DNA of 64,000 nucleotides from Patescibacteria group bacterium (lineage in GTDB: Bacteria; Patescibacteriota; CPR2; UBA1875): positions 9,797-73,796 of the forward strand of contig JAQVJW010000002.1 of NCBI GenBank assembly GCA_028694925.1, given 5' to 3'. This document shows, in pieces, positions 1-64,000 of the stretch. The notes beneath the pieces are model-generated. The model was not told the DNA's origin, did no database searches, and worked only from the letters and a program-made list of their open reading frames with translations. Within the stretch, counting starts at the first letter, position 1, and each line of letters starts with the position of its first letter. Both the position numbers and the translations under genes were made by a program.

Positions 1-562
1 TTCAGCGTCAGAGGAGAGATTTGCCACCCCTGAAGCAGCCTATGAAATACAAGAGGACGAATTACCGGTGGAAATTCCAACAACAGCAAAAGGTTCTCAG
101 CCGATATCATCTGCACTCAAAGTCATTGGTGATATTGGTGAGAGATTGGTTTTGAAGTTTGAGCAAGACACAATTGGAAAGGACAGGCCAGATAAGCTTC
201 CTCTGATAAAGATAGTTTCTAATGATACAAGTCTGGGGTATGACATACAATCAATTAGTGATATAGATTTTAGGGAAAAGAAGTTTATTGAAGTTAAAAC
301 CACGAAGCGAACTTATGCTCCGGCGGAGCAGATTGTTACTTTTTTCCCAATGAGCGGGAACGAATGGGAAACTGCAAAATTGCTAAAAGAATGTTATTAT
401 ATTTACAGAGTATTTCTGACTTCAAAGGGTGTTAATATCTGTGTAATCAAAAATCCGGCGGAAAAGCACGATAAGGGATTAATAATACTCGAACCACTAG
501 ACTATAGGGTAATTTTAAAGGAAGCAGCAATTGATAGAATGCATGAATTAGAGGGGGTTTAG
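1..562 (+). CDS. DUF3883-domain protein, C-terminal fragment; the gene continues upstream of the window
   Basis: The frame is open from position 2 with no upstream stop, and the first start in the ORF track is GTG at 68. The sequence matches the DUF3883 pattern (GYDIxS..IEVKTT...NEWE.A....YYIYRV) seen in defence-island helicase/ATPase fusions. Confidence 0.55.
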   Translation, partial: SASEERFATPEAAYEIQEDELPVEIPTTAKGSQPISSALKVIGDIGERLVLKFEQDTIGKDRPDKLPLIKIVSNDTSLGYDIQSISDIDFREKKFIEVKTTKRTYAPAEQIVTFFPMSGNEWETAKLLKECYYIYRVFLTSKGVNICVIKNPAEKHDKGLIILEPLDYRVILKEAAIDRMHELEGV

Positions 563-565
563 CTA

Positions 566-1528
566 ATGAAGGTTGCATCACTGTTTTGTGGTTGTGGCGG
601 GTCTGATTTGGGACTAGAAGGAGGGTTTGAGTATATTGGCAAAAAATATTCACGCCTACCTTTCAAAGTTGTCTATGCTTTAGACAACGATGTAAAAGCC
701 GTGGCCACCTACAATATTAACTTCAAATTACCAGCTACCTTAGCTTCGATAAAAGACATCGATCCCAGTAGCATTCCCGATCACGATGTACTGGTCGGTG
801 GGTTTCCATGCCAGTCATTTAGTACCGTTAATCCAAATAAGAATCCTTTTGATGAAAGAGCGGGGTTGTATAAGGATATGGCTAAAATATTAAAAATTAA
901 GCAACCTAAAGCTTTTATTGCAGAAAATGTGAAGGGAATGATGACTCTTCACAAAGGTAAGATTTTTGAAAATGTGACCAAAGAGTTTGAAAAACAAGGC
1001 TATAAACTAAACCACTTATTGATTAATGCTGCAGACTTTGGTATTCCACAAAAAAGGCCACGAGTCTTTATTGTTGGTATCCGTAAGGATTTGGGGTTCC
1101 AATATCAATTTCCCCAAAACCCTGTCGATAAGGATAACTGGGTGGGGCTAAGGGCCGTAATCGACAGTCTAGTACCAAGCGACCCAAGGTATTACTTTTC
1201 GGAAAAAGCCGTTATTGGTATGAGAAATGCAAAAAATAACATGAAGAGGGGACTTGCTCAGGATTTAGAGTCCCCATGCCTTACTGTGACTTCGCATCTT
1301 GCCAAGGTAAGTCTTAACTCAAGGGACCCTGTTTTACTGGTTGACCCTAAAAAAGATTTATACCGGAGATTTACTCCACTTGAAGCGGCAAGAATACAAT
1401 CATTTCCTGACGATTTCAAATTTGTTGGCTCGGAAGCTGATGCTTACAGACAAATTGGTAACGCAATACCGCCGGTCGTGATGTGGCACATTGCTAAAGC
1501 ATTAAGCAAACAGCTCACTAATTCTTAG
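566..1528 (+). CDS. dcm: DNA (cytosine-5)-methyltransferase
   Basis: C5-MTase motifs are present: FCGCGG (motif I), GFPCQ (IV), ENV (VI), QKRPR (VIII) and GNAIPP (X). The start lies 3 nt after the upstream gene's stop. Confidence 0.9.
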   Translation: MKVASLFCGCGGSDLGLEGGFEYIGKKYSRLPFKVVYALDNDVKAVATYNINFKLPATLASIKDIDPSSIPDHDVLVGGFPCQSFSTVNPNKNPFDERAGLYKDMAKILKIKQPKAFIAENVKGMMTLHKGKIFENVTKEFEKQGYKLNHLLINAADFGIPQKRPRVFIVGIRKDLGFQYQFPQNPVDKDNWVGLRAVIDSLVPSDPRYYFSEKAVIGMRNAKNNMKRGLAQDLESPCLTVTSHLAKVSLNSRDPVLLVDPKKDLYRRFTPLEAARIQSFPDDFKFVGSEADAYRQIGNAIPPVVMWHIAKALSKQLTNS

Positions 1529-1644
1529 TTGTCTTGGAGGTGTGTGCACACTTCAAAAAATTGTGACCGGACAACAGGTTCAATATTTAACTTTTAACTT
1601 ATGATTTATCTTTCTCCAAGGCTGATTCATTCTTTGGCTTCATC

Positions 1645-2520
1645 GTGTTATACTTGAATTTAAAGGAGCTTGCTTTGCAAGAGTTTAAATATAAATTTAC
1701 TGAACTATTCAACCCATTGCTGGAGGCGATGCGATCTCTGGGTGGATCAGCAAAGATCAGAGAAATCGAAGATCGTGTTGCCGAAGTTATGTCCTTGTCA
1801 GAAGATGAAATTAGCGACATTCATAGAGGTAATACCACGAAGTTTAGCTATCGATTAGCTTGGGCCAGAACCTATTTGAAACAATTTGGTCTAATGGATA
1901 ACACTTTTTCTGGGGTGTGGATTCTTACTGCTAAAGGAAGAAGAATTAGTAAGGTAGATCCAACAGAGGTAATTAAGGTTAACAGAACTTTCAGTAAGAA
2001 AAACCCAGTTCATCAAAGCGAAATGAATGAAGAGGTTGAGGAAGCGTTTGATTGGCAGGATGAGCTTTTAACTAAGATTAAAACACTCAGCCCCGCTGAT
2101 TTTGAAATTCTTTGTCAGAGGATCCTAAGAGAATCAGGCTTTGAAGAAGTTGTAGTAACAGGTGGCACAGGTGACGGAGGCATCGATGGTATGGGCATTT
2201 TTAAGATGGGTGGTCTTATTGGTTTCCGGGTATATTTTCAATCTAAGAGATACACGGAAAACAGTGTTCCGAGCAAGGATATCACTAGATTTAAGGGAAC
2301 AATGGTGGGCAGAGCTGATAAGGGGTTGTTTATAACTACTAGTAAATTCACAAAATCTGCTAAAGAAGAGGCCAATCGGGATGGGTCTCCGCCAATTGAT
2401 CTCGTTGATGGACGAGATCTGGTTAATATAATGAAAAAACTTGGCATGGGAGTTGAGGTAGTGAATGAGGAAAAGATAAACCTTAACGATGATTGGTTTA
2501 AGAGCAATTTCGATAATTAA
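1645..2520 (+). CDS. mrr: Mrr-family restriction endonuclease (Mrr_N winged helix plus Mrr_cat PD-(D/E)xK)
   Basis: N-terminal Mrr_N-like region (FSYRLAWARTYLKQFGLMD) and an Mrr_cat core (GGTGDGGIDG...QSKRY). Confidence 0.8.
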   Translation: MLYLNLKELALQEFKYKFTELFNPLLEAMRSLGGSAKIREIEDRVAEVMSLSEDEISDIHRGNTTKFSYRLAWARTYLKQFGLMDNTFSGVWILTAKGRRISKVDPTEVIKVNRTFSKKNPVHQSEMNEEVEEAFDWQDELLTKIKTLSPADFEILCQRILRESGFEEVVVTGGTGDGGIDGMGIFKMGGLIGFRVYFQSKRYTENSVPSKDITRFKGTMVGRADKGLFITTSKFTKSAKEEANRDGSPPIDLVDGRDLVNIMKKLGMGVEVVNEEKINLNDDWFKSNFDN

Positions 2521-2743
2521 GGTTGCAACTTGCGTTAGAACTTTTTTGTAATAAATAATGTGGTATTTACCTATATGCTACAACAGAAACATAACAATTT
2601 AGTCTTTATCAAGAGAACGAAGGTAGTATAATAGTAACAAACGGAGGTATAGGAGGAATTTATTACTTCTTAAAGGGGTAGAAGGGGACCCATTATAGTG
2701 CTCCATAGTAAGGAGGAAAGACCTTTTATATAAGGTGAAAAAT

Positions 2744-2872
2744 ATGAGTGGAACAAGAGGGAATGGCTTAAAGGCCGCTGAAACAAACAAGAAAAGAAAG
2801 GGAGCCAATTTCTACGGAGAGATTGGCCTCAAGGGCAGACTTAAAATGGGAGTGAAAAAGGATTATGAGTAA
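2744..2872 (+). CDS. Small KGG-repeat-like stress protein (YciG/Con-6-like), 42 aa
   Basis: Translates to MSGTRGNGLKAAETNKKRKGANFYGEIGLKGRLK. It is a paralog of 3340..3531 with long identical DNA stretches. At under 60 aa it is absent from the ORF track. An AGGAGG lies upstream. Confidence 0.45.
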   Translation: MSGTRGNGLKAAETNKKRKGANFYGEIGLKGRLKMGVKKDYE

Positions 2873-3167
2873 TTTTATGATAAAAAATATCAGAAAATTA
2901 TTGGGTTTATCGATTAGGTTCATCGGATTGATATATATGTTCTGGATATTAGTGGTTAAATTTCCTCTGTTCTTTGTAGCATTTTATGATTTTAATTTTT
3001 ATGAGGATGTTCTTTCCACATGGGGAGCCGGGTTCATGATTAAATTAGTAATAACTTTACTTTTTTTTGTGCCTGCGATTTTACTATATAAGATTGGAAA
3101 TTTAGTCGAAGGACGCGACTGGGATTATTGGTTCGATGATATAATTAAGAGATTTAGCAAGGAGTAA
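2865..3167 (+). CDS. Hypothetical small membrane protein
   Basis: 100-aa ORF with two or three hydrophobic helices and no recognisable domain. Confidence 0.35.
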   Translation: MSNFMIKNIRKLLGLSIRFIGLIYMFWILVVKFPLFFVAFYDFNFYEDVLSTWGAGFMIKLVITLLFFVPAILLYKIGNLVEGRDWDYWFDDIIKRFSKE

Positions 3168-3171
3168 ATAT

Positions 3172-3336
3172 ATGACTGTATTGGCAATTTTCTTAGCAAT
3201 CCTTCTGGTGATACTGTTTATAATTTATACAACTGAGACTGAAGAAAAAGATGAGGAAATTGAAATTTTAGAAAACAGAATAACTAGTTTAGAGGGTGAC
3301 ATTGTTAAACTTAAGAAAAAATTTGGAAGAAGGTAA
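3172..3336 (+). CDS. Hypothetical mini-protein with a TM anchor and coiled coil (54 aa)
   Basis: Translates to MTVLAIFLAILLVILFIIYTTETEEKDEEIEILENRITSLEGDIVKLKKKFGRR. It was found by manual translation and is not in the ORF track. Confidence 0.3.
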   Translation: MTVLAIFLAILLVILFIIYTTETEEKDEEIEILENRITSLEGDIVKLKKKFGRR

Positions 3337-3339
3337 AAA

Positions 3340-3531
3340 ATGAGCGGAACTAAAAGGGGCGGTATTAAAGCTGCTGAAACAAACAAGAAAAGACATGGAG
3401 CCAATTTTTACAAAGAGATTGGTGCCAAGGGTGGATTGAAAACTGGTGTGAAAAAAGGATTTGCGGCTAACACCAATCTTGCCCGTCTAGCGGGTCAAAA
3501 AGGTGGAAGGATTTCAAAAAGAAAAGCTTGA
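3340..3531 (+). CDS. Small KGG-repeat stress-induced protein (two KGG motifs)
   Basis: GANFYKEIGAKGG and LAGQKGG fit the KGG stress-protein repeat. It is a duplicated paralog of 2744..2872. Confidence 0.55.
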   Translation: MSGTKRGGIKAAETNKKRHGANFYKEIGAKGGLKTGVKKGFAANTNLARLAGQKGGRISKRKA

Positions 3532-3562
3532 ATATCTATCAAATAATTTAAAGGTATAACAA

Positions 3563-6229
3563 ATGACAAAAGGACTTTTATTCAAAAAGTTTGTCCTACA
3601 CTTACACACTCCCGGATCAAGTGATTGGAAGGGTGGGAATAAAGCGGCTGAGGATATAGTAAAAAAAGCAATCGAGAAAGAGCTGGCTGCTATAGCAGTC
3701 ACTGATCATAACTCAGGTGATTTTGTCGATGAAATGAAAAAAGCTGCTGAGAAAACTAGTTTAGTGGTATTCCCTGGGGCTGAAATTGTTGCCACGGGCG
3801 GTAAGAAAGGCATACACTTAATTGTCATATTTGACGTCGATAAAAACTCCGCTCATGTAAAAGCTTTTTTAAATACAATTGGGATATATAAAAAAACTGC
3901 TGCCGCAGATAAAACAGTTAATGAGATAGCCCGTAAGCTAGAAGAGTTTGACCCTTCTGCAATTATCATTCTTGCCCACTGCCATTCTAGTAAAGGAGTA
4001 TCTGGCGATATGCAAGGGGAGGTTAGGGCTAACATTTTTAACCAGAAGAATGATTGTATTTTAGCTGCTGAGGCGGCTAGAAGCGACTTTGAAGCTACCG
4101 AGAAAATAGAAAAGCATACAAGAGTCATTGATCTACTCGATGGAAGTAATCCGAACTTCGGGAAGAAAAAGTTAGCCGTTATACAGGCTGCGGATTCTCA
4201 TGATCTGGACTCTGTGGGTGACAAATTTACTTATTTGAAAGTAGATGAAGTAATAACAATTGAAGATTTAAGGCAGGCCTTTATAGATAGGGAGACAAGA
4301 GTGAGGCAACCTTGGGAATATACAGAGAGTCAGTTTCCTAAAATATTGAGGGTAAAAGTTAAGAGCGGATTCCTGGATGGAGAGGAAGTTGAGTTTAATG
4401 ACGGTCTAAACAGTATTATAGGTTCAAAAGGATCTGGTAAATCATTACTAGTTGAATTACTAAGGTTTGCACTTAGCCAGGAATCACACATTAAGGCTGT
4501 TTCAGAGGATCACTTTTCTAAATTAGAGAATTGTTTAAAGTTACATGGGGTAGTAACCGTGACATTTTCAGACAAAACCGGGCATCTGTATGAATTGGAA
4601 AGGACGTATGCACCCTCAAGTGAAAGCCCGACCAGAATAACTGATTTAGAGGACGGGTCAATTAAAAGTTTTGATGTAGAGACCCTCTTCCCTATTTTAT
4701 TCCTAAGCCAAAATGAGGCTATTAGAATCGCAGAGGAGAATGGGGGTGAGAACCAAAGGAGATTTATAGATAGATTCTTCGATTTTCATAAATATCAGTC
4801 GGAGATTAAAAGGCTAAACAAAAGACTAGCTGAAATTGATACTCGCTTCGCTGATGCAATAGAATCAAAGTTTAAGTTAGGAGTTGTTCAAAAAGAGCTT
4901 GCTACATTAGAAGAAGAGGTTGCGAAACTAGATAGGCAAATGAAAAAAGATATATTCGCGGAGTATTCAGAAAAGGAGAAGATTAATATTAGCATCCGGA
5001 GTAAGTTAGATTTTTTCGACTCGTTAGAGTCGGGCCTTGAGTCAATAATAATTGATTACAGGGATATTCAAGAAAATAGTACAGCAACAGATGGGCCAGA
5101 CGATCCAATAATAAAAAGGTCAAACGAGATACTCCAGGGCACAACGAATAGTATAGTTGAGGGCTTATCGGGAATAAAAGATTTGATTGGGGCTGAAAAG
5201 AAAAAATTTAAAGCAGAGGTAGACGATTGGGATAAAAAGTTTAAGTCAATTAAAAATAGTTATCACGACGCTGTTCTAGAGGCCGGAGGTAGTCAGGTTG
5301 TCTTAAACGAACAAAGAGAAGGGGTATTGGCACGTATAAAAGAAAGGAAAAAAGAAGAGGCGTTTCTTAAGAGTAAAACCGTTTTATTGAATTCATTGGC
5401 TGATGAGCGGAAGAGTCTATTACGGGGGCTAGAAGAAACAAGAAAGGCTTATTACGATCAAAGAAAAGAGAGGTGTAAATATTTATCCGAAAAATCTTCT
5501 GGTTTGGTAAAGGTTTCGATTAAGGAGATGGAAGATAAGTCAGTATTTAAACAAAAATTACTTGCATTAAAAAAAGGTTCTTGGATTTCGGACAAGGATA
5601 TGGAAATTATGGCAGAGAAAATTAAGCCCAAAGACCTTGTTAGCTCTCTGATCAACTATGCGAATGGAACCAGAGAAAAAAGTGTTAAAAAAGTAATCTT
5701 AGCAACTGATATTGATGAAAAAACGGTTGAAAAATTATTTGACTTTTTAACAGGGAGTTTAGATGTTAGGGAGATCCTGGCTTTAATGTATGACTCTGTT
5801 CCGGAAGACGTTCCGGTTATTAAATATAAAGTGGGGACGGGGGAATACAGAGAATTAAAGGATCTTTCAACTGGGCAAAAGGCTTCTGCCTTACTGATAG
5901 TCGCTCTGACTGATGGTGACTTCCCAATTATTATCGATCAACCAGAGGATTCGCTGGATCTCGTTTCAATTTGGAATGATGTATGTGAAAACATTAGGAA
6001 AACTAAAGAGAAAAGGCAATTTATTTTTACTACACATAATTCTTCAGTCGCGGTGGCCTCTGACTCCGATAATTATATAATTTTAGAAGCTGATGCTACA
6101 ACCTGTAGAGTTGTTGTATCTGGGTCAAATAATTCTACTGAAGTTAACGATAAAATCGTAAGCTACCTTGAGGGAGGAAAGCCTACCTACGCCCTCAAGA
6201 GGAGAAAATATATCAATAAAAGAAAATAA
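3563..6229 (+). CDS. PHP-domain phosphoesterase fused to an SMC/RecF/SbcC-like ABC ATPase with a long coiled-coil insert (Ppl-like defence protein architecture)
   Basis: PHP motifs are HLHTPGSSD, AVTDHNS, AHCHSSKG and AADSHDLD. The Walker A is GSKGSGKSLL. A coiled coil of about 350 aa follows. The ABC signature is STGQKASALL, the Walker B/D-loop is IIIDQPEDSLD and the H-loop is FTTHNS. Confidence 0.75.
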   Translation: MTKGLLFKKFVLHLHTPGSSDWKGGNKAAEDIVKKAIEKELAAIAVTDHNSGDFVDEMKKAAEKTSLVVFPGAEIVATGGKKGIHLIVIFDVDKNSAHVKAFLNTIGIYKKTAAADKTVNEIARKLEEFDPSAIIILAHCHSSKGVSGDMQGEVRANIFNQKNDCILAAEAARSDFEATEKIEKHTRVIDLLDGSNPNFGKKKLAVIQAADSHDLDSVGDKFTYLKVDEVITIEDLRQAFIDRETRVRQPWEYTESQFPKILRVKVKSGFLDGEEVEFNDGLNSIIGSKGSGKSLLVELLRFALSQESHIKAVSEDHFSKLENCLKLHGVVTVTFSDKTGHLYELERTYAPSSESPTRITDLEDGSIKSFDVETLFPILFLSQNEAIRIAEENGGENQRRFIDRFFDFHKYQSEIKRLNKRLAEIDTRFADAIESKFKLGVVQKELATLEEEVAKLDRQMKKDIFAEYSEKEKINISIRSKLDFFDSLESGLESIIIDYRDIQENSTATDGPDDPIIKRSNEILQGTTNSIVEGLSGIKDLIGAEKKKFKAEVDDWDKKFKSIKNSYHDAVLEAGGSQVVLNEQREGVLARIKERKKEEAFLKSKTVLLNSLADERKSLLRGLEETRKAYYDQRKERCKYLSEKSSGLVKVSIKEMEDKSVFKQKLLALKKGSWISDKDMEIMAEKIKPKDLVSSLINYANGTREKSVKKVILATDIDEKTVEKLFDFLTGSLDVREILALMYDSVPEDVPVIKYKVGTGEYRELKDLSTGQKASALLIVALTDGDFPIIIDQPEDSLDLVSIWNDVCENIRKTKEKRQFIFTTHNSSVAVASDSDNYIILEADATTCRVVVSGSNNSTEVNDKIVSYLEGGKPTYALKRRKYINKRK

Positions 6230-6233
6230 GGTG

Positions 6234-7040
6234 ATGAATGTAGAAAAGGGACCACTCGAGCAATCATATGAACTCGCCAATCTTGCTACTTTTGATGCGA
6301 CTGCTTTTGTGGGAGACGAGTCAGCATCTCAAGAGCTTTGTGACTTTATTTTGACGTTGGCAGTTATGTGCAATGAGCTGAAAGATTTGTCGAACATTAA
6401 AAAAGAAATTATAACAACCAGTCCAGTTAAGATAGACTCCCAATTGATTACTCCTCAAAAGGGTAATCTGGGGGGTTATTTGGCATTTATTTTGAGATTA
6501 TATATCTTGAAAGTTTATGAAATGTCGGAATTATTTCGTTCAAGTCTAGTTCTAATAGAATCAAGTCAATTTGAGGTTTATCTTAAAAAAATTAGCAAAA
6601 AACAAAGAGAAATGTGGGACTCTTCAGTAGCAATGCTTACCAATAATAAGGCCGACGGTAAGTTTAATAAGGTATTAACAGTCGTGAGACACAAGACAGC
6701 CGGACATTGCGAGGCCAAAGAAATAGCTAAGGGATATCGTTTTTATTTTATAGATAGAAAAGGTATGGAGCCTTACATTTCGTTTGGTGATGGTATACCG
6801 TCAACCAGGTTTCATTTTGCAGATGCGGCAATGGAAGGCTACCTACTTAAGAAACACAAAGATCTTTCGGCGGGGTATATTGAAAAGGAAATGGATGAGC
6901 TAATTAGCTATCTGTACAATTCGGTCTGGTTGTTAGTAGGTAAGTTTGTTAATTCCAGGAGTTCTTGGAAAAAACCGACCGAAGACAAATTGCCTGAGCC
7001 AGAGGGTTTTGGGGTTAAGGGTTTAAGGTCAAAGTTATAA
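6234..7040 (+). CDS. Hypothetical protein, tightly coupled partner of the PHP-ATPase
   Basis: The ATG lies 4 nt after the upstream stop. It encodes 268 aa with no recognisable motif. The ORF track entry 6168..7040 includes an upstream overlap. Confidence 0.5.
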   Translation: MNVEKGPLEQSYELANLATFDATAFVGDESASQELCDFILTLAVMCNELKDLSNIKKEIITTSPVKIDSQLITPQKGNLGGYLAFILRLYILKVYEMSELFRSSLVLIESSQFEVYLKKISKKQREMWDSSVAMLTNNKADGKFNKVLTVVRHKTAGHCEAKEIAKGYRFYFIDRKGMEPYISFGDGIPSTRFHFADAAMEGYLLKKHKDLSAGYIEKEMDELISYLYNSVWLLVGKFVNSRSSWKKPTEDKLPEPEGFGVKGLRSKL

Positions 7041-7296
7041 AGTCGTTCCTATATTTTCGCCAAATGGAACACATATCAAATAGACCATTTTATCGGCCTA
7101 TTTCTAATAATGACACAGGAAACTACCATGCTGAGGTAAAAGTTTCTTATTGTTATTATGTACTGTGAGGATTTTTCCTTAAAATTAAAAGATATGCAGA
7201 AGATCGCTCCACCTCAGCATATGTTTACAAAGTAAACCTATTTACCTCCCTAAAAAACGTGAATATGTAGCAAAATTGTTATAGATTCACGTTATA

Positions 7297-7325
7297 TTGA
7301 CAAATAATCGTGAATTATATATAAT
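7297..7325 (+). promoter_or_regulatory. Consensus sigma70-type promoter (TTGACA-17-TATAAT) for a near-leaderless Fic transcript
   Basis: TTGACA at 7297-7302, a 17-nt spacer and TATAAT at 7320-7325. The Fic ATG at 7338 is only about 6 nt past the predicted TSS. Confidence 0.5.
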
Positions 7326-7337
7326 AAATATAGTATT

Positions 7338-8228
7338 ATGGCAATTTCTAAAAATATTAGAAAAAATCTAAACAATCTTAAACGAGAGTATGATTCCTTA
7401 AAGAAGGGCAAAGAATCTCTTTTGGATATGCTATTTGAGGTAGAAATTCCAGAGTCAGTCTATAACTCTAACGCTATTGAAAACTCAACCCTAACCATCA
7501 AAGAAACAGAAAAGATATTAATGGAGATGGAGGTTTCTAGGGATGTCTCTGTACGTGAAGTCTTTGAAGCAAAAAACTTGGCAAAAGTCTTTGAATTTAT
7601 TAAGGCCCAATCCCAAAAAGATAATTTGGATAAAGAGTTTATTTTACTAATCCATAAAATGTTAATTGATAATATTAATGGAAATATTGCTGGAAGATTT
7701 AGAAAACCCGGTGAATATGTCCGAGTTGGTACTCATATTGCCCCAGCACCAGAACAGGTACCAGACCTTATAGAGTCAGCTCTGTTGGAATATTCTAGTA
7801 ATTTAAACTCCTATTTTCTGGAAAAAATTCCCAAGTTTCACCTAGAGTTCGAAGATATACATCCTTTCTGCGACGGCAATGGGCGTATTGGCAGAGTAAT
7901 CCTTAACTATCAACTAATGGATCTTGGATTTCCGCCTATTATTATAAGGGATAAAGAAAAAGCTGATTATTACCAATCATTCAGGGAATACAATATTAAG
8001 AATAAAACTGACCAAATGGAAAGGGTTTGCTATCTAGCGCTTCTAGAGTCTTTTCATAAAAGAATTACCTATTTAAAGGGTCAAAAAATCATTACATTGG
8101 CAGATTATGCTAAAAGAAATAAGGAGCCACTTAATGCCCTTTCTAATCGAGCTAAAAGACAAACGATACCTGCCTTTAGGGAAAAAGGCATCTGGAAGAT
8201 TGGTAAGGAGTATAAGAAATATCTCTAA
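7338..8228 (+). CDS. Fic/DOC family protein, class II (N-terminal inhibitory SxxxEN motif)
   Basis: Canonical Fic motif HPFCDGNGRIGR, with an upstream inhibitory-helix motif SNAIEN. Confidence 0.85.
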   Translation: MAISKNIRKNLNNLKREYDSLKKGKESLLDMLFEVEIPESVYNSNAIENSTLTIKETEKILMEMEVSRDVSVREVFEAKNLAKVFEFIKAQSQKDNLDKEFILLIHKMLIDNINGNIAGRFRKPGEYVRVGTHIAPAPEQVPDLIESALLEYSSNLNSYFLEKIPKFHLEFEDIHPFCDGNGRIGRVILNYQLMDLGFPPIIIRDKEKADYYQSFREYNIKNKTDQMERVCYLALLESFHKRITYLKGQKIITLADYAKRNKEPLNALSNRAKRQTIPAFREKGIWKIGKEYKKYL

Positions 8229-8315
8229 TGAGTGCTAGTATGTTTAGTTTAGGTGACATATAGGATTATTGCAGAACCTTCATTATCAGCGCTATAATGT
8301 ATAAAAGGAGGGAAA

Positions 8316-8738
8316 ATGAAAATATATTCAATTATTGTTACAATTGTAGCTGTTATCGCTATTTTAGCGGCTGGTTTTCTGGGCTATCAGTACCAAGACC
8401 TTCAAAAACAAAAAAAGGCCGTCGAAGATGATATGAATGAAGTCCAACAAGAATTAGAGGGAGCCCGATTGAGCGTCACTAATCTGGAGACAACGGTTGT
8501 GGCTCTTGAATCTACGGTGGGCTCATTTCAGCCTGTTGGCGACACGACAATTGGCTCGTTTATACCCGTAAGGGCAACTGAATCACGTCAAAAAATAGAA
8601 GAGATAACAGACGAAAAAGATAGAGAGATAGTACTAGAAGGATGGGATCTTTTTTACGAATCAAGACGCTTGAATGATTTTCAGCATCTATTAGAAAAAT
8701 TTACCGAGACTCTCGGTAGAAGCCTAGATAATATCTAG
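8316..8738 (+). CDS. Hypothetical membrane-anchored coiled-coil protein
   Basis: N-terminal TM helix, a heptad-like region and an AGGAGGG RBS. A candidate promoter (TTGCAG-18-TATAAT) lies at 8269-8298. Confidence 0.4.
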   Translation: MKIYSIIVTIVAVIAILAAGFLGYQYQDLQKQKKAVEDDMNEVQQELEGARLSVTNLETTVVALESTVGSFQPVGDTTIGSFIPVRATESRQKIEEITDEKDREIVLEGWDLFYESRRLNDFQHLLEKFTETLGRSLDNI

Positions 8739-8750
8739 CCTCATATATAG

Positions 8751-9560
8751 TTAATCGGTTATTTCGAATTTAAATTGAAATAATTGTTCGTTTTCCTGAG
8801 TGCCAACCAGGATATATCTTCCACTTTCTAGCGTGACCGGCTCACAATCAATGTTATAGCCTGCTCTTAGAACTTGGTCGCTTGTTCTTTTTAATATCTC
8901 TTTTGTCCCTAGGTTTTGTATGGTGACACCATAATTATAGAGTTGCTCTTTTGCGTCAGTAAGAAGACAAAACTTATCTCTCCTTCTGCTAAATGAGCTT
9001 GTCTCTTCTGGTGAATCCCTGTCGACATCGCCAGTAAGTGGAATTTTGGCAATTGCGACCCTTGTAAATAGGTCCTGTTTTTTATCATTTTCCTTTGTGA
9101 CATATTTTGTTTCTGAGGTATCTACTTGATATATTCCATAAATATCTGATAGTAGTACAGGATTTATTTTTAAATAATCTCTTTCGTTAGAGATTTTGTA
9201 AACATTATCTATGCCATTATTTATAATTTCGCGGATAATCCCTAACCTGATGGTTCCACCATCGTTATAGTTAACGACTACCCCACTTTTTATTTCTTCT
9301 GGTGCAAAGCACTTATCGAAGCTATAGGTTTTGCCTTGGGTCAAGAAGGGTGCCATTGAGTCGCCACTTACCTTAACATTAAAGTTACATAAATAATCAA
9401 TATTATCGAGGATTGGGAGTTTTAAGTTTGGCCTTTCTTTATAAAAATAAAGGGCGGCTGCCAATAATATGATAAAGATGATAACAGCGGTATAGATTCG
9501 GGAAGATTTTTTCTTGGTTTTCATTATATTTAGTTTAGGCTGTTTCGATAAATATATCAA
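8751..9560 (-). CDS. Membrane-anchored S24/S26 (signal-peptidase-like) serine peptidase-domain protein
   Basis: N-terminal TM helix, then VSGDSMAPFL (a GDSM nucleophile motif) and RLGIIREI. The true start may be the internal Met at about 9524 (MKTKKK). Confidence 0.5.
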   Translation of the reverse strand: MIYLSKQPKLNIMKTKKKSSRIYTAVIIFIILLAAALYFYKERPNLKLPILDNIDYLCNFNVKVSGDSMAPFLTQGKTYSFDKCFAPEEIKSGVVVNYNDGGTIRLGIIREIINNGIDNVYKISNERDYLKINPVLLSDIYGIYQVDTSETKYVTKENDKKQDLFTRVAIAKIPLTGDVDRDSPEETSSFSRRRDKFCLLTDAKEQLYNYGVTIQNLGTKEILKRTSDQVLRAGYNIDCEPVTLESGRYILVGTQENEQLFQFKFEITD

Positions 9561-9614
9561 AATTAATCATGATTTGAATCCTCGCTCTATTGTAATAATT
9601 CGTTGTGATATAAT

Positions 9615-10409
9615 TTGATTATGGTATTAAAGGACAATAAATTCTTAGTTACCGGCGCGGCTAGTGGTATCGGTAAGGCCCTAGTCCTGGCCCTCATTGA
9701 ACAAGGGGCCAGTGTGGTGGCCCTAGACTTAAATCAAGAGGCTCTTCTTGCGCTCGAAAAAGAAACAGATAAAAAGAAACTTAAGACCAAAGTTCTTGAT
9801 ATAACAGATAAGAAGGCAACGACTGAAATTGCAACCGAATATATGGATATCGATGGAATTATAAACAACGCTGGAATAATCCAACCCTTTTTAAGGGTCG
9901 GGGAGCTAGATTATAAAGCGATCGAGAGGGTAATGCAGGTTAACTTCTATGGTACTTTGTATCTTACCAAGGCTTTTTTACCCCACCTTCTTAAAAGGCC
10001 TGAGGGCTATATTATAAATGTGTCGAGTATGGGCGGTTTTCTTCCGGTGCCAGGGCAGGGGATCTATGGAGCTTCAAAGGCGGCTGTCAAACTTTTTACG
10101 GAGGCCTTGTATGCTGAGCTTCGAGATACTAATGTTCATGTTTCGATCGTCTTTCCGGGAGCCACAAACACGAACATTACTAAAAATTCGAACGTTACCG
10201 CACCCAAAGATACTACGGCGACTAATTATAGCCTAACTTCACCAGAAGAGGCAGCCAGAAAAATCATCCGAGGTATTTTGAAGAATAAATCAAGGATATT
10301 CACTGGTAAAGATTCGCGATCGATGGACTTCCTTTATAGGATATCACCTACTTTTGCCACAAATCTTATTGCGCGAAAGATGAAATCCTTGCTCGGAGGG
10401 ATAGAATGA
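9615..10409 (+). CDS. Short-chain dehydrogenase/reductase (SDR)
   Basis: TGAASGIGKAL glycine-rich NAD(P)-binding motif and the YGASKAAV catalytic YxxxK. Confidence 0.85.
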   Translation: MIMVLKDNKFLVTGAASGIGKALVLALIEQGASVVALDLNQEALLALEKETDKKKLKTKVLDITDKKATTEIATEYMDIDGIINNAGIIQPFLRVGELDYKAIERVMQVNFYGTLYLTKAFLPHLLKRPEGYIINVSSMGGFLPVPGQGIYGASKAAVKLFTEALYAELRDTNVHVSIVFPGATNTNITKNSNVTAPKDTTATNYSLTSPEEAARKIIRGILKNKSRIFTGKDSRSMDFLYRISPTFATNLIARKMKSLLGGIE

Positions 10410-10633
10410 AAGAACAAACAAAGAAATCTCAAATAACCGCTATAGCTTTTGATATTCTTGAGTCACATCCCGAAGGTGTGCATTGGGTGGATCTAAATAA
10501 GATGATTTTAGGGGCAGATTCTAAGTTACACCCCAAAACAGTTAATGGGGTTGTTTGGAAGCTCTCCCAAGAGTACCCTAATAAGGTTTATAAGCCTGAA
10601 AAAGGGGTTTTTCGCTTATTAAAATTCAGGTAA
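10406..10633 (+). CDS. Small winged-helix-like protein (Mrr_N-like fold?), hypothetical
   Basis: 75 aa, overlaps the SDR stop by 4 nt. Ends KGVFRLL, which resembles Mrr_N/wHTH termini. Weak. Confidence 0.3.
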   Translation: MKEQTKKSQITAIAFDILESHPEGVHWVDLNKMILGADSKLHPKTVNGVVWKLSQEYPNKVYKPEKGVFRLLKFR

Positions 10634-10652
10634 CATAAGGACTGGAGATAAG

Positions 10653-11225
10653 ATGCCAAAGAATGCCGAAATAACCAAAAAAGCTCGCGAATCACTTTCA
10701 GGTAGATGGTGGTTTGCGGTTGGAGTACTGCTACTTTATTACCTTATAACAGGAGGAATCGCCAATATTCCGATGGCAACCCTTATTGTTGGTGGCCCCT
10801 TTGTCTTAGGCCTTACAACTTTCTCTCTTTCCTTTGTTCGGAAGGAGAAGAAGAATGAACTTGCACAATTATTCGAAGGTTTTAAGAATTTTGAGAATTC
10901 CTTAGTAGCTTATCTTTTGGTTCTTGTCTTTACTCTTCTTTGGATGCTTCTTTTTATAATCCCAGGTATTATCGCTAGTATCTCCTATTCCCAGACTTTT
11001 TATATCCTAGCCGATGAGAAGCTAACCGGTAAAGAGGCGATTGAAAAGAGCAAAAAGATGATGATGGGCTATAAGTGGAAGTACTTTTGTCTTAATTTAA
11101 GATTTTTTGGTTGGACCTTACTCTCACTTCTTTCGCTTGGGATTGGATTTATTTTCCTTATCCCCTATATTCAAATGAGCCAGGCTATTTTTTACGAAGA
11201 ACTAAAAGCGAACTATAAAGCATAA
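10653..11225 (+). CDS. Integral membrane protein, DUF975-like
   Basis: Multi-TM protein whose N-terminal motif SLSGRWWFAVGVLL is typical of the DUF975 family. Confidence 0.45.
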   Translation: MPKNAEITKKARESLSGRWWFAVGVLLLYYLITGGIANIPMATLIVGGPFVLGLTTFSLSFVRKEKKNELAQLFEGFKNFENSLVAYLLVLVFTLLWMLLFIIPGIIASISYSQTFYILADEKLTGKEAIEKSKKMMMGYKWKYFCLNLRFFGWTLLSLLSLGIGFIFLIPYIQMSQAIFYEELKANYKA

Positions 11226-11275
11226 TTGTATATTATGCCAATGATTATTCATTAGTACTTTTATAATATCTAAGT

Positions 11276-11698
11276 ATGAGGAATTGGGTTAGGAAATATT
11301 ATTTAATATTTAAGTGGCACAGGACAAAAAAGCGCCATCCGGTATTTGATCCTAAATACGCCCAAGAGAACCTACTTTCTCTTTTTGGCTTTTTATTTAT
11401 GACCCTTCTCTATCTTGTCTCAACCATTCTCTTTTTACATCTCTTGGTACTAGGTGGGGTAGTAGAGACTGAAACTATCCTTTGGCTTATGATTGAATCG
11501 GGAACTAGAATAATCCTAGTAGGATTCCCCGAACAAATGATAGCGGGCACCCTCTTTTCTGGACTCTCCTTTACTTCAAGCTTAATCCTTATCTTCTTTG
11601 CTCGTCTTATAATTGGACTATATCAAGCGAAGCTCCATCCGGAGTCAGAAAAAGAGATTGCCAATTTTATTACCTCAAAGAGACAGATTAAGATATAA
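11276..11698 (+). CDS. Hypothetical membrane protein
   Basis: Hydrophobic 140-aa ORF with no motif. Confidence 0.3.
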   Translation: MRNWVRKYYLIFKWHRTKKRHPVFDPKYAQENLLSLFGFLFMTLLYLVSTILFLHLLVLGGVVETETILWLMIESGTRIILVGFPEQMIAGTLFSGLSFTSSLILIFFARLIIGLYQAKLHPESEKEIANFITSKRQIKI

Positions 11699-11714
11699 TA
11701 GAAATCAGGAAAAT

Positions 11715-12062
11715 ATGAAATTACTTGCAAGTCTTATTTTAAAAACAGCGGCTGTCCTACTTACGGCCTGGCTTCTTCCGGGGGTAGAGCTTGACGGGTT
11801 AATACCGGCTATTTGGCTTGTTATTGTCCTTGTCCCGATCGACTATATCGTAAGACCAGTCTTACATATCTTGTCACTCCCGATTAGTATCATAACCTTT
11901 GGTATCTTTGCCCTTTTCATAAATGGAGCCATGATTCTGTTGGCCTCGGTATTTGTACCTAATTTCTCAGTTGATGGTTTGCTTCCGGCGATTCTCTTTA
12001 GCCTTATCCTTGGTTTTGTAACGACAATCCTACAAAGGATATTCTTACCCGAAAAAGAATAA
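11715..12062 (+). CDS. Phage_holin_4_2 / DUF360 family membrane protein
   Basis: Starts MKLLASLILKTAAVLLTAWLLPGVELDG and has four TM segments typical of PF04020. The ORF-track start at 11613 overlaps the upstream gene. The ATG at 11715 has an AGGA RBS. Confidence 0.55.
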   Translation: MKLLASLILKTAAVLLTAWLLPGVELDGLIPAIWLVIVLVPIDYIVRPVLHILSLPISIITFGIFALFINGAMILLASVFVPNFSVDGLLPAILFSLILGFVTTILQRIFLPEKE

Positions 12063-12069
12063 TAACTTT

Positions 12070-12348
12070 CTACATTCCAAGGAACTTCATCAGCTCATAA
12101 ACCAAAAATCCTGGCCAAACGATTGCTTTTAGAATTCCAACTACTACTTCAGTAAAACCATCGGCGGACCCAAGGAAATAGACTAGGGCTCCAATTAGTC
12201 CAAGACCATAGACGGCCCCGGCCCCTGCCTTAGCGCCTTTATCGGCCTTGCAGGATTTGCTCCACTCGCTTATCTTTTGCTCGATTTTCTTTTCGGTCGC
12301 CTCGTCCCATTCAGCGGTAATTTTTGCTTTTTTGGTTTTTTCGGCCAT
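12070..12348 (-). CDS. Hypothetical small protein with a C-terminal TM segment
   Basis: 92-aa ORF with a lysine-rich N-terminus and a hydrophobic C-terminus. Confidence 0.35.
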   Translation of the reverse strand: MAEKTKKAKITAEWDEATEKKIEQKISEWSKSCKADKGAKAGAGAVYGLGLIGALVYFLGSADGFTEVVVGILKAIVWPGFLVYELMKFLGM

Positions 12349-12431
12349 CTTTACCTCCCAATTATTTAACTAATCTCATGATAGCATCTCTTGATATGGC
12401 TTAAAACCTATATATTCTGTATTATTACTAT

Positions 12432-13178
12432 ATGAGCTTTCTTTTAAGTGCAGTTATCGCCACCTTAATCATTAGTATCCTTTCACTTGTTGGAATATTT
12501 ACTTTTGTTTTAGGAGAGAAGAAATTAAATAAGATTGCTTTGTATCTAGTAGCCTTTTCTACTGGGGCTTTAATCGGTGGTGCTTTCTTGCATCTATTGC
12601 CCGAAGCGGCCGAAAATTCTGAGGGTCTTTCGATTTACCTATATCAAATTCTTGGTATTACCCTCTTTTTTATCCTGGAGCGGTTTCTTAAATGGCATCA
12701 TTGCCACGAAGAAGGGGAATGTGAGGTCCACACCTTTACCTACATGAGTATTGTTGGAGACTCTTTCCATAACTTTATTGATGGCCTGGTGATTGTCTCT
12801 GCCTTTGCGGTCGCTCCTGAACTTGGGATTGCAACTACAATTGCAGTGGCCGCCCATGAGATACCCCAAGAGCTTGGGGACTTCGGAGTCCTAATTCATG
12901 GTGGTTACTCGCGGGCTAAGGCCCTTCTATGGAACTTTGCTTCAGCCTTAACGGCTGTAGCCGGTACCATAGTGGGCTATTTTCTTTTAAATCTGAACGA
13001 AACACTTTCCTTATTCTTGCTTCCTTTCGCGGCTGGTGGTTTTATCTATATCGCGATGAGCGATTTAGTCCCCGAGCTTCATAAAGAGCCTAGAATTTCT
13101 AAGTCGGTTCTTAACTTTCTTCTCTTTCTTTTGGGGATACTTGTAATGTATGGTCTTAAAATATATTTTGAAGGGTAA
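12432..13178 (+). CDS. zupT: ZIP family zinc/iron permease (ZupT-like)
   Basis: His-rich loop (HHCHEEGECEVH) and the HEIPQELGDFGVL ZIP signature, with eight TM segments. Confidence 0.8.
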   Translation: MSFLLSAVIATLIISILSLVGIFTFVLGEKKLNKIALYLVAFSTGALIGGAFLHLLPEAAENSEGLSIYLYQILGITLFFILERFLKWHHCHEEGECEVHTFTYMSIVGDSFHNFIDGLVIVSAFAVAPELGIATTIAVAAHEIPQELGDFGVLIHGGYSRAKALLWNFASALTAVAGTIVGYFLLNLNETLSLFLLPFAAGGFIYIAMSDLVPELHKEPRISKSVLNFLLFLLGILVMYGLKIYFEG

Positions 13179-13224
13179 AAAAGAGCCGCGGTAGCGACTC
13201 CTTTTTATCTTTTTGTTTTATCCT

Positions 13225-13776
13225 CTAATTACTTTGGCAAGTACTTGCCCCATTGCCATTTCCACCATTTCTTTGTCCGAACCCTTCACGAACGGGGAGA
13301 ATGCTTGTATCAATTCCTTCATCTTCTAGGTATGCTCGTAGGCCATCCGTTCGTCCTTTTACCTTTCCTCTGTTTTGATACATTGGTTCTCGAGTAGCTT
13401 TTATCTCCTCGTGCCTTTCGAGGATAGCATCGTATTGCTCCTTTGTGATCTTTCCGTCTGCTAGAGCGGTATCTAGGCTAGTCGTAAGGGCCGTCTCTCT
13501 TTCGGCCTGGTGTTCTGCCCGCACTTCAGCAAGATAGGTCCCAACCTCATCTTGATTTAGATTAAATTTTTCCGTAAGGTCGCTCACTATTGGAGGAAGG
13601 GTCTCCGATGTTGTATCGGCAGCATTCGCGTAGCTTACAGCCGTTGCGCCAAGTCCTAAGGCAAGCCCAAGGGCTACGAGTGATATTTTTTGTGTCTTTG
13701 TCATCTTATTCCTCTTTGGATTATTTTTTACTTTCGCCGGCAGTAATAATACGCATGGGAAGAAAAAATATTTCAA
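13225..13776 (-). CDS. Secreted hypothetical protein
   Basis: Signal peptide (MTKTQKISLVALGLALGLGATAVSYANA), then a Gly/Asn-rich tail. It lies immediately downstream of the sigma/anti-sigma pair. Confidence 0.35.
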   Translation of the reverse strand: MKYFFFPCVLLLPAKVKNNPKRNKMTKTQKISLVALGLALGLGATAVSYANAADTTSETLPPIVSDLTEKFNLNQDEVGTYLAEVRAEHQAERETALTTSLDTALADGKITKEQYDAILERHEEIKATREPMYQNRGKVKGRTDGLRAYLEDEGIDTSILPVREGFGQRNGGNGNGASTCQSN

Positions 13777-14291
13777 ATATCATCGATGTCGTTTTCATAG
13801 ATCGGGTGCATAAGTCTTTTGCCTTGTCCGTTTCGGGGGCCTCTTGGGACGAAATTTTCGTCATTCCACTGATAGAATTGTCTGAAACCTGGTCTTTTTT
13901 CAAACTGCTCGTTAAGGTTTAGCCTTGAAAGCCCCATTCCAAGGAGAAGAACGAAGAAGAAAACAATGAGGGCCGTAATTCCGATATGTTTCTTGTAACC
14001 ACCTTCGTAATTGCGATAAAGATAGAGAAGAACTGCGACTACTATAGAGCCAATAATAAGGAGAGGCCAAGGGAAGAGCGAGAGGTAGCTTAGGTTCCCG
14101 TTCTCGGCCATCCTAAGAGCTCGTTCTGGGAGGTAGAACATAAGGTTAAAGATGTAGATAGCAAGGATAAGAATCACAAAAGATGCACTATAGATGGCTG
14201 CTCTTAGGAAAGCAAAGTATGACTTTGGTTTTGGTTTAATGTCATTCTTTCTTATTCTATTTAAGGTTTCCTTTTTTATATCTTTTTTCAT
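13773..14291 (-). CDS. Putative membrane anti-sigma factor
   Basis: Overlaps the ECF sigma gene stop by 4 nt. Multi-TM with no conserved motif, so the call rests on context only. Confidence 0.4.
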   Translation of the reverse strand: MKKDIKKETLNRIRKNDIKPKPKSYFAFLRAAIYSASFVILILAIYIFNLMFYLPERALRMAENGNLSYLSLFPWPLLIIGSIVVAVLLYLYRNYEGGYKKHIGITALIVFFFVLLLGMGLSRLNLNEQFEKRPGFRQFYQWNDENFVPRGPRNGQGKRLMHPIYENDIDDI

Positions 14292-14869
14292 AAGTAGTCC
14301 TCTGGATTAATATTTATATTACTCTTTAATTTCGCAAGCCCCCTTCTGATTCTGACCCCGACGGTACTTATGGGTATTTTTAGGATGTCACTGATCTCTT
14401 CATAGCTCTTCTCTTCAAAAAAACGCAAGATGACGATTTCTTTGTATTTAAGTGGCAGGGTTTCAATCTCTTTCTCGAGTACCTTTTTGACCTCTTTCTT
14501 TCCGAGTTCTGCTTCGATTTTCTCTCTCCCTTCTGAACTTGCAATTTCCGGGGCATCATCGATACTAACTTTATTTTTTCCTTTTCTGATTTCATTTATC
14601 GCCTTGTTGTGGGCAATCCGGTAGATCCAAGAAGAAAATTTCCTTTTTGGATCAAAACCGTTAATATTCTCATAAGCGGCAATAAAGGTCTCCTGTAAGA
14701 CATCTTCAGAAAGATCTTCATCTTTTAGGATGCGAGTAATATACCCTAGTAATTTTTTCTCGTATCTATCAATAACTTCGGAGAAGCCATCTCCAAAGTT
14801 GTTTTGGATATATAATATGAGCTCCTCATCAGAGTATTTGTGGTAATCCATGCATCTATAATACAACAA
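14288..14869 (-). CDS. RNA polymerase ECF-type sigma-70 factor
   Basis: Sigma70 region 2 (DVLQETFIAAYENINGFDP...WIYRIAHNKAIN) and region 4 HTH (SYEEISDILKIPISTVGVRIRRG). Confidence 0.85.
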   Translation of the reverse strand: MLYYRCMDYHKYSDEELILYIQNNFGDGFSEVIDRYEKKLLGYITRILKDEDLSEDVLQETFIAAYENINGFDPKRKFSSWIYRIAHNKAINEIRKGKNKVSIDDAPEIASSEGREKIEAELGKKEVKKVLEKEIETLPLKYKEIVILRFFEEKSYEEISDILKIPISTVGVRIRRGLAKLKSNININPEDYL

Positions 14870-14949
14870 CCAAGGAAATAAATTTCATTTTGGGATGATT
14901 TCAGAGAACCTGAAATCTTTAGCTCTTATCGATTATTTGATATACTGGT

Positions 14950-16278
14950 TTGGCATCGATATTAACTTTGGGAGGAATTGTGGAACTTTCAGATAAGATA
15001 AATAAGAAAACGCTCGTGGCTGGTGTGGTGGGGATGGGCTATGTCGGCCTTCCTCTGATGGTAGAAATCGCCAAGAACGATATTAAGGTGATTGGTTTTA
15101 ATCGGGGACAAGAGAAGGTAGATAAGATAAATAAGGGTGAGAATTATATTCAGGATGTTAACGATAAAGAACTCGCGGAACTCGTCTCAAAGAAGCTCCT
15201 TTCGGCTACGACCGATTTTAAGAGAGTGCCGGAGGCTGATGTCATCTGTATCGCAGTCCCAACCCCGATTAACGGTAAGAAGGAGCCAGAACTTGATCTT
15301 GTTATCGATGCGACAGAAAAAATTGGGAAAAACCTAAGAAAAGGTCAGCTCGTAATCCTTAAGAGTACGACTTATCCCGGTACGACTGAAGAAGTAGTCC
15401 TCCCGATCCTCGAGAAGGAGAGCGGTCTTCGGGCGGGGTCTGACTTCTATCTGGCTTTTGCTCCCGAGCGGATTGACCCCGGAAATGAAAAATATGGGAC
15501 CGGAAATACTCCAAAAGTGGTTGGCGGAGTAGATAAAAAATCAGGTAGATTAGCGGCTGACTTCTTCCGCCTTTTTATAACCGAAGTCTTTGAGACCAAA
15601 GGGGCTAAAGAGGCTGAAATGACAAAAATTCTTGAAAATACCTTTCGGCTTATAAACATCTCCTTTATAAACGAAATGGCCATTATCGCCAAAAAGCTTG
15701 ATATCGATATCTGGGAAGTAATCGAGGCCGCAAAGACAAAGCCATTTGGGTTTATGCCCTTTTACCCGGGTCCTGGGCTTGGAGGGCACTGCATTCCAGT
15801 AGACCCATACTATCTTTCCTATAAGGCGAAAAAATTGGGCCTTGCGACTGATTTTATTGATACCTCGTCAAAGATAGATGACTATATGCACGAGTATGTT
15901 GTTCGCCTTACGGAGGATGCACTCAAGGAAGCCGGAAAAAACTTAAAAGGTTCTAGGCTCCTTGTAATCGGAGTGGCCTACAAAAAGGACATTAACGATC
16001 TCCGCGAATCTCCGGCTCTTAAGGTAATGGAGCTCCTTACAAACTCGGGTGCTCATATCGACTATTATGACCCACATGTACCGAATTTTAGTGTAGGGGA
16101 GTCTAAAAAAGTAAGTCTTAAAACGCTTACCAAAGACAAAATCGCCTCTTATGATGCCGTTTTAATCCTGACCGATCACTCTCAAGTAAATTACGACTTG
16201 ATCGCAGGGGCTGCTAAAGTAATTATTGATACCAGACATGCCATCAGCAAAGATGGTGAAAATATCTATCGGATATAG
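14950..16278 (+). CDS. Nucleotide-sugar dehydrogenase (UDP-glucose / UDP-N-acetyl-D-mannosamine dehydrogenase family)
   Basis: N-terminal GMGYVGLP Rossmann motif and the catalytic GGHCIPVDP. Confidence 0.85.
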   Translation: MASILTLGGIVELSDKINKKTLVAGVVGMGYVGLPLMVEIAKNDIKVIGFNRGQEKVDKINKGENYIQDVNDKELAELVSKKLLSATTDFKRVPEADVICIAVPTPINGKKEPELDLVIDATEKIGKNLRKGQLVILKSTTYPGTTEEVVLPILEKESGLRAGSDFYLAFAPERIDPGNEKYGTGNTPKVVGGVDKKSGRLAADFFRLFITEVFETKGAKEAEMTKILENTFRLINISFINEMAIIAKKLDIDIWEVIEAAKTKPFGFMPFYPGPGLGGHCIPVDPYYLSYKAKKLGLATDFIDTSSKIDDYMHEYVVRLTEDALKEAGKNLKGSRLLVIGVAYKKDINDLRESPALKVMELLTNSGAHIDYYDPHVPNFSVGESKKVSLKTLTKDKIASYDAVLILTDHSQVNYDLIAGAAKVIIDTRHAISKDGENIYRI

Positions 16279-16330
16279 TCACATGGCCTTTATTAATTCG
16301 TGATTTTGTAGTAGAATTACTTTCGCAATA

Positions 16331-16747
16331 ATGAAGTTTAAAAAAATTGAATTAAATATTAAGGCCAGGGTTAATCCAATCCGCACGCGGGCCATCTCCC
16401 ATATTAAAAGTAACTATTTTCGGGATACGGCAACTCAACTTCTTTTGATTCCTTCAATATCATTTATGGTTGTGGCCCTTGTGATGGCGATTTACTTCTT
16501 TCGAATCTCCGAGTATTTAGTGCCCCTTAGGTACAATACATTTCTTGGAGTAATTAGCCTTGGGCATTGGTATGAACTCTATCAATTACCGATATTTTTA
16601 ACTATTTGTTTTATCGTAAATATCCTCTTGGCTAAGGTTATCTATGAGAGGGATAAATTCCTTGCCTACATTATAACGGCATCGAATATCTTTTTGACTC
16701 TAGTTACCCTTGTGACAATTATCAATTTTGGCAGGATAATTAGTTAG
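16331..16747 (+). CDS. Hypothetical membrane protein
   Basis: Four hydrophobic segments, immediately upstream of the GT2 synthase. Confidence 0.3.
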   Translation: MKFKKIELNIKARVNPIRTRAISHIKSNYFRDTATQLLLIPSISFMVVALVMAIYFFRISEYLVPLRYNTFLGVISLGHWYELYQLPIFLTICFIVNILLAKVIYERDKFLAYIITASNIFLTLVTLVTIINFGRIIS

Positions 16748-18394
16748 ATGGCCGAAATCACAGAGAATCACAAATTTACGCGAGCACTTGAGATATTTCC
16801 TGGCGCTCTGGCTTGGACAATTATTCTCTTCCCACTTCTTGCGAGTCCCTTTTTCCCAATGGCCGTTGCCATTTTTATTATAATCTTTAATATTTACTGG
16901 GTCGCGAAGGCCTTAAATATGATTAGACACCTCCTTTCCGGCTATTTTAGGATGAAGCGGAACATGAGTATTGACTGGCTCAAACGTACTCAAAAAGTCA
17001 GTAAAAGCTACAAGAGCCTTATAACAGAATTAAAGAAAGAGTTTGCGAGGCGTCCCAGCCTCTATTTAAGGGAAGATATTGCTGAGCTTGAAAATCTTCT
17101 TGAGCTTAAGAATCCGGTAAAAAAATATGAGGATATTTACCATCTTGTTATTGTTACAAACTACAAAGAAAGTTACGAAATTACCTATCCGACTTATGAT
17201 GCAATTAGAAGGTCAAACTATTCCAATAAGAAGATTATTGTTCTTGGAACCGGTGAAGCCTCACGTGACAAAAAAGGTTGGGACGGGGTCAAAAAGAAAC
17301 TCAAAAAAGAGTTTGGAGATTCTTTTGCCGGCCTTTTCTTTAATGACCATTATGATAAGCCGGGAGATGTTATTGGCAAAGGTCCAAATCTTTCCTCAGC
17401 TGGATATGAGGCGCTTAAGTATCTTAAGAAGGAATGGCCAAATCTTGCTCCAGAGAATGTGATGGTGACTACGCTTGATGCCGACCATATCGTCGAGACA
17501 AACTACTTTGCAAGGTTAACCTATAAGTACATTATCGACCCAAACAGACTAGAAAAGACCTATCAACCGGTTGGCCTCCTCTTTAATAACATCTGGGACG
17601 CTCCCGCCCCAAATAGGATTGCGGCTATTGCCTCTTCCTTTTGGCAAATCATTGAAGGGATGCGCCCCTATCGGTTACGTACTTTTGCGTCACATGCTCA
17701 ACCTCTCGCGACCCTAATTAAGACGGACTTTTGGAGTACAAAGACAATTGTTGAAGATGGGCACCAGTATTGGCGTACCTATTTTGCTTTTGGCGGGGAT
17801 CATGATATGGTCCCACTCCTTATTCCGGTCTATCAAGACTGTGTTCTCGCCGAAAAATTCGTCGATACCTTCAAAAATCAATACAACCAACGGAAGCGTT
17901 GGGCTTGGGGAATTTCAGACTTTCCCTATGTTGTGAAGATGTCCATTCGTCACAAAGAGATACCGTTGCATGAACGGCTCCTTCAGATTTTTAGGCTCCT
18001 TTCGGGGCATATCTCTTGGTCTACCGCCTCGCTTTTTTTGGCTTTTGCCTGGCTACCTCTGACAATCAACCGCTCTTTTCAGGATACGGTCATGGTTCAT
18101 AATATGATGACCTATGGCTCGCTTCTTATGCGCGTAGCCTGGCTTGGGATTGTTGCTAATGCTTGGGTCTATCTTTCTCTTTTGCCACAACGCCCCGAGA
18201 GGTATGGGCCACATCGCTATATTAATATGATTGCTCAATGGGTATTTATTGCCCCCGTCTCCATTTTTATATCCTCCATCCCGGCTCTTGAGGCCCAGAC
18301 TCGATTAATGCTTGGTAAATACATGAACGTTTTTTGGCTCACCCCTAAATATCGTCGTGAGAGCCCTCTTTTTGGGGCTCATAAGAAGAAATAA
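16748..18394 (+). CDS. Membrane-embedded family-2 glycosyltransferase with QxxRW motif (processive beta-glycan synthase-like)
   Basis: TLDADH (DxD) and QRKRWAWG (QxxRW), with N- and C-terminal TM clusters. Confidence 0.6.
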   Translation: MAEITENHKFTRALEIFPGALAWTIILFPLLASPFFPMAVAIFIIIFNIYWVAKALNMIRHLLSGYFRMKRNMSIDWLKRTQKVSKSYKSLITELKKEFARRPSLYLREDIAELENLLELKNPVKKYEDIYHLVIVTNYKESYEITYPTYDAIRRSNYSNKKIIVLGTGEASRDKKGWDGVKKKLKKEFGDSFAGLFFNDHYDKPGDVIGKGPNLSSAGYEALKYLKKEWPNLAPENVMVTTLDADHIVETNYFARLTYKYIIDPNRLEKTYQPVGLLFNNIWDAPAPNRIAAIASSFWQIIEGMRPYRLRTFASHAQPLATLIKTDFWSTKTIVEDGHQYWRTYFAFGGDHDMVPLLIPVYQDCVLAEKFVDTFKNQYNQRKRWAWGISDFPYVVKMSIRHKEIPLHERLLQIFRLLSGHISWSTASLFLAFAWLPLTINRSFQDTVMVHNMMTYGSLLMRVAWLGIVANAWVYLSLLPQRPERYGPHRYINMIAQWVFIAPVSIFISSIPALEAQTRLMLGKYMNVFWLTPKYRRESPLFGAHKKK

Positions 18395-18449
18395 CTTCTT
18401 TTGCTTGACGGCATAATTATTCGGGGCTACTATCTAACTAGGAGTAACT

Positions 18450-18785
18450 TTGGATCGTAAGAAATTTTTTGATTTACTAAAGAATTTACAAACCATTATG
18501 CGTTGTCCTTCTTGTGGGGCGCTTTATGATGTCGAAGAGATTCAATATGTTGGTAACCAGGATGGCTATTTCCTACTTTCAATGACTTGTAGTAAATGCT
18601 CTCTTCCGGTTTGGGTCAACTTCTTTGCTGGAAGCGAGCGAGAACCCGTTATTGCAAACGATCTAACAATTACTGATTCTCATTTTTTAGAACGAGAACC
18701 TATTTCATCTGATGAGGTTCTCGATTTTCACACCTCACTTAAAAGTTTTAGTGGAGACTTTAAAAAGGCTTTCAAGGTAAAATAG
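18450..18785 (+). CDS. Zinc-ribbon hypothetical protein
   Basis: Two CxxC pairs: CPSCG...CSKCS. Confidence 0.35.
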   Translation: MDRKKFFDLLKNLQTIMRCPSCGALYDVEEIQYVGNQDGYFLLSMTCSKCSLPVWVNFFAGSEREPVIANDLTITDSHFLEREPISSDEVLDFHTSLKSFSGDFKKAFKVK

Positions 18786-18854
18786 CTCACCTACTATCAA
18801 AGATTATCCTTTACCTTAGGGGCTTTTTTTGATATACTTTTCTTCGTAACTTCA

Positions 18855-19574
18855 ATGGAAAAGATAACTCTAAAAGCAGAAATCCGTGACGCACGGAAGG
18901 AAAAGAATAATAGATTACGGGAAGAGGGTAAGCTCCCGGCCGTTATTTATGGTAAGGGTAAAGAGAGTAAGCCACTTACCATCTCAGCGCAGGAATTTGA
19001 AAAGGTCTACCGAGAAGCCGGTCAGTCGGCTCTTTTGGACCTAATACTTCCAGGTGGGACAAAGAAGGTTCTAATCCAAGATGTCAGCGAACACCCTGTT
19101 CGAGGGAACGCCGAACACATTGATTTCTATGAAGTCTCGATGACCGAAAAGATTACAACGGCCGTGCCACTTAAATTTGTGGGTGAATCAACTGCAGTTG
19201 TCGATCAGTCAGGAACCTTAATTACGAATAAGGATGAAGTTGAAGTTGAGTGTCTACCGGTTGACCTGCCACACGAGATTGAGGTAGACATCTCGGTTCT
19301 AACTGATTTTGAAAAGTCTATTCACGTTTCTGATATTAAGGTGCCAGAAGGAGTCACTATAAAAGATGAAATAGAGGAGACAATCGTCACAGTTGAGCCA
19401 CCTCGAAGTGAGGAAGAACTAGCAGAACTAGAAGAGCCACTCGAAGAAGCCGAAATGCCAGAAAGCGAACACGGTGAGGAAGGTGAAGAGGCTGAAGGTG
19501 AAGCCAAAGAAGGTGAAGAAGGCGCAGCTGAGCCTTCAGAAGCTGAGGGCAAAGAAGAGAAGAAGGAAGAATAA
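18855..19574 (+). CDS. rplY: 50S ribosomal protein L25/general stress protein Ctc, with an acidic C-terminal tail
   Basis: LPAVIYGKGKESKPLTISAQEF and a beta-barrel region, plus an E-rich tail. Confidence 0.85.
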   Translation: MEKITLKAEIRDARKEKNNRLREEGKLPAVIYGKGKESKPLTISAQEFEKVYREAGQSALLDLILPGGTKKVLIQDVSEHPVRGNAEHIDFYEVSMTEKITTAVPLKFVGESTAVVDQSGTLITNKDEVEVECLPVDLPHEIEVDISVLTDFEKSIHVSDIKVPEGVTIKDEIEETIVTVEPPRSEEELAELEEPLEEAEMPESEHGEEGEEAEGEAKEGEEGAAEPSEAEGKEEKKEE

Positions 19575-19605
19575 AAGAGGACCTACTGGGTCTTCTTTTA
19601 TATTG
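19575..19605 (+). terminator. Rho-independent terminator of rplY
   Basis: A 9-bp stem (AAGAGGACC / GGTCTTCTT, with one G-T pair), a 5-nt loop and a TTTATATT tail. Confidence 0.5.
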
Positions 19606-19795
19606 GTTAGTGTGCGGTGCGGCTTGCCAAATGGAACGCAAATCAAATAAACCGTTTGTATCGGTCTATTTCTATTAATGATGCAAAAACACTAGCCTGC
19701 TAAGCACTTTTTATGTTAATATACTCACGAGAATTCAATCGGAGGGTCGCACCAGTAATGGTGTGACCCTCCTCGAATTAGTACAGGAGGATGCT

Positions 19796-20128
19796 ATGTC
19801 TACTTCTGCGAGTACAATCAGTGGGGCGTTGAACCTTCTGAATCTCAATTTGAGGTTTAGAGATGCCATCAAGCCATTGTCTCAGCACGAACTATCACGG
19901 TATCACCGCAGGGCTGTTGCCCAGCGTCTCGACAATCTTCAGGACGTCGTCCGCGAATGTTCCAAAGAAGACGTTTTGACCACAGTCATCATTCCAACGG
20001 AAGACGAGATTTGGGACTCGTTCTGGGTCAAACTGATTCGTCGGGCTATCTATCTTCTGGCGCAGTTGTTGCGTTGGAGAATGGCTCTCTCGAAGCAGTC
20101 GGGCATTGAGTGGCGAATTCCGAGTTAG
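19796..20128 (+). CDS. Hypothetical protein in a GC-rich insert
   Basis: Strong AGGAGG RBS 5 nt before the ATG. Local GC is about 52% against about 40% for the window. No recognisable domain. Confidence 0.35.
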   Translation: MSTSASTISGALNLLNLNLRFRDAIKPLSQHELSRYHRRAVAQRLDNLQDVVRECSKEDVLTTVIIPTEDEIWDSFWVKLIRRAIYLLAQLLRWRMALSKQSGIEWRIPS

Positions 20129-20158
20129 TGCGTCGCGACTACATCCAGGAGGTGCGTT

Positions 20159-20527
20159 ATGTCGGGCCCATTTGGACCTTGGTTCGAAGACAGGCCAAAG
20201 GAAGGCTGGGATGGAGTTACTGTCCATGTGTCCGAAGGCAGAATACCTCAGGTGATCGAAGCTATTGAGCGTATTGAGAGCCGTCGGGACATCCAATCCC
20301 ATCTTCGGATCGTTCACGCACTGCGAGGTGAAGAGCTTGTTGTCAGCGTAGTTGCAGGCGACCTCGCTCGGTTCTACTCTCGCGTCATCATTCCTCTGGG
20401 AACTATCGTCCCCGGTTCGATGCCGCACATGATTACGGCTCAGGTGAAATTCGAGTCGAATTCACCTTCGAGCCGTAATCACAACGACCGCCAATCAACG
20501 GAAACTTATAATTGTGAGGACCGCTGA
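20159..20527 (+). CDS. Hypothetical protein in a GC-rich insert
   Basis: AGGAGG RBS 6 nt before the ATG. It is followed by a GACCGC-TGAAAG-GCGGTC hairpin. No recognisable domain. Confidence 0.4.
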   Translation: MSGPFGPWFEDRPKEGWDGVTVHVSEGRIPQVIEAIERIESRRDIQSHLRIVHALRGEELVVSVVAGDLARFYSRVIIPLGTIVPGSMPHMITAQVKFESNSPSSRNHNDRQSTETYNCEDR

Positions 20528-20597
20528 AAGGCGGTCTTCACTTTATGAAGTTCATGCATTTCTCGCTTCGTTGAATAAGATGTACAACACCCGCCGA

Positions 20598-20620
20598 GTA
20601 TTGCGACAAAATGTCGCAAT
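20598..20620. promoter_or_regulatory. Palindromic operator-like site ATTGCGACA-aaa-TGTCGCAAT upstream of the AbiEi promoter
   Basis: Perfect 9-bp inverted repeat. It shares the core GTATTGCGACA with the operator at 39308..39356. Confidence 0.5.
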
Positions 20621-20657
20621 TTGCCCAGACTGGTAGTTGAGTATAGTGTCTTTTTAC

Positions 20658-20686
20658 TTGACAAGGGTAGCTCTATTTGCTAAAAT
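20658..20686 (+). promoter_or_regulatory. Sigma70-like promoter (TTGACA-17-TAAAAT) for abiEi-abiEii
   Basis: Consensus -35 and a near-consensus -10 lie about 40 nt upstream of the ATG at 20727. Confidence 0.45.
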
Positions 20687-20726
20687 ACTTCTAAAGAGTG
20701 TTATAAATAACATTTATTGAAAGTAT

Positions 20727-21356
20727 ATGAAGTATCTAAACCTTAAAGAAGAGCTCAGTGATTTCATCATCTTTTCACTTTTGGATATCAAAAAAATCGA
20801 ACCAAATTTTGACCGCAGACGTTTAAGCGAGTGGCAAGATAAGGGATATATTCAAAAGGTGCGAAGGGGTTATTATATTTTTTCAGATCTTGAAATAACC
20901 GACGAAGTTTTGTTTCTAATCGCTAATCGGCTATATGTTCCATCATATATTTCATTAGAGATGGCACTAAACTATTATGGACTAATTCCTGAGGGGGTCT
21001 ACAGCCTTACCTCTGTTACAACCAAGCTGCCTAAGGATTTTAAAGCTCCAATTGCAAACTTTAGTTATCGACAGGTTAAACCAGAATTATTCTTTGGGTA
21101 TCGCCTAGAAAAAGTTGGCAATCAAAATTACAAAATTGCAGAAATAGAAAAGGTGGTTCTAGATTACCTTTATCTCAATCCAGAGATGGATAATGAGGCT
21201 AATTTTTCAGAATGGCGTTTTAATTTTGATACCTTTCGGGAAAAGGCAGATATGGAGAGGTTTGCTACATATCTAAGTAATTTTAATAGTCCCAGCTTAA
21301 ATACTCGGGTTAGGAAGTTTATAAAACATATGGAGAAACATAATGTTAACAATTAG
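20727..21356 (+). CDS. abiEi: AbiEi antitoxin-family transcriptional regulator (type IV TA/Abi)
   Basis: AbiEi_4-like N-terminal wHTH. Overlaps the downstream AbiEii gene by 14 nt. Confidence 0.75.
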   Translation: MKYLNLKEELSDFIIFSLLDIKKIEPNFDRRRLSEWQDKGYIQKVRRGYYIFSDLEITDEVLFLIANRLYVPSYISLEMALNYYGLIPEGVYSLTSVTTKLPKDFKAPIANFSYRQVKPELFFGYRLEKVGNQNYKIAEIEKVVLDYLYLNPEMDNEANFSEWRFNFDTFREKADMERFATYLSNFNSPSLNTRVRKFIKHMEKHNVNN

Positions 21357-22122
21357 TCAGATAGAGGAACAATACCCCGAAAATCTAAGGCCTTTTAAGA
21401 GAGGTATTTTACGGGAGTATTTACAGTACAAGATATTAGAAATTATTTTTAACTCAAAATATGCTGGCAAGCTTTCATTTCTTGGTGGTACGGCACTCCG
21501 TATTGTATACGGTAACACCCGTTTTTCTGAAGATTTAGATTTTGACAACTTTGGACTTTCAGAAGAAGAGTTTAGCGAAATTGCTACAATAATCAAAAAG
21601 GGTCTTTCAGCTCAAGGTCTTATGGTTGAAATGAACACGATTTCTAAGGGCGCCTTCCGGTGCAATATTCGTCTTCCCGGGGTTTTCTTTGAAAACGAAC
21701 TTTCTGGACATCCGGAAGAAAAGATTTTGATTCACATAGACACCGTGTCTCATAAATTTGACTATAGACCAGATAAAAAGATTCTAAACAAATTTGATGT
21801 CTTTTCGGAAATATTTGTAACACCTCTTGATATTATTCTCTCTCAAAAGTTTTATGCAACCGTAAATCGAAAAAGAGCGAAAGGTAGAGACTTTTTTGAT
21901 ATTATGTTTTTGCAATCACGAACTAAGCCTAATTATGACTATCTAAAAGAGAAAATAGGGATAACAAACAGCAAAGAATTAAAGGCCTTGCTAGCAGTTG
22001 AATTTAAAGATTTAAATTTCAAAGAATTGGGCCGAGATGTTCAGCCCTTTTTGTTTAATCCAACCGACGCCAAGAGGGTTGAAAAGTTTAAAGAATTTAT
22101 CGAAGAAGCCGATTTGGGTTAA
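21343..22122 (+). CDS. abiEii: AbiEii/AbiGii nucleotidyltransferase toxin (DUF1814)
   Basis: FLGGTALRIVYGNTRFSEDLDFDN, a Pol-beta-type NTase motif typical of AbiEii. Confidence 0.85.
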   Translation: MLTISQIEEQYPENLRPFKRGILREYLQYKILEIIFNSKYAGKLSFLGGTALRIVYGNTRFSEDLDFDNFGLSEEEFSEIATIIKKGLSAQGLMVEMNTISKGAFRCNIRLPGVFFENELSGHPEEKILIHIDTVSHKFDYRPDKKILNKFDVFSEIFVTPLDIILSQKFYATVNRKRAKGRDFFDIMFLQSRTKPNYDYLKEKIGITNSKELKALLAVEFKDLNFKELGRDVQPFLFNPTDAKRVEKFKEFIEEADLG

Positions 22123-22204
22123 GGGGTTCCATCGCCCGTGTACATATCAATATGACGTTTAGAGAGATAATAAATATAAATGTTAAAAAGAAAAGGGTAA
22201 AAAG

Positions 22205-22618
22205 ATGAAAGCAAAATTGACAAAACAACAGATAGACGAACTATGGGGTCAAGATGGCCCTTATTCTGAGGTTAGGTTAGTGATTGAAAAAAGAATCTTA
22301 GACGATCAAATTAGTCGAGAATTTTTGGTAGTAGAAACTAATATCAATCCTTTTACTTTTAAGTTTATTAAAAAGAATCGTAAACTCTTTAAAGATAGCG
22401 AGATGATTCAACAACTACTTAACAACTCAGAGTATCGGGGTCCAGCTTTTGGCTACGTTAGCAATGCTTTTTGTGGTCATTATACAGGGGAAGATGTCAT
22501 GGAAAAGGCAGAAAAGGCAGCCGCTAGGTCATCCAAGCTAATAATCGAATTACATAAGTTTGTGATGGATTCGCTTGGTATAGATAAGAAAGATATTTAC
22601 CGAAAATATATGAGCTGA
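22205..22618 (+). CDS. Hypothetical protein
   Basis: 137-aa ORF with a plausible RBS and no motif. Confidence 0.35.
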   Translation: MKAKLTKQQIDELWGQDGPYSEVRLVIEKRILDDQISREFLVVETNINPFTFKFIKKNRKLFKDSEMIQQLLNNSEYRGPAFGYVSNAFCGHYTGEDVMEKAEKAAARSSKLIIELHKFVMDSLGIDKKDIYRKYMS

Positions 22619-22683
22619 TTAAAATGATCTTATTTCCCCCAATGAACTAGTGACTCCTTCCCTGTTCTTGCTATAATAATCAT

Positions 22684-23745
22684 ATGCAAAAGATAAAAAA
22701 TTTCTTTCTCAGGGTCGGACACTTCATAAAAAAGCACAAATGGTCGATACTACTGATTGGTGCGGCACTTCTGGTGGGGGGCTTTTTTGTTTGGGATAGC
22801 TACTCGGCTCAAAATGGTTCATTGTTGTCTTTGGTTGTAGATGAAGAAAAGGAACCAGAGCTTCTCGCGGCCCCACTTTCTGGGATTATGGTTGGGGAAA
22901 GTGTGGTCGAAAGAAGGCCAATTGCAATAGTGGTTGAAAATCATCCTGATGCCCGGCCCCAATCAGGACTCCTTATGGCCGATATGGTCTTTGAGACGTT
23001 AGCCGAGGGTGGAATCACAAGGTTTTTAGCGATCTATCATTCACAAACTCCTAAAGAAGTTGGGCCAGTACGCTCGGCCCGGCCATATTTTGTTGAGTGG
23101 GCTGACTCTTTTGATGCGCTTTATGCTCATGTCGGGGGAAGCGATGAAGGACTTGCCCTTATAAATCGCCTCTCGGTTGCCGATATTAATCAATTTGCCT
23201 TTGGAAACTTCTTTTGGCGCGATAACACGCGCTATGCTCCCCATAATGTCTATACTACACTCGATAAAATATATTCTGCCGCAAAGACAAGAAATTATGC
23301 TCTAACGCAGGATAATTTAAAGCCATATTCCTTTAAAGAAGAAGCAAAAGAAGAAGAGCGACCCGAGGCCCAGAAGTTTACAGTTAATTTTAACTATAGC
23401 TTTGCACCCACCTATACCTATAGTAAGGATTGTAACTGTTACCTTCGTTCAATCTTGGGTCAAAAGCACCTAGATTCTTCCGGCAAACAACTCTCGGCCA
23501 AGAATGTAATCGTGGCTTTTTCTGATATGGGGCAACAAATCGTGAGGGGTACTGGCTACACCGTGATCGATACTGATGATTCGGGTACGGCCTACTTTTA
23601 TATTGATGGCATAAAACAGGTCGGTAAGTGGAGCCGAGCGGTGGGAGAGCAAATAAAGTTTTATGATGCTGAGGGTCAGGCTGTTGCGCTAAACCCTGGT
23701 ACTACCTGGATAGATGTCGTCCCTGAGGGTACTTCGGTTAAATGA
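22684..23745 (+). CDS. DUF3048-domain protein (YerB-like), membrane-anchored
   Basis: N-terminal TM, then IAIVVENHPDARPQSGL...GGITRFLAIYHSQ...GPVRSARPYFVEWA, typical of DUF3048. Confidence 0.65.
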   Translation: MQKIKNFFLRVGHFIKKHKWSILLIGAALLVGGFFVWDSYSAQNGSLLSLVVDEEKEPELLAAPLSGIMVGESVVERRPIAIVVENHPDARPQSGLLMADMVFETLAEGGITRFLAIYHSQTPKEVGPVRSARPYFVEWADSFDALYAHVGGSDEGLALINRLSVADINQFAFGNFFWRDNTRYAPHNVYTTLDKIYSAAKTRNYALTQDNLKPYSFKEEAKEEERPEAQKFTVNFNYSFAPTYTYSKDCNCYLRSILGQKHLDSSGKQLSAKNVIVAFSDMGQQIVRGTGYTVIDTDDSGTAYFYIDGIKQVGKWSRAVGEQIKFYDAEGQAVALNPGTTWIDVVPEGTSVK

Positions 23746-25160
23746 AGAAATATACTCTAAAAGAAGTTGAGAAGAAGTTTGACATCCCCTTAAGAAAAAC
23801 CCTTTTTCTTATAAAAAAAGGGGTGATTAATGCTGTTGTCGAGGGGTCAAGAATATTTGTATCAGACGAGGAGATCGAAAAGTATCTAAAGCTAGATAAA
23901 AAAACAAAAGGAAAACACCATAAATCATATCTTGCAAGCCTGGGTCCTGGACTCATTACGGGAGCAGCTGATGATGACCCCTCGGGCACCATTGCCTATA
24001 CCCAGGTTGGGGCACAGTTTGGTTTAGGTCTTTCTTGGATGGCGCTTTATCTTACGCCGATGATGATTGCGGTTCAAGAGACAAGTGCTAGGATTGGGAT
24101 TGTAACTGGAAAAGGGCTTTCTGGGGTTATTAAAAAGTACTATAGCAAGAGACTTTTGGTCTTTTTGATAACCCTGCTTGTTATCGCAAACACCGTGAAT
24201 ATTGGGGCCGATATTGGGGCGATGGCGGCTGCACTTGAGCTTGTCACACCGATAAACTATTTTGCTGGGGCGATCCTTGTAACGGCTGCGATGATTGCAC
24301 TTCAACTGAAGTTCTCTTATCAAAGATATGCTCAAATTCTTAAGTTTCTGACCCTCTCTTTGTTTGCCTATGTTATTACCGGTTTTATCGTAAGGCCAGA
24401 TTTCACGGAAGTCTTAAGGAGTCTTGTAATTCCTAAGATCTCCTTTAGCCCGGGGTATTTGGCGGCTCTAGTGGCAGTAGCTGGGACGACGATATCGCCC
24501 TATCTATTCTTTTGGCAGGCCTCAGAAGAAGTAGAGGAATGTAGGGATAAAAAGATTTCTGCTAAGGCTCACCCAATTATTATCGGGAGGGAGATCAAAG
24601 AGATGCGGAAGGATACTACCTTTGGCATGATTGTCGCTAACATTGTCTTCCTTTTTATCATTATTACCGCGGCCGCCGTCCTCCATACTAGTGGAGTCAC
24701 TACAATCGAGACGGCCCAAGATGCGGCCTTGGCCCTTCGTCCCCTTGCCGGTGAGGCTGCTTACTATCTATTTACCATCGGTATCTTAGGGGTTGGTCTT
24801 CTAGCTGTTCCTGTACTGGCTGGTTCTTCGGCCTATGCCATCTCAGAGTTAGCTGGCTTTAAAGAAGGTTTCTCTAGGAAATATATCGAAGCCCGAGGTT
24901 TCTATATCATTATTATTATCTCAATGCTTGTCGGCTTTCTCTTAAACTTTGTTGGTATTAACCCAATGCGGGCCCTCTATTATACCGCTATCTTAAATGG
25001 CCTTATCTCCCCAATCATTATGTACTTTATCTTTAGGATCGGACGAAATGAAAAAATCATGGGCAAATTCGTAAGCCCTAAATGGGTCAACCTCTGGGGT
25101 GGAATCGCTACTATTCTGATGGGTGGAGCCGCTATTTTCCTTGTTCTTTCTTTCATCTGA
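23742..25160 (+). CDS. mntH: NRAMP-family divalent metal (Mn2+/Fe2+) transporter with an N-terminal HTH-like extension
   Basis: Nramp signature LGPGLITGAADDDPSGTIAYTQVGAQFG and about 11 TM segments. The first 55 aa or so resemble an excisionase/MerR-type HTH_17. Confidence 0.8.
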   Translation: MKKYTLKEVEKKFDIPLRKTLFLIKKGVINAVVEGSRIFVSDEEIEKYLKLDKKTKGKHHKSYLASLGPGLITGAADDDPSGTIAYTQVGAQFGLGLSWMALYLTPMMIAVQETSARIGIVTGKGLSGVIKKYYSKRLLVFLITLLVIANTVNIGADIGAMAAALELVTPINYFAGAILVTAAMIALQLKFSYQRYAQILKFLTLSLFAYVITGFIVRPDFTEVLRSLVIPKISFSPGYLAALVAVAGTTISPYLFFWQASEEVEECRDKKISAKAHPIIIGREIKEMRKDTTFGMIVANIVFLFIIITAAAVLHTSGVTTIETAQDAALALRPLAGEAAYYLFTIGILGVGLLAVPVLAGSSAYAISELAGFKEGFSRKYIEARGFYIIIIISMLVGFLLNFVGINPMRALYYTAILNGLISPIIMYFIFRIGRNEKIMGKFVSPKWVNLWGGIATILMGGAAIFLVLSFI

Positions 25161-25248
25161 GTACTAAATTTGTTTTTTCCTAGATTGTGCTAGACATTAT
25201 CACTACTTTGTGCTAGAATGTTCGCACTAAGTAAAGGTAGGAGATAAG

Positions 25249-25827
25249 ATGCTTGAACAACTCTTTGGATCAAGAACGAGGGTAAAGGTTTTGGCGCTCC
25301 TTTTAAATAATCCAACGCGCTCCTATTATGTTCGGGAAATAACCCGAAAGGTTGACGAGCAAATAAACTCGGTCCGCCGTGAACTTGCAAACCTAAAGGC
25401 CGTCGGTCTTGTAAGATCAAGGGCCAAAAAGGGAAAAGTTTACTACCAGGCAAATTCAAACTCTGATTTATTCCCTCATCTTAAGAAAATCTTTGGCAAA
25501 GTTGCTAAGGAAACGGTCTATGAGAACAAAATCGCTGAGAGTATTAAGACGGCCGGCACGATTCAGTATGCTTCACTTCATGGCTACTTCGTCGAGGACC
25601 CCTCTTCTCCAATCGACCTCTTTATCGTCGGCACAGTTGATAAAGCCAAGATGCGACCAGTAGTCCGTGAGCTCAGTAAAGAGGTTGGTCATGAGATCAA
25701 TTACACTGTTATGGACCCAGAAGAATTCACCGAAAGACGCTTAATTTTCGATAGGTTCTTAACAGAAGTCCTTTCTTCCTCTAAAATAGTAGTAGTAGAC
25801 TACTTAGGTCTTAAAAAGGAGGAATAA
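25249..25827 (+). CDS. Winged-helix transcriptional regulator with an uncharacterised C-terminal domain
   Basis: N-terminal wHTH (RTRVKVLALLLNNPTRSYYVREITRKVDEQINSVRRELANLKAVGLV). Confidence 0.5.
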   Translation: MLEQLFGSRTRVKVLALLLNNPTRSYYVREITRKVDEQINSVRRELANLKAVGLVRSRAKKGKVYYQANSNSDLFPHLKKIFGKVAKETVYENKIAESIKTAGTIQYASLHGYFVEDPSSPIDLFIVGTVDKAKMRPVVRELSKEVGHEINYTVMDPEEFTERRLIFDRFLTEVLSSSKIVVVDYLGLKKEE

Positions 25828-26843
25828 TGCCCAAAAACATCAACGTAAATATATCCGCCAGAAGTCTTCTTACGGCGCTACTCTTTATAGTTATCCTGTA
25901 TTTTGTCGTAACGCTTCGGGGGCTCATCTTACTCTTTGTCCTTGGATATATTCTAGCGATCGCCCTTACCCCTTTTGTCGGCTGGCTCAAGAAGATAAAG
26001 ATCCCTCGGTCTATTGGTTCGATAATTGCAATAATTCTATTCGTCTTGGTCTTTGGGATAATTATCGGCCTTATAATCCCCGTCCTTATTCATCAGCTAA
26101 ATGCTCTTTATGAAGCACGTTTTGAGATATTCGATAGTTTTGATTCTTTTATTGGAACTTTGCCAAGTACAGTTCAGGAAAGCGCTCATAACTATGTTAA
26201 TGACCTACCACAAAAGATTGGTGATTATGTTGTTGGTACCGATATCTTAAAGTCAGCCTTTGGGTTTTTGGCTGGTTTTGGTGGAATCATTCTCTTTCTT
26301 GTCATTACCGCCTATATCCTAATTGAAGGCAGTTCCCCAATTAACATTGTAAAAAAATACTGGCCTAAAAAGAGTCAGGCGACGGCTGTCGATGCCTTTA
26401 AGGCTTTTGAGATGAAGGTTAGTCAATGGGTCAGAAGCCAACTTATCTTATCGGTCGCAATTGGCCTTCTGACCTATATCGGCCTTTTAATCCTTGGCGT
26501 CCCGTATGCAGCCCTTCTTGCCGTTATTGCCGCTATTACCGAACTCATCCCTTACGTTGGTCCTTGGATTGGAGCCTTCTTCGGGGTTATTATTGCCTTT
26601 ACCGTTTCTCCTTTACTTGGGCTTTGGACCGGTCTTTTGTATCTTGGGATTCAACAGTTTGAGGGCGCCGTCCTTGTGCCAAGAGTGATGAAAAAGACGA
26701 TTGGCCTCTCTCCGGTCGCAACGTTATTTATCGTCACAGCTGGTGTCGCCGTCCTTGGGGTGTTGGGGGCGATAATCGCGATCCCAGTATCGGCCGGGAC
26801 CTTGGCGGCCCTTAACGTCGTTCTTAGGAGGCTCGATGGTTGA
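25827..26843 (+). CDS. AI-2E family transporter (UPF0118/PF01594)
   Basis: Eight TM segments and the conserved C-terminal block LGIQQFEGAVLVPRVMKKTIGLSPV. Confidence 0.75.
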   Translation: MPKNINVNISARSLLTALLFIVILYFVVTLRGLILLFVLGYILAIALTPFVGWLKKIKIPRSIGSIIAIILFVLVFGIIIGLIIPVLIHQLNALYEARFEIFDSFDSFIGTLPSTVQESAHNYVNDLPQKIGDYVVGTDILKSAFGFLAGFGGIILFLVITAYILIEGSSPINIVKKYWPKKSQATAVDAFKAFEMKVSQWVRSQLILSVAIGLLTYIGLLILGVPYAALLAVIAAITELIPYVGPWIGAFFGVIIAFTVSPLLGLWTGLLYLGIQQFEGAVLVPRVMKKTIGLSPVATLFIVTAGVAVLGVLGAIIAIPVSAGTLAALNVVLRRLDG

Positions 26844-27474
26844 GATAGTATATCTAGGACATTCTTGTTTTAAAATAACGGGGAAAGAAATATCAATCGT
26901 CGCCGACCCTTACAAGGAGTCGATGGTTGGTCTTAAGCTTCCTAAGGTAGAGGCTGATGTAGTAACTATCTCTCATGATCATCCCGACCACAACAACAAA
27001 GAAGGTCTTCGGGGAGAATACCTTTGTTTTGATACCCCAGGGGAGTATGAGATTAAAAAGGCTGAAATAGTAGGGATAGAAAGTTATCATGACAGTGTAA
27101 ACGGAGAAGAGAGAGGAAAGAATACAATCTTTGTCTATGAGATCGACGGCATTCACATCTGCCATTTGGGTGACTTGGGCCAAGCTCTAACGAGTGAGCA
27201 ACTCGAGAAAATAAATGGGGTAGATATTCTTCTTGTACCAGTTGGTGGTAAATATACTATCGGGCCGAAGGAGGCCGCAAAAGCAATCTCGGCTACTAGC
27301 CCTAAGATTGTAATACCGATGCACTACAGGGTCGGGAAGATGACGGACCTTGAGCCCCTTGAGGGTTTTATAAAAGAAATTGGGAAAGAGCCAAAGAAGG
27401 TCGATACCTTAAAAATTGCAAAGAAAGACCTAACCGAGGAGCTTGAGATCTATACCTTAAAGAGTAAGGGGTAG
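26836..27474 (+). CDS. MBL-fold metal-dependent hydrolase (UPF0173-like)
   Basis: HDHPDH metallo-beta-lactamase motif. Confidence 0.75.
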   Translation: MVEIVYLGHSCFKITGKEISIVADPYKESMVGLKLPKVEADVVTISHDHPDHNNKEGLRGEYLCFDTPGEYEIKKAEIVGIESYHDSVNGEERGKNTIFVYEIDGIHICHLGDLGQALTSEQLEKINGVDILLVPVGGKYTIGPKEAAKAISATSPKIVIPMHYRVGKMTDLEPLEGFIKEIGKEPKKVDTLKIAKKDLTEELEIYTLKSKG

Positions 27475-27500
27475 AAAAGAGAATATACGGAGGGGAAGAA

Positions 27501-27527
27501 ATAGCACCAATAAAGGTGCTATTTTAG
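27501..27527 (+). terminator. Rho-independent terminator
   Basis: ATAGCACC-aataaa-GGTGCTAT, followed by a T-rich tract. Confidence 0.5.
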
Positions 27528-27572
27528 ATTTGTTTTTGTTTGCATAAGCACGCAAAAAAATGTAAAATTGAA

Positions 27573-30500
27573 ATGTCAGTTAAGGGGGTAGACCTGAAGA
27601 GGAAGGGAAAGACAGAAAAGGTTTTCTATAACCTCGGCTTATTCATAAATCGAGTTCGATTAGCATACCTTGAAGGGCTTAATAAAACGCATCTTAAGAT
27701 CCGTAAACTCCATGATGTGACCTACCAAAGAGGTGGGAAGTATAAGGCTTGGAGTGATAAACCATATTCATCCACTATTCACAAAACCGCTATGATAACT
27801 TTTATTGCTTCTTTTGTGATCTTTTCACTCGCCCAAAACATTTTCCCAAATCTCTTTAACCTCACAATCCCCAACAATGCCCTGGCGGGGTCAACTCAAG
27901 TTGTTTGGACGACCAAGGACCACTTTGAGAATAATGGCGCTACAAATTCCAATTATACTGGTGCGACAACCTCTACAGACGTGGTTATAAGTGGGGATAA
28001 CAATGATGTAACTGACTCCAATAATAATGACGATATAACACTTGGAAATCCTGATATAAATTTTGATACAATTTCGATATCTGAAGGTTATAATTATTCA
28101 TTAGCAATTAAGACTGATGGATCGCTATGGGCTTGGGGGTCTAACTCTAGTGGACAGCTTGGCTTGGGCGATACTACAACAAGGACAACACCAGTTCAAG
28201 TTGGTTCATCTATTGATTGGAGTTATATTGATACAGACGGTTCTTTGAATCCTAGTTCCTATGGCATTAAAACCGACGGCACATTATGGGCTTGGGGCGA
28301 AAATGAATGGCGACAACTTGGGCTCGGAGATACAACTGATAGATTAGTGCCCACTCAGGTGGGAACTTCCACAAACTGGAAAAGAGTTTCGGCTGGGGGT
28401 TCATTTGCGTTAGCAATTAAAACAGACGGCACATTGTGGGCTTGGGGGTCTAACTCTAGTGGACAGCTCGGCTTGGGCGATACTACAAATAGGTTGGTTC
28501 CAACCCAAGTGGGAGTCGGTGTGAATTGGGATTCCCTTGATACCGCTGAAGGAAGCTCCTTTGCAATAAAAACAGATGGCACATTATGGGCTTGGGGCGG
28601 CAATTATTATGGTCATCTTGGGCTCGGAGATACCACAAATAGGTTGGTTCCAACCCAAGTGGGATCTGATACTGATTGGAAGATCGTAAATACTGAAACA
28701 CCAAATATTTTTGGAGAAAGTTCTTTCGCAATAAAAAATGATGGAACATTGTGGGGTTGGGGCTATAATTATTCTGGTAGCTTGGGTTTAGGAGACACTA
28801 GTCCTAGACCTACTCCCACCCAAATCGGGACCGATACAAATTGGAAATATGTATTTGCGGGATCACATGCGGTAGGAATTAAAACAGACGGCACATTATG
28901 GGCTTGGGGGTCTAACTCTAGTGGAGAGCTTGGCTTGGGCGATACTACAAATAGGTTGGTTCCAACCCAAGTGGGATCTGATACTGATTGGAAGATGATT
29001 TCAGCTCCTAGGTCGACTACTATTGCTACCAAAACGAACAATACATTTTGGGGTTGGGGTTACAATGCTTATTCACAACTTGGTTTAGGCGATACAACAA
29101 ATAGGTTGGTCCCAACCCAAGTGGGATCTGATACGGATTGGCTTGGGGTTGTTGTGGAATATCCATCGACAGGTTCTCTTACAGAACTAAAAGTTGATGC
29201 TGGTTCTGGTAACAAAGCTTCTTGGGCTAGTGTCTCCTGGAACGAAGAAATACTTGCAAATACCGACATTATTTTTAACGTCCGCACTTCAGACGATAAT
29301 GCAACCTGGAGTGATTGGAGTGCTGATTTAACGACACCCGGTGGGTCTAGTTTATCTTCCGCTGACCCTTCTAGGTATCTTGAAATTAAGGTAACCCTTT
29401 CTAGTTCCGACGGACTCAACACCCCAACCCTAAATGATTTCACGGTTACCTACGACACCCTCGAAGCCCCGGTTAATGAAAACATCGTTCTTACAAAGAC
29501 CGATGACTCTAGCCTATATACTTCATCTGGTACCCTAGTATCAGGTGGCATAGCTGGTGCCTATAGTAACGAATCATCTCTAAGAATTTCTGCCACTGGT
29601 CTTACGTGTGGCGGAGGTGATTCTGGAGAGCCAGCTTGTGAAGGTACTTCTACAAACATTAGACCCGAGGTAGAAGTCTCAAACATCACTGATACAGACT
29701 TTTCAACCCCAGTCTTTACGGGAGAAGCCGCTCAAGGCTCTGACTACGTTGATGCTACGGGCCTTACGGCTGGTGAATCATATCATATTAGAGTTCGAGC
29801 GATTGATGATGAGGGAAGAGTCTCTGCTTGGACCAATTATGTTGGTGATGCTACGGCCATAACCATTGAACAAACCCCACCGACGGGGACGGTTGTGATT
29901 GATGAAGGGGAATATACTAAAGATGCCACAGTTAATTTGAATCTATCCGCAGCGGATGAAGGTGGCTCAGGGCTTTCCCAAATGCGATTTAGTAATTCTG
30001 GTGCTGAGGGGCAATGGAGTGATTGGGAAACATATGCAACCTCTAAGGCTTGGGATATTACAAATGCTACTTATGGTGGTAACACTAACGAAGAAGAAAA
30101 GACTGTTTATGTGCAGTATAAAGACAATGCAGGGAATATAAGTGGAACATGGCTACAGACGAGTGATGAGGATTTTAATGCAGGGACAAAAGACCAAATA
30201 TCTGTTTCAGGTGACTTATATAGACTAACGATGGATTGGATATTAGGTCCAGTGGCTGGGATTGAGGTATACAAAGAAGATCAAATTGGAGCAGCTTGGC
30301 AGACTTCAAACACTGACTGTCCCGCACCTCAATGCAACGGATCATATCTCGTTGATCCTTTTTTGAATCCAGAGGTTGATTTTTCGGCTTATCCTGCTCA
30401 GAATGCCTGTAAGAACATTGGGGGAAGATTGCCCACCCCTGGTGAATTGGGCGATATTTATACTTATAAGTTGGATTATGGTAATAACTTTACGTATCAT

Positions 30501-33500
30501 ACTTCTTTTTATCACTGGACAAATGCAGAAACCTTTCTAGGATCTGATGCTTTTTTCCAATATTTCTCCACTGGCCTCACTGGTGCCAGAGCGAAAAACC
30601 AGCTACATTATTCTAGGTGCGTAAGGAGCGAAGGAACTGGTTCAAATGAATATAGTACAACAGGGGTTTATACCTCTTCTGTTAAGGACAACATCAATTT
30701 CAAAAACTATAGCCGCTTACACTGGTCAGCTAATATTCCCTCAGAAACAGGCGCTGATGCGCTTCGATTCCAGGTAGCCTCAAATAACGACAATGTAACC
30801 TGGAACTATGTTGGCCCAGATGGAACGGCCGGGACATACTATGATGCCGACGACAATGGCATACAAATACATTCCTCGCACAACGGACACAGATATATAA
30901 GATATAAAGCCTATCTTCAAACAGCCAATTCTAGTTATACCCCCACTGTTTATGATGTTGGAATCGAAGTTCTAAGCATTAACGCTTCCATCCTTTACGA
31001 CCACACTCCTCCCGCAAACACTGAAGCAACTATCACCTATCCTACTGCTGGGGAATCGCTTATTGGTGCCACCGAAGAAGAGATAACCTGGGATGATACC
31101 AAAATAACCGACCCAGGCGATAATGCCTCTGGCCTTTTGGCTGATGGCACGACGGCCATTACCATTCAGTTTACTTCTGATAATGGTAACAACTGGAGTA
31201 CAGTAGAATCCGGTCTTCCTAACTCTGGCTCATATACCTGGACTGTCCCTAATAACTCAACCTGCGTTAACCAGTGTCGCATTGCCGTTCTGGCTCAAGA
31301 TAAAGCCGGTAATGAAAACACCCCTGCGGATGCCAATACTACCTCGGCCCTCTTTTCCATCATTGCCGACTCTCAAGCCCCTCAGTGGGATGCAGGAACA
31401 GTTCTTGACGTAAGTAACACCAAGTATATTAGTGGAGCCACTACTTGGACCGATGCTACCCCAACCCTATCCTGGACTCCTGCTCCAACTGACCCCGCCC
31501 CTGGAAGCGGTATTGCCGAATATGAAGTTATCTTTGAAGGTGCCACAGCCGAAACTATTACTGGTCTTACGACCACTGAAGCCACTCCAACTCTCGCAGA
31601 AGGAGTCCATGAGTGGTATGTAAACGCGATTGATGGGGCCGGCCTTTCTGCTAATACTAAAGATGAACTCTCACGTACGAAAACCATTTCGGTAGATGCC
31701 ACTGCTCCGAATGCAACCCTAAATATTATTTCCCTTACAGGTGGTGCGGCTACTAACTCTTGCACTGTAGCGATTAACCTTGCCGATCAGGTGGAAGTAG
31801 GTTCAGGGATTTCCTCGATCCAGTATTCCAATGACGAACTTATCTGGAGCTCCCTTGGCGAGGGTTCCACCTGGGATCTTTGTTCGGCCAGCTCTACTAA
31901 AGGTACAAAAACAGTCTACGCCCGCCTAATCGATAATGTGGCTAATCAACGAACCATTTCAAGTACCATCCTTTATGAAGATACACTACCCACGAACCCC
32001 TCTGCTGTAACGGCGACCCTTGTTCCCCCAGGGGATGTGCCATCTACCTATGTCGATGATGCTTGGGTTGGTAACTCCTCAATCTCTATCGAGTGGAGCG
32101 GTGAAATCGATCCTGAACCAAACTCAAGTGGCGTTGCGAGTTACGTTGTCTATCGCTCCACAGATAACGGTGCCTACACCGAAGTTTCGGCTGATTCGGC
32201 TTCCCCCTATGTAGATACGGGTCTCGTTGATGGTCATAATTACAAATATATTATTAAAGTGATTGATGATGCCGGTAATAGCTCCCTTTACCAGACAAAC
32301 CCAGTAATTGGGGAACTTAATGTAGCCGATATTACGAGTCCCGAGCCACCTGAAAATTTCAATGCCTCGGGAACAGATTCAACAACAATTGATGTTACCT
32401 GGAACTCGGCGCCGGAAAACTCAATCTCTCACTCTGGTAAGGCCGATAGCTATACAATTGAAAGAACGGCTGATAGTGCCTTGGGTTCTTCTGAGCCAAC
32501 TAATGATGATACCTGTAATACCTATACCTATTCTGATACCATTCAATCGCCAATTACTTTTGAGCAAGGTGGAGTTTATGATCCCGGTAACGATAAGTAT
32601 ACTATTACCGATACGGTTAATGCTGAAGAGTGGTACTACTACCGAATAAAAGCAATTGACGAAAGACCCTCTGACTCTGACTATACTTGTTTTAAGGCTC
32701 GCGGTAACTTTGCGCCTGAATTCCCTCAAGAGAATATCAACCTTAGTGCAGATACTGTGGTCCCTGGCGATGAAGTTACCATTACATTTACAGCAACTGA
32801 CTTTGATGGGGCCACCGACCTTGATACTGGTAATGCCATCCAACAACTTAAAATCCAAGATGGGGCCCTGGCCGAAGTCCTTGCCTATACCGAGGTTACC
32901 GAAAAAGAAGCATATAATGACGGTGCCCGTTATGGCTACACCTATACCTATGGCTACACTGTCCCAGAGACGGCTAAATACGGCACCTATACCGTAACCA
33001 TTAATGTGGCTGACTCTGTAGCAGTTGGTAGCCCGGGTGATAACTTCCATAATCAAACCAAACAAGTGCAGTTTAAGGTGCCACCAGCCGCTCCAACCTC
33101 ACTTTCGGCTACTGGCTATACCTCAACAAGTGTTAATCTTACCTGGACGGCTCCCGGGAATGCCGGAAACCAGGCTGGGCTTCGAGGGACTAACCCTTAC
33201 TCCGTAAAAAGAAGGTCTTATGGTAGCTCTGATCCTTTTGTTCATCTTGCCTATTCAAATGCCACCTCATATACTAACTCCGGTCTTGCCTTGGGGACTG
33301 CCTATGAATACCAAGTAGTTGCCTTTGATATCAATGGGAACGAGGGTCCCGCGTCAAATAACTCTAATGCTATTCCGCCAGCCCCAGCGACCCCAGCGTC
33401 AGCGACCGTGCGTGACGCTTCTCATACCTCAATCGATTTAGGGGGTACCTACCCATTACGTTACTTTGTGACTTGGGATGCGGTTACCGAATCATCTGTC

Positions 33501-35285
33501 CCTGACTTTAAAGGGTACAAAGTCTATCGAAGTACTGATGGTGGAGAGTATACCTATCTAGATACCATAGACTGTGACACCCTCGGTGAGAACCGGACTT
33601 ACTATTTAGACCTTCATACTGCCGCGGACGAAGGTACTTCTTATCAATATCAGGTTCATACCTGGGATGAAGCGGGAAACATTGGTGATGGGGTTACGAC
33701 CCTAGCGACTGATGCTAGTGTAACGCCGACTGTTACCACTCCAACTTTGGATTCTAAAGGTGTCAGTTGGATTAAGGTTAAGTGGACGACCGATCAAGAA
33801 GCATATAGCTTAGTAGAATACAAAAAAGCTGATGCTTCAAGTTATTCTATTGCTGGCCAAAAATCAATAATCACCGAAAAGACCGGTGATAGCTACCAAC
33901 ACACAGTAACTATTAGGGGACTTGAGAAGAACCAAGATTACAATATTCGGGTTAAATCTGTCAATCAAAGTAATATTATGAGCGCTTCATCAAACGAGAT
34001 TACAGTTAAAACTGAGAACTTTGCTATTAGTGATGTTAAAAAAGATATTAAGGCCTCATCGGCCACTATCTCTTGGAACACAGGTTCGGTACCTTCAAAT
34101 GCGATTGTTATCTATAACAAAATAGGCAGTGGAGCTCAGTCGGATACTTCTGATAACCCACCAAAAGAGACAATGAAGACAAGCCATTCCGTTGAGATTA
34201 GTAACCTTACTCCAGGGGACTATTCCTTCTACGTAAAGAGCTATGACGCTGAAGGAAACCTAGCCGAGGCTGGTAATACCAACCTATATACCTTCACTAT
34301 CACTGGTTTCGATACTGGTACCCTCTCAGACCCTAAGGCCGGTAAGATTGAAGAACAAGATATTACGGCAACAAGTGCCAAGATAACTTGGACCTCAACC
34401 GTCTCTACTTCATCCTGGGTAGACTATGGTACCACTTCGGGTAACTATGGTAAGAGTACCGGCTCCGATACCCTAACGATTGACCACATCGTTACCCTTG
34501 AAGGGTTAACCCCAGGTCAAACCTACTACTACATTGTTCGGGGCCTTGATGCTAATGGGACCGAGTACAAGTCTCAGGAGTATTCTTTTGTTGCTCTTGC
34601 TCGTCCTTCTATCTCAAATGTTGAAGTTCTCGAAGTTACCTCATATACCGCGCGTATTAGGGTCGAGGTCACGAAAGAGACCGAAGCCTCAATTACTTAC
34701 GGGATTAATGGTGCCTTTAATGAGAAAGCAGGGGGCGGCTCACTAGCTCGAGTTCATGATATTGAGCTTACAAACCTTACTGATAAATCAAACTACTCTT
34801 TCTATGTTGATGTTAAGGATAGTGCTGGAAATACGGCCAAGAGTGAGACCAAAACCTTCAAAACCCCACTTGATACAACTGGTCCTACCATCTCCTCGGT
34901 TAAGATAGACCTTCTTCCAATTGGAGAGAGTGATGAATATGCCCAAGCAATCATCTCCTGGACTACTGATAAGCCAGCCACTACCTTAGTTATGTATGAC
35001 GAAGGGGTTATTGGTGGAGAGTATGGTTCATCCTCAATCGAAGACACCTCCTTAAATACCGCCCACACCGTGATTGTAAAAGAGCTTTTACCTTCTACTA
35101 CCTACAGGTTTCAACTGGTTTCAAAAGACAAACGAGGGAATGAGTCGAAATCAGCAGACTACAACTTTGTTACCCCATCTCGTGAGAAATCTATCCTACA
35201 GCTCATCTTAAAGTCACTCGAGGAGACCTTCTCCTGGGTTCGTAATGTGGGGGGATTCTTTAGGAATATAGGGGAGAAGTTTTAA
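27573..35285 (+). CDS. Giant surface protein (about 2,570 aa) with N-terminal RCC1-like beta-propeller repeats followed by many fibronectin-III/Ig-like domains
   Basis: More than 8 tandem DGTLWAWGSNSSGQLGLGDTTNRLVPTQVG RCC1-type repeats, then repeated blocks with WT/WTS/YYY motifs. The start is uncertain: the ORF track uses TTG at 27540, the first ATG is at 27573, and a TM/signal-anchor segment (MITFIASFVIFSLA) lies about 85 aa in. Confidence 0.75.
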   Translation: MSVKGVDLKRKGKTEKVFYNLGLFINRVRLAYLEGLNKTHLKIRKLHDVTYQRGGKYKAWSDKPYSSTIHKTAMITFIASFVIFSLAQNIFPNLFNLTIPNNALAGSTQVVWTTKDHFENNGATNSNYTGATTSTDVVISGDNNDVTDSNNNDDITLGNPDINFDTISISEGYNYSLAIKTDGSLWAWGSNSSGQLGLGDTTTRTTPVQVGSSIDWSYIDTDGSLNPSSYGIKTDGTLWAWGENEWRQLGLGDTTDRLVPTQVGTSTNWKRVSAGGSFALAIKTDGTLWAWGSNSSGQLGLGDTTNRLVPTQVGVGVNWDSLDTAEGSSFAIKTDGTLWAWGGNYYGHLGLGDTTNRLVPTQVGSDTDWKIVNTETPNIFGESSFAIKNDGTLWGWGYNYSGSLGLGDTSPRPTPTQIGTDTNWKYVFAGSHAVGIKTDGTLWAWGSNSSGELGLGDTTNRLVPTQVGSDTDWKMISAPRSTTIATKTNNTFWGWGYNAYSQLGLGDTTNRLVPTQVGSDTDWLGVVVEYPSTGSLTELKVDAGSGNKASWASVSWNEEILANTDIIFNVRTSDDNATWSDWSADLTTPGGSSLSSADPSRYLEIKVTLSSSDGLNTPTLNDFTVTYDTLEAPVNENIVLTKTDDSSLYTSSGTLVSGGIAGAYSNESSLRISATGLTCGGGDSGEPACEGTSTNIRPEVEVSNITDTDFSTPVFTGEAAQGSDYVDATGLTAGESYHIRVRAIDDEGRVSAWTNYVGDATAITIEQTPPTGTVVIDEGEYTKDATVNLNLSAADEGGSGLSQMRFSNSGAEGQWSDWETYATSKAWDITNATYGGNTNEEEKTVYVQYKDNAGNISGTWLQTSDEDFNAGTKDQISVSGDLYRLTMDWILGPVAGIEVYKEDQIGAAWQTSNTDCPAPQCNGSYLVDPFLNPEVDFSAYPAQNACKNIGGRLPTPGELGDIYTYKLDYGNNFTYHTSFYHWTNAETFLGSDAFFQYFSTGLTGARAKNQLHYSRCVRSEGTGSNEYSTTGVYTSSVKDNINFKNYSRLHWSANIPSETGADALRFQVASNNDNVTWNYVGPDGTAGTYYDADDNGIQIHSSHNGHRYIRYKAYLQTANSSYTPTVYDVGIEVLSINASILYDHTPPANTEATITYPTAGESLIGATEEEITWDDTKITDPGDNASGLLADGTTAITIQFTSDNGNNWSTVESGLPNSGSYTWTVPNNSTCVNQCRIAVLAQDKAGNENTPADANTTSALFSIIADSQAPQWDAGTVLDVSNTKYISGATTWTDATPTLSWTPAPTDPAPGSGIAEYEVIFEGATAETITGLTTTEATPTLAEGVHEWYVNAIDGAGLSANTKDELSRTKTISVDATAPNATLNIISLTGGAATNSCTVAINLADQVEVGSGISSIQYSNDELIWSSLGEGSTWDLCSASSTKGTKTVYARLIDNVANQRTISSTILYEDTLPTNPSAVTATLVPPGDVPSTYVDDAWVGNSSISIEWSGEIDPEPNSSGVASYVVYRSTDNGAYTEVSADSASPYVDTGLVDGHNYKYIIKVIDDAGNSSLYQTNPVIGELNVADITSPEPPENFNASGTDSTTIDVTWNSAPENSISHSGKADSYTIERTADSALGSSEPTNDDTCNTYTYSDTIQSPITFEQGGVYDPGNDKYTITDTVNAEEWYYYRIKAIDERPSDSDYTCFKARGNFAPEFPQENINLSADTVVPGDEVTITFTATDFDGATDLDTGNAIQQLKIQDGALAEVLAYTEVTEKEAYNDGARYGYTYTYGYTVPETAKYGTYTVTINVADSVAVGSPGDNFHNQTKQVQFKVPPAAPTSLSATGYTSTSVNLTWTAPGNAGNQAGLRGTNPYSVKRRSYGSSDPFVHLAYSNATSYTNSGLALGTAYEYQVVAFDINGNEGPASNNSNAIPPAPATPASATVRDASHTSIDLGGTYPLRYFVTWDAVTESSVPDFKGYKVYRSTDGGEYTYLDTIDCDTLGENRTYYLDLHTAADEGTSYQYQVHTWDEAGNIGDGVTTLATDASVTPTVTTPTLDSKGVSWIKVKWTTDQEAYSLVEYKKADASSYSIAGQKSIITEKTGDSYQHTVTIRGLEKNQDYNIRVKSVNQSNIMSASSNEITVKTENFAISDVKKDIKASSATISWNTGSVPSNAIVIYNKIGSGAQSDTSDNPPKETMKTSHSVEISNLTPGDYSFYVKSYDAEGNLAEAGNTNLYTFTITGFDTGTLSDPKAGKIEEQDITATSAKITWTSTVSTSSWVDYGTTSGNYGKSTGSDTLTIDHIVTLEGLTPGQTYYYIVRGLDANGTEYKSQEYSFVALARPSISNVEVLEVTSYTARIRVEVTKETEASITYGINGAFNEKAGGGSLARVHDIELTNLTDKSNYSFYVDVKDSAGNTAKSETKTFKTPLDTTGPTISSVKIDLLPIGESDEYAQAIISWTTDKPATTLVMYDEGVIGGEYGSSSIEDTSLNTAHTVIVKELLPSTTYRFQLVSKDKRGNESKSADYNFVTPSREKSILQLILKSLEETFSWVRNVGGFFRNIGEKF
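28080..29160 (+). repeat. Near-identical tandem DNA repeats of about 150-160 nt encoding the RCC1 blades
   Basis: Long exact matches, for example 28421-28510 against 28881-28985 and 28621-28690 against 28941-29000. Confidence 0.8.
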
Positions 35286-35336
35286 GGTTGAAAATGATTA
35301 CAGGAAAAGATAAACTAGATACAGTTAAGGAGGGAA

Positions 35337-36287
35337 ATGGCCCGAACACCAGTTATTAAAACGAGTGGCCTAGAGAAGACCTTTGATTTAGGGGCCGTTA
35401 AGGTAACAGCACTATCCGGGGTAAATCTTGAGATATATTCAGGTGAGTTTATCGTCTTTTTTGGCCCCTCTGGTTGCGGTAAATCTACCTTAATGAGCAT
35501 GATTGCCGGACTTCAACCACCTTCTGGGGGTAAGATTTGGATTCGTGGTGAGAATCTTGGGGAATATAATGAAAATCAACTGGCAGAATACCGAAGAACG
35601 AAGATTGGGATGGTTTTTCAGGCTTTTAACCTCATTACTAGTATGAATATTGTCGAAAATATCGCGCTTCCTTTGTCTTTTGCTCGGATTCCAAGGAAGA
35701 GAAGGATTAATAGGGCGGAGAATCTTCTTGAGACAGTTGCGATGAGCGATTACAAGCATCATACCCCATCAGAGCTCTCTGGTGGGCAACAGCAGCGGAT
35801 TGCCCTTGCTCGGAGTCTTGTCGCGAACCCCTGGATTGTCCTTGCCGATGAGCCAACCGGTAACCTCGATTCAAAATCAGCTAACGATGTCATGAGACTT
35901 TTAATTAAGTTAAATCGTAAATCAAAAAGAACCGTTATCCTGATTACTCACAACCCAGAATACTTGGTTTATGCCGATAGGGTTTTTCGTCTTAAGGATG
36001 GTAAGGTTGTCGATGTTGAGGTCAACAGTGACGCCAAGACCGAGATAGTGCCGGAGACGAAGAAGGATGAAGGAAAGGAAAACAAGAAAAAGGGGAAGAG
36101 GGGAAAAAAGAAAGAGCAAGAAGAGCAAGAAGAGGCCGATACTATACCAGAGTCATCACCTCCCCTGGATGATACGGATACCCCACTTGATGTAACGAGT
36201 GATTTTGACGAAACCGAAGAAAAGTCGAAAGAAAAGAAAGATAAGAAAAAGAAGGCTAAGATGAAGCCTATGAGGATCGGGGAATGA
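35337..36287 (+). CDS. ABC transporter ATP-binding protein (MacB/LolD-type) with a K/E-rich low-complexity C-terminal tail
   Basis: [25 protein letters not shown] and [11 protein letters not shown]. The tail of about 90 aa is charged. Confidence 0.9.
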
Positions 36288-37465
36288 GATTTATTGATAT
36301 CCTAAGGATGGCTCTTGGCAATCTGCGCCGTAATAAGATGCGAACCACTCTTACAGTGGCTGGGGTAGTAGTTGGTATCGGAGCGATTGTTTTCTTGGTC
36401 TCCTTGGGCTTTGGGCTACAGGATTTGATGGTCCGAAAGGTGGCTAATCTTGAGGCCCTAACGATGATTAAAGTATCACCCGGGAATGAAGAAGGGCAAC
36501 TTCTTACTGAAGAAGTAGCCGATAGGATAAAAGGATTTGGGGAGGTAACCGATACTTCTCGTATCCTCTCAAGCCCGGGCTCGTTTCAGTATAATGATTC
36601 ATTCTCAGACCCCTTAATTGCCGGAGTTGAACCCCAGTACATGGCGCTTGAAGAGCTCTCGATGGTGAATGGGACCCAAGAACTTAGTGAGGCGGATGTT
36701 ATACTCTCGACCGCGGCCCTTGATGCCATTGCCCTTTCCGCCGATGACGCAATCGGTAAAGAGATAGAGCTTGATGTCTACAAGCGAGATGAAGTTGGGG
36801 AAATTACTCAGAATAAAGAGACATTAAATCTTAAAATTGTTGGGGTTTTTGATTTTGAAAAGACCAAGAAAGGCTACGTCCACTTCAATAATCTAAAAAA
36901 GATAGGTAAGACCCCATATTCAGAGATCAAGGTAAAAGTGGCCGAAAGAAACCAGGTTACAAATGTCAGAAAGACGATCGAATCGATGGGTTATCCTACT
37001 ACTTCAGTCAAAGATACGGTAGATCAGATAGACCAAGCCTTTATGATTATTAAATCGGTATTGGGTGGCTTTGGAATGATTGCCCTCTTTGTTGCCGCGA
37101 TTGGTATTTTTAACACGATGACCATCTCGCTTCTTGAGAGGACTCATGAGATTGGCGTAATGAAAGCCATAGGAGGGCGAAACAAAGATGTCTCCCGAGT
37201 ATTTACAACCGAAGCGGCTACAATCGGACTCTTGGGTGGTATCTTTGGAGTATTAGCCGGCTATCTTCTTGGGGTCTTGCTTGGAGGGCTGGTGAACTTT
37301 ATCGCTACAAGTGTTGGTGGGGAAGCAAATGACTACTTTTCACTCCCAATTGACTTTATCCTGATCGTCGTTGCCTTTTCTTTTGTAGTTTCAACAGTCG
37401 CTGGGATTTATCCGGCCAGAAGAGCGGCTAAGCTTAATCCGCTTGAAGCTCTTCGTTACGAATAG
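36284..37465 (+). CDS. ABC transporter permease, FtsX/MacB-like
   Basis: N-terminal TM, a periplasmic domain and a C-terminal FtsX four-TM bundle ending PLEALRYE. Overlaps the ATPase gene by 4 nt. Confidence 0.85.
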   Translation: MRFIDILRMALGNLRRNKMRTTLTVAGVVVGIGAIVFLVSLGFGLQDLMVRKVANLEALTMIKVSPGNEEGQLLTEEVADRIKGFGEVTDTSRILSSPGSFQYNDSFSDPLIAGVEPQYMALEELSMVNGTQELSEADVILSTAALDAIALSADDAIGKEIELDVYKRDEVGEITQNKETLNLKIVGVFDFEKTKKGYVHFNNLKKIGKTPYSEIKVKVAERNQVTNVRKTIESMGYPTTSVKDTVDQIDQAFMIIKSVLGGFGMIALFVAAIGIFNTMTISLLERTHEIGVMKAIGGRNKDVSRVFTTEAATIGLLGGIFGVLAGYLLGVLLGGLVNFIATSVGGEANDYFSLPIDFILIVVAFSFVVSTVAGIYPARRAAKLNPLEALRYE

Positions 37466-37518
37466 AGCGTTTGGTTGGGGTGGATAATTTAACCAATACA
37501 ACCACTAGGATAAAATAA

Positions 37519-38307
37519 TTAGGTAATGAGTGGCTTTTCCCATCCAAAACAAGTTTCAGTATTTTTTAAGGCCTTGAAGGCAATCGCAGATGAAGGGTCT
37601 GCTTTCCTAAAATCAATAAGAAGCTCGACGCAACTACTAATAAATTCACCAACCGTTCCGTTAGAATCGTCAACGCCACCATGACTAAGTTTTCTATCAA
37701 GCTTTAGCAAGGTGTCTAGGACGAGTTTTGCTGATGACTTACTGGCCGGTAGCTGGGAGAATAATGCCGAAAGCCTATTGCATCCTTCCTCTAAAGAATT
37801 TTGATACTGAAACCAAATCTTTGACGGGCCGTTATATGTTTTGATATAACGGCTCGCTTCTGTAATTTTCTTTTTTAATTCTGCGATTTTGTTCGGGTCA
37901 ATTTCACCAACTAGACCCGAAAATGACAGGTTATTGTGCTGTTTTTTATCTTCTTTAGAGAGTTTTTTACCATCCATAACTGCCCATATAGCAACAGCAA
38001 CCACATGCTTACAAAGATAATCCTTTTGACCTAAGTAGCAGTTACAATCGGCATAGTTGAAATCCTTCATCGACACAAAAACATCATAGATGGTAGTACC
38101 TGCTACCTTTGCAGAAAATCCCTTAAAGACCTTATGAAATTCCTTGATTTTTCTAGACTCATAGATACCAACTGCCCGTTGGAAGGTTTTTTCATCAGTC
38201 GAAAACTTTATTTTATCTAAATCAAAATAGGGCCTGATATTTTCGAAATTAGATGGCATAATTTTCTCTAGCATATTTTGCCTGGGAGATAAATACATCT
38301 TTTGCAT
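37519..38307 (-). CDS. SWIM zinc-finger domain protein
   Basis: CNCYLGQKDYLCKHVVAV matches the SWIM pattern CxCxnCxH. Overlaps the upstream Fic gene. Confidence 0.6.
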   Translation of the reverse strand: MQKMYLSPRQNMLEKIMPSNFENIRPYFDLDKIKFSTDEKTFQRAVGIYESRKIKEFHKVFKGFSAKVAGTTIYDVFVSMKDFNYADCNCYLGQKDYLCKHVVAVAIWAVMDGKKLSKEDKKQHNNLSFSGLVGEIDPNKIAELKKKITEASRYIKTYNGPSKIWFQYQNSLEEGCNRLSALFSQLPASKSSAKLVLDTLLKLDRKLSHGGVDDSNGTVGEFISSCVELLIDFRKADPSSAIAFKALKNTETCFGWEKPLIT

Positions 38308-39292
38308 TACCGAGTGCTCCTAGCTCATAATAGGCGAGGATTGCCAGCTTATATGTATTTACATCTACTGCCCTTAATGAGAGCGGGAATGAATGGTTAG
38401 CATTCAGTATTGCGTTCGCAAGAATTCTAGCAGTCCTTTTGTTACCATCATTAAAAGGCTGGAGGTAACATATATATACGAATGATATTAAGGCCCTTTC
38501 AAAGACATCTTTTTTTGAATTAATAACTTCGCAAAACCTTTCTATCTCCTCATTAATTTGATGCTTGTTATCAAGGGGTCGATATGCACTACCCGTGATG
38601 CCCACTAATCTCTCCCTTATTCCTGAATCAATAAGGTTTTCCGCTAAAATTTTATGAAGCTCTAGTATTAGCGACTTTGAAATCTTCCCCGCGAATAAGT
38701 CCTTGTTTTCTTCCGAAAATTCTAGTGCCTTCTTGTGATTTAAAATCATCTGGGTTTCGTCTTTAGTACGTCCGGGTGCCACAAGCCCTTCTTTTAATAA
38801 GGATTCGGTCTCTAAAAGAGTATAGGTGTTCCCTTCGATTTGGGAAGACTTCCATGAAAGCTCGATTGTGATTCTTTCACGTTCTCTTTTGAGGATATCT
38901 TTAGGAGCGCTCTGATACTTTGATTTGTAGATATTATTGTTTTTAATAAGATTCTTTTTCTCATTATTTGTGAAAAGATTATTTTCCTTTAACAAATCAA
39001 GCCTTTTAAAGTCGTAATTAATTCTTCCACGGTTCTCATTTTCAAAAAATTTCTGGAGTGTATTCTTTGAAAATTTTAACCCCAGGATACCTAATGGAGT
39101 TGGTTTATACTTAACAGCTCTTGCTTTTCCAGACTTTTCAACCAAGCCAAGCATAATAAGTTCATTTAAGTCTCTTTGCAGGGTTCTGGCTGTGAGTGAA
39201 TTAAACTCTGGTAACTCAAGAAAATCAGGTAGATTATCTACCCCAAACATTAACTGACCCATAATATTGTACTGCCTGTTTGATATTTCCAT
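38249..39292 (-). CDS. Fic-family protein with an N-terminal wHTH and a degenerate active-site motif (QPFNDGNKRTAR)
   Basis: Fic core with inhibitory motif SSQIEGN. The catalytic His and the second Gly of the motif are replaced (Q...K). Confidence 0.75.
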   Translation of the reverse strand: MEISNRQYNIMGQLMFGVDNLPDFLELPEFNSLTARTLQRDLNELIMLGLVEKSGKARAVKYKPTPLGILGLKFSKNTLQKFFENENRGRINYDFKRLDLLKENNLFTNNEKKNLIKNNNIYKSKYQSAPKDILKRERERITIELSWKSSQIEGNTYTLLETESLLKEGLVAPGRTKDETQMILNHKKALEFSEENKDLFAGKISKSLILELHKILAENLIDSGIRERLVGITGSAYRPLDNKHQINEEIERFCEVINSKKDVFERALISFVYICYLQPFNDGNKRTARILANAILNANHSFPLSLRAVDVNTYKLAILAYYELGALGNAKDVFISQAKYARENYAI

Positions 39293-39307
39293 ACTTTAAA
39301 TATATAG

Positions 39308-39356
39308 AGTATTGCGACATTTGTAAAGAGTATTGCGACATTATGTCGCAATACTC
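39308..39356. promoter_or_regulatory. Operator: 29-bp perfect palindrome GAGTATTGCGACAT-T-ATGTCGCAATACTC plus an upstream direct half-site, overlapping a TTTACA-17-TATATT promoter for the minus-strand Fic/SWIM operon
   Basis: Read directly. The -10 ends about 6 nt before the ATG at 39292 (minus strand), giving a leaderless transcript. Confidence 0.55.
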
Positions 39357-39427
39357 CCAAAAGTTACCAGTAATAACAATTAGTGCTTCATTAATGTTGG
39401 CAAATATATATGGACAATCGAGCAAAT

Positions 39428-39682
39428 CTATCCAATAATCCCCTTTATTTTCTCTAGGATTCCAAACTGAGTCTCAAGTAGATAAACTCCAACCAGAAGG
39501 GTAACAAAGAATCCAATTGTAATTACAGAGCCCCTAAGGTCACGGAAGATATATCTAAGTTGGGGGTTCTCGGTCTCGTGGGCCTTAACCTTGATCTCCC
39601 CTTTTGACTTTGAGGCTACGGCTAGCCTCTCTGGGTCTACGTGGGTAAAGCGATGTTTCTTTGGCTTCTTTTTCATAATCAT
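39428..39682 (-). CDS. Hypothetical tail-anchored small protein
   Basis: Basic N-terminus and a C-terminal TM helix. Confidence 0.3.
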   Translation of the reverse strand: MIMKKKPKKHRFTHVDPERLAVASKSKGEIKVKAHETENPQLRYIFRDLRGSVITIGFFVTLLVGVYLLETQFGILEKIKGIIG

Positions 39683-39720
39683 ATTTTACCCTCTCTTGCT
39701 GTTCTTTACAAAAAAACAAT

Positions 39721-40230
39721 ATGTTTGATATAATAGTCAGGCACATGTTGGATACAACTCCTCTTATTGCAGGTGGGATTATAATCACGGTCATCATGGG
39801 GTGGCTTATTTTTTTAACGATTAAGCTCCAGGGTCTTAGGAAAAAGGGCGAAATTATCTTTTCTGATAAGGATCCTGAAAAAATCAGTAAGCTGATTGAA
39901 CGGTACTTTGAGAGTATTAAAGTAGTTGATAAGAATAACAAGAAGCTTGAGCGTACCCTAAAGGAGACCAAAGAGCTCGCCGAGCTTTCTGTTAACAAGG
40001 TAGCCCTGCTTCGCTACAACCCATTTGGAGATGTTGGTAGTGATCAAAGCTTCTCGCTTTGTCTTCTAAATAGTCATGAAGATGGTTTTGTGATATCATC
40101 AATCCACTCAAGAGAAGGTACAAGGGTTTATTCAAAGTCCGTTCAGGGTGGAGTTTCGCGCTACAATCTTTCGCGTGAAGAAGAGAGGGCCATCAGACTC
40201 GCAATAGGTAAAGACAAAAAAGATAAATAA
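39721..40230 (+). CDS. DUF4446-like protein
   Basis: N-terminal TM helix, then VALLRYNPFGDVGSDQSFSLCLLN...SSIHSREGTRVYSK...RYNLSREEERAIRLA, which resembles DUF4446. Confidence 0.45.
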   Translation: MFDIIVRHMLDTTPLIAGGIIITVIMGWLIFLTIKLQGLRKKGEIIFSDKDPEKISKLIERYFESIKVVDKNNKKLERTLKETKELAELSVNKVALLRYNPFGDVGSDQSFSLCLLNSHEDGFVISSIHSREGTRVYSKSVQGGVSRYNLSREEERAIRLAIGKDKKDK

Positions 40231-40277
40231 TTAACAGGGCCGCAGGTCGGCGTGGGGTATATCCCCGGGAGAGAAAA

Positions 40278-40700
40278 ATGTTTGAAAAGGGTCGGGAAGA
40301 AATCGTAAAATCAGGAAGCTCGGAGACAATTGTTGGGGCTTCAGTCAAACTTAAAGGTAACCTTAAAAGCGATGGTGATGTTTTAATTGAGGGAGTTGTC
40401 ACTGGTGACCTTAAAACAAAAGGTTCGGTTAAGGTCGGGGAGGCCGCGAGTGTGGTGGCGAACGTTAAGGCCGAGAATATCGTTATCGCCGGGAGTGTTC
40501 AGGGGAATATCGAGATAAAAGATAGGCTTGAGATTACATCAACCGGAAGGGTGGTTGGAGACATTGTCACAAACGTCCTCTCAATCGCGCCGGGAGCTGT
40601 GTTTACCGGAAAATGTAGTATGCCAGATAGCCCAAGGGATGAGGTAGTAGAGCCAACGGCTGAAATCGAAGAAACAGAAGAAGAAAAAGAAGAGAAATAA
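40278..40700 (+). CDS. Bactofilin (polymer-forming cytoskeletal protein, DUF583)
   Basis: Repetitive beta-helical G/V-rich core (VKVGEAASVVANVKAENIVIAGSVQGNIEI) and an acidic tail. Confidence 0.8.
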   Translation: MFEKGREEIVKSGSSETIVGASVKLKGNLKSDGDVLIEGVVTGDLKTKGSVKVGEAASVVANVKAENIVIAGSVQGNIEIKDRLEITSTGRVVGDIVTNVLSIAPGAVFTGKCSMPDSPRDEVVEPTAEIEETEEEKEEK

Positions 40701-40711
40701 GTCTAAGGTTA

Positions 40712-41587
40712 ATGTACTACTATATCGTAAATCCGGCAGCGGGGGGATCGAAGATTGATAAAATTCAGGATAAGCTCAAATCAAGGCTTCGTGACCTTGG
40801 TATTATGGGAGATTTCGTCAAAAGTACTGGCCCGGAGGATGTGGCAAAGCTCGCTAGGATGGGAGTCGAGAAGGGCTACAAAACAATAGTAGCCGTTGGG
40901 GGCGATGGCACGATAAACGAGGTCTTAAACGAGATAATCGGGAATGAAAAGGTTGTTCTTGGGATTATTCCAACCGGAACCACGAATGACCTGGCCGATG
41001 CGCTTGGAATTAAGGGTTGGTATGCTGCTACAGGAATCCTGGCCTCAAGGAAAGTTGAGGAGATTGATCTTGGGAAGGTGGCCGGCAGGTATTTTGTAAC
41101 CTCGGTCTCGCTTGGGTTTGACGCTGAATTTGCGAGTGTCAGGAGACTCGCGCGTGGTAATGCTTTTGATAAGGCTCGGTTCCAAACAAAACTTCTTTCA
41201 AAATCAGCTTCTTTTAAGCCGATTCATGCCCATATTAAGTTTGATAATAATTACGAGGTCGAGGCGGATTGCTTTAGCATTATTATCTCAAACTCAAAGT
41301 TTTTCCCGGTAAAGATGGTCAAGACGGCCCCTAAGGATAATCTTCTTGATACCGTTGTCATCACCAAAATCCCTGGGTACAAGATGCTTAAATACGGTTA
41401 TCTTTCGGATGCTTCGACAATCGAGCTTCCCAAAATATCAGTATTCCATTCAAAGACAATCGAGATCGAGACTAAAAAGCCAAAAGAAGTAGCAGCTGAT
41501 GGCCAGGTAGTTACTGAAACACCAACAAAGATCAAGATGGCCGATAAAAAATTAAAGGTTATTGTCTCAAGGAAAAGAAAGTTCTAA
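40712..41587 (+). CDS. Diacylglycerol kinase-family lipid kinase (YegS/BmrU-like)
   Basis: AVGGDGTINEV signature, plus the IIPTGTTND motif. Confidence 0.8.
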   Translation: MYYYIVNPAAGGSKIDKIQDKLKSRLRDLGIMGDFVKSTGPEDVAKLARMGVEKGYKTIVAVGGDGTINEVLNEIIGNEKVVLGIIPTGTTNDLADALGIKGWYAATGILASRKVEEIDLGKVAGRYFVTSVSLGFDAEFASVRRLARGNAFDKARFQTKLLSKSASFKPIHAHIKFDNNYEVEADCFSIIISNSKFFPVKMVKTAPKDNLLDTVVITKIPGYKMLKYGYLSDASTIELPKISVFHSKTIEIETKKPKEVAADGQVVTETPTKIKMADKKLKVIVSRKRKF

Positions 41588-41642
41588 AGAACTTTACATA
41601 AAGGCAAAAATTTGTTAAAATTTCACGAGAGGTAGTCAAAAG

Positions 41643-42149
41643 ATTCAAACGGTAAGGATAAACGAAAATATAAGAGCGCCGAAAGTAAGGCTAATAGACG
41701 AAAACGGAAACCAAGTTGGTGTCGTTAGTCGCAAGGAGGCGCTTTTTGCGGCCGAACAGGCAGGCCTTGACCTTGTTGAGGTATCCTCAGGCGATACTCC
41801 GGTTTGTAAGATTTTAGACTACGGTAAATATAAATACGAGCAAGATAAGAAGAGTCAAAAGTCCAAAAAGGCTCAAAAATCCCAAGAAATGAAGATTATT
41901 AGGCTATCGGTCAAGATCGGTAAACATGATTTTGATACTAAAGCCAAAAAAGCTAAAAAGTTCATCGAAAAGGGACATAAATTATCACTCGAACTTAGAT
42001 TTAAAGGAAGAGAAATGGTCCATAAGGACCTTGGAGAGAAGGTATTAAGAGATTTTGCAACTGAGCTAGGGGACATTCGGGTTGACCAGGAACCAAAACT
42101 AGCGGGCCGCAGCATCTCGATGGTCGTTTCTCCCGGAAAAAAGAGTTAA
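41643..42149 (+). CDS. infC: Translation initiation factor IF-3
   Basis: INENIRAPKVRLIDENGNQVGVV...PVCKILDYGKYKYEQ...LRFKGREMVHKDLGEKVL. The frame opens after a TAA at 41616-41618 and has no in-frame ATG before the conserved N-domain, so a non-AUG start (ATT 41643 or ATA 41658) is likely. The 5' coordinate is approximate. Confidence 0.75.
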   Translation: MQTVRINENIRAPKVRLIDENGNQVGVVSRKEALFAAEQAGLDLVEVSSGDTPVCKILDYGKYKYEQDKKSQKSKKAQKSQEMKIIRLSVKIGKHDFDTKAKKAKKFIEKGHKLSLELRFKGREMVHKDLGEKVLRDFATELGDIRVDQEPKLAGRSISMVVSPGKKS

Positions 42150-42150
42150 G

Positions 42151-42351
42151 ATGAAAAAGATTAAACAAAAAACACACAGTGGAGCAAAAAAGCGTTTTAA
42201 GGTTACCGGAACCGATAAATTACGAAGACGCTCGGCTTTTGGTTCTCATCTGCTTGAGAAGAAAGATAAGGAACAGAAGAGGCGCTACCGAAAAGATCTT
42301 AAAGTAGCTTCAGGGGACAAGAAAAACGTTAAAAAGATGCTTGGAATGTAA
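42151..42351 (+). CDS. rpmI: 50S ribosomal protein L35
   Basis: SGAKKRFKVTGTDKLRRR. Confidence 0.85.
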   Translation: MKKIKQKTHSGAKKRFKVTGTDKLRRRSAFGSHLLEKKDKEQKRRYRKDLKVASGDKKNVKKMLGM

Positions 42352-42373
42352 TAGTTAAAGAAAGAATATTAAG

Positions 42374-42727
42374 ATGCGAGTAAAAACAGGAACAACATCA
42401 AAGCAAAGACATAAAAAACTCCTTAAGGGTACTAAGGGAATGCGCGATATGCGAAGCCGAAGTGTTAGACGCGCTAAAGAGGCAACTCTAAAATCTGGTG
42501 CTAATGCCTACATCGGCCGAAAAAATAAAAAACGTGATTTTAGAAGCCTTTGGAACACCCGGATTAATGCTGCAGCCAGGGAGCATGGGCTTAGTTACTC
42601 TCGATTTATCTCGGGCCTTAAGAAGAATAAGATTGAACTTGATCGAAAAGTACTTGCAGAGATTGCTGCCGAAAAACCAGAAGTCTTCGCTGAGATCGCA
42701 AAAAAGGCTAAAAGTGAAAATAGCTGA
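42374..42727 (+). CDS. rplT: 50S ribosomal protein L20
   Basis: KKRDFRSLWNTRINAAAREHGLSYSRFISGLKK. Confidence 0.9.
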   Translation: MRVKTGTTSKQRHKKLLKGTKGMRDMRSRSVRRAKEATLKSGANAYIGRKNKKRDFRSLWNTRINAAAREHGLSYSRFISGLKKNKIELDRKVLAEIAAEKPEVFAEIAKKAKSENS

Positions 42728-42893
42728 AGTAAAGTGTAAGGACTGTGGGGCAAAATATGAAGTACTTGAGAACTTCCCGAAAGAACTTTTGGTATGTCCT
42801 TCTTGTGAGAGCCGGGATATAGACTTTAAGGTAACCGAGAGAGAATTTGAAGGTTGTGGTGGATCTTGTTCCGATTGTTCGTCTTGTAGCTAA
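42714..42893 (+). CDS. FmdB-family zinc-ribbon protein (GTG start)
   Basis: VKIAEVKCKDCGAKYEVLENF...CPSCESRD...GCGGSCSDCSSCS, with the C-rich tail typical of FmdB. Overlaps the rplT stop. Confidence 0.5.
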   Translation: MKIAEVKCKDCGAKYEVLENFPKELLVCPSCESRDIDFKVTEREFEGCGGSCSDCSSCS

Positions 42894-42920
42894 GGGAATA
42901 TAAAAAGAAAATGTAGATGT

Positions 42921-42950
42921 CAAAAAAGACTTCGGATGAAGTCTTTTTTG
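42921..42950. terminator. Bidirectional rho-independent terminator
   Basis: AAAAAGACTTC-ggat-GAAGTCTTTTTT with U-tracts on both strands. It ends the rplT operon on the plus strand and rnpB on the minus strand. Confidence 0.55.
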
Positions 42951-43322
42951 AATGCTTAGTTAGCCTATAAGCCGGGTTCTGTCGGGGACATTCATCTATC
43001 TATGCGACAGGACCAACTATACCCGCGTTAGATTACGCTGAAGGACCTTCTTCTAAGAGATTCCCCTAAGAAAAAGCATAACTTCCAGATACAGTGGCCC
43101 ACCTGTCTTGCACCGAATAGGGTTTACCGCTACATATTGTCACCAATATGTACTGTGAGCTCTTACCTCACTCTTTTCACCTTTACCACGCAAGCGTGGC
43201 AGTATTGTCTCTGTGGCACTTTCCCGAGCCTTACGACTGGTTGTGTTTCACAACTATTCTTATCTATGGTGCCCGGACTTTCCTCTGCACGAGGCAGCGA
43301 ATGTCCAGCTAACTAAGCAACC
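42948..43322 (-). ncRNA. rnpB: RNase P RNA (bacterial type A)
   Basis: The reverse complement contains GAGGAAAGTCCGGGC (CR-I), AAAGGTGAAA...GGTAAGAGCTCAC (CR-IV) and GACAGAACCCGGCTTAT (CR-V). The P1 helix is GCUUAGUUAGC/GGCUAACUAAGC. End coordinates are approximate (within about 10 nt). Confidence 0.75.
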
Positions 43323-43405
43323 CAATAGTATCATAAATCCCGCTCTTGTCAAGGGTGAAGATTGCCAAAAGAATAAGTTTAGACTAAAATATTGATGGAG
43401 GGAAT

Positions 43406-44332
43406 TTGCAAGAATCAGAAATTAGAAAAGATTACTTTTTGGAAAAATATGTCATTATTGCTCCAAAAAGGCTCAAGAAACCAGAGAAAATTTATCAAAA
43501 ACCAGAGACTAAGGTAGAATCTTGTGTTTTTTGTGCCCCCGATGTCGATGACCCCCAAAAACAAATTCAGGTTAAGGATTATTATCTCGAAGGTGGCAAG
43601 TGGGGGGTTAAGGTAATTGGCAATCTCTTTCCAGCCCTCTCGCTTAATAATATCAAAGCCTACGGTGAGCAGGAGATTGTGATTGAGACAAGAAAGCATG
43701 GGATTGAGATCCACGAGCTTTCGGTTGATGAAATAGTTAAGGTATTTGATGTCTATACGGACCGCTATAATACCTTAATGGAAAAAGACGGGATATGTTA
43801 CACGATAGTTTTTAAGAATGAGGGTGGTAAGGCTGGGGCCTCAATTCCCCATTCACACTCACAGATTATCTCACTTCCAATAATTCCGCCAAAGATTGCC
43901 GAAGAATCAGCCGCAATGGATAAATACATCGATGAACATGGAAGTTGTCCATATTGTGACATTATAAAAAGTGAGAAGGGCGGTCCCCGGGTCATTGCTG
44001 AGGATGAGCATATATTTGTTCTGGCTCCGTATGCCTCTGAGTCTCCTTATGGCGCTTGGTTTTTGCCAAAAAGGCATATTAGAAATATTAATGATCTTCA
44101 TGAAAACGAAAAGAAGTCCTTGGCAAATTTTCTAAAAAAGATCCTAACTAAGCTTGAGGAGATTGATGCCCCTTATAATTACTTTATCCAGAACTCACTA
44201 GATCTTGAGTCACACCACTTTATCTTAAAGCTGGCCCCAAGACCTAATATCTGGGCTGGACTTGAACTTGGAACGGGAATAATTATAAATCCCGTTTCAC
44301 CAGAAGAAGCCACCAAATTTTATCGAGGATAA
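43406..44332 (+). CDS. galT: Galactose-1-phosphate uridylyltransferase-like protein (GalT, HIT superfamily)
   Basis: CVFC zinc motif, the HSHSQII (HxHxQ) active site and a second half-domain CPYC. Confidence 0.65.
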   Translation: MQESEIRKDYFLEKYVIIAPKRLKKPEKIYQKPETKVESCVFCAPDVDDPQKQIQVKDYYLEGGKWGVKVIGNLFPALSLNNIKAYGEQEIVIETRKHGIEIHELSVDEIVKVFDVYTDRYNTLMEKDGICYTIVFKNEGGKAGASIPHSHSQIISLPIIPPKIAEESAAMDKYIDEHGSCPYCDIIKSEKGGPRVIAEDEHIFVLAPYASESPYGAWFLPKRHIRNINDLHENEKKSLANFLKKILTKLEEIDAPYNYFIQNSLDLESHHFILKLAPRPNIWAGLELGTGIIINPVSPEEATKFYRG

Positions 44333-44373
44333 CAAAAAGCACCATCTGGTGCTCTTTGTTACTTGAACTCTTT

Positions 44374-45039
44374 TTATTTTAAGTTCTTTCGAAGCCTTTC
44401 GATTACGTCTCGTGCTGCATCCTGACCACCGAGTCCAAAGGCAAGGCCACCAGCGATCGCAATAAGGACAACAACCCCAGTAATGAGGGTGTTTATGATC
44501 TCGGTTGCGATACCAAGCTGACTTAGAGCGACAAGAATCGCAAAGACGATAATAGCCCAGCGAGTAATGTCGGCGACTACTGCGGCAGTTTTTGCTCCGA
44601 TTGTTTGGGCCGTTGCTTCAACGGCACGTGAAGCAAGGTCTGCAAGAACGGCACCAACCATCAAGATAACCGCGGCCACAAGAACATGTGGTAAGTATGC
44701 GACAAGTCCCTTAACGATATCATTTACGCCTGCAAGGCCAAGGATATCAAGGGCTGGGATCAAGAAAACTATAATGGTAATCCATTTAACCAAATCGCCA
44801 AGTAGCTCCACTAAGTCTTCTTTTGTCTTGAATACTTTGTTAAGTCCGATTGCTTCTGTGTAAGGCTTAACTTTAATAAATCTCAAAGCCTTAACAACAA
44901 CTGTCTTAAGTGTCCATCCAACGAGAACACCTAATAAAATAACGACTACGGCACCGATCACTTCTGGGACATACCCAGCCACGTCTCTAAGAGACTGTGA
45001 AACGGCATCAGTCGTTAGGTTCCACCAATCTGCTACCAT
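44374..45039 (-). CDS. Membrane protein with repeated conserved TM helices (MscS-associated TM_helix-like)
   Basis: Multi-TM with repeated hydrophobic segments rich in VLA and with charged caps. Weak assignment. Confidence 0.35.
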   Translation of the reverse strand: MVADWWNLTTDAVSQSLRDVAGYVPEVIGAVVVILLGVLVGWTLKTVVVKALRFIKVKPYTEAIGLNKVFKTKEDLVELLGDLVKWITIIVFLIPALDILGLAGVNDIVKGLVAYLPHVLVAAVILMVGAVLADLASRAVEATAQTIGAKTAAVVADITRWAIIVFAILVALSQLGIATEIINTLITGVVVLIAIAGGLAFGLGGQDAARDVIERLRKNLK

Positions 45040-45235
45040 ATTTATTCACCTCCTTTCACATTTGATTAGAGGCTTCAAAAGGCATATTGCCTACCCTCCA
45101 CTCCGAAGGCCCCCACTACAATCATTCTACCAAAATTAGTGGCCCTGTGACAAGGACTATCTTATAAAAAGAAAATTTAGATAATATAACAATGCATCTT
45201 AATACTAAATTTGTAATAGTATTAACGGTGGTAAA

Positions 45236-45508
45236 ATGTTAGTCGAAATATTTACATGGGTAGCAGTTGGGATCATAGCGGGTCTTTTTGTTGGTTTATC
45301 CTATCCCGGACCAAAGAATGTAAAGAACATCATAGGTTCAATAATGGCTGGAGTCTTTGGTGCTTCGGTGGCTGGAGCAATCTATAAGGCGGTAGAAATC
45401 AGTGAAATTACCCTTAACTTTGGTTTCGGTACGGTACTACTGTTTATCTTGGCTGTCCTTATCTTTGGCGTTATAACAACGGCGTCGTCGAAGATAGGGA
45501 ATGATTAA
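45236..45508 (+). CDS. GlsB/YeaQ/YmgE-family stress-response membrane protein
   Basis: 90 aa with three TM segments and the glycine-zipper pattern typical of this family. Confidence 0.55.
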   Translation: MLVEIFTWVAVGIIAGLFVGLSYPGPKNVKNIIGSIMAGVFGASVAGAIYKAVEISEITLNFGFGTVLLFILAVLIFGVITTASSKIGND

Positions 45509-45515
45509 GTCTTTA

Positions 45516-46706
45516 CTAGCAGTTCTTGTCTGAGTTCCCAAAGAGCATCAGGCCGAGCTTCATCTCAACGGCATCAGAAAAGTTTCTCGGGTCGAGCCCA
45601 ATTTCCTTTTTAATCTTATCAAGTCGATAGATCAGGGTATTTCTATGGACATGAAGCTTTTTAGCAGCATCGGTTAGGTTCATGTTCGAAGAAAGAAAGA
45701 TTGAAACAGTTCTTTTGAGGTCCTTGTCGGTGAGGATTTCCCCTAATATTTGATGGGCAAGCTCACACCTTCTTTCATAGGATACATTTTGGGAAAAGGA
45801 TGCAAACATTCCCACATCTGTAATATGATAGCTTCGGCTAGGGCCCCAAAGTTTTTCGCCAAGATCTAAAGCGATTTGAGCATCATTGTATGACTTTCTA
45901 AGACCCGAGAGTCCCGGATAATACTGACCAACCCCAACTATTACCGGAAGACCTGTCTCCTTTTCGAAGGTTTTTCTTATATATTCAGCCTTCTCTTTAT
46001 AGAATTTGATTGTATTTGTGGTACTTATGGGTCCTTTAGCCCATTTTAGGACCGCAAAAAGGTCTGGCTCCAGACAAGTTATGATATTTTGATCATAGCC
46101 ACGGAAGGACTCAAGTATTTTTGAACTTAATTTATGGCATTTTTTAGTAACGTGGCTGATGCGGTTATCAAAGGAGCGTTGCATGCCCTCGTCATGCCAA
46201 TGCTTAAAAAGCCCAGGTACTCGAACAAGAATTATAGCTTGGGGGGCCCTCAGGTTGACCCCAATGATATCACCTCGATCAATTGCTTCTTCAAGGTTTT
46301 TTATCTTATCGCTAAGGAGAAGTTCTTTTACAAAATTACTCTTAGGGTCGGCTTGTGATTCGGTTTGTTCTCTTAGGAATAGTTCATACTTAATTTCATT
46401 AAAGAGACCCTCGATTAGACCAATCTCAGCTGTCGGCTTTTCTTTTGCCTTAATCCCAATTACAGCAATTGTCTTTGACTCAAGAATAAGGGGTATCCAA
46501 TACACTTTATTATCCCCAACAATTTTTTGTTTTTGAGCCGCGGTTTTTGCCTTCTCGTAATATTCTTTTTTACCTCCATATTCGATACCAAGCCTGCCGG
46601 TAACCGCAAAGATATTAGGGATTGCTCCTTCTTTAAGGTATTTAAGAAGGATCTGCTTGACGTCCTTTTCCTTGATAAACTCTTTTTTAGCCATTGTACC
46701 TCGCAA
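45516..46706 (-). CDS. CdaR/PucR-family transcriptional regulator
   Basis: C-terminal PucR HTH (TDAAKKLHVHRNTLIYRLDKIKKEIGLDPRNF). Confidence 0.65.
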   Translation of the reverse strand: MRGTMAKKEFIKEKDVKQILLKYLKEGAIPNIFAVTGRLGIEYGGKKEYYEKAKTAAQKQKIVGDNKVYWIPLILESKTIAVIGIKAKEKPTAEIGLIEGLFNEIKYELFLREQTESQADPKSNFVKELLLSDKIKNLEEAIDRGDIIGVNLRAPQAIILVRVPGLFKHWHDEGMQRSFDNRISHVTKKCHKLSSKILESFRGYDQNIITCLEPDLFAVLKWAKGPISTTNTIKFYKEKAEYIRKTFEKETGLPVIVGVGQYYPGLSGLRKSYNDAQIALDLGEKLWGPSRSYHITDVGMFASFSQNVSYERRCELAHQILGEILTDKDLKRTVSIFLSSNMNLTDAAKKLHVHRNTLIYRLDKIKKEIGLDPRNFSDAVEMKLGLMLFGNSDKNC

Positions 46707-47880
46707 GCATCAAAGACATCTTTAGTTGAAATGCATCCTCAAATATTTTGGGGTCAAGATCAGTTACCTCTGCAATTTTTTCAATCCGATATACTAGGGT
46801 GTTCCGATGAATTTTTAATTTTGTCGCGGTCCTTGAGAGAGACAAATCATTATCAAGGTACTCTTTTAGGGTCTGAAAGAGTTCAGGATGTTCTTCGAGC
46901 GATTTTATTACCTTTTTTGAGAAAGTAATATTTTCATTACTCGAGCCGCTAAAAAGAGGAGCGACAACTCCAAAATTATCAAAATGAAACATTTTGCCCT
47001 CTCCCCACATCTGTTTTCCGAGCTTGAGGGCTGTTTTAGCCTCTTTAAAACTCTCCCTTAGGCCGTTAGTTCCTGATTTAAAGTTTCCAACTCCAATAGT
47101 CACACTAACCATTAGCTCACTTTTTAAATTAAAGTGAAGGGCTTCGAGAATCTCCACAAACTCCTTCTGATATTCTTTGGGTTTGTCTCCCATATCCTTA
47201 AGAATCAAAAAGTTATTACCACCAAAGTAAAAGACAAGATTGTTTGGGTGGCTTCGGTAAAATGACCCAAGAAGGTCTTCGATACTTCTTTTAGCCCTGG
47301 CTACCCTTGCCTCTCTTTCTCCCTCTTTGACCCCTTCTGAGTTTAAGAGAAGATAGTCAGAATCAGAAATCTCAAGAATAATTGCAACCCGGTTATTATC
47401 TAAATTTATACCAAAAGAACGAAGTATCCTTGCTATTTCAATTTCGTCCTTTTCGTCACCCTGGAAAAATTCATATGCTAGTTGGTCTATTCTTTTCTCG
47501 TCACTGGTTAGAATCTCTGTATAGCGAACTTGCTGAGCGATAAGCTCAGCCATTGATTTTGCAATTGGGCCAATCTTATCGACAATATCTACCTTTTCGT
47601 CGATATATAGATAACCGAGTTTCTTTTTATCGAGGTGAATTGGGAAGGACTTTTTCCCACCAACATCTAGATGAGAGTGTTCAATCGAGAACTTTTTACT
47701 GCTTCCCAGTACTTCGCCGCAGTCATCAAGAACGGCATATTTCTTATCAGAAAACTTCTTTAAGTCATCAACTATTTTTTCAGCTAACAAAACATCCATA
47801 TTGTTCCTTTGCACATTGTGTGCATCCCACCTTTGTAGCTTTGCACAAATTATATCACGAAAGAGGAAATTAGCAATCAA
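46687..47880 (-). CDS. CdaR/PucR-family transcriptional regulator (paralog of 45516..46706)
   Basis: C-terminal HTH (TATKLKIHRNTLVYRIEKIAEVTDLDPKIF). Overlaps its paralog by 20 nt. Confidence 0.65.
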   Translation of the reverse strand: MIANFLFRDIICAKLQRWDAHNVQRNNMDVLLAEKIVDDLKKFSDKKYAVLDDCGEVLGSSKKFSIEHSHLDVGGKKSFPIHLDKKKLGYLYIDEKVDIVDKIGPIAKSMAELIAQQVRYTEILTSDEKRIDQLAYEFFQGDEKDEIEIARILRSFGINLDNNRVAIILEISDSDYLLLNSEGVKEGEREARVARAKRSIEDLLGSFYRSHPNNLVFYFGGNNFLILKDMGDKPKEYQKEFVEILEALHFNLKSELMVSVTIGVGNFKSGTNGLRESFKEAKTALKLGKQMWGEGKMFHFDNFGVVAPLFSGSSNENITFSKKVIKSLEEHPELFQTLKEYLDNDLSLSRTATKLKIHRNTLVYRIEKIAEVTDLDPKIFEDAFQLKMSLMLARYNG

Positions 47881-47908
47881 AAAAACAACCTGATTCTTGG
47901 TTGTGCGA

Positions 47909-47985
47909 TGGTGGGTGGTACTGGATTCGAACCAGTGACCTCTGCAATGTCAATGCAACGCTCTAACCAACTGAGCTAACCACCC
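47909..47985 (-). tRNA. tRNA-Val (anticodon GAC), CCA-encoded
   Basis: Manual fold: acceptor GGGUGGU/ACCACCC, anticodon stem UUGCA/UGCAG with loop UUGACAU, and T-loop GGUUCGAAUCC. Confidence 0.85.
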
Positions 47986-48031
47986 ATATAGTCACATATT
48001 CTACTTTAAATTGTATCTTTTTTCAATCAAA

Positions 48032-48400
48032 CTAGGCGTACTTATTGACCACTTTTATAATCTCATCAATATTGTATTCAATCTTCATCAGAAATTCGGC
48101 TGCCCCGGCCTTCTTAGCTCGCTCAATATCTTCCTTGTTCCCTTTTGAGTTTGTGAGGATAATCACTGGGATATCTTTGGTGGTATCTGAATCCTTTAGC
48201 CTTTTTAAGACTTCCCAGCCCGTCATCTGGGGCATCGCAAGATCGAGCAGGATAACATTTGGGACTTCTGTTTTAGCCATCTTAATCCCATCCTCACCAT
48301 TACCAGCGATTAGGGTATCAAATCCTTCATCGTGAAGGCGGAGGCTAAACATCTGGGTCATAAAGGGTGAATCATCTATCAGCAGTGCTTTTTTCATCAT
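48032..48400 (-). CDS. Stand-alone response-regulator receiver (CheY-like) protein
   Basis: KKALLIDDSPFM...VILLDLAMPQMTGWEVLKRLK...IPVIILTNS. The ORF-track N-terminal extension to 48490 overlaps thrS and is rejected. Confidence 0.75.
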   Translation of the reverse strand: MMKKALLIDDSPFMTQMFSLRLHDEGFDTLIAGNGEDGIKMAKTEVPNVILLDLAMPQMTGWEVLKRLKDSDTTKDIPVIILTNSKGNKEDIERAKKAGAAEFLMKIEYNIDEIIKVVNKYA

Positions 48401-48448
48401 ATTTCTCCTTAACAGATACATTATGATATAATTTAGGGACGTAAGCAA

Positions 48449-50212
48449 ATGGAAAAGATAAAAGTAAACAAGGTTGATGTGATTCGCCATTCACTCTCGC
48501 ACGTCCTTGCGATGGCGGTAATAGATATGTTCCCGGAAGCCAAACTTGGGATAGGTCCTGCGACCGAAGATGGCTTTTACTATGATTTTGATTTGCCCAG
48601 GACCCTAATCCCTGAAGACCTCCCAATACTTGAAGCGAAGATGAGAGAGATCATTAAGAGTGGGGTGGGTTTTAAGAAATACGAAGAAGATGCAAAGAAA
48701 GCCTATAAAAAAGAAGAGAAGAGAGGGGCTAATTACAAGACAGAGCTTATCGGAGATCTAATAAAAGAGGGGACCAAGAAGGTTACTTATTATCAGTCGG
48801 GTGATTTTCTGGATTTATGTGCCGGTCCCCATGTTAAAAATACCAAGGAACTTTCCGGGGTTGGCTTTAAGCTCTCAAAAATTGCCGGTGCTTACTGGCG
48901 GGGGAGCGAGAAGAATAAGATGTTGCAACGGATTTATGGAATTGCTTTTTTGACCCCGAAAGAACTTAGGGGTTATGAAAAGATGCTCGAGGAAGCCGAA
49001 AAGAGGGACCATCGGAAGATTGGGCAGGAGCTTGATTTATTTACCTTTTCTGATTTAGTTGGGCCTGGCCTACCTCTCTTCACACCAAGAGGTACGATTT
49101 TGATAGATGAGCTTCAGAAGAAAATAGAGGGAATTTGTAAAAAGTACGGTTATGAGAAGGTTATAACTCCCCACATTGCAAAAGAAATATTATTTGAAAA
49201 ATCTGGTCATAAACAAAAATTTGGTAAAGAACTATTTCGCGTAATTTCTGAAACCAAAGAAGACTACGCCCTAAAGCCAGTTCAGTGCCCTCATCAAACT
49301 CAAATATACGCATCAAGAGTTAGGTCATACAGAGACCTACCTATACGTTACATGGAATCAAATAAGCAATATAGGAATGAACAATCTGGTGAAATTAGTG
49401 GTCTTTCCAGAGTTATTGCAATAACCGTTGAAGATGGTCATGTTTTTTGTAGAATGGAACAGGTTAAAAAAGAAGTTAAAATGCTTGTAAAAATAGTAAA
49501 AGATTTTTACAAATCCCTTGGGCTCTGGGATGATTTCTGGATATCGTTGTCTACCCATGATCCAGAGCAATTCGAAAATTATATAGGTACAAAAGAAGAC
49601 TGGAAGAAGGCAGAAACAATACTCAAAGAAGTTTCGAATGAGATGAATCTTGGAGCAAAGGTTTGTAAAGGAGAAGCCGCTTTATATGGACCGAAGCTCG
49701 ATTTCATGTTTAAGGACGCTATGGGCCGTGAGATTCAAATTCCAACCATTCAGCTTGATTTTGCAACGCCGCAAAGATTTGAGCTAACCTATATCAATGA
49801 AAAGGGTGAAAAAGAAAACCCCGTGATGGTTCATAGAGCGATTCTCGGTTCCTATGAGAGGTTTTTGGTTATGTTAATCGAGCATTATGCCGGCGAATTC
49901 CCGGTTTGGCTTGCGCCAGTTCAGGCTAGTGTGATTACGGTAGGAGCGAGTGCCAAAAAATTTGCAAAAGAAGTATATAACACCCTTAAAGAAAATAATA
50001 TCAGAGCAGAGCTTAGAGATGAGAATGAAACTGTAGGCAAGAAGATTAGGGAGGCAGAGCTTGGGAAGGTTCCATATATGCTTGTTGTAGGGGATAAGGA
50101 AGTTAAGGCAAAGGCGGTAGCAGTTAGGAAGTTGCATGATAAGAAGATAGAAACCGTAAAGATAAATAAATTTGTCGATTTAATCACAAAGGAGGTTAGT
50201 AATGAAAATTAA
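48449..50212 (+). CDS. thrS: Threonine--tRNA ligase
   Basis: Editing-domain HS..SH, class II core motifs (HRAILGSYERF) and a C-terminal anticodon-binding domain. Confidence 0.9.
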   Translation: MEKIKVNKVDVIRHSLSHVLAMAVIDMFPEAKLGIGPATEDGFYYDFDLPRTLIPEDLPILEAKMREIIKSGVGFKKYEEDAKKAYKKEEKRGANYKTELIGDLIKEGTKKVTYYQSGDFLDLCAGPHVKNTKELSGVGFKLSKIAGAYWRGSEKNKMLQRIYGIAFLTPKELRGYEKMLEEAEKRDHRKIGQELDLFTFSDLVGPGLPLFTPRGTILIDELQKKIEGICKKYGYEKVITPHIAKEILFEKSGHKQKFGKELFRVISETKEDYALKPVQCPHQTQIYASRVRSYRDLPIRYMESNKQYRNEQSGEISGLSRVIAITVEDGHVFCRMEQVKKEVKMLVKIVKDFYKSLGLWDDFWISLSTHDPEQFENYIGTKEDWKKAETILKEVSNEMNLGAKVCKGEAALYGPKLDFMFKDAMGREIQIPTIQLDFATPQRFELTYINEKGEKENPVMVHRAILGSYERFLVMLIEHYAGEFPVWLAPVQASVITVGASAKKFAKEVYNTLKENNIRAELRDENETVGKKIREAELGKVPYMLVVGDKEVKAKAVAVRKLHDKKIETVKINKFVDLITKEVSNEN

Positions 50213-50723
50213 GAAGAATAAATTATTTGAGCTTGTAACTACAGCGATAATCCTCGAGAAGCCATATAAAAAGGGAGTGGATCCAAAATTCTTGATCCTC
50301 CAAAGAGCAGAACATGAAAAATTTGGACCCCTTAAGTGGACGGTACCAGGAGGTAAACTCGCAACCGAAGACTATACTGTTCTTAAAAAACAAACCGAAG
50401 ACTACTGGTATGGGGCAATTGAAGCAGTACTCCGGAGGGAAGTTGCCGAAGAGTGTAATCTTAAGATAAAGAATATTTGGTACTTGACTTCCCTTGCTCG
50501 GGTAACTGGTGATGGGTTTGGTAATCTCGTTTTATCGTTTGTGGCCGATAACGCAGGAGGAGAACTCAAGATAGACGAGAAGGATTTTAACGATTATGCC
50601 TGGGTAACGACTGAAGAGGCAAAGAAGTATGATCTTTTTGATGGGATTGTTGAAGAGTTCGTAATGATTGAGAAGGTGCTTGCTGGCGAGCGTGATGTTG
50701 AATGGCAAAGGCTAACAGAATAA
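50202..50723 (+). CDS. NUDIX hydrolase
   Basis: Nudix box GAIEAVLRREVAEECNL. Confidence 0.7.
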   Translation: MKIKKNKLFELVTTAIILEKPYKKGVDPKFLILQRAEHEKFGPLKWTVPGGKLATEDYTVLKKQTEDYWYGAIEAVLRREVAEECNLKIKNIWYLTSLARVTGDGFGNLVLSFVADNAGGELKIDEKDFNDYAWVTTEEAKKYDLFDGIVEEFVMIEKVLAGERDVEWQRLTE

Positions 50724-50729
50724 ATATTT

Positions 50730-51623
50730 ATGAGTAAGGTTCTAGTCATAGATATTGGGGCAACAAACATGCGCTTTGGTGTTTTTGCGGATGATAAAGT
50801 ACACGTACTTAGAAGAATTAGAACACCAAAATCAGAGGCTAGGTTGCATGATTATTTAATAAACCAATCTAAAAAGATTGTCCAAAAGATAGCAGTAAAT
50901 GGGATTGCTCTTTCTGTAGCCGGTCCTGTTTTGCATCAAAATAAGATATATCTATCGCATATTACCCAAAGCCATATTGATATTAAGACGCCAATTTTTA
51001 AAGAGTTTAAGTTACCAGTAACTTTAATAAATGATACAGATGCAGCCGTTATGGCAGAACAAAAGTACGGCTTTGGCAAAGGATGTAAATCACTTATTTA
51101 TGTTACTTTTTCCACTGGTGTTGGTGGAGGCGTAATCGAGAACGACAAGCTACGTGAAGTTACGAGGGTAAAAGACGAAATTAGTCATCAGAAAATAGAC
51201 AGTAAGTATGGGGCACCGTGTTATTGTGGTGGAGTTGGCCATTGGAGCTCTTTCATCTCAGGTGCAAAGATTGTAAATACTATGAGGATATGGTCAGAGG
51301 TTACGGGCAGAAGATTTAGCCCAATCATATATACTGACGTAAAAAGGATATTTTGGTTGGCGGGTCTTGGAGATAATTTGGCCAAGGATTTTTTAGATGA
51401 AGTTGGTAGAATGAATGCGAAAGCAATCGATATATTTATCGAAAAGTTTCATCCAGAAGTCTTTGTAATTGGCGGCTCGATTGCCCTCAATAACTCCGAA
51501 GTTATTCTATCTGGGATAAAGAAGTATCAGAAATCAAAAGTACCCGTTAGAATAACGAAACTAGGGGATGAAATCTCTTTACTTGGGGCCGCAGTCTATT
51601 TTGAGACTCGAAATAAAGGATAA
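50730..51623 (+). CDS. ROK-family sugar kinase/regulator-like protein
   Basis: N-terminal DIGATNMRFGV ATPase motif, plus the CYCGGVGHW ROK cysteine motif. Confidence 0.7.
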   Translation: MSKVLVIDIGATNMRFGVFADDKVHVLRRIRTPKSEARLHDYLINQSKKIVQKIAVNGIALSVAGPVLHQNKIYLSHITQSHIDIKTPIFKEFKLPVTLINDTDAAVMAEQKYGFGKGCKSLIYVTFSTGVGGGVIENDKLREVTRVKDEISHQKIDSKYGAPCYCGGVGHWSSFISGAKIVNTMRIWSEVTGRRFSPIIYTDVKRIFWLAGLGDNLAKDFLDEVGRMNAKAIDIFIEKFHPEVFVIGGSIALNNSEVILSGIKKYQKSKVPVRITKLGDEISLLGAAVYFETRNKG

Positions 51624-51644
51624 GGTGTGTTAAGATAAGTCGCT

Positions 51645-52886
51645 ATGAAGTATTACCTCTTTGTTATTGGGTGTGACATGAATAAGTCCGATGCCGAACG
51701 GATTGCGACCGTCTTTGATATCCTAGGTTACAAGAGGGCCGAGAGCGAAGAAGAGGCAGATGTTCTTTTGGCCGTTGCTTGCTCGGTTCGTCTTTCGGCT
51801 ACAAACAGAGTTTTTGGTAGGGGGCGAGAGTGGCAAAAGTATCGGAAGAGGGGTGCTCTAACGATGGTCTCGGGCTGTGTGCTTACAAGAGATAAGAAGA
51901 AACTCGAGAAATATTATGATCATATCTTTCCGATTGAAGAAATGAACAAGCTGCCAGAACTTTTAAAGTTAAAGAAGGCCAAAAAAGATGATTTATCTGA
52001 ATATTTACGTATTCACCCTATATATGAATCAGACTTTCGGGCTTATATCCCTATAATGACTGGTTGTGATAACTTTTGTTCCTATTGCGCCGTCCCATAT
52101 ACCAGGGGCCGTGAGAAATCACGAACAGAAGAAGAGATAATAGCCGAGGTTAAGGGGCTAATAGAGAAAAACTATAAAGAGATCATCCTACTTGGCCAAA
52201 ATGTTAATAGTTACAAGCCAAACTTTACAAAGCTTATAGTCAAAATCGATAAACTAAAGGGTGAGCATCGTATCTATTTCTATTCTAATCACCCCAAAGA
52301 TGTATCCGGGGAGCTAATTAAGGCTCTCCCGGGACTTAAACATTTCCCGAACTATCTTCACTTGCCCCTACAGTCCGGAAATGACGAGATCTTAAAGAAA
52401 ATGAATCGGCACTATACCAAAGATTCTTATCTTAAACTAATAGAGAAAATAAAGAAGGATATACCCGATATTGTAATAACAACAGACATCATTGTGGGGT
52501 TCCCGGGAGAAAAAGTTGATCAGTTTGAGGATACTAAAATGGTAATGGAGAATGTTGGCTTTGATATGGCCTATATCTCAGAATACTCAGAACGCCCAGG
52601 GACATTAAGCGCTAAGATGGAGGATGATGTCCCAGATCAAGAGAAAGCAAAAAGAGAGAAAGAACTCCAGAAAGTACTTGGGAGAACCTCGGGGGAGAAT
52701 AACAAAAAATTAGTTGGAACAACCCAAAGAGTTCTTATTGACGCCAAGAAGAAAGATAAATACTACGGAAGAACCGATTCATACAAGGTGGTGGAGATAA
52801 AAACGGACCAATCTCTTGAGATTGGCCAGTTTTATATGATTGAGATTAGGGAAGCAGGGGATTGGAAGTTAAGGGGTAGAATCTGA
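51645..52886 (+). CDS. miaB: Radical-SAM methylthiotransferase (MiaB/RimO family)
   Basis: MTTase N-domain, the CDNFCSYC radical-SAM cluster motif and a C-terminal TRAM-like region. Confidence 0.85.
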   Translation: MKYYLFVIGCDMNKSDAERIATVFDILGYKRAESEEEADVLLAVACSVRLSATNRVFGRGREWQKYRKRGALTMVSGCVLTRDKKKLEKYYDHIFPIEEMNKLPELLKLKKAKKDDLSEYLRIHPIYESDFRAYIPIMTGCDNFCSYCAVPYTRGREKSRTEEEIIAEVKGLIEKNYKEIILLGQNVNSYKPNFTKLIVKIDKLKGEHRIYFYSNHPKDVSGELIKALPGLKHFPNYLHLPLQSGNDEILKKMNRHYTKDSYLKLIEKIKKDIPDIVITTDIIVGFPGEKVDQFEDTKMVMENVGFDMAYISEYSERPGTLSAKMEDDVPDQEKAKREKELQKVLGRTSGENNKKLVGTTQRVLIDAKKKDKYYGRTDSYKVVEIKTDQSLEIGQFYMIEIREAGDWKLRGRI

Positions 52887-52888
52887 AT

Positions 52889-53365
52889 CTACTCTTGACT
52901 TTCCGGAGATACAACACTAGAGCTACTTGCTGGAACGAAGTTAGGCACAATTTCTTTCTCGTTAAAGCTGTTAATAATCATTAAAACGTAAGACCTTACT
53001 CTTTCTTCTTCTTCAATATTTCCTAAGTGTTGTTCCTCTAAACTAGATCTATAAGTCTCTACTGCTTGAGCTAATTGTTCGGCAACTGCTTCTGCCGATT
53101 GTAGTTCATTCTTTGGTAGTCTTTTTTCTGCTCTTTGAACTGCATTGGATTCCATAGCGTCTCTAACTAAATTTCCGGATTCATTCCCTATCAATGCACC
53201 TGCAAACATAGCGATCACTCCTAGGCCGAAGTCTCTTCTTGACATTTCATCCCGACTCATTCCTTCTGTTGAGTTCTTCCTAATAGCCGTTTTGTCGGGA
53301 CTAAAATTATTAATCGCACCACGCATATCAGCTGAACCGTCTGGCCTGTAAATATCTCTATCCAT
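52889..53365 (-). CDS. Hypothetical protein
   Basis: 158-aa ORF with no motif. Confidence 0.3.
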   Translation of the reverse strand: MDRDIYRPDGSADMRGAINNFSPDKTAIRKNSTEGMSRDEMSRRDFGLGVIAMFAGALIGNESGNLVRDAMESNAVQRAEKRLPKNELQSAEAVAEQLAQAVETYRSSLEEQHLGNIEEEERVRSYVLMIINSFNEKEIVPNFVPASSSSVVSPESQE

Positions 53366-53408
53366 AATACTCTCCTCAATTTAACTAACTTTAGTATAAT
53401 AGAAACCT

Positions 53409-54326
53409 ATGGAAAAGCCAATCATTGTTATAACGGGCCCGACGGCCAGTGGGAAAACAGCTATTTCTCTTTCGGTGATGCAGAAATTTCCCGCAGAGGC
53501 GATTTGTGCTGATTCGATGACTATCTACAGAGGGATGGATATCGGAACCGATAAACCAACCCTTGACGAGAGTTGTGAGAAGGTTGGAGATCATTACGAG
53601 ATAAAGGGAGTGAGGCATCACTTGCTTGATCGGTTTGACCCAGATCAGGAATGTAATGTCTCTGTATTTCGAGACCTGGTTCAGTATGAGGTTGATGAAA
53701 TTCATAAGCGCGGCAACATTCCTTTCCTTGTAGGCGGTTCCCTCTTCTACATTGACGCTTTTGCCTATGATTATTCGATACCGAAGGTTGAGCCTGACTT
53801 AAAGCTCAGAAAGGAACTTGAGGCGAGGGAGACTGAGGACTTATGGACAGAGCTTGTTGCGCTTGACCCAGATGCCGAGTGGACGGTCGATCGGAAGAAT
53901 AAGCGGAGGCTCGTAAGGGCACTTGAAGTTTGCCTGAAATCTGGGAAGCCCTTTAGTGAGCAGAAATCAAAAAAGAAACTTAAAGATAATATCCTTTATC
54001 TCGCAGTGGCATGCGACCGAGAGGAGCTATACCACAAGATCAACAAACGGGTTGATGTGATGTTTCGGGAAGGATTTGTCGATGAGGTGCGGGAGCTATA
54101 CGAGAAATATGACGGGAATACGGCGATGCAAGCGGCAGGTTACCGGGAGATTATAGAGTACTTAGAGGGGAGAAATAGCCTTAAAAAGGCAATCGAAAAC
54201 ACAAAAAGAGTTCATCGTAATTTTGCTAAAAGACAGCTTACTTGGCTTCGGAGGAATTCAGATGTCATTTGGATAAAGAATGCAGCCGAGGCTGAGAAAA
54301 AGATAAAAACATTCCTTACGTCCTAA
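53409..54326 (+). CDS. miaA: tRNA dimethylallyltransferase
   Basis: P-loop GPTASGKT, plus MTIYRGMDIGTDKP. Confidence 0.85.
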   Translation: MEKPIIVITGPTASGKTAISLSVMQKFPAEAICADSMTIYRGMDIGTDKPTLDESCEKVGDHYEIKGVRHHLLDRFDPDQECNVSVFRDLVQYEVDEIHKRGNIPFLVGGSLFYIDAFAYDYSIPKVEPDLKLRKELEARETEDLWTELVALDPDAEWTVDRKNKRRLVRALEVCLKSGKPFSEQKSKKKLKDNILYLAVACDREELYHKINKRVDVMFREGFVDEVRELYEKYDGNTAMQAAGYREIIEYLEGRNSLKKAIENTKRVHRNFAKRQLTWLRRNSDVIWIKNAAEAEKKIKTFLTS

Positions 54327-54367
54327 ATGATGTAACGAAGCTCCTCCTCTGCTATACTAGAAGTTGC

Positions 54368-55759
54368 ATGAAATTTTTAGCTATTTTAGTGGGGAAATTG
54401 GCTGCACTTGCGACTAGGCTAACAAAAACCGGTAGCGGAACAACGCTACCTGGGTTAATGGCGGAAAAAATAGAGCCGCAGATTATTAGGAAGATTGCGG
54501 AAAGGCTTAAGTATGGGGTAATCGTTGTTACTGGTACGAATGGCAAGACAACAACCTCAAAGATGCTTGTTGAGATACTCTCCGAAGAAGGCTATACCGT
54601 CCTTCATAACCCATCAGGGTCAAACTTAACTAGGGGGATAGCCTCAGCTCTTATTCATTCAGTGAATATCTTTGGGACCGGCCTTGAGGCCGATATTGCA
54701 GTTTTTGAGGTTGATGAGGCAACAATGCCGGAGGCAACGACCAAGCTAAGACCAAGAGCAGTCCTTTTAACAAATCTTTTCCGGGACCAGTTAGACCGTT
54801 ATGGCGAGCTTGATAAAACAGCCGCTATAATTGGTAATTCACTTCGGGGATTTTCTGAGATGACCACTATCCTAAACGCTGATGACCCACTCGTCTCGAG
54901 TTTAGCTAAATATTCTGAGGGAGAGGTAGTATATTTTGGAGTCGAAGACCAAGGAATAACGACTGATAGTGGCCTTGCGATGGATTCGAAGGATTGTATT
55001 GCTTGTGGTCACGAACTGGTTTATGAGGAGAGGTATTTAGGTCATCTTGGCAAGTGGCACTGCGAGAACTGTAAAGAGAAAAGGCAAAAGCCTTTAGTGT
55101 CGGCAAGCTCGATTAAGGTGTCACCTTTTGTTTCAAAGTTTGAACTCGCTCTTCCGAAAGAAAACCTAAAGGTAGAGATGCCTATCCCTGGGCTATATAA
55201 TGTATATAATGCGCTGGCAGCCGCAACGGCAGCAACAGTCACAGGGGTTGGTGCTCCGGCTATCTCTCACACTTTAAGGAATTGTGAAGCGGCCTTTGGG
55301 CGGATGGAGCTTATCGAGGTCGAAGGGAAGAAGATTATGGTCCTTCTCATCAAAAATCCGACTGGGGCCAACCAAGCTCTTTCGGCTATCTATTCAGACG
55401 GAAAGCCAAAGAAAGTGGGGCTATTTCTAAATGACAACTTTGCTGATGGGACTGATGTCTCCTGGATTTGGGATATAGATTTTGAATATTTTAAGATAGC
55501 AGGTAGTGAATTTGTAGCCTCGGGAATCCGCGGCGAAGACATGGCCTTAAGGCTTAAGTATGCCGGGGTAGATAAAAAGAACTACAAACTCGAGAAAGAC
55601 ATTAATCTAGCCACAAAAGAGCTAGCCAAGAAGCTCAAGAAAGATGAGATTGGGTATCTTCTTCCGACCTATACAGCAATGATTGAAATTAGAAATAATT
55701 TTACCGTCAAAAGTGATGAGTTATGTAATATGGGTAAAGTAACAAAGAGGGGCTTATGA
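54368..55759 (+). CDS. murT: Lipid II isoglutaminyl synthase ligase subunit MurT (Mur-ligase domain plus DUF1727)
   Basis: VVTGTNGKTTTSKML, and the Cys4 ribbon CIACGH...CENC. Confidence 0.8.
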   Translation: MKFLAILVGKLAALATRLTKTGSGTTLPGLMAEKIEPQIIRKIAERLKYGVIVVTGTNGKTTTSKMLVEILSEEGYTVLHNPSGSNLTRGIASALIHSVNIFGTGLEADIAVFEVDEATMPEATTKLRPRAVLLTNLFRDQLDRYGELDKTAAIIGNSLRGFSEMTTILNADDPLVSSLAKYSEGEVVYFGVEDQGITTDSGLAMDSKDCIACGHELVYEERYLGHLGKWHCENCKEKRQKPLVSASSIKVSPFVSKFELALPKENLKVEMPIPGLYNVYNALAAATAATVTGVGAPAISHTLRNCEAAFGRMELIEVEGKKIMVLLIKNPTGANQALSAIYSDGKPKKVGLFLNDNFADGTDVSWIWDIDFEYFKIAGSEFVASGIRGEDMALRLKYAGVDKKNYKLEKDINLATKELAKKLKKDEIGYLLPTYTAMIEIRNNFTVKSDELCNMGKVTKRGL

Positions 55760-56553
55760 GCTACAAAGTAAAGCTATACCATCTTTATCCTGATGCGATG
55801 AACCTTTATGGAGATATGGGGAATGTCATCGCCCTTGCTAAAAGGTGCCAGTGGCGGGATATCGAGTTTGAAGTTGTTGATGTTAAGATCGGTGATTCGG
55901 TTGATTTTTCTGATGCCGATATCATCTACATGGGTGGGGGGCAAGACAGAGGGCAAAAGATAATCCAAAATGACCTCGCTAAAAGAAAGACCGAGATCCA
56001 GGGTTGGATTGAGTCAGGCGTAGTTTCCTTAACGATCTGCGGTGGCTTTCAACTTTTTGGGAAATATTTTAAAACCGCAGAAGGCGAGGAGATAAGAGGG
56101 ATTGAAGTTTTTGACACCGTAACTACAGCTGGCGATAAGAGACTTATCGGAAATGTGGTGGTCGATGTTAGTGCCGCAACAGCCAAATGGGCGCAAAAAT
56201 TTAGATTTAAAAATCTTGAAAATCCAACCGCGACTTTAGTTGGCTTTGAGAATCATTCAGGACTTACAAAACTTGGTCCAAATACTGAACCCTTAGGAAC
56301 GGTTGTTAGTGGTTATGGGAATCTTGGCGACGGGGGCTATGAGGGCGGCTGGTACAAGAATGCCATTGGGACTTACCTGCACGGTTCTCTACTCCCCAAA
56401 AATCCTTGGCTTGCAGATCACATGATTGCGGTCGCTCTCATGAATCGCTATGGAAGCCCAATTCCACTCGATAACTTGGATGATAAATTAGAAGAGGCGG
56501 CCCACAAGGCGGCGATTGAGCGAGCCAAAACCGCAAAGACCTTAAGTATTTAA
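55756..56553 (+). CDS. gatD: Lipid II isoglutaminyl synthase glutaminase subunit GatD (CobB/CobQ-like GATase)
   Basis: TICGGFQLFG catalytic Cys motif. Overlaps the murT stop (ATGA). Confidence 0.8.
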   Translation: MSYKVKLYHLYPDAMNLYGDMGNVIALAKRCQWRDIEFEVVDVKIGDSVDFSDADIIYMGGGQDRGQKIIQNDLAKRKTEIQGWIESGVVSLTICGGFQLFGKYFKTAEGEEIRGIEVFDTVTTAGDKRLIGNVVVDVSAATAKWAQKFRFKNLENPTATLVGFENHSGLTKLGPNTEPLGTVVSGYGNLGDGGYEGGWYKNAIGTYLHGSLLPKNPWLADHMIAVALMNRYGSPIPLDNLDDKLEEAAHKAAIERAKTAKTLSI

Positions 56554-56575
56554 AAAGAGCCCTCCAGGGGCTCTT

Positions 56576-56758
56576 TTACTTTGCTTTCTTATTCATCGTC
56601 CTTAGGCAATCGGCACAGATTCTGATTCTTTTTTGACCTTTTTCTGGCCTAAAGTATTGTAGGTTTGGTAAAAATCGTCTCTTTGTTTTTCGGTGGGAGT
56701 GAGAGACGTTATGGCCGGTTAATGGCTTTTTACCGCATTTTTCGCAAACTTGTGACAT
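56576..56758 (-). CDS. rpmB: 50S ribosomal protein L28
   Basis: [34 protein letters not shown]. The start is the internal Met of ORF-track entry 56576..56818. Confidence 0.75.
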
Positions 56759-56826
56759 ATAGTTACCTTGATTACTGACTCGTAAGATGGTAGCATAATA
56801 CGGACTAAAGGTCAACAAAAAGAGAG

Positions 56827-57438
56827 ATGAATATAGAGATAATTACAATTATATTTTGGCTAACGGCCCTTTTCGTTTCGATTACCGTTCATGAATTTAT
56901 GCATGCCTGGACGGCAAATTACCTGGGGGACCCGACGGCTAAAGCCCTTGGAAGGGTAAGCCTAAACCCGATTGCCCACATTGATCCTATCGGAACAGTC
57001 CTTTTGCCCCTTGTGATGGTCCTGACGACTGGTTTTGTTTTTGGCTGGGCTAAGCCAGTTCAAATAAATCCAAATAACTTTCGAAACTATCGTGTTGGGC
57101 AAGCCTTAACGGCTATTGCGGGTCCTTTCGCAAATCTTGTGATGATCCTTCTTTTTACGGCCATTTACAAGTTAATGCCTGAAAGCGGACTCTTTAGTAT
57201 TTTCCTTATTATCTTAATCGAGCTTAATGTTGTTTTGATGGTATTTAACCTTATACCTGTTCCTCCTCTTGATGGTTCCAAGGTCCTTTACATGTTTCTT
57301 CCGTTTGAAACGATCAGAAAACTCGAAATGTACGGTCCCTTTATCCTACTTCCCCTCCTTATCTTCTTCGGAGGAGCAATAATCTTCCCTGTTATCTCAT
57401 TTATTCTTGGTTCTCTGGGACTTCCACCAATTTTTTAA
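56827..57438 (+). CDS. Site-2-protease-family (M50) zinc metallopeptidase, small form
   Basis: HEFMHAW (HExxH) within TM helices. Confidence 0.65.
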
Positions 57439-57515
57439 CGGGGTGTGGCGCAGTTGGCTAGCGCGTACGCATGGGGTGCGTGAGGTCGCAGGTTCGAGTC
57501 CTGTCACCCCGACCA
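57439..57515 (+). tRNA. tRNA-Pro (anticodon GGG), CCA-encoded
   Basis: Manual fold: acceptor CGGGGUG/CACCCCG, anticodon stem UACGC/GCGUG with loop AUGGGGU, and T-arm GCAGGUUCGAGUCCUGU. Confidence 0.85.
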
Positions 57516-57576
57516 AAATATAGTGGAATATATAATAGTCTTGACTATTTTATAATATGGTATATAATAGTCGTAT

Positions 57577-58698
57577 ATGAAAAGAAGTCAATTTTCACAA
57601 ATTATTAAAGATTTAGAGAAGAAAATGGTCTTTATAGTCGGTCCTAGGCAAGTCGGGAAAACCTGGCTAGCTAAGGAGGTGGGCAAAAATTTTGAAAAGA
57701 CTGTCTATTTGAATTTTGATAGTGTTGAAGATCGAAAGATTTTAAAGGAGAAAACTTGGCCTCGAGATACAGAGTTATTAATTCTAGATGAATTACATAA
57801 AATGAAGGGGTGGAAGAATTACTTAAAAGGCGTTTATGATACAAAGGATAAAAGTTTAAAAATCCTAGTAACTGGTAGTGCCAGGTTGAATACCTTCCGT
57901 CAGTCGGGTGATTCCTTATCTGGGAGATTTTTTTTGCATCGGCTTTTACCCTTTTCTTTAACAGAGCTAAAGACCGAAGAATCATATTCTAATATCGATA
58001 GATTAATCGAGAGAGGTGGATTCCCAGAACCGTTCTTAGCATCAAATGCAAAAGAAGCCCAAAGATGGCGTAACCAATATATTGATGGATTGATAAGAAC
58101 AGATATTCTAGACTTTAAAACAGTTCATGATCTTCGGGCGATTCAGATGGTTCTAGAGCTTTTACGTCGGAAGGTTGGTTCCCCAATCTCCTATACCTCT
58201 ATTGCAGAAGACGTGCAAATATCACCTGTCACCGTAAAAAGATATATCGATATTTTTGAAGAACTATTCATTGTATTCAAGGTCGCTCCGTATTCAAGAA
58301 ACATCGCGCGTTCGATACTAAAGGAACCAAAAATATATTTCTTTGATAACGGTTTAGTGGTCGGTGATGATGGTTCTCTTTTCGAGAATTTCGTGGCCGT
58401 TAGTCTTTTTAAGCATGTGATTGGGATGACAGATTATACTGGAGAGAAACATGAATTGAAGTATATGCGCACTAAGGAGGGGAAGGAGGTTGATTTTGCG
58501 CTCATTAAGAATGACAAAGTCGAAAAACTCATTGAAGTAAAGAAGTCAGATAACGACCTAGATAGAAATCTCAAATATTTTTCAAACAAATTTAATCTAC
58601 CCGGAATACAATTAGTAAAAGAATTAAAAAGGGCAAAATCTATCGGTAAAGTGGATATTGTTTTGGCAGAAAATTACTTAAAAGAATTATTCCTATAA
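57577..58698 (+). CDS. AAA+ ATPase, AAA_14 plus DUF4143 (COG1373-type)
   Basis: Walker A GPRQVGKTW and a C-terminal DUF4143-like region. Lies next to a tRNA gene. Confidence 0.7.
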   Translation: MKRSQFSQIIKDLEKKMVFIVGPRQVGKTWLAKEVGKNFEKTVYLNFDSVEDRKILKEKTWPRDTELLILDELHKMKGWKNYLKGVYDTKDKSLKILVTGSARLNTFRQSGDSLSGRFFLHRLLPFSLTELKTEESYSNIDRLIERGGFPEPFLASNAKEAQRWRNQYIDGLIRTDILDFKTVHDLRAIQMVLELLRRKVGSPISYTSIAEDVQISPVTVKRYIDIFEELFIVFKVAPYSRNIARSILKEPKIYFFDNGLVVGDDGSLFENFVAVSLFKHVIGMTDYTGEKHELKYMRTKEGKEVDFALIKNDKVEKLIEVKKSDNDLDRNLKYFSNKFNLPGIQLVKELKRAKSIGKVDIVLAENYLKELFL

Positions 58699-58794
58699 CA
58701 AACGGCATAGTTTGACACTTACAATTTATATTTGAAATATATTTATGATATGTCATAATTAATTAGAAATTATTTACTCTAAAAGGAGGGGGAA

Positions 58795-59940
58795 ATGAAG
58801 AAAATATTAAGTCTAATAATGGTAATCTCGATGGGATTACTATTTTGTTTTTCGCCAGTCTTTTCAGCGGCTGGAGAGAAAGACCAATCAGCTGAAAATC
58901 CGTCGGCGACGGGAGGGGTAGTACTATTCCCTTACGACAACTTACAGCAAGGCCAGACCTTTACTCCAACCAAGAATAGTCTTACCAGAATCAGTATTTA
59001 TCTTCGGGACAAGGTGAATGGGGCCGGTATTCGCCTTGCGTTAAGAAAAGAGTCCGATAAAACACCGGTTGGTGGTGAATATCACTTTAAAAGAATTGAG
59101 GGTAGCGGGACAGGCTGGGAGGATTGGTCCTTTGATGGCAGCCCTCTTACTGTTGAGCCCGGAGAGTCCTATGGAATTTATGTGGGGATGCTTAGCAGCT
59201 CGACTACCTATTGGGTAGCTTCCTTAGATTCATACGGCAGTGGTGTGAAAAGGCAATATAGTCCGGTAACTGATACCTACTATACTTTTTCGGGTGACTC
59301 AACCTTCATTGTCGAAGGCAATCTGGTGACTACCCCAGCTCCAGAGACTCCACCCGCAAGCGATCCGACCGAAAGTACTGAAGAAGAAGCCACCGAACAA
59401 ACCAAAACCGATGCCAAGGAAGCTGAGGTCGATGAATCGATTGAAGCACCAGTCCTTACCGGTGTTCTTCTAAATCAAGAAGAAGTAGAGCTTACAGATG
59501 AGAAAAAGGTCACGATTGAAGAGAAGGATGAGTTAATCCTAAACGGAACAGCGCCGAAGGGTTCTGTCGTTGTTATCTTTGTAGGTGAAGAGTCGTATGA
59601 GGTACCGGTAGATGATGCTGGTAATTGGACTTTTAAAGTTGATAATGAGGCGCTTTCAGCTGGCGATAATGTTATAAAGGTGCAAACCCAGGTAGATGAA
59701 AAAGGAAGTGAGATAGTCGATCTTCTGACCGTAAACATGAGGGTAGCGGCCGTAACGGTTGGAGAGACCGCTGTGACGCCTTGGTATCTGACTTGGGGCA
59801 TCTATCACACGATCGGACTTGTGCTCCTTCTTATCCTCCTTGCTCTTCTTGTTATATACCTTGTAATCCTAAGGAAGAAGAACAAAGGAACTCTAAAATC
59901 AAAAGAAGTGTTTGGGAAGAAAGAGAAGGAAGAACAGTAG
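58795..59940 (+). CDS. Secreted, C-terminally membrane-anchored surface protein with an acidic linker
   Basis: Signal peptide, an E/T/P-rich linker and a C-terminal TM plus KK stop-transfer. Confidence 0.4.
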   Translation: MKKILSLIMVISMGLLFCFSPVFSAAGEKDQSAENPSATGGVVLFPYDNLQQGQTFTPTKNSLTRISIYLRDKVNGAGIRLALRKESDKTPVGGEYHFKRIEGSGTGWEDWSFDGSPLTVEPGESYGIYVGMLSSSTTYWVASLDSYGSGVKRQYSPVTDTYYTFSGDSTFIVEGNLVTTPAPETPPASDPTESTEEEATEQTKTDAKEAEVDESIEAPVLTGVLLNQEEVELTDEKKVTIEEKDELILNGTAPKGSVVVIFVGEESYEVPVDDAGNWTFKVDNEALSAGDNVIKVQTQVDEKGSEIVDLLTVNMRVAAVTVGETAVTPWYLTWGIYHTIGLVLLLILLALLVIYLVILRKKNKGTLKSKEVFGKKEKEEQ

Positions 59941-60014
59941 AAGAAGAGATAATAACGGAAAAAGAACAAAAGAACCACTCGAAAGGGCGGTTCTTTTGGG
60001 CTATAATAGCCTAG

Positions 60015-60416
60015 ATGAAAAAGCTAATCATAAATACTGATGGAGGGGCAAGGGGTAACCCTGGGCCTGCTGGTATAGGGGTTGTATTTTCGGACGAAAA
60101 GGGCGAGAAAATTGCAACCTTTAGGGAATATATTGGAGAGGCCACCAATAATATTGCAGAATACAAGGCGCTAATCCTTGCGCTAGAAAAGGCCAAGGAT
60201 TTTGAGGCAGAAGAGATCGAGTGTCGGCTTGACTCAGAACTTGTTGTAAAACAGCTTCGGGGAGAATACAAGGTAAAGGACGAAAAGCTGAAGGAACTCT
60301 ACGCTCGGGTTCAAGAGTTGGCTTTTTTTAAACCAATAAAATATGTGCATGTGCGGAGAGAGAAGAATGAAGAAGCAGATGCACTCGTGAATGAAGCAAT
60401 TGATGAAGTTAGATGA
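60015..60416 (+). CDS. rnhA: Ribonuclease HI-like (RNase H type 1 fold)
   Basis: DGGARGNPGPAG, NNIAEYKAL, DSELVVKQ and NEEADALV. Confidence 0.8.
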   Translation: MKKLIINTDGGARGNPGPAGIGVVFSDEKGEKIATFREYIGEATNNIAEYKALILALEKAKDFEAEEIECRLDSELVVKQLRGEYKVKDEKLKELYARVQELAFFKPIKYVHVRREKNEEADALVNEAIDEVR

Positions 60417-60473
60417 TTTTAAATTGACCTTAGGCCAAAAATTTGACAAAATAAGTATAAGTTTGGGGGGAAA

Positions 60474-61253
60474 TTGCCGAAAAAGAAAATAACTAAAAAA
60501 CCAGTCATTGAAGTAAAAGATCTCTACAAATCCTTTAAGGTTGGTAAGGGAACTGTTGATGTTCTTCGGGGTATTAACTTTGAGATAATGCCTGGGGAGT
60601 TTGTTGTGATCTTTGGACCCTCTGGTTGTGGTAAGAGCACCCTTTTAAATACAATGGTAGGCCTTGAAGTTCCGACAAAGGGCAAGGTATATGTAAGGGG
60701 AACGGATGTTTACTCCCTAGATACTAATGATCGATCGGAATTCAGGCGTAAGAAGTTCGGGATTGTTCAACAGCAGTCAAACTGGATTAAGTCTTTAAAT
60801 GTGATTGAGAATGTGGCCCTGCCTCTTTGTATCTCGGGGCAATCGTATGGGTCGAGTATAAAGAGGGCGCACAAGCTCTTAAATCTCTTTAGGCTTGAAG
60901 AATTTGAGAAAAATACCCCAACTGAACTCTCTGGAGGTCAGCAACAACGGGTCTCGGTCGTTCGGGCCCTTGTTAGTAACCCCTGGATTGTGATTACAGA
61001 TGAGCCTACCGGGAATCTTGATACGACTTCAGCGGCAGACCTGATGTATGTTCTTCAGTATCTAAATTCTGAGTCAAAAAGAACCGTCATCATGGTTACT
61101 CATAATCCAGAATATGAGAAATATGCCACGAAAGTTATTAAGATGGAGGATGGGAAGGTAAAATCAGTTGTAACCAAAAAAGAGATTGCCGTTTCCGACG
61201 ATGATGTTGCCGGTGATGTTGTGCCCCCAGATGCCGCGGAGGTTCCAGCATGA
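60474..61253 (+). CDS. ABC transporter ATP-binding protein (MacB/LolD-type)
   Basis: [25 protein letters not shown] and [10 protein letters not shown]. Paralog of 35337..36287. Confidence 0.9.
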   Translation: MPKKKITKKPVIEVKDLYKSFKVGKGTVDVLRGINFEIMPGEFVVIFGPSGCGKSTLLNTMVGLEVPTKGKVYVRGTDVYSLDTNDRSEFRRKKFGIVQQQSNWIKSLNVIENVALPLCISGQSYGSSIKRAHKLLNLFRLEEFEKNTPTELSGGQQQRVSVVRALVSNPWIVITDEPTGNLDTTSAADLMYVLQYLNSESKRTVIMVTHNPEYEKYATKVIKMEDGKVKSVVTKKEIAVSDDDVAGDVVPPDAAEVPA

Positions 61254-62452
61254 GCATGAGAAAAACATTTATTTCTCGCCTGGCCTTAAGGAGCATAACA
61301 GGGCACAAATTGCGCTCGGTTCTTACAATTGCTGGTATTGCTATTGGTGTTGGCTTCATCATTTTTCTAATCTCACTTGGTTATGGCCTTCAGCGTATCT
61401 CAACCCAGGAGGTAGCTAATCTCGAGGCGTTACAGATTATTGAGGTAAGCCCAGGTAAATCAAAGATTATTAAGATCGATGATGATACGATCGAAAAGTT
61501 TATGAGTCTTTCTGATGTAGAGGCAGCAGAGCCTCAGTTGAGCCTAGTTGGGACCTTCTCGGTCGATACGGGTTCGATTGAAGGGGTTGTCTATGGGAAG
61601 GATACTGATTATTTAGAGCTTGAAGAGACAGATATAGAGGCCGGGAGACTCTATAGTAGTGACCTGGCACAAGAGGTCGTCATAAACAAAGCGATTGCGA
61701 CTCAATTTGGCTTTACAGATACTAATAATATTTTAGGTGAGACGGTTACGATTAGTACCAATATCGGTTCAGAATATTTAAACGACAAAGAGGACCCACT
61801 TAAAAAAGAAGATGATTTTAAAATAGTAGGGGTTCTTTCAAACTCAGATTCCCCCTATGCTTATGTCCCACTTGAGGTCTATACCGATTACGGAGTAGTG
61901 AACTATAGTTCTGCTAAGGTAAAAGTGGGGAGTAAAGAGGCTACAGATACGGCAAAGCAACAAATCGAGAATTTGGGTTACAAGACAACGACCCTAAAAG
62001 ATACGGTTGATCAGATTAATCAGTTCTTTGGCATCTTTCAGTTAATCTTACTATCTTTCGGAGCGATTGCTGTCCTTATCGCGGCCCTTGGTATGTTCAA
62101 CACCTTAACTATCTCACTTCTTGAAAAGACCCGTGAGATATCCTTTATGAAAGTTCTTGGAACAAACGGGAAAGATATTTGGAGAATGTTTATCGCAGAA
62201 GCCCTTTTAATTGGCTTTATAGGCTCGATGGTGGGTATTTTAGCCGGTCTTTTAGTGGGGGGATTTTTAAACGACTTTCTTGCGACCTTAGCCGAAAGAA
62301 CTGGCAACAAGCCAGTAGAGATATTCTATGCGCCATTTATCTTTACCTTTGCAACCTTTGCTATAGCGATGATTATAAGCTTCCTTACGGGTATTTACCC
62401 ATCATACAGGGCCTCAAAGATAGATCCGCTTGAAGCTCTAAGGTATGAGTAG
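61250..62452 (+). CDS. ABC transporter permease, FtsX/MacB-like
   Basis: Same architecture as 36284..37465, ending PLEALRYE. Confidence 0.85.
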   Translation: MSMRKTFISRLALRSITGHKLRSVLTIAGIAIGVGFIIFLISLGYGLQRISTQEVANLEALQIIEVSPGKSKIIKIDDDTIEKFMSLSDVEAAEPQLSLVGTFSVDTGSIEGVVYGKDTDYLELEETDIEAGRLYSSDLAQEVVINKAIATQFGFTDTNNILGETVTISTNIGSEYLNDKEDPLKKEDDFKIVGVLSNSDSPYAYVPLEVYTDYGVVNYSSAKVKVGSKEATDTAKQQIENLGYKTTTLKDTVDQINQFFGIFQLILLSFGAIAVLIAALGMFNTLTISLLEKTREISFMKVLGTNGKDIWRMFIAEALLIGFIGSMVGILAGLLVGGFLNDFLATLAERTGNKPVEIFYAPFIFTFATFAIAMIISFLTGIYPSYRASKIDPLEALRYE

Positions 62453-62476
62453 TTTAGTGTGGCGATACTACAATCG

Positions 62477-62505
62477 TTGAATATTTGAGAATACTATGCT
62501 AAAAT
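62477..62505 (+). promoter_or_regulatory. Sigma70-like promoter TTGAAT-17-TAAAAT for ssrA
   Basis: Lies about 12 nt upstream of the tmRNA 5' end. Confidence 0.45.
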
Positions 62506-62516
62506 GCTCCTTGTCT

Positions 62517-62903
62517 GGGGCTGACTTGGCTTCGACGGAAGTTACTTGAAATCAGAATAATGCAATTCGCGGTCGCATATCCGCGTTAACCAATATGTAA
62601 ACAAATAAGTGTAAAAACACTTGCCGCTAAAGTTAGAAATGCATTTAGCATGCCTGCTTTAGCAACTGTTGTCGCATAACTGCGGTAACCATCTGCTCCC
62701 CAACGTCCGATAGGGGTCAGCAGGTGCTAGAACTTCGGGCTGCTCTGGGTGACTTGCCTAAACCCAGCTAAGACTTAGGTAATTGGTTGTAAGTTTTTTC
62801 TTAGATCTTTAGCTTGCAACCGAGAAAAGAGATCTGAGTATGATTGCTAAAGTTGTTCTGGTTTTGCTTTCGGACGCGGGTTCAATTCCCGCCAGCTCCA
62901 CCA
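62517..62903 (+). ncRNA. ssrA: tmRNA (transfer-messenger RNA)
   Basis: 5' GGGGCUGACUUGGCUUCGACG and a 3' tRNA-like end GGACGCGGGUUCAAUUCCCGCCAGCUCCACCA. The internal tag ORF ends ...GCA TAA. Confidence 0.8.
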
Positions 62904-62957
62904 ATGCTTACTTTTTGGCTTTATAGAGCCTTTTTAAATATGTGATAGAATGGTTAT

Positions 62958-64000
62958 ATGGAACATAAAAATCATCATAATCATCACGAACACATGATAG
63001 CTGACTTTCGAAAGAGATTTTTTGTATCTCTTGTTCTTACTATTCCAATATTGTTATTATCCCCACTCGTTCAAAACTTCCTTGGACTTTCAGAGACCCT
63101 TGCTTTTCAAGGTGATAAATATGTTCTCTTTTTACTTTCTACAATTATATTCTTTTATGGTGGTTGGCCATTTTTAACTGGCCTAATCTCTGAATTAAAA
63201 CAAAAAAAACCTGGAATGATGACTTTAATAGGTTTGGCAATAACTGTTGCTTATACCTACAGTGCTGCTGTTACCTTCGGGCTAGAAGGAAAGGTTTTTT
63301 ATTGGGAGCTTGCTACCTTGATAGATGTAATGCTACTTGGTCATTGGATAGAGATGCGTTCGGTGATGAGTGCATCTCGTGCCTTAGAAGAATTGGCAAG
63401 ACTGATGCCATCCGAAGCTCACTTGGTTATGAGAAATGGTGCTGTAAAAGATATAGCTCTAGCGAAAATTAAAAAAGGTAACATAGTTTTAGTTAAACCT
63501 GGGGAAAAGATACCTGCAGACGGTATTGTTATCTTTGGTAAATCATTTGTTAACGAATCGATGTTAACTGGTGAGTCTGTACCTGTAGAGAAAACTATTA
63601 ACTCCGAAGTTGTTGGTGGCTCAACAAACGGTGAAGGCTCGTTAAAGATAAAAGTCATGAAGAAAGGAAAGGATTCTTTCCTTTCACAGGTTATAGAATT
63701 GGTCCGTGAAGCCCAAGAAAGTAAATCAAAAACGCAAGACCTTGCTAGTAAGGCCGCCTTATATCTAACAATAGTGGCAATATTTGGTGGATTAGTTACC
63801 TTAATTGTTTGGTATCTAATACAAGGAGAAACACTTGCCTTTTCACTAGAAAGAACTGTTACTGTAATGGTAATAACATGTCCTCATGCACTTGGGTTAG
63901 CTGTGCCTTTAGTTGTGGCAGTATCCTCTGGTATATCTGCAAAGAAAGGTATACTAATCAGAAATAGAGTTGCATTCGAAAAAGCAAAAGATATTCAAGC
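62958..64000 (+). CDS. Heavy-metal (copper-type) P1B-type ATPase, N-terminal part; continues past the window end
   Basis: His-rich N-terminus (MEHKNHHNHHEH), TM helices, the actuator-domain TGES motif (MLTGESVPV) and the CPH motif (ITCPHALGLA). Absent from the ORF track because no stop falls within the window. Confidence 0.85.
   Translation, partial: MEHKNHHNHHEHMIADFRKRFFVSLVLTIPILLLSPLVQNFLGLSETLAFQGDKYVLFLLSTIIFFYGGWPFLTGLISELKQKKPGMMTLIGLAITVAYTYSAAVTFGLEGKVFYWELATLIDVMLLGHWIEMRSVMSASRALEELARLMPSEAHLVMRNGAVKDIALAKIKKGNIVLVKPGEKIPADGIVIFGKSFVNESMLTGESVPVEKTINSEVVGGSTNGEGSLKIKVMKKGKDSFLSQVIELVREAQESKSKTQDLASKAALYLTIVAIFGGLVTLIVWYLIQGETLAFSLERTVTVMVITCPHALGLAVPLVVAVSSGISAKKGILIRNRVAFEKAKDIQ

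Follow-up and report, generated by a model that had tools for sequence, protein, structure and literature searches.

Which protein reads a palindrome that stands upstream of two unrelated modules, and are both modules under its control? This question is raised by a 64,000-nucleotide (64-kb) stretch of DNA from a Patescibacteria group bacterium, here called the window. One copy of the palindrome (site 1) lies upstream of an abiE cassette, the other (site 2) upstream of the genes for a wHTH-Fic(Q) protein (Fic(Q) below) and a SWIM zinc-finger protein. The genomes of Patescibacteria (CPR) are tiny and encode few transcription factors, and to our knowledge next to nothing is known of how these organisms regulate their genes. 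The initial annotation of the window proposed that a single regulator, either AbiEi or the N-terminal wHTH of the Fic protein, controls two toxin modules through the palindrome.

The palindrome at the two loci

The identity of the two sites is seen directly in the DNA. Within 64 kb, GAGTATTGCGACA occurs four times and is confined to the loci of site 1 and site 2 (Table 1). A search for GTATTGCGACA with up to one mismatch returned four matches in the window, every one of them exact (20598+, 39309+, 39330+ and 39344-), against an expected count of 0.5; none of 100 shuffles reached four. The 8-mer TTGCGACA was found five times, exclusively at both palindrome loci, and two of the three perfect 9-3-9 palindromes of any sequence in the 64 kb belong to site 1 and site 2. 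The common palindromic core claimed by the initial annotation is thus real, and a motif scan of the 64 kb placed it at two loci only. The similarity between the sites is restricted to about 25 nt. Two loci with about 25 nt in common did not indicate a dispersed repeat, an IS or a MITE end within the 64 kb. Rfam searches in gathering and E-value modes returned nothing at site 1, at site 2 or in the non-coding stretch at 19.6-20.5 kb. The evidence supports the view that one operator is present twice, and recognition of both copies by a single regulator would be expected.

Table 1. Coordinates of the features of the window that are discussed in the text.
Feature	Position	Strand	Description
Junction element X	19622..19711	+	76% identical to the segment just 5' of the L124 Fic(Q)-like gene
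Site 1	20596..20620	.	GAGTATTGCGACA-AAA-TGTCGCAAT; lone palindrome, orphan counterpart of the distal Fic(Q) palindrome
AbiE cassette	20651..22122	+	Promoter, AbiEi operator, abiEi and abiEii; limits set by alignable DNA in five other abiE loci
Predicted abiE promoter	20658..20686	+	TTGACA-17-TAAAAT, 11/12 matches, TG before the -10
Putative AbiEi operator	20685..20726	+	Inverted repeat ATACTTCTAAAGAGTGTTAT / ATAACATTTATTGAAAGTAT, 20-nt arms, 2-nt gap, from the -10 to the start codon
abiEi	20727..21356	+	Type IV antitoxin / transcriptional regulator, 209 aa; PADLOC AbiEi 1.5e-63; NF047376 weak
abiEii	21343..22122	+	Nucleotidyltransferase toxin, 259 aa; PF08843 1.4e-18; PADLOC AbiEii 2.4e-98; 14-nt overlap with abiEi
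orf137	22205..22618	+	69% identical to the gene after the L124 Fic(Q)-like gene (orf132); downstream edge of the slot
SWIM zinc-finger gene	37519..38307	-	262 aa; PF04434; PADLOC PDC-S62 2.6e-16; overlaps the 3' end of the Fic(Q) gene
wHTH-Fic(Q) gene	38249..39292	-	347 aa; N-terminal wHTH and class-II-like Fic fold
Predicted Fic(Q) promoter	39299..39327	-	TTTACA-17-TATATT
Site 2, overall	39307-39356		29-bp palindrome and third half-site
Site 2, proximal half-site	39307..39320	-	TGTCGCAATACTC on the gene strand, direct copy of an arm, inside the promoter spacer
Site 2, distal operator	39328..39356	.	Perfect 14+1+14 palindrome GAGTATTGCGACAT-T-ATGTCGCAATACTC, abuts the Fic(Q) -35

At site 1, the core ATTGCGACA-AAA-TGTCGCAAT (20600-20620) is a perfect 9+3+9 palindrome; the left arm is longer than this and reads GAGTATTGCGACA, starting at 20596. 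Site 1 ends 37 nt upstream of the abiEi -35 element, close to the 40 nt or so estimated initially. Site 2 also has the architecture described at the outset, a perfect 29-bp palindrome with a direct half-site, overlapping the promoter of the Fic/SWIM operon. The half-site begins 21 nt past the neighbouring arm, and a spacing of 21-22 nt is seen in 16 homologous loci. Between the predicted -10 element and the ATG of Fic(Q) there are only 6 nt, and the homologues are arranged likewise; with so short a gap, the Fic(Q) mRNA is probably leaderless.

The boundaries of the AbiE cassette are likewise observed directly. DNA homology to other abiE loci runs from about 20651-20677 to the abiEii stop codon; against L124, blastn aligned window positions 20651-22121, and in the remaining four loci the homology begins slightly further in. 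The cassette has the features of a type IV toxin-antitoxin system, a bicistronic pair of AbiEi (COG5340-type wHTH antitoxin) and AbiEii (DUF1814 nucleotidyltransferase) with paired long inverted repeats over the promoter and transcription start. AbiEi of the window is 100% identical to a protein from a Patescibacteria MAG. The abiE comparison comprised the window and seven other loci; their AbiEi proteins share 64-74% identity with the one in the window. Upstream of abiE, these regions align from the -35 onward only. The promoter is conserved in the homologous loci, as is the inverted repeat between the -10 and the ATG, with its TTCTAAAGA.T element kept in L127, L130, L253 and L126.

As wHTH proteins, AbiEi antitoxins bind inverted repeats and repress their own transcription; in S. 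agalactiae, the AbiEi operator consists of the 23-bp repeats IR1 and IR2, which are 3 bp apart and extend over the transcription start (PMC7319586). The window's repeat at 20685-20726 has a matching layout and is likely AbiEi's own operator. The shared TTGCGACA palindrome is distinct from this repeat. It is a second element that stands further upstream, beyond the cassette.

The candidate readers of the operator

AbiEi and Fic(Q) were the two readers proposed. If AbiEi bound the palindrome, it would cross-repress the Fic(Q) operon. Its nature as a wHTH autorepressor on inverted repeats (PMC7319586) fits such a role, and the palindrome is near abiE in two loci. A further copy lies 268 nt 5' of a DUF6088/AbiEi_3_N-AbiEii pair in L111, a single case near a contig end that carries little weight. 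Against this role, the AbiEi recognition helix FDRRRL.EWQ.KGYI is near-identical at abiE loci with the TGCGACA-type palindrome, with the CCCGACA-type and with none, and a different, conserved inverted repeat occupies the known position of the AbiEi operator. Moreover, in the clade that has the operator, the flanks of all 17 Fic(Q) genome loci lacked an AbiE pair. Recognition by AbiEi is the least probable of all explanations considered, with a chance close to nil, and AbiEi can be dropped as a candidate reader. Site 1 as an AbiEi operator was also considered and rejected; it is absent from six of the eight abiE loci despite near-identical AbiEi helices. The AbiEi relatives encoded in viral contigs were too distant for use.

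The N-terminal domain of Fic(Q) remains the focus. An AF2 model of the protein (pLDDT 83.8) predicts helices at residues 5-15, 21-25 and 35-47 and strands at 51-54 and 61-64, which make up a wHTH, followed by the Fic fold. The recognition helix is located at about residues 35-47 (ARTLQRDLNELIM). For comparison, 44 genome loci encoding Fic(Q) homologues were retrieved. In 17 Patescibacteria loci with homologues of 56-68% identity, GTATCCCGACA-nnn-TGTCGGGATAC or a close variant stands immediately 5' of the gene. Almost all 17 have the half-site TGTCGGGAT 21-22 nt beyond the adjoining arm, followed by the -10 and the ATG. The layout of palindrome and half-site is kept in about 30 loci of Fic(Q) homologues from different lineages.

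Sequence variation in the operator follows variation in the protein. The subclade of the window comprises three loci: the window itself, P0003 (78% identical; represented by L046-48) and P0005 (73% identical). Their recognition helix reads T[AV]RTLQ instead of TERTLQ, and the proximal half-site is TG[TA]CGCAAT (TGTCGCAAT in the window and in P0003, TGACGCAAT in P0005). The other clade, with 17 loci, has the helix [TNS]ERT[LI]Q and the proximal half-site TGTCGGGAT. The correlation of E35 with GGG and of A35 or V35 with GCA is perfect (17 loci versus 3), and it counts as one evolutionary event because it is confined to a single clade. Distant homologues, from Bdellovibrio-like and other MAGs, have other recognition helices and wholly different palindromes, with the layout unchanged. 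The palindromes include ATCGTATCA-ttt-TGATACGAT, ATGTAACaaaaTGTTAT and ATCGTCTCA-tta-TGAGACGAT. The helix S.[IV]T[LV]KRDL goes with ATCGTATCA-nnn-TGATACGAT, SFMTVNRDL with ATGTAAC..GTTAT, and SK.TVARD with ATCGTCTCA-nnn-TGAGACGAT. An operator that moves with its gene and shifts with the recognition helix is the expected signature of an autoregulator. The layout 5' of nearly all homologues and its co-variation with the recognition helix make the N-terminal wHTH of Fic(Q) the likely reader of the palindrome. Of the original proposal of one regulator for both sites, the shared operator and the single expected reader stand; AbiEi as this reader does not.

The arrangement of site 2 suggests how such a regulator may act. 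A Fic(Q) dimer would bind the 29-bp palindrome next to its own -35. A further subunit would occupy the half-site 21 bp downstream, two helical turns away on the same face of the DNA and within the -35/-10 spacer. Bound Fic(Q) would occlude RNA polymerase and thereby cause negative autoregulation. From this architecture we infer that Fic(Q) is likely an autorepressor at site 2.

The bare 21-bp core is less specific than the operator. Among 73 loci listed in a metagenome scan for ATTGCGACANNNTGTCGCAAT, tblastn placed none beside a relative of the Fic or AbiE proteins of the window; about half of these 73 represent one gut sequence family with the palindrome within a large ORF. In metagenomes, the core was also seen 24 nt 5' of TetR genes (L090), overlapping the start of another TetR gene (L052), and within TGTCGnnAT half-site arrays in phage-like DNA. 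Viral contigs contain the CCCGACA core: in more than 120 T4-like phage contigs, ATCCCGACA-nnn-TGTCGGGAT is followed by a T-run and resembles a terminator. The CPR-specific extended form (GTAT...ATAC) had no match in the viral contigs. In view of these varied metagenome and phage contexts, the bare core is not diagnostic, and identification rests on the context, the third half-site and the GTAT/ATAC extensions. Occurrences of the core at TetR genes and in phage-like half-site arrays, outside the Fic(Q) family, could also mean that a third, unlinked regulator, neither Fic(Q) nor AbiEi, reads both sites. However, the operator is tied to Fic(Q) across about 30 loci and shifts with its helix, and no other neighbour is conserved. 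A regulator of this kind is highly improbable.

The Fic domain of the candidate reader departs from the enzymatically active type. Pfam PF02661 (6.4e-15) and the PADLOC SoFic model (5.6e-20) matched the protein, and Foldseek found Fic-1 and FICD as the best PDB matches of the AF2 model (probability 1.00, TM about 0.57). The core motif QPFNDGNKRTAR contains a degenerate QPFNDGNKR, in which Q278 replaces the catalytic histidine. In phmmer alignments with human FICD (2e-12) and C. elegans Fic-1, the glutamine falls on the catalytic histidine of HPFxDGNGR. The motif S149-S-Q-I-E153-G154-N (SSQIEGN) aligns with TVAIEGN of FICD and its inhibitory glutamate. Across 18 aligned homologues, Q278 is invariant, as are RTLQR in the N-terminal part and SSxxEGN, and the core reads [LI]QPFNDGNKRT[AG]R. 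Fic(Q) therefore has the Fic fold and the inhibitory helix (S/T)xxxE(G/N) of class II, but lacks the active site HxFx(D/E)GNGRxxR with its catalytic histidine. As in HTH-Fic proteins, Fic and HTH are joined on one polypeptide and a palindromic operator lies in the gene's own promoter.

Without the catalytic histidine, the label 'toxin' is doubtful for Fic(Q), and its sequence argues against canonical AMPylation catalysis. With the fold and the inhibitory helix kept and glutamine in place of histidine, the Fic domain more probably senses a ligand or a partner than acts as an AMPylating toxin. The SWIM gene is probably co-transcribed with Fic(Q) in the window. It was absent from the 44 loci of Fic(Q) homologues, and no other partner is conserved there. 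A conserved defence context was sought among the neighbours of Fic(Q) in 17 loci; these neighbours were heterogeneous and none was conserved. The notion of two toxin modules is not upheld, given glutamine for the catalytic histidine in 18 of 18 aligned homologues and a SWIM partner that is not conserved.

The family is large, with more than 7000 homologues at E<1e-10. The closest 120 of these have about 347 aa and are 57-78% identical, and the named ones among the 120 belong to the Patescibacteria (Saccharimonadia, Berkelbacteria and CPR2). A protein collection carries the same Fic(Q) gene as a 337-aa call.

The lone palindrome beside abiE

Synteny suggests an explanation for site 1. Junction element X and orf137 match the two flanks of the Fic(Q)-like gene in L124, so the AbiE cassette occupies the slot of a Fic(Q)-like gene. 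The order in the window is X, an 830-nt GC-rich insert, the palindrome, the AbiE cassette and orf137. The order in L124 is AbiE cassette, X, operator, Fic(Q)-like gene and orf132. The palindrome of the window stands where the operator of an L124-type Fic(Q)-like gene would be. Element X starts with a tRNA-3'-end-like sequence (..GCCAAATGGAACG), and the same sequence follows tRNA-Asp 5' of Fic(Q) in L046 and L049. Fic(Q) is located directly 3' of a tRNA gene in 8 of 20 Fic(Q) loci scanned. Its neighbours vary, and one variant of the same locus includes a recombinase. In L012, the entire 47-nt operator is directly repeated and flanks the Fic(Q) gene on both sides. Together, these features are typical of a variable island region that recombines.

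Site 1 may thus be an orphan, a legacy Fic(Q) operator at a cassette-exchange junction, and we give this explanation an even chance. A cassette exchange in the tRNA-associated variable region would have stranded the Fic(Q) palindrome beside abiE. Site 1 shares 9 nt of both arms, and 13 nt of one of them, with the operator of the resident Fic(Q), whose dimer should therefore still recognise it; Fic(Q) is probably bound at site 1. The site is an unlikely main controller of abiE because its centre is near -83 relative to the inferred abiE start (assumed 7 nt past the -10). It stands 30 nt beyond the 5' edge of the AbiE cassette, a self-contained unit with its own predicted promoter and its own likely AbiEi operator.

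Two observations speak against a legacy operator. The arms of site 1 are perfect and undecayed, and no proximal half-site or Fic coding remnant was detected alongside. The sequence beside site 1 was searched for relics of a third half-site and of a Fic gene, with no convincing result: GAGTATAGTGTCT matches at 9 of 13 positions in the wrong arrangement, and there was no tblastn match. The other observation is an independent abiE locus that also carries a lone perfect palindrome, in another variant. In L127-129 (one locus on three contigs; AbiEi 70% identical), GTATCCCGACA-ttt-TGTCGGGATAC lies 13 nt 5' of the -35 with its centre at about -58. It contains CCCGACA, the operator variant of the major Fic(Q) clade. 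Neutral history alone does not readily account for two such junctions of abiE and palindrome; they may be a sign of selection or of a targeted process.

Selection is the core of the alternative in which site 1 is a regulatory input for abiE: bound there, Fic(Q) would act as an activator, a repressor or an insulator against read-through. The signal perceived by the pseudo-Fic domain would thereby feed into AbiE expression. The arms of site 1 are exactly the rare subclade variant of the resident Fic(Q) operator, and the L127-129 palindrome, of the major-clade variant, stands just 5' of the abiE -35. Both arms differ symmetrically between the window and L127-129, which indicates that palindromy has been maintained. 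Genes of the Fic(Q)-like and AbiE types frequently adjoin each other (L124/125, L253 and L025), and shared regulators of defence genes have a precedent in the WYL/BrxR family (PMC9122601). However, the centres of the two palindromes are 25 bp apart (-83 and -58) and therefore out of helical phase, and neither palindrome overlaps core promoter elements. The palindrome is present at only two of the eight abiE loci, the window and L127-129. A Fic-type palindrome was sought at the other six and none was found, including L124/125 and L253, where a Fic(Q)-like gene with a different operator of its own is one to two genes away; at L025, L124 and L253, which have both gene types side by side, the locus-specific Fic operator was likewise not found 5' of abiE. 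Site 1 also lies beyond the conserved cassette, and autoregulation is already supplied by AbiEi. Selected cross-control appears possible, with a chance well short of even; it is kept alive mainly by the perfect palindromy and different variant of L127. We favour the legacy operator over it.

The palindrome could instead be structural, as a terminator or insulator hairpin, or as a cruciform or recombination hotspot for cassette exchange. The RNA hairpin energies are -10.8 kcal/mol for site 1, -19.7 for site 2 and -20.1 for L127. A T-run follows the related hairpin in the T4-like phage contigs described above, and the L127 palindrome is located 22 nt past the stop codon of the upstream gene. Both abiE-linked copies are at cassette junctions, and the repeated operator around Fic(Q) in L012 also fits recombination. 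Yet no T-run follows site 1 (the next bases are TTGCCC) or the L127 copy. A plus-strand scan for intrinsic terminators did not call site 1, and a separate terminator-like hairpin at 20517-20544 already ends the upstream unit. The Fic(Q) palindrome stands 5' of the -35 and is accompanied by the non-palindromic third half-site in the spacer, which makes sense for protein binding alone. The co-variation of the palindrome with the recognition helix also opposes a structural role, which we regard as improbable.

Relation to known regulators and significance

The CccR protein of Yersinia pseudotuberculosis is a toxin with Fic and HTH domains and an autorepressor that acts via palindromes in its own promoter; it has a C-terminal HTH and the catalytic H192, AMPylates FtsZ and is T6SS-secreted, and its operator halves lie far apart (PMC9755527). 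Fic(Q) resembles CccR in the union of a Fic fold and an HTH in one polypeptide and in the palindromes of its own promoter. The CccR dimer represses itself and also affects other genes. In contrast to CccR, the wHTH of Fic(Q) is N-terminal, and the catalytic histidine is glutamine in all aligned homologues. The Fic(Q) operator is compact and combines a palindrome with a third half-site located in the spacer. The family has its centre in the Patescibacteria. Fic(Q) is predicted to work like a CccR-type HTH-Fic autorepressor with reversed domain order, a missing histidine and a compact three-part operator.

The best sequence and fold matches of Fic(Q) are class II Fic proteins (FICD/HYPE, C. elegans Fic-1 and SoFic SO_4266). 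They share the (S/T)xxxE(G/N) inhibitory helix and the core xPFxDGNxRxxR with Fic(Q), in which histidine is changed to glutamine and GNG to GNK. Fic(Q) has an N-terminal wHTH where FICD has TPR repeats and SoFic a C-terminal wHTH. A literature search found no paper that links the Fic family to Patescibacteria.

The AbiE cassette resembles characterised toxin-antitoxin systems (S. agalactiae AbiEi and M. tuberculosis Rv2827c) in its bicistronic overlapping pair and in the long inverted repeats over the -10 and start. For characterised AbiE systems, no description of an extra site for a foreign regulator 5' of abiE was found in the literature examined. The WYL-domain regulators of the BrxR/CapW type (PMC9122601) may follow the same logic as Fic(Q): an autorepressor made of HTH and sensor acts on palindromic operators and is found in variable regions near defence genes. 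Unlike in BrxR/CapW, the sensor of Fic(Q) would be a pseudo-Fic domain rather than WYL, no defence neighbour is conserved, and a regulon larger than its own promoter would be hypothetical.

A more far-reaching reading is unlikely. Fic(Q) would be a trans-acting sensor-regulator spread over the Patescibacteria, its dead Fic domain would sense a nucleotide or phage cue, and its operators would mark cargo slots in tRNA islands, with orphan palindromes wiring abiE-like cassettes into the regulon. If true, this would be a modular 'plug-in promoter-control' for defence genes in regulator-poor organisms.

The orphan operator beside abiE may reflect either defence cassettes wired to a shared regulator or operators stranded by cassette swaps. 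The shared operator and a single reader are supported, and cross-control of abiE is the weaker, possible reading. What appeared as a 'Fic toxin' is re-labelled as a probable pseudo-enzyme regulator. The analysis links an HTH protein that is among the most widespread and conserved of Patescibacteria to a three-site operator and to likely autorepression, and provides a testable protein-DNA pair.

Junction elements and putative integrative context

The junction element at window positions 19622-19711 is conserved at 4498-4587 of L124 and, in L046 and L049, upstream of the gene for Fic(Q), the 347-aa wHTH-Fic protein. The element starts with a tRNA-3'-end-like ..GCCAAATG[GAT]AAC. A tRNA gene lies directly upstream of Fic(Q) in 8 of the 20 loci scanned. 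In L047, a serine recombinase sits in the gap between tRNA and Fic(Q). Together, the tRNA-like element, the tRNA neighbours and the recombinase suggest that integrative islands carry Fic(Q) as their first cargo gene. In L012, the complete 47-nt operator, palindrome plus half-site, flanks the Fic(Q) gene on both sides as a direct repeat (3940-3986 and 5046-5094). The second copy adjoins a region with an opposite-strand reverse transcriptase (YVDD motif, 5514-6038), which is possibly a diversity-generating retroelement.

In the window, an 830-nt stretch (19712-20545) lies between rplY (L25) and the lone palindrome upstream of the abiE cassette (20596-20620). Its GC content is 0.51-0.56, compared with ~0.40 in the surrounding genome. 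Its ORFs had no match in Pfam, NCBIfam or PADLOC, and an Rfam search of the stretch yielded no match. The plus-strand RNA fold has a z-score of -5.7 (20 shuffles), and the stretch includes long perfect hairpins and a terminator-like hairpin. A large structured RNA is one possible identity for the stretch; another is foreign DNA inserted between junction element and palindrome.

Palindromes and half-sites beyond Fic(Q)

A ATTGCGACA-nnn-TGTCGCAAT palindrome, the type upstream of the abiE cassette in the window, was found in the metagenome contig L111 (GC 0.36) at 2139-2159, 268 nt upstream of an unrelated DUF6088/AbiEi_3_N-AbiEii pair. The palindrome is near the contig end, so the gene owning it lies beyond view. 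In L127, a canonical Fic gene (HPFLDGNGR, C-terminal wHTH; 1819-2877) is located directly upstream of a lone CCCGACA palindrome and an abiE cassette. This contig looks like a plasmid or ICE, given its Replic_Relax and DUF3768 genes.

In three low-GC metagenome contigs (L054, L070, L099), half-sites of both types, ATCCCGACA and ATTGCGACA, are arrayed in tandem and separated by 3-nt spacers. The L054 array follows a sequence that resembles a tRNA 3' end by eye; ARAGORN called no tRNA in this contig. Such an arrangement resembles clustered binding sites placed at an integration junction.

The motif ATCCCGACA-nnn-TGTCGGGAT, with a T-run after it, occurs in more than 120 T4-like phage contigs (IMG/VR; GC ~0.33; L133-L212). 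This palindrome is located upstream of a gp25-like baseplate gene, beside TATAAATA-like late promoters. Flanking half-sites TGTCG[YC][GA]AT, among them the TGTCGCAAT variant, have a 12-nt periodicity. These clusters point to the use of the same half-site by either a DNA-binding protein of the phage or some repeat system.

Coordinates of half-site features and hairpins
Feature	Position	Context
Half-site array	L054 940-1035	
Half-site array	L070 1380-1470	
Half-site array	L099 1125-1210	
Phage ATCCCGACA-nnn-TGTCGGGAT palindrome, example	L146 3458-3478	
Long perfect hairpin	near 19741-19772	within GC-rich stretch
Long perfect hairpin	near 20437-20490	within GC-rich stretch
Terminator-like hairpin	20517-20544	within GC-rich stretch

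The Fic(Q) family and its neighbours

The SWIM-domain gene of the window (37519-38307) overlaps the 3' end of Fic(Q) by 59 nt. Over its N-terminal 100 residues, the gene product has a match (2.6e-16) to PDC-S62, a candidate defence family in PADLOC. Among the loci examined, this pairing occurs only in the window genome, and gene neighbours are heterogeneous across the Patescibacteria 347-aa Fic genes. The catalytic histidine is replaced by glutamine (QPFNDGNKR) throughout this family, comprising the window protein (38249-39292) and its closest homologues P0001-P0120. The inhibitory-helix motif is retained despite this replacement. The family members look like pseudo-enzymes that serve as transcription factors.

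Follow-up and report, generated by a model that had tools for sequence, protein, structure and literature searches.

The overlapping Fic and SWIM zinc-finger genes of a 64,000-nucleotide stretch of Patescibacterial DNA (the window, which means that whole stretch) are probably a juxtaposition, in which a self-repressed single-gene Fic module lies beside a SWIM gene, and not a two-gene system. The Fic protein carries Gln at the position of the catalytic His and Lys at that of the second Gly; winged-helix Fic proteins with this Gln/Lys variant motif are named Fic(Q) here. Across the loci compared, the SWIM gene is a neighbor of Fic(Q) in this genome and not its regular partner.

The Fic(Q) gene and protein

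The gene and its protein-level features are as follows.
38249..39292, minus strand: Fic(Q) gene, encoding a 347-aa winged-helix and class-II-type Fic protein (open reading frame and Pfam)
39101..39280, minus strand: N-terminal winged helix-turn-helix, about residues 5 to 64, the proposed operator-binding part (structure model and family consensus)
38828..38848, minus strand: inhibitory-helix motif SSQIEGN, residues 149 to 155, with E153 as the inhibitory Glu (alignment with FICD)
38426..38461, minus strand: Fic active-site loop QPFNDGNKRTAR, residues 278 to 289 (codons and alignment with FICD and Fic-1)

The protein matched the Pfam Fic family (PF02661; E 6.4e-15; 56.2 bits against a gathering cut-off of 24), with residues 204 to 296 aligned to profile positions 2 to 93 of 93. 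Its AlphaFold model (pLDDT 83.9, pTM 0.84) had Fic-1, FICD, and BT_2513 as top Foldseek matches (probability 1.0), at TM-scores of 0.51 to 0.57 on a query that includes an extra N-terminal domain. In that domain, the model has helices at residues 5 to 15, 21 to 25, and 35 to 47 and strands at residues 51 to 54 and 61 to 64 (local pLDDT 84 to 94). The N-terminal helix-turn-helix had no match in a Pfam search of the window protein; the family consensus gave sub-threshold winged-helix matches (HTH_DeoR, E 4e-4; HxlR; GntR; MarR).

The codons of 38426 to 38461 (minus strand), read by hand, give Q P F N D G N K R T A R. HMMER alignment with FICD and Caenorhabditis elegans Fic-1 paired Q278 with the catalytic His and K285 with the second Gly (lqpfndgnkrtar versus vhpftdgngrtar), offered no alternative His in the motif, and placed SSQIEGN on the inhibitory TVAIEGN of FICD. 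The terminal Arg of the motif (R289) is retained, and the pattern [ST]xxxE[GN] matches at residue 149 (SSQIEG), ahead of the Fic core of the same polypeptide. The two substitutions and the retained inhibitory helix, all claimed in the original prediction, thus stand after alignment to the family. The family motif HxFx(D/E)GN(G/K)RxxR has an invariant catalytic His; Fic(Q) lacks this His and has the remainder, so it is a Fic member by fold and profile and not a canonical active-site member.

A terminator-like hairpin lies inside the Fic coding region (39243 to 39227), within chance (2 found versus 1.9 expected). Positions 36500 to 40500 had no Rfam match at E up to 0.1, and the upstream open reading frame (39428 to 39682) had no family match.

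Conservation of the motif and known relatives

More than 100 Fic(Q) homologs (57 to 78% identity) were found, nearly all 347 aa long, and Gln together with NKR was present in 117 of 120 protein homologs and, at identities as low as 39%, in 79 of the 80 metagenome loci. Among 25 homologs (mean column identity, 72%), the inhibitory helix (S149, S150, E153, G154, and N155), the active-site loop (Q278, F280, N281, D282, N284, K285, R286, and R289), and the flap (R226, G231, I232, G234, and P239) were invariant at these residues. The Gln/Lys motif is thus kept by strong purifying selection across a large family of Patescibacteria and is not decaying, and the invariance of its Gln speaks for a specific role of this residue in catalysis or binding. 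We know of no biochemical characterization of this variant family, and our literature search found nothing specific on Fic proteins in Patescibacteria. The word "degenerate," which had been used for this active site, does not fit a Q..NKR motif conserved across so large a family, in particular as a clade with the same motif had already been described in silico in 2015 (PMC4454073).

That clade is Doc-clade D2 of Khater and Mohanty (Sci Rep, 2015), defined in silico from 45 sequences by the motif Qx[F/Y]x[D/E][G/V]NKR, with mostly single-domain, Doc-like members for which residual or altered activity was proposed (PMC4454073). The Fic(Q) loop QPFNDGNKR fits this motif exactly, with Gln for His and Lys as in Doc, and both groups are bacterial and conserved under selection. 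Fic(Q) differs from D2 in its length of 347 aa, N-terminal winged helix, intramolecular inhibitory helix, terminal Arg, and FICD-like scaffold. By its motif, the window protein appears to be a further member of this already described Gln-motif kind.

The best sequence and structure matches are class II Fic proteins (FICD/HYPE, C. elegans Fic-1, BT_2513, and Shewanella SoFic), which likewise have an [S/T]xxxE[G/N] helix N-terminal to the core. In these proteins, the inhibitory Glu pairs with the last motif Arg and blocks productive ATP binding; the equivalent E153 and R289 are present and invariant in Fic(Q). SoFic, BT_2513, and Coxiella Fic2 also have winged-helix domains. Fic(Q) differs from the class in having Gln for His, Lys for the second Gly, and an N-terminal rather than C-terminal winged helix. 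Its match to the PADLOC model of SoFic, a single-gene anti-phage system whose catalytic His Fic(Q) lacks, reflects generic Fic-core likeness (E 5.6e-20, with residues 146 to 298 covering only profile positions 61 to 214 of 361); it also matches PADLOC PDC-S04.

The stretch FNDxNKRTA resembles the P1 Doc kinase, in which the Lys goes with inverted ATP binding and EF-Tu phosphorylation. The best NCBIfam match of Fic(Q) was TIGR01550 DOC_P1 (E 1.8e-5; 24.9 bits, below the cut-off of 38.65), and no Doc structure was among its PDB sequence matches. The Doc loop, H-x-F-x-(D/N)-(A/G)-N-K-R, has the catalytic His and no terminal Arg (PMC4454073), whereas Fic(Q) lacks the His and a separate Phd-like antitoxin and has the terminal Arg and core helices missing in Doc. 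Autoregulation through a DNA-binding module would recall Phd of Phd-Doc (Kinch 2009, PMC2686095). Kinch et al. described helix-turn-helix–Fic fusions, mostly of the ArsR type with a canonical motif, and proposed that the helix-turn-helix regulates fic gene expression, with no operator defined there (PMC2686095); the conserved operator of Fic(Q) is the kind of evidence that their proposal predicts.

Operator and promoter of the Fic(Q) gene

Three elements lie directly upstream of the start codon.
39328..39356, no strand assigned: operator palindrome GAGTATTGCGACAT-N-ATGTCGCAATACTC, abutting the −35 box on its upstream side (repeat search and aligned homolog promoters)
39307..39320, no strand assigned: third operator half-site, an exact copy that fills the −35/−10 spacer (repeat search)
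39299..39327, minus strand: promoter-like site with TTTACA (39327 to 39322), a 17-nt spacer, and TATATT (39304 to 39299) (consensus scan, 10/12 matches)

The palindrome arms (39328 to 39341 and 39343 to 39356) are 14 nt each, 100% complementary, and 1 nt apart; about 2e-4 perfect palindromes of this 14-1-14 size are expected by chance in 64 kb. The third half-site is a direct repeat of the proximal arm at 21-nt spacing. Between the end of the −10 box and the ATG at 39292 are 6 nt, a spacing that implies an mRNA with no leader or almost none.

Ten aligned promoters (53 to 78% protein identity) share the order half-site, N3, half-site, about 10 nt, half-site, −10, 6 nt, and ATG, with the third half-site at the equivalent place in the homologs. 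In 9 of the 10, and also at loci L165 to L167, exactly 6 nt separate a −10-like hexamer from the ATG. Within each locus, the variable half-site positions agree among the three sites (TTGCGACA, TCCCGACA, or TCGCGCCA), and because the half-sites co-vary in this way, autorepression is well supported. In a distant Fic(Q) subfamily, ATCGTATCA-N3-TGATACGAT lies about 20 to 26 nt ahead of the ATG.

The palindrome is very probably the autoregulatory operator of the Fic gene, which the winged helix probably binds and thereby represses. It had been predicted as the dedicated autoregulatory palindrome of a Fic/SWIM cassette. The palindrome itself is real and recurs at homologs with the same layout and co-varying half-sites, also at Fic(Q) loci that have no SWIM gene; the operator belongs to the Fic gene and not to a Fic/SWIM pair.

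A second operator-like palindrome and the AbiE operon

A DNA search of the window with the 14-mer located a second site near a toxin module, 18.7 kb from the Fic operator.
20596..20624, no strand assigned: second operator-like palindrome GAGTATTGCGACAA-A-ATGTCGCAATTTGC (DNA search)
20727-22122, plus strand: AbiEi/AbiEii operon (AbiEii, Pfam E 1.4e-18; AbiEi, NCBIfam E 1.2e-6, below cut-off)

The second palindrome has 1 and 3 mismatches to the Fic 14-mer, with its arms inverted, and has in common with the Fic operator the exact core ATTGCGACA-N3-TGTCGCAAT (9-3-9). It ends 33 nt upstream of the AbiEi/AbiEii −35 box, and by our own estimate the chance of a shared core upstream of abiE is on the order of 1e-6. 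Duplicated DNA was ruled out as its origin, as the likeness stops at the palindrome edges and the flanks have no homology; descent from the promoter of a second Fic(Q) gene, since decayed, was ruled out by tblastn, which found no Fic(Q)-like sequence there. At locus L154, AbiEi/AbiEii homologs (38% and 43% identical to those of the window) come immediately after a Fic(Q) gene. A scan of 5 to 10 kb around eight other Fic(Q) genes, and of the metagenome loci, found no extra operator copies, a weak negative, since this range falls short of a site 18.7 kb away. The second copy suggests that the Fic(Q) protein may regulate more than itself.

Fic(Q) could on this evidence be a pure pseudoenzyme transcription factor, its Fic fold sensing a nucleotide or metabolite and its small regulon including the AbiEi/AbiEii operon, which we regard as unlikely. 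The catalytic His is lost, the conserved operator points to sequence-specific DNA binding as central to the family, and the shared core without flanking homology and the gene order in L154 both agree with a regulon. In pseudoenzymes, however, a dead catalytic position usually drifts. In Fic(Q), neither the Gln nor the flap nor the inhibitory Glu-Arg pair varies among the homologs compared, a pattern like that of a regulated enzyme. The lack of extra operators in the scanned regions also weighs against this reading, and a site about 33 nt upstream of the −35 box would be an odd place for a repressor.

The SWIM gene and its upstream neighbors

The second gene runs on the same strand as the Fic(Q) gene and overlaps its 3′ end.
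37519..38307, minus strand: SWIM-domain gene, 262 aa, with an N-terminal SWIM zinc finger and a conserved C-terminal helical domain (open reading frame)
38005..38046, minus strand: SWIM finger CNCYLGQKDYLCKH, CxCx8CxH (codons and 29 homologs)

Start codons are available at 38307 (262 aa), 38274 (251 aa, the start in the NCBI record), and 38259 (246 aa, closest to most homologs, at 238 to 247 aa). With the Fic stop codon at 38249 to 38251, the overlap is 59, 26, or 11 nt, in agreement with the predicted 10 to 60 nt. The SWIM finger was also borne out: the codons of 38005 to 38046 (minus strand), read by hand, give C N C Y L G Q K D Y L C K H, all 29 homologs compared have the same four zinc ligands (three Cys and one His), and the protein, which has the CxCxnCxH signature, matched PF04434 above its gathering score (E 4.3e-5; 23.4 bits against 19.6).

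The C-terminal helical domain is specific to Patescibacteria (motifs GPSxxWFxYQNSLxEG, GGVDDSDGTVG, and ETCFGWE) and has no Pfam or NCBIfam family; fold comparison with the PDB gave no enzymatic or known sensor fold for the protein. Compared with other SWIM proteins (MuDR transposases, SNF2-associated SWIM, and ZSWIM8), it is a short stand-alone form with a specific C-terminal domain, and no transposase or ATPase is attached or adjacent. The protein is about 50 to 58% identical across deep lineages. One assembly has two SWIM loci (L016 and L056), so the gene is not strictly single-copy. A literature search on SWIM proteins in bacterial defense found nothing specific.

Across 78 species, the genes directly upstream of SWIM (position −1) included RhuM (6), Fic (6), HsdS (4), ResIII/HsdR (3), KilA-N (2), and reverse transcriptase (2), besides AbiEii, GmrSD, and DUF433. 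Position −2 was also rich in defense genes, position +1 held mostly housekeeping genes, and the count of matched PADLOC families was 327 at −1 versus 62 at +1. RhuM and SWIM are as tightly paired as Fic and SWIM (RhuM gaps, −56 to 76 nt); RhuM as a hidden relative of Fic was ruled out (hhalign probability, 0.4%). Neighbors on the same strand made up 91% at −1, and since they made up 82% downstream, the strand bias is general. No fewer than half of the −1 genes either lack a family match or do not resemble defense genes (e.g., NrdG-type radical SAM, DnaJ, and amidohydrolase). The slot upstream of SWIM looks like a variable, defense-rich site, and a hot spot alone does not obviously explain the precise −1, same-strand, tight placement of the Fic genes.

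That placement could mean that SWIM is a general accessory of varied single-gene effectors (Fic, Doc, RhuM, AbiEii, and type I restriction subunits), co-transcribed downstream of each in a modular effector-plus-SWIM arrangement. We think this quite unlikely. It would account for the same-strand, short-gap neighbors and for the occurrence of RhuM and Fic at −1 in 6 of 78 species each (gaps, −56 to 153 nt); a SWIM N terminus that matches the defense candidate PDC-S62 (E 2.6e-16) and the presence of two SWIM loci (L016 and L056) in one assembly fit as well. It sits poorly with the share of −1 genes that are not defense-like or unmatched, with the similarly high same-strand fraction downstream, and with a protein that has neither an enzymatic nor a known sensor fold. 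The conservation of SWIM across deep lineages, with housekeeping genes downstream, moreover looks like that of a gene passed on by vertical inheritance next to an insertion hot spot.

Rather improbable, too, is a wider view made of two linked readings. Gln-type winged-helix Fic proteins would be phylum-wide regulators or effectors with His-independent chemistry that link toxin modules transcriptionally, as suggested by the same operator core at the Fic promoter and upstream of AbiEi/AbiEii and by the adjacency in L154; SWIM would mark a phylum-wide defense slot or cooperate with it, with single-gene effectors (Fic, Doc, and RhuM) placed repeatedly and independently directly upstream and probably co-transcribed, and would thus be a shared downstream component and no bystander.

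Fic and SWIM as a pair

The Fic(Q) metagenome set comprised 80 loci, 57 with at least 800 nt downstream. None of the 80 had a SWIM gene, and no SWIM gene lay downstream of Fic(Q) in these 57 or on 6 further distinct contigs (0/63), among which are those of the 78% and 73% identical homologs and four long contigs. Any one cluster of neighbors occurred at most 3 times, and no conserved neighbor (e.g., a Phd-type antitoxin) flanked Fic(Q) on either side (about 55 to 66 loci; open reading frames of 70 aa or more).

Seen from the SWIM side, 72 of the 78 loci have no Fic or Doc gene at −1. Fic/Doc-motif genes on the same strand are enriched there (6/78 versus 4/614 at other positions; Fisher P = 2.5e-4), counted by motif regular expression and Pfam, the HMM of the Fic(Q) family alone being too narrow for other Fic genes. 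They come from subfamilies that are unrelated to one another (a Doc of 144 aa, canonical HPFxDGNGR types, and a Gln type), often at tight gaps (2 to 153 nt, with overlap in the window), and the gene next upstream of SWIM at L006 encodes another Gln-type Fic (41% identical). The SWIM proteins next to Fic or Doc are scattered through their family with no clustering (permutation P = 0.46), which rules out a co-evolving Fic-SWIM clade. The [ST]xxxE[GN] motif was found neither in the window SWIM protein nor in 25 of 29 family members; SWIM as a class I antitoxin (a FicTA pair) was rejected because it lacks this motif and the pairing is not conserved.

A true two-gene toxin/antitoxin-like or defense operon, in which SWIM neutralizes Fic(Q), targets it, or senses for it and the palindrome controls both genes, is therefore hardly likely: the shared strand, overlapping frames, scan without a minus-strand promoter-like or terminator-like site between the genes, −1 enrichment, L006 arrangement, and likeness of both proteins to PADLOC defense models speak for it, but SWIM is missing downstream of Fic(Q) even in the closest relatives, most SWIM genes have no Fic or Doc at −1, the Fic partners are of unrelated subfamilies beside unclustered SWIM proteins, Fic(Q) has its own inhibitory helix while SWIM lacks the antitoxin motif, and the operator is conserved where SWIM is absent. 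Across these loci, SWIM is thus not syntenic with the Fic(Q) family, the very outcome that the original prediction had named as speaking against it; the Fic/SWIM system is not a conserved unit, and the claim of a two-gene cassette has to be dropped. As for the suggested toxin/antitoxin-like or defense module, a link to toxin and defense neighborhoods is plausible, and the two-gene unit is what is not conserved.

Proposed mechanism and significance

In the juxtaposition that we favor, Fic(Q) would be a self-contained, self-repressed single-gene module of a large Patescibacteria-wide family. Its winged helix would bind all three of the co-varying half-sites, with a dimer and one more subunit as the probable binding form; occupation of the palindrome abutting the −35 box and of the site in the −35/−10 spacer would shut off the transcript, which would be leaderless, starting at or beside the ATG. 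The C-terminal domain, predicted to have a FICD-like (class II) fold, retains the inhibitory Glu, the terminal Arg, the flap for target docking, and the complete nucleotide-binding loop, and it has a Doc-like Asn-Lys-Arg. An invariant Gln at the catalytic-His position would make canonical His-dependent AMPylation impossible. Fic(Q) most likely binds a nucleotide and a conserved cellular partner and would then act as a very slow Doc-like transferase held off by Glu153-Arg289 or as a ligand-sensing regulator. The SWIM protein is a conserved Patescibacterial zinc finger plus helical domain, and the slot upstream of its gene varies across species; since Fic(Q) sits so tightly in this slot here, transcription from the Fic promoter probably reads through into SWIM.

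The SWIM upstream slot may serve as a landmark for locating defense genes in Patescibacterial genomes. Fic(Q) would provide a clean test case of whether Fic folds work without the His or have been turned into sensors. The three half-sites of the operator, together with the constant 6-nt spacing between −10 and ATG, yield a directly testable model of autorepression and leaderless expression in Patescibacteria, a group almost impossible to study genetically.

Results

An ORF search fills the interval with two minus-strand genes. Fic(Q), a winged-helix/Fic protein with Gln at the position of the catalytic His, lies upstream, and a SWIM zinc-finger gene lies downstream.

Features of the two genes and the operator
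38249-39292, minus strand: Fic(Q) gene, ORF of 347 aa (Pfam Fic, E 6.4e-15, above the curated cut-off)
37519-38307, minus strand: SWIM gene, ORF (Pfam SWIM, E 4.3e-5, above the curated cut-off)
39328-39356: operator palindrome, perfect 14-1-14, GAGTATTGCGACAT-A-ATGTCGCAATACTC (minus-strand reading)
39307-39320: third half-site, exact copy of ATGTCGCAATACTC, inside the 17-nt −35/−10 spacer

The SWIM start is ambiguous: ATG 38307 is preceded by AGGAG at 9 nt, ATG 38274 is used in the NCBI record (251 aa), and ATG 38259 fits the length of most homologues (238 to 247 aa). The overlap with Fic(Q) that had been predicted is present for each start, at 59, 26, or 11 nt to the Fic stop codon, respectively. 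At the junction, the minus strand has no promoter-like or terminator-like site, and SWIM in this genome is probably read through from the Fic promoter. G+C content is 0.34 to 0.39 across both genes (37500-39500) versus 0.42 to 0.47 in the genes on either side (ABC transporter and DUF4446). The MacB/FtsX-type ABC transporter pair (35337-37465) is immediately preceded by a very long ORF (27540-35285, plus strand, 2,581 aa from TTG). The window is ordinary chromosomal DNA, given Rfam matches to RNase P RNA class A (42952-43316, minus strand), tmRNA (62517-62903, plus strand), and tRNAs at 47912-47985 (minus strand) and 57439-57512 (plus strand).

HMMER alignments to FICD and Caenorhabditis elegans Fic-1 place Gln278 at the catalytic His, Lys285 at the second Gly, and SSQIEGN (residues 149 to 155) at the inhibitory helix motif; with the codons read directly, the H-to-Q substitution and the retained inhibitory helix of the original prediction are confirmed. 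Its description of the active site as degenerate is not. Database searches returned thousands of relatives, and among the best 120 (57 to 100% identical, nearly all 347 aa), 106 carry QPFxDGNKR and 11 carry Q[A/V/S]FxDGNKR, with no Gln-type motif found by pattern search in 3. Gln and NKR are also kept at 79/80 metagenome loci, at identities down to 39%. All named source organisms of the relatives are Patescibacteria, Saccharibacteria, or Berkelbacteria. When 25 sequences were aligned (72% mean column identity), the residues that never varied included, in the motif, Q278, F280, N281, D282, N284, K285, R286, and R289; in the inhibitory helix, S149, S150, E153, G154, and N155; and in the flap, R226, G231, I232, G234, and P239. 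Conservation is lowest in the winged helix. Fic(Q) is a conserved variant rather than a degenerate one.

The AlphaFold model (pLDDT, 83.9; pTM, 0.84) has an N-terminal three-helix, two-strand winged helix followed by the Fic domain, with low confidence confined to the flap (residues 222 to 239). Foldseek groups the Fic domain with class II enzymes (e.g., Fic-1, FICD, and BT_2513), whereas the motif loop, FNDxNKRTA, resembles that of Doc. DOC_P1 is the best NCBIfam match, at a score below cut-off, and no Doc structure was matched in a sequence search of PDB structures. Fic(Q) is therefore a FICD-type scaffold with a Doc-like loop carrying Gln. The motif class has been described before, in silico, and is biochemically uncharacterised: clade D2 (consensus Qx[F|Y]x[D|E][G|V]NKR) was defined by Khater and Mohanty (2015; PMC4454073), who argued from its conservation that some function may be retained. 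HTH-Fic fusions were noted by Kinch et al. (2009; PMC2686095), with the HTH proposed to regulate fic expression.

The strong palindrome predicted upstream of Fic(Q) proved to be perfect and accompanied by a third exact half-site; about 2e-4 perfect palindromes of this size are expected in 64 kb. The minus strand reads palindrome, TTTACA (−35), one base, third half-site, TATATT (−10), six bases, and ATG (39292). Promoter alignment showed the same layout in the closest pair of homologues, at 78% and 73% identity, and in seven others at 53 to 65%, and it was matched at four further Fic(Q) loci on long contigs. In 9/10 aligned promoters, exactly 6 nt separate a −10-like hexamer from the ATG and a Shine-Dalgarno sequence is absent, which suggests that the family is expressed from leaderless mRNAs. 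Variable half-site positions differ among loci (TTGCGACA, TCCCGACA, TTCCGACA, and TCGCGCCA) and are identical in all three sites of any one locus, the pattern expected if a DNA-binding protein co-evolves with its own sites. The low conservation of the winged helix would fit shifting DNA specificity. A distant subfamily (40 to 47% identical) has ATCGTATCA-N3-TGATACGAT some 20 to 26 nt upstream of its ATG, and a third copy is frequent. The operator is a conserved feature of the Fic gene. Together, the conserved layout, within-locus co-variation, and least-conserved winged helix give good support to autorepression by promoter occlusion; the original prediction was of an autoregulatory palindrome.

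A half-site search found a second inverted pair at 20596-20624, with a core (ATTGCGACA-N3-TGTCGCAAT) identical to that of the Fic operator; the likeness is confined to the palindrome, without flanking similarity to the Fic promoter. It ends 33 nt upstream of a TTGACA/TAAAAT promoter and has a terminator-like hairpin (about 20516-20540) on its other side. This promoter serves a two-gene operon (20727-22122, plus strand), in which the first gene is AbiEi-like (NCBIfam E 1.2e-6, below cut-off) and the second is AbiEii (Pfam E 1.4e-18). On one metagenome contig (L154, 4837-7409), homologues of AbiEi and AbiEii (38% and 43% identical to those of the window) come immediately after a Fic(Q) gene whose product is 42% identical to ours. 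The second operator and this neighbourhood hint that regulation by Fic(Q) extends beyond its own gene. Within 5 to 10 kb of other Fic(Q) genes, no additional operator copy was found.

The SWIM family comprises >1,000 proteins. In an alignment of 29, the other 28 are each 52 to 58% identical to the window protein; the four zinc ligands do not vary, nor do several C-terminal motifs. Among the family members sampled for distances, the window protein is the most divergent (nearest-neighbour distance, 0.42). Gene neighbourhoods were taken from 80 genomic loci with a SWIM homologue, each from a different species, and from 80 metagenome loci with a Fic(Q) homologue. The SWIM gene is absent from all Fic(Q) metagenome loci (57 with at least 800 nt downstream) and from the contigs of the closest Fic(Q) homologues and four long contigs; no gene cluster adjoins Fic(Q) more than 3 times. 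Conversely, tblastn with the window Fic against the SWIM loci gave one match (L006, 41% identical), directly upstream of SWIM. Clustering and motif search identified Fic/Doc-motif genes directly upstream on the same strand at 6/78 SWIM loci versus 4/614 at all other positions of these loci (odds ratio, 12.7; Fisher p 2.5e-4). These six are mixed: one 144-aa Doc, three HPFQDGNGRLSR, one HPFCDGNGRIGR, and one Gln type. Fic and SWIM are not a conserved pair, and the predicted new two-gene cassette is not supported. SWIM proteins beside Fic/Doc genes do not group more closely than expected at random (permutation p 0.46), and none of their nearest relatives has Fic next to it; with the heterogeneous partners, this scatter indicates that the adjacency arose several times independently.

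Elsewhere in the window, a canonical class II Fic gene (7338-8228, plus strand, 296 aa) with HPFCDGNGRIGR and inhibitory SNAIENS is preceded by ORFs of 888 aa (3563-6229) and 290 aa (6168-7040). At locus L056 (LCPL01000009), the gene immediately upstream of SWIM bears these two motifs as well. The same Parcubacteria assembly has a second SWIM locus, L016 (LCPL01000028), and Fic is directly upstream in one of the two; the SWIM gene is thus not strictly single-copy.

Pfam scans of all genes at each position relative to SWIM gave the following.

Gene content around the SWIM gene
Position −1 (directly upstream), 78 genes: RhuM 6, Fic 6, HsdS 4, NrdG-like radical SAM 4, ResIII/HsdR 3, KilA-N 2, reverse transcriptase 2; single AbiEii, GmrSD, DUF433, DUF4143, PIF1
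Position −2 (second upstream), 68 genes: HsdS, AbiEii, McrBC, RhuM, N6_Mtase, KAP NTPase, AlwI-type endonuclease, others
Position +1 (directly downstream), 72 genes: mostly housekeeping or small HTH (MnmA, NAD synthase, LexA-like, YceG, UvrC)

Across the 78 Patescibacterial species, positions −1 and −2 thus vary in content and are rich in defence and mobile genes. PADLOC models matched 327 families at −1 versus 62 at +1. RhuM genes adjoin SWIM tightly (gaps of −56 to 76 nt); RhuM was rejected as a Fic homologue, the two not being homologous.

Around Fic(Q) itself, the closest homologue (78% identical; L162, 2279-3262) has a divergent upstream Recombinase gene (Pfam PF07508), and on two further contigs (L166 and L168) Fic(Q) is a few kb or less from genes for reverse transcriptase (RVT_1) and bAvd, which together typify diversity-generating retroelements. 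Fic(Q) may often have mobile elements nearby.

Discussion

The simplest reading places SWIM at the downstream border of a variable site that is rich in genes for defence and toxins and has Fic-family genes as common cargo; in a rival reading, SWIM would work together with the cargo of this upstream slot. We propose that the winged helix, bound to all three half-sites, would repress a leaderless transcript, and that the Fic domain would still bind nucleotide and a conserved target, without His as general base. Since the Gln itself is invariant, we consider simple decay less likely than a regulated but altered or very slow Doc-like transfer, or than stoichiometric binding of a target; Fic(Q) may also be a pure sensor. 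SWIM may mark a defence-gene hot spot. The sequence features originally noted are borne out in full. The window's Fic(Q) gene is typical of its large Gln-type family and has a well-defined, probably autoregulatory operator, and it sits in a defence-rich slot beside a conserved SWIM gene.
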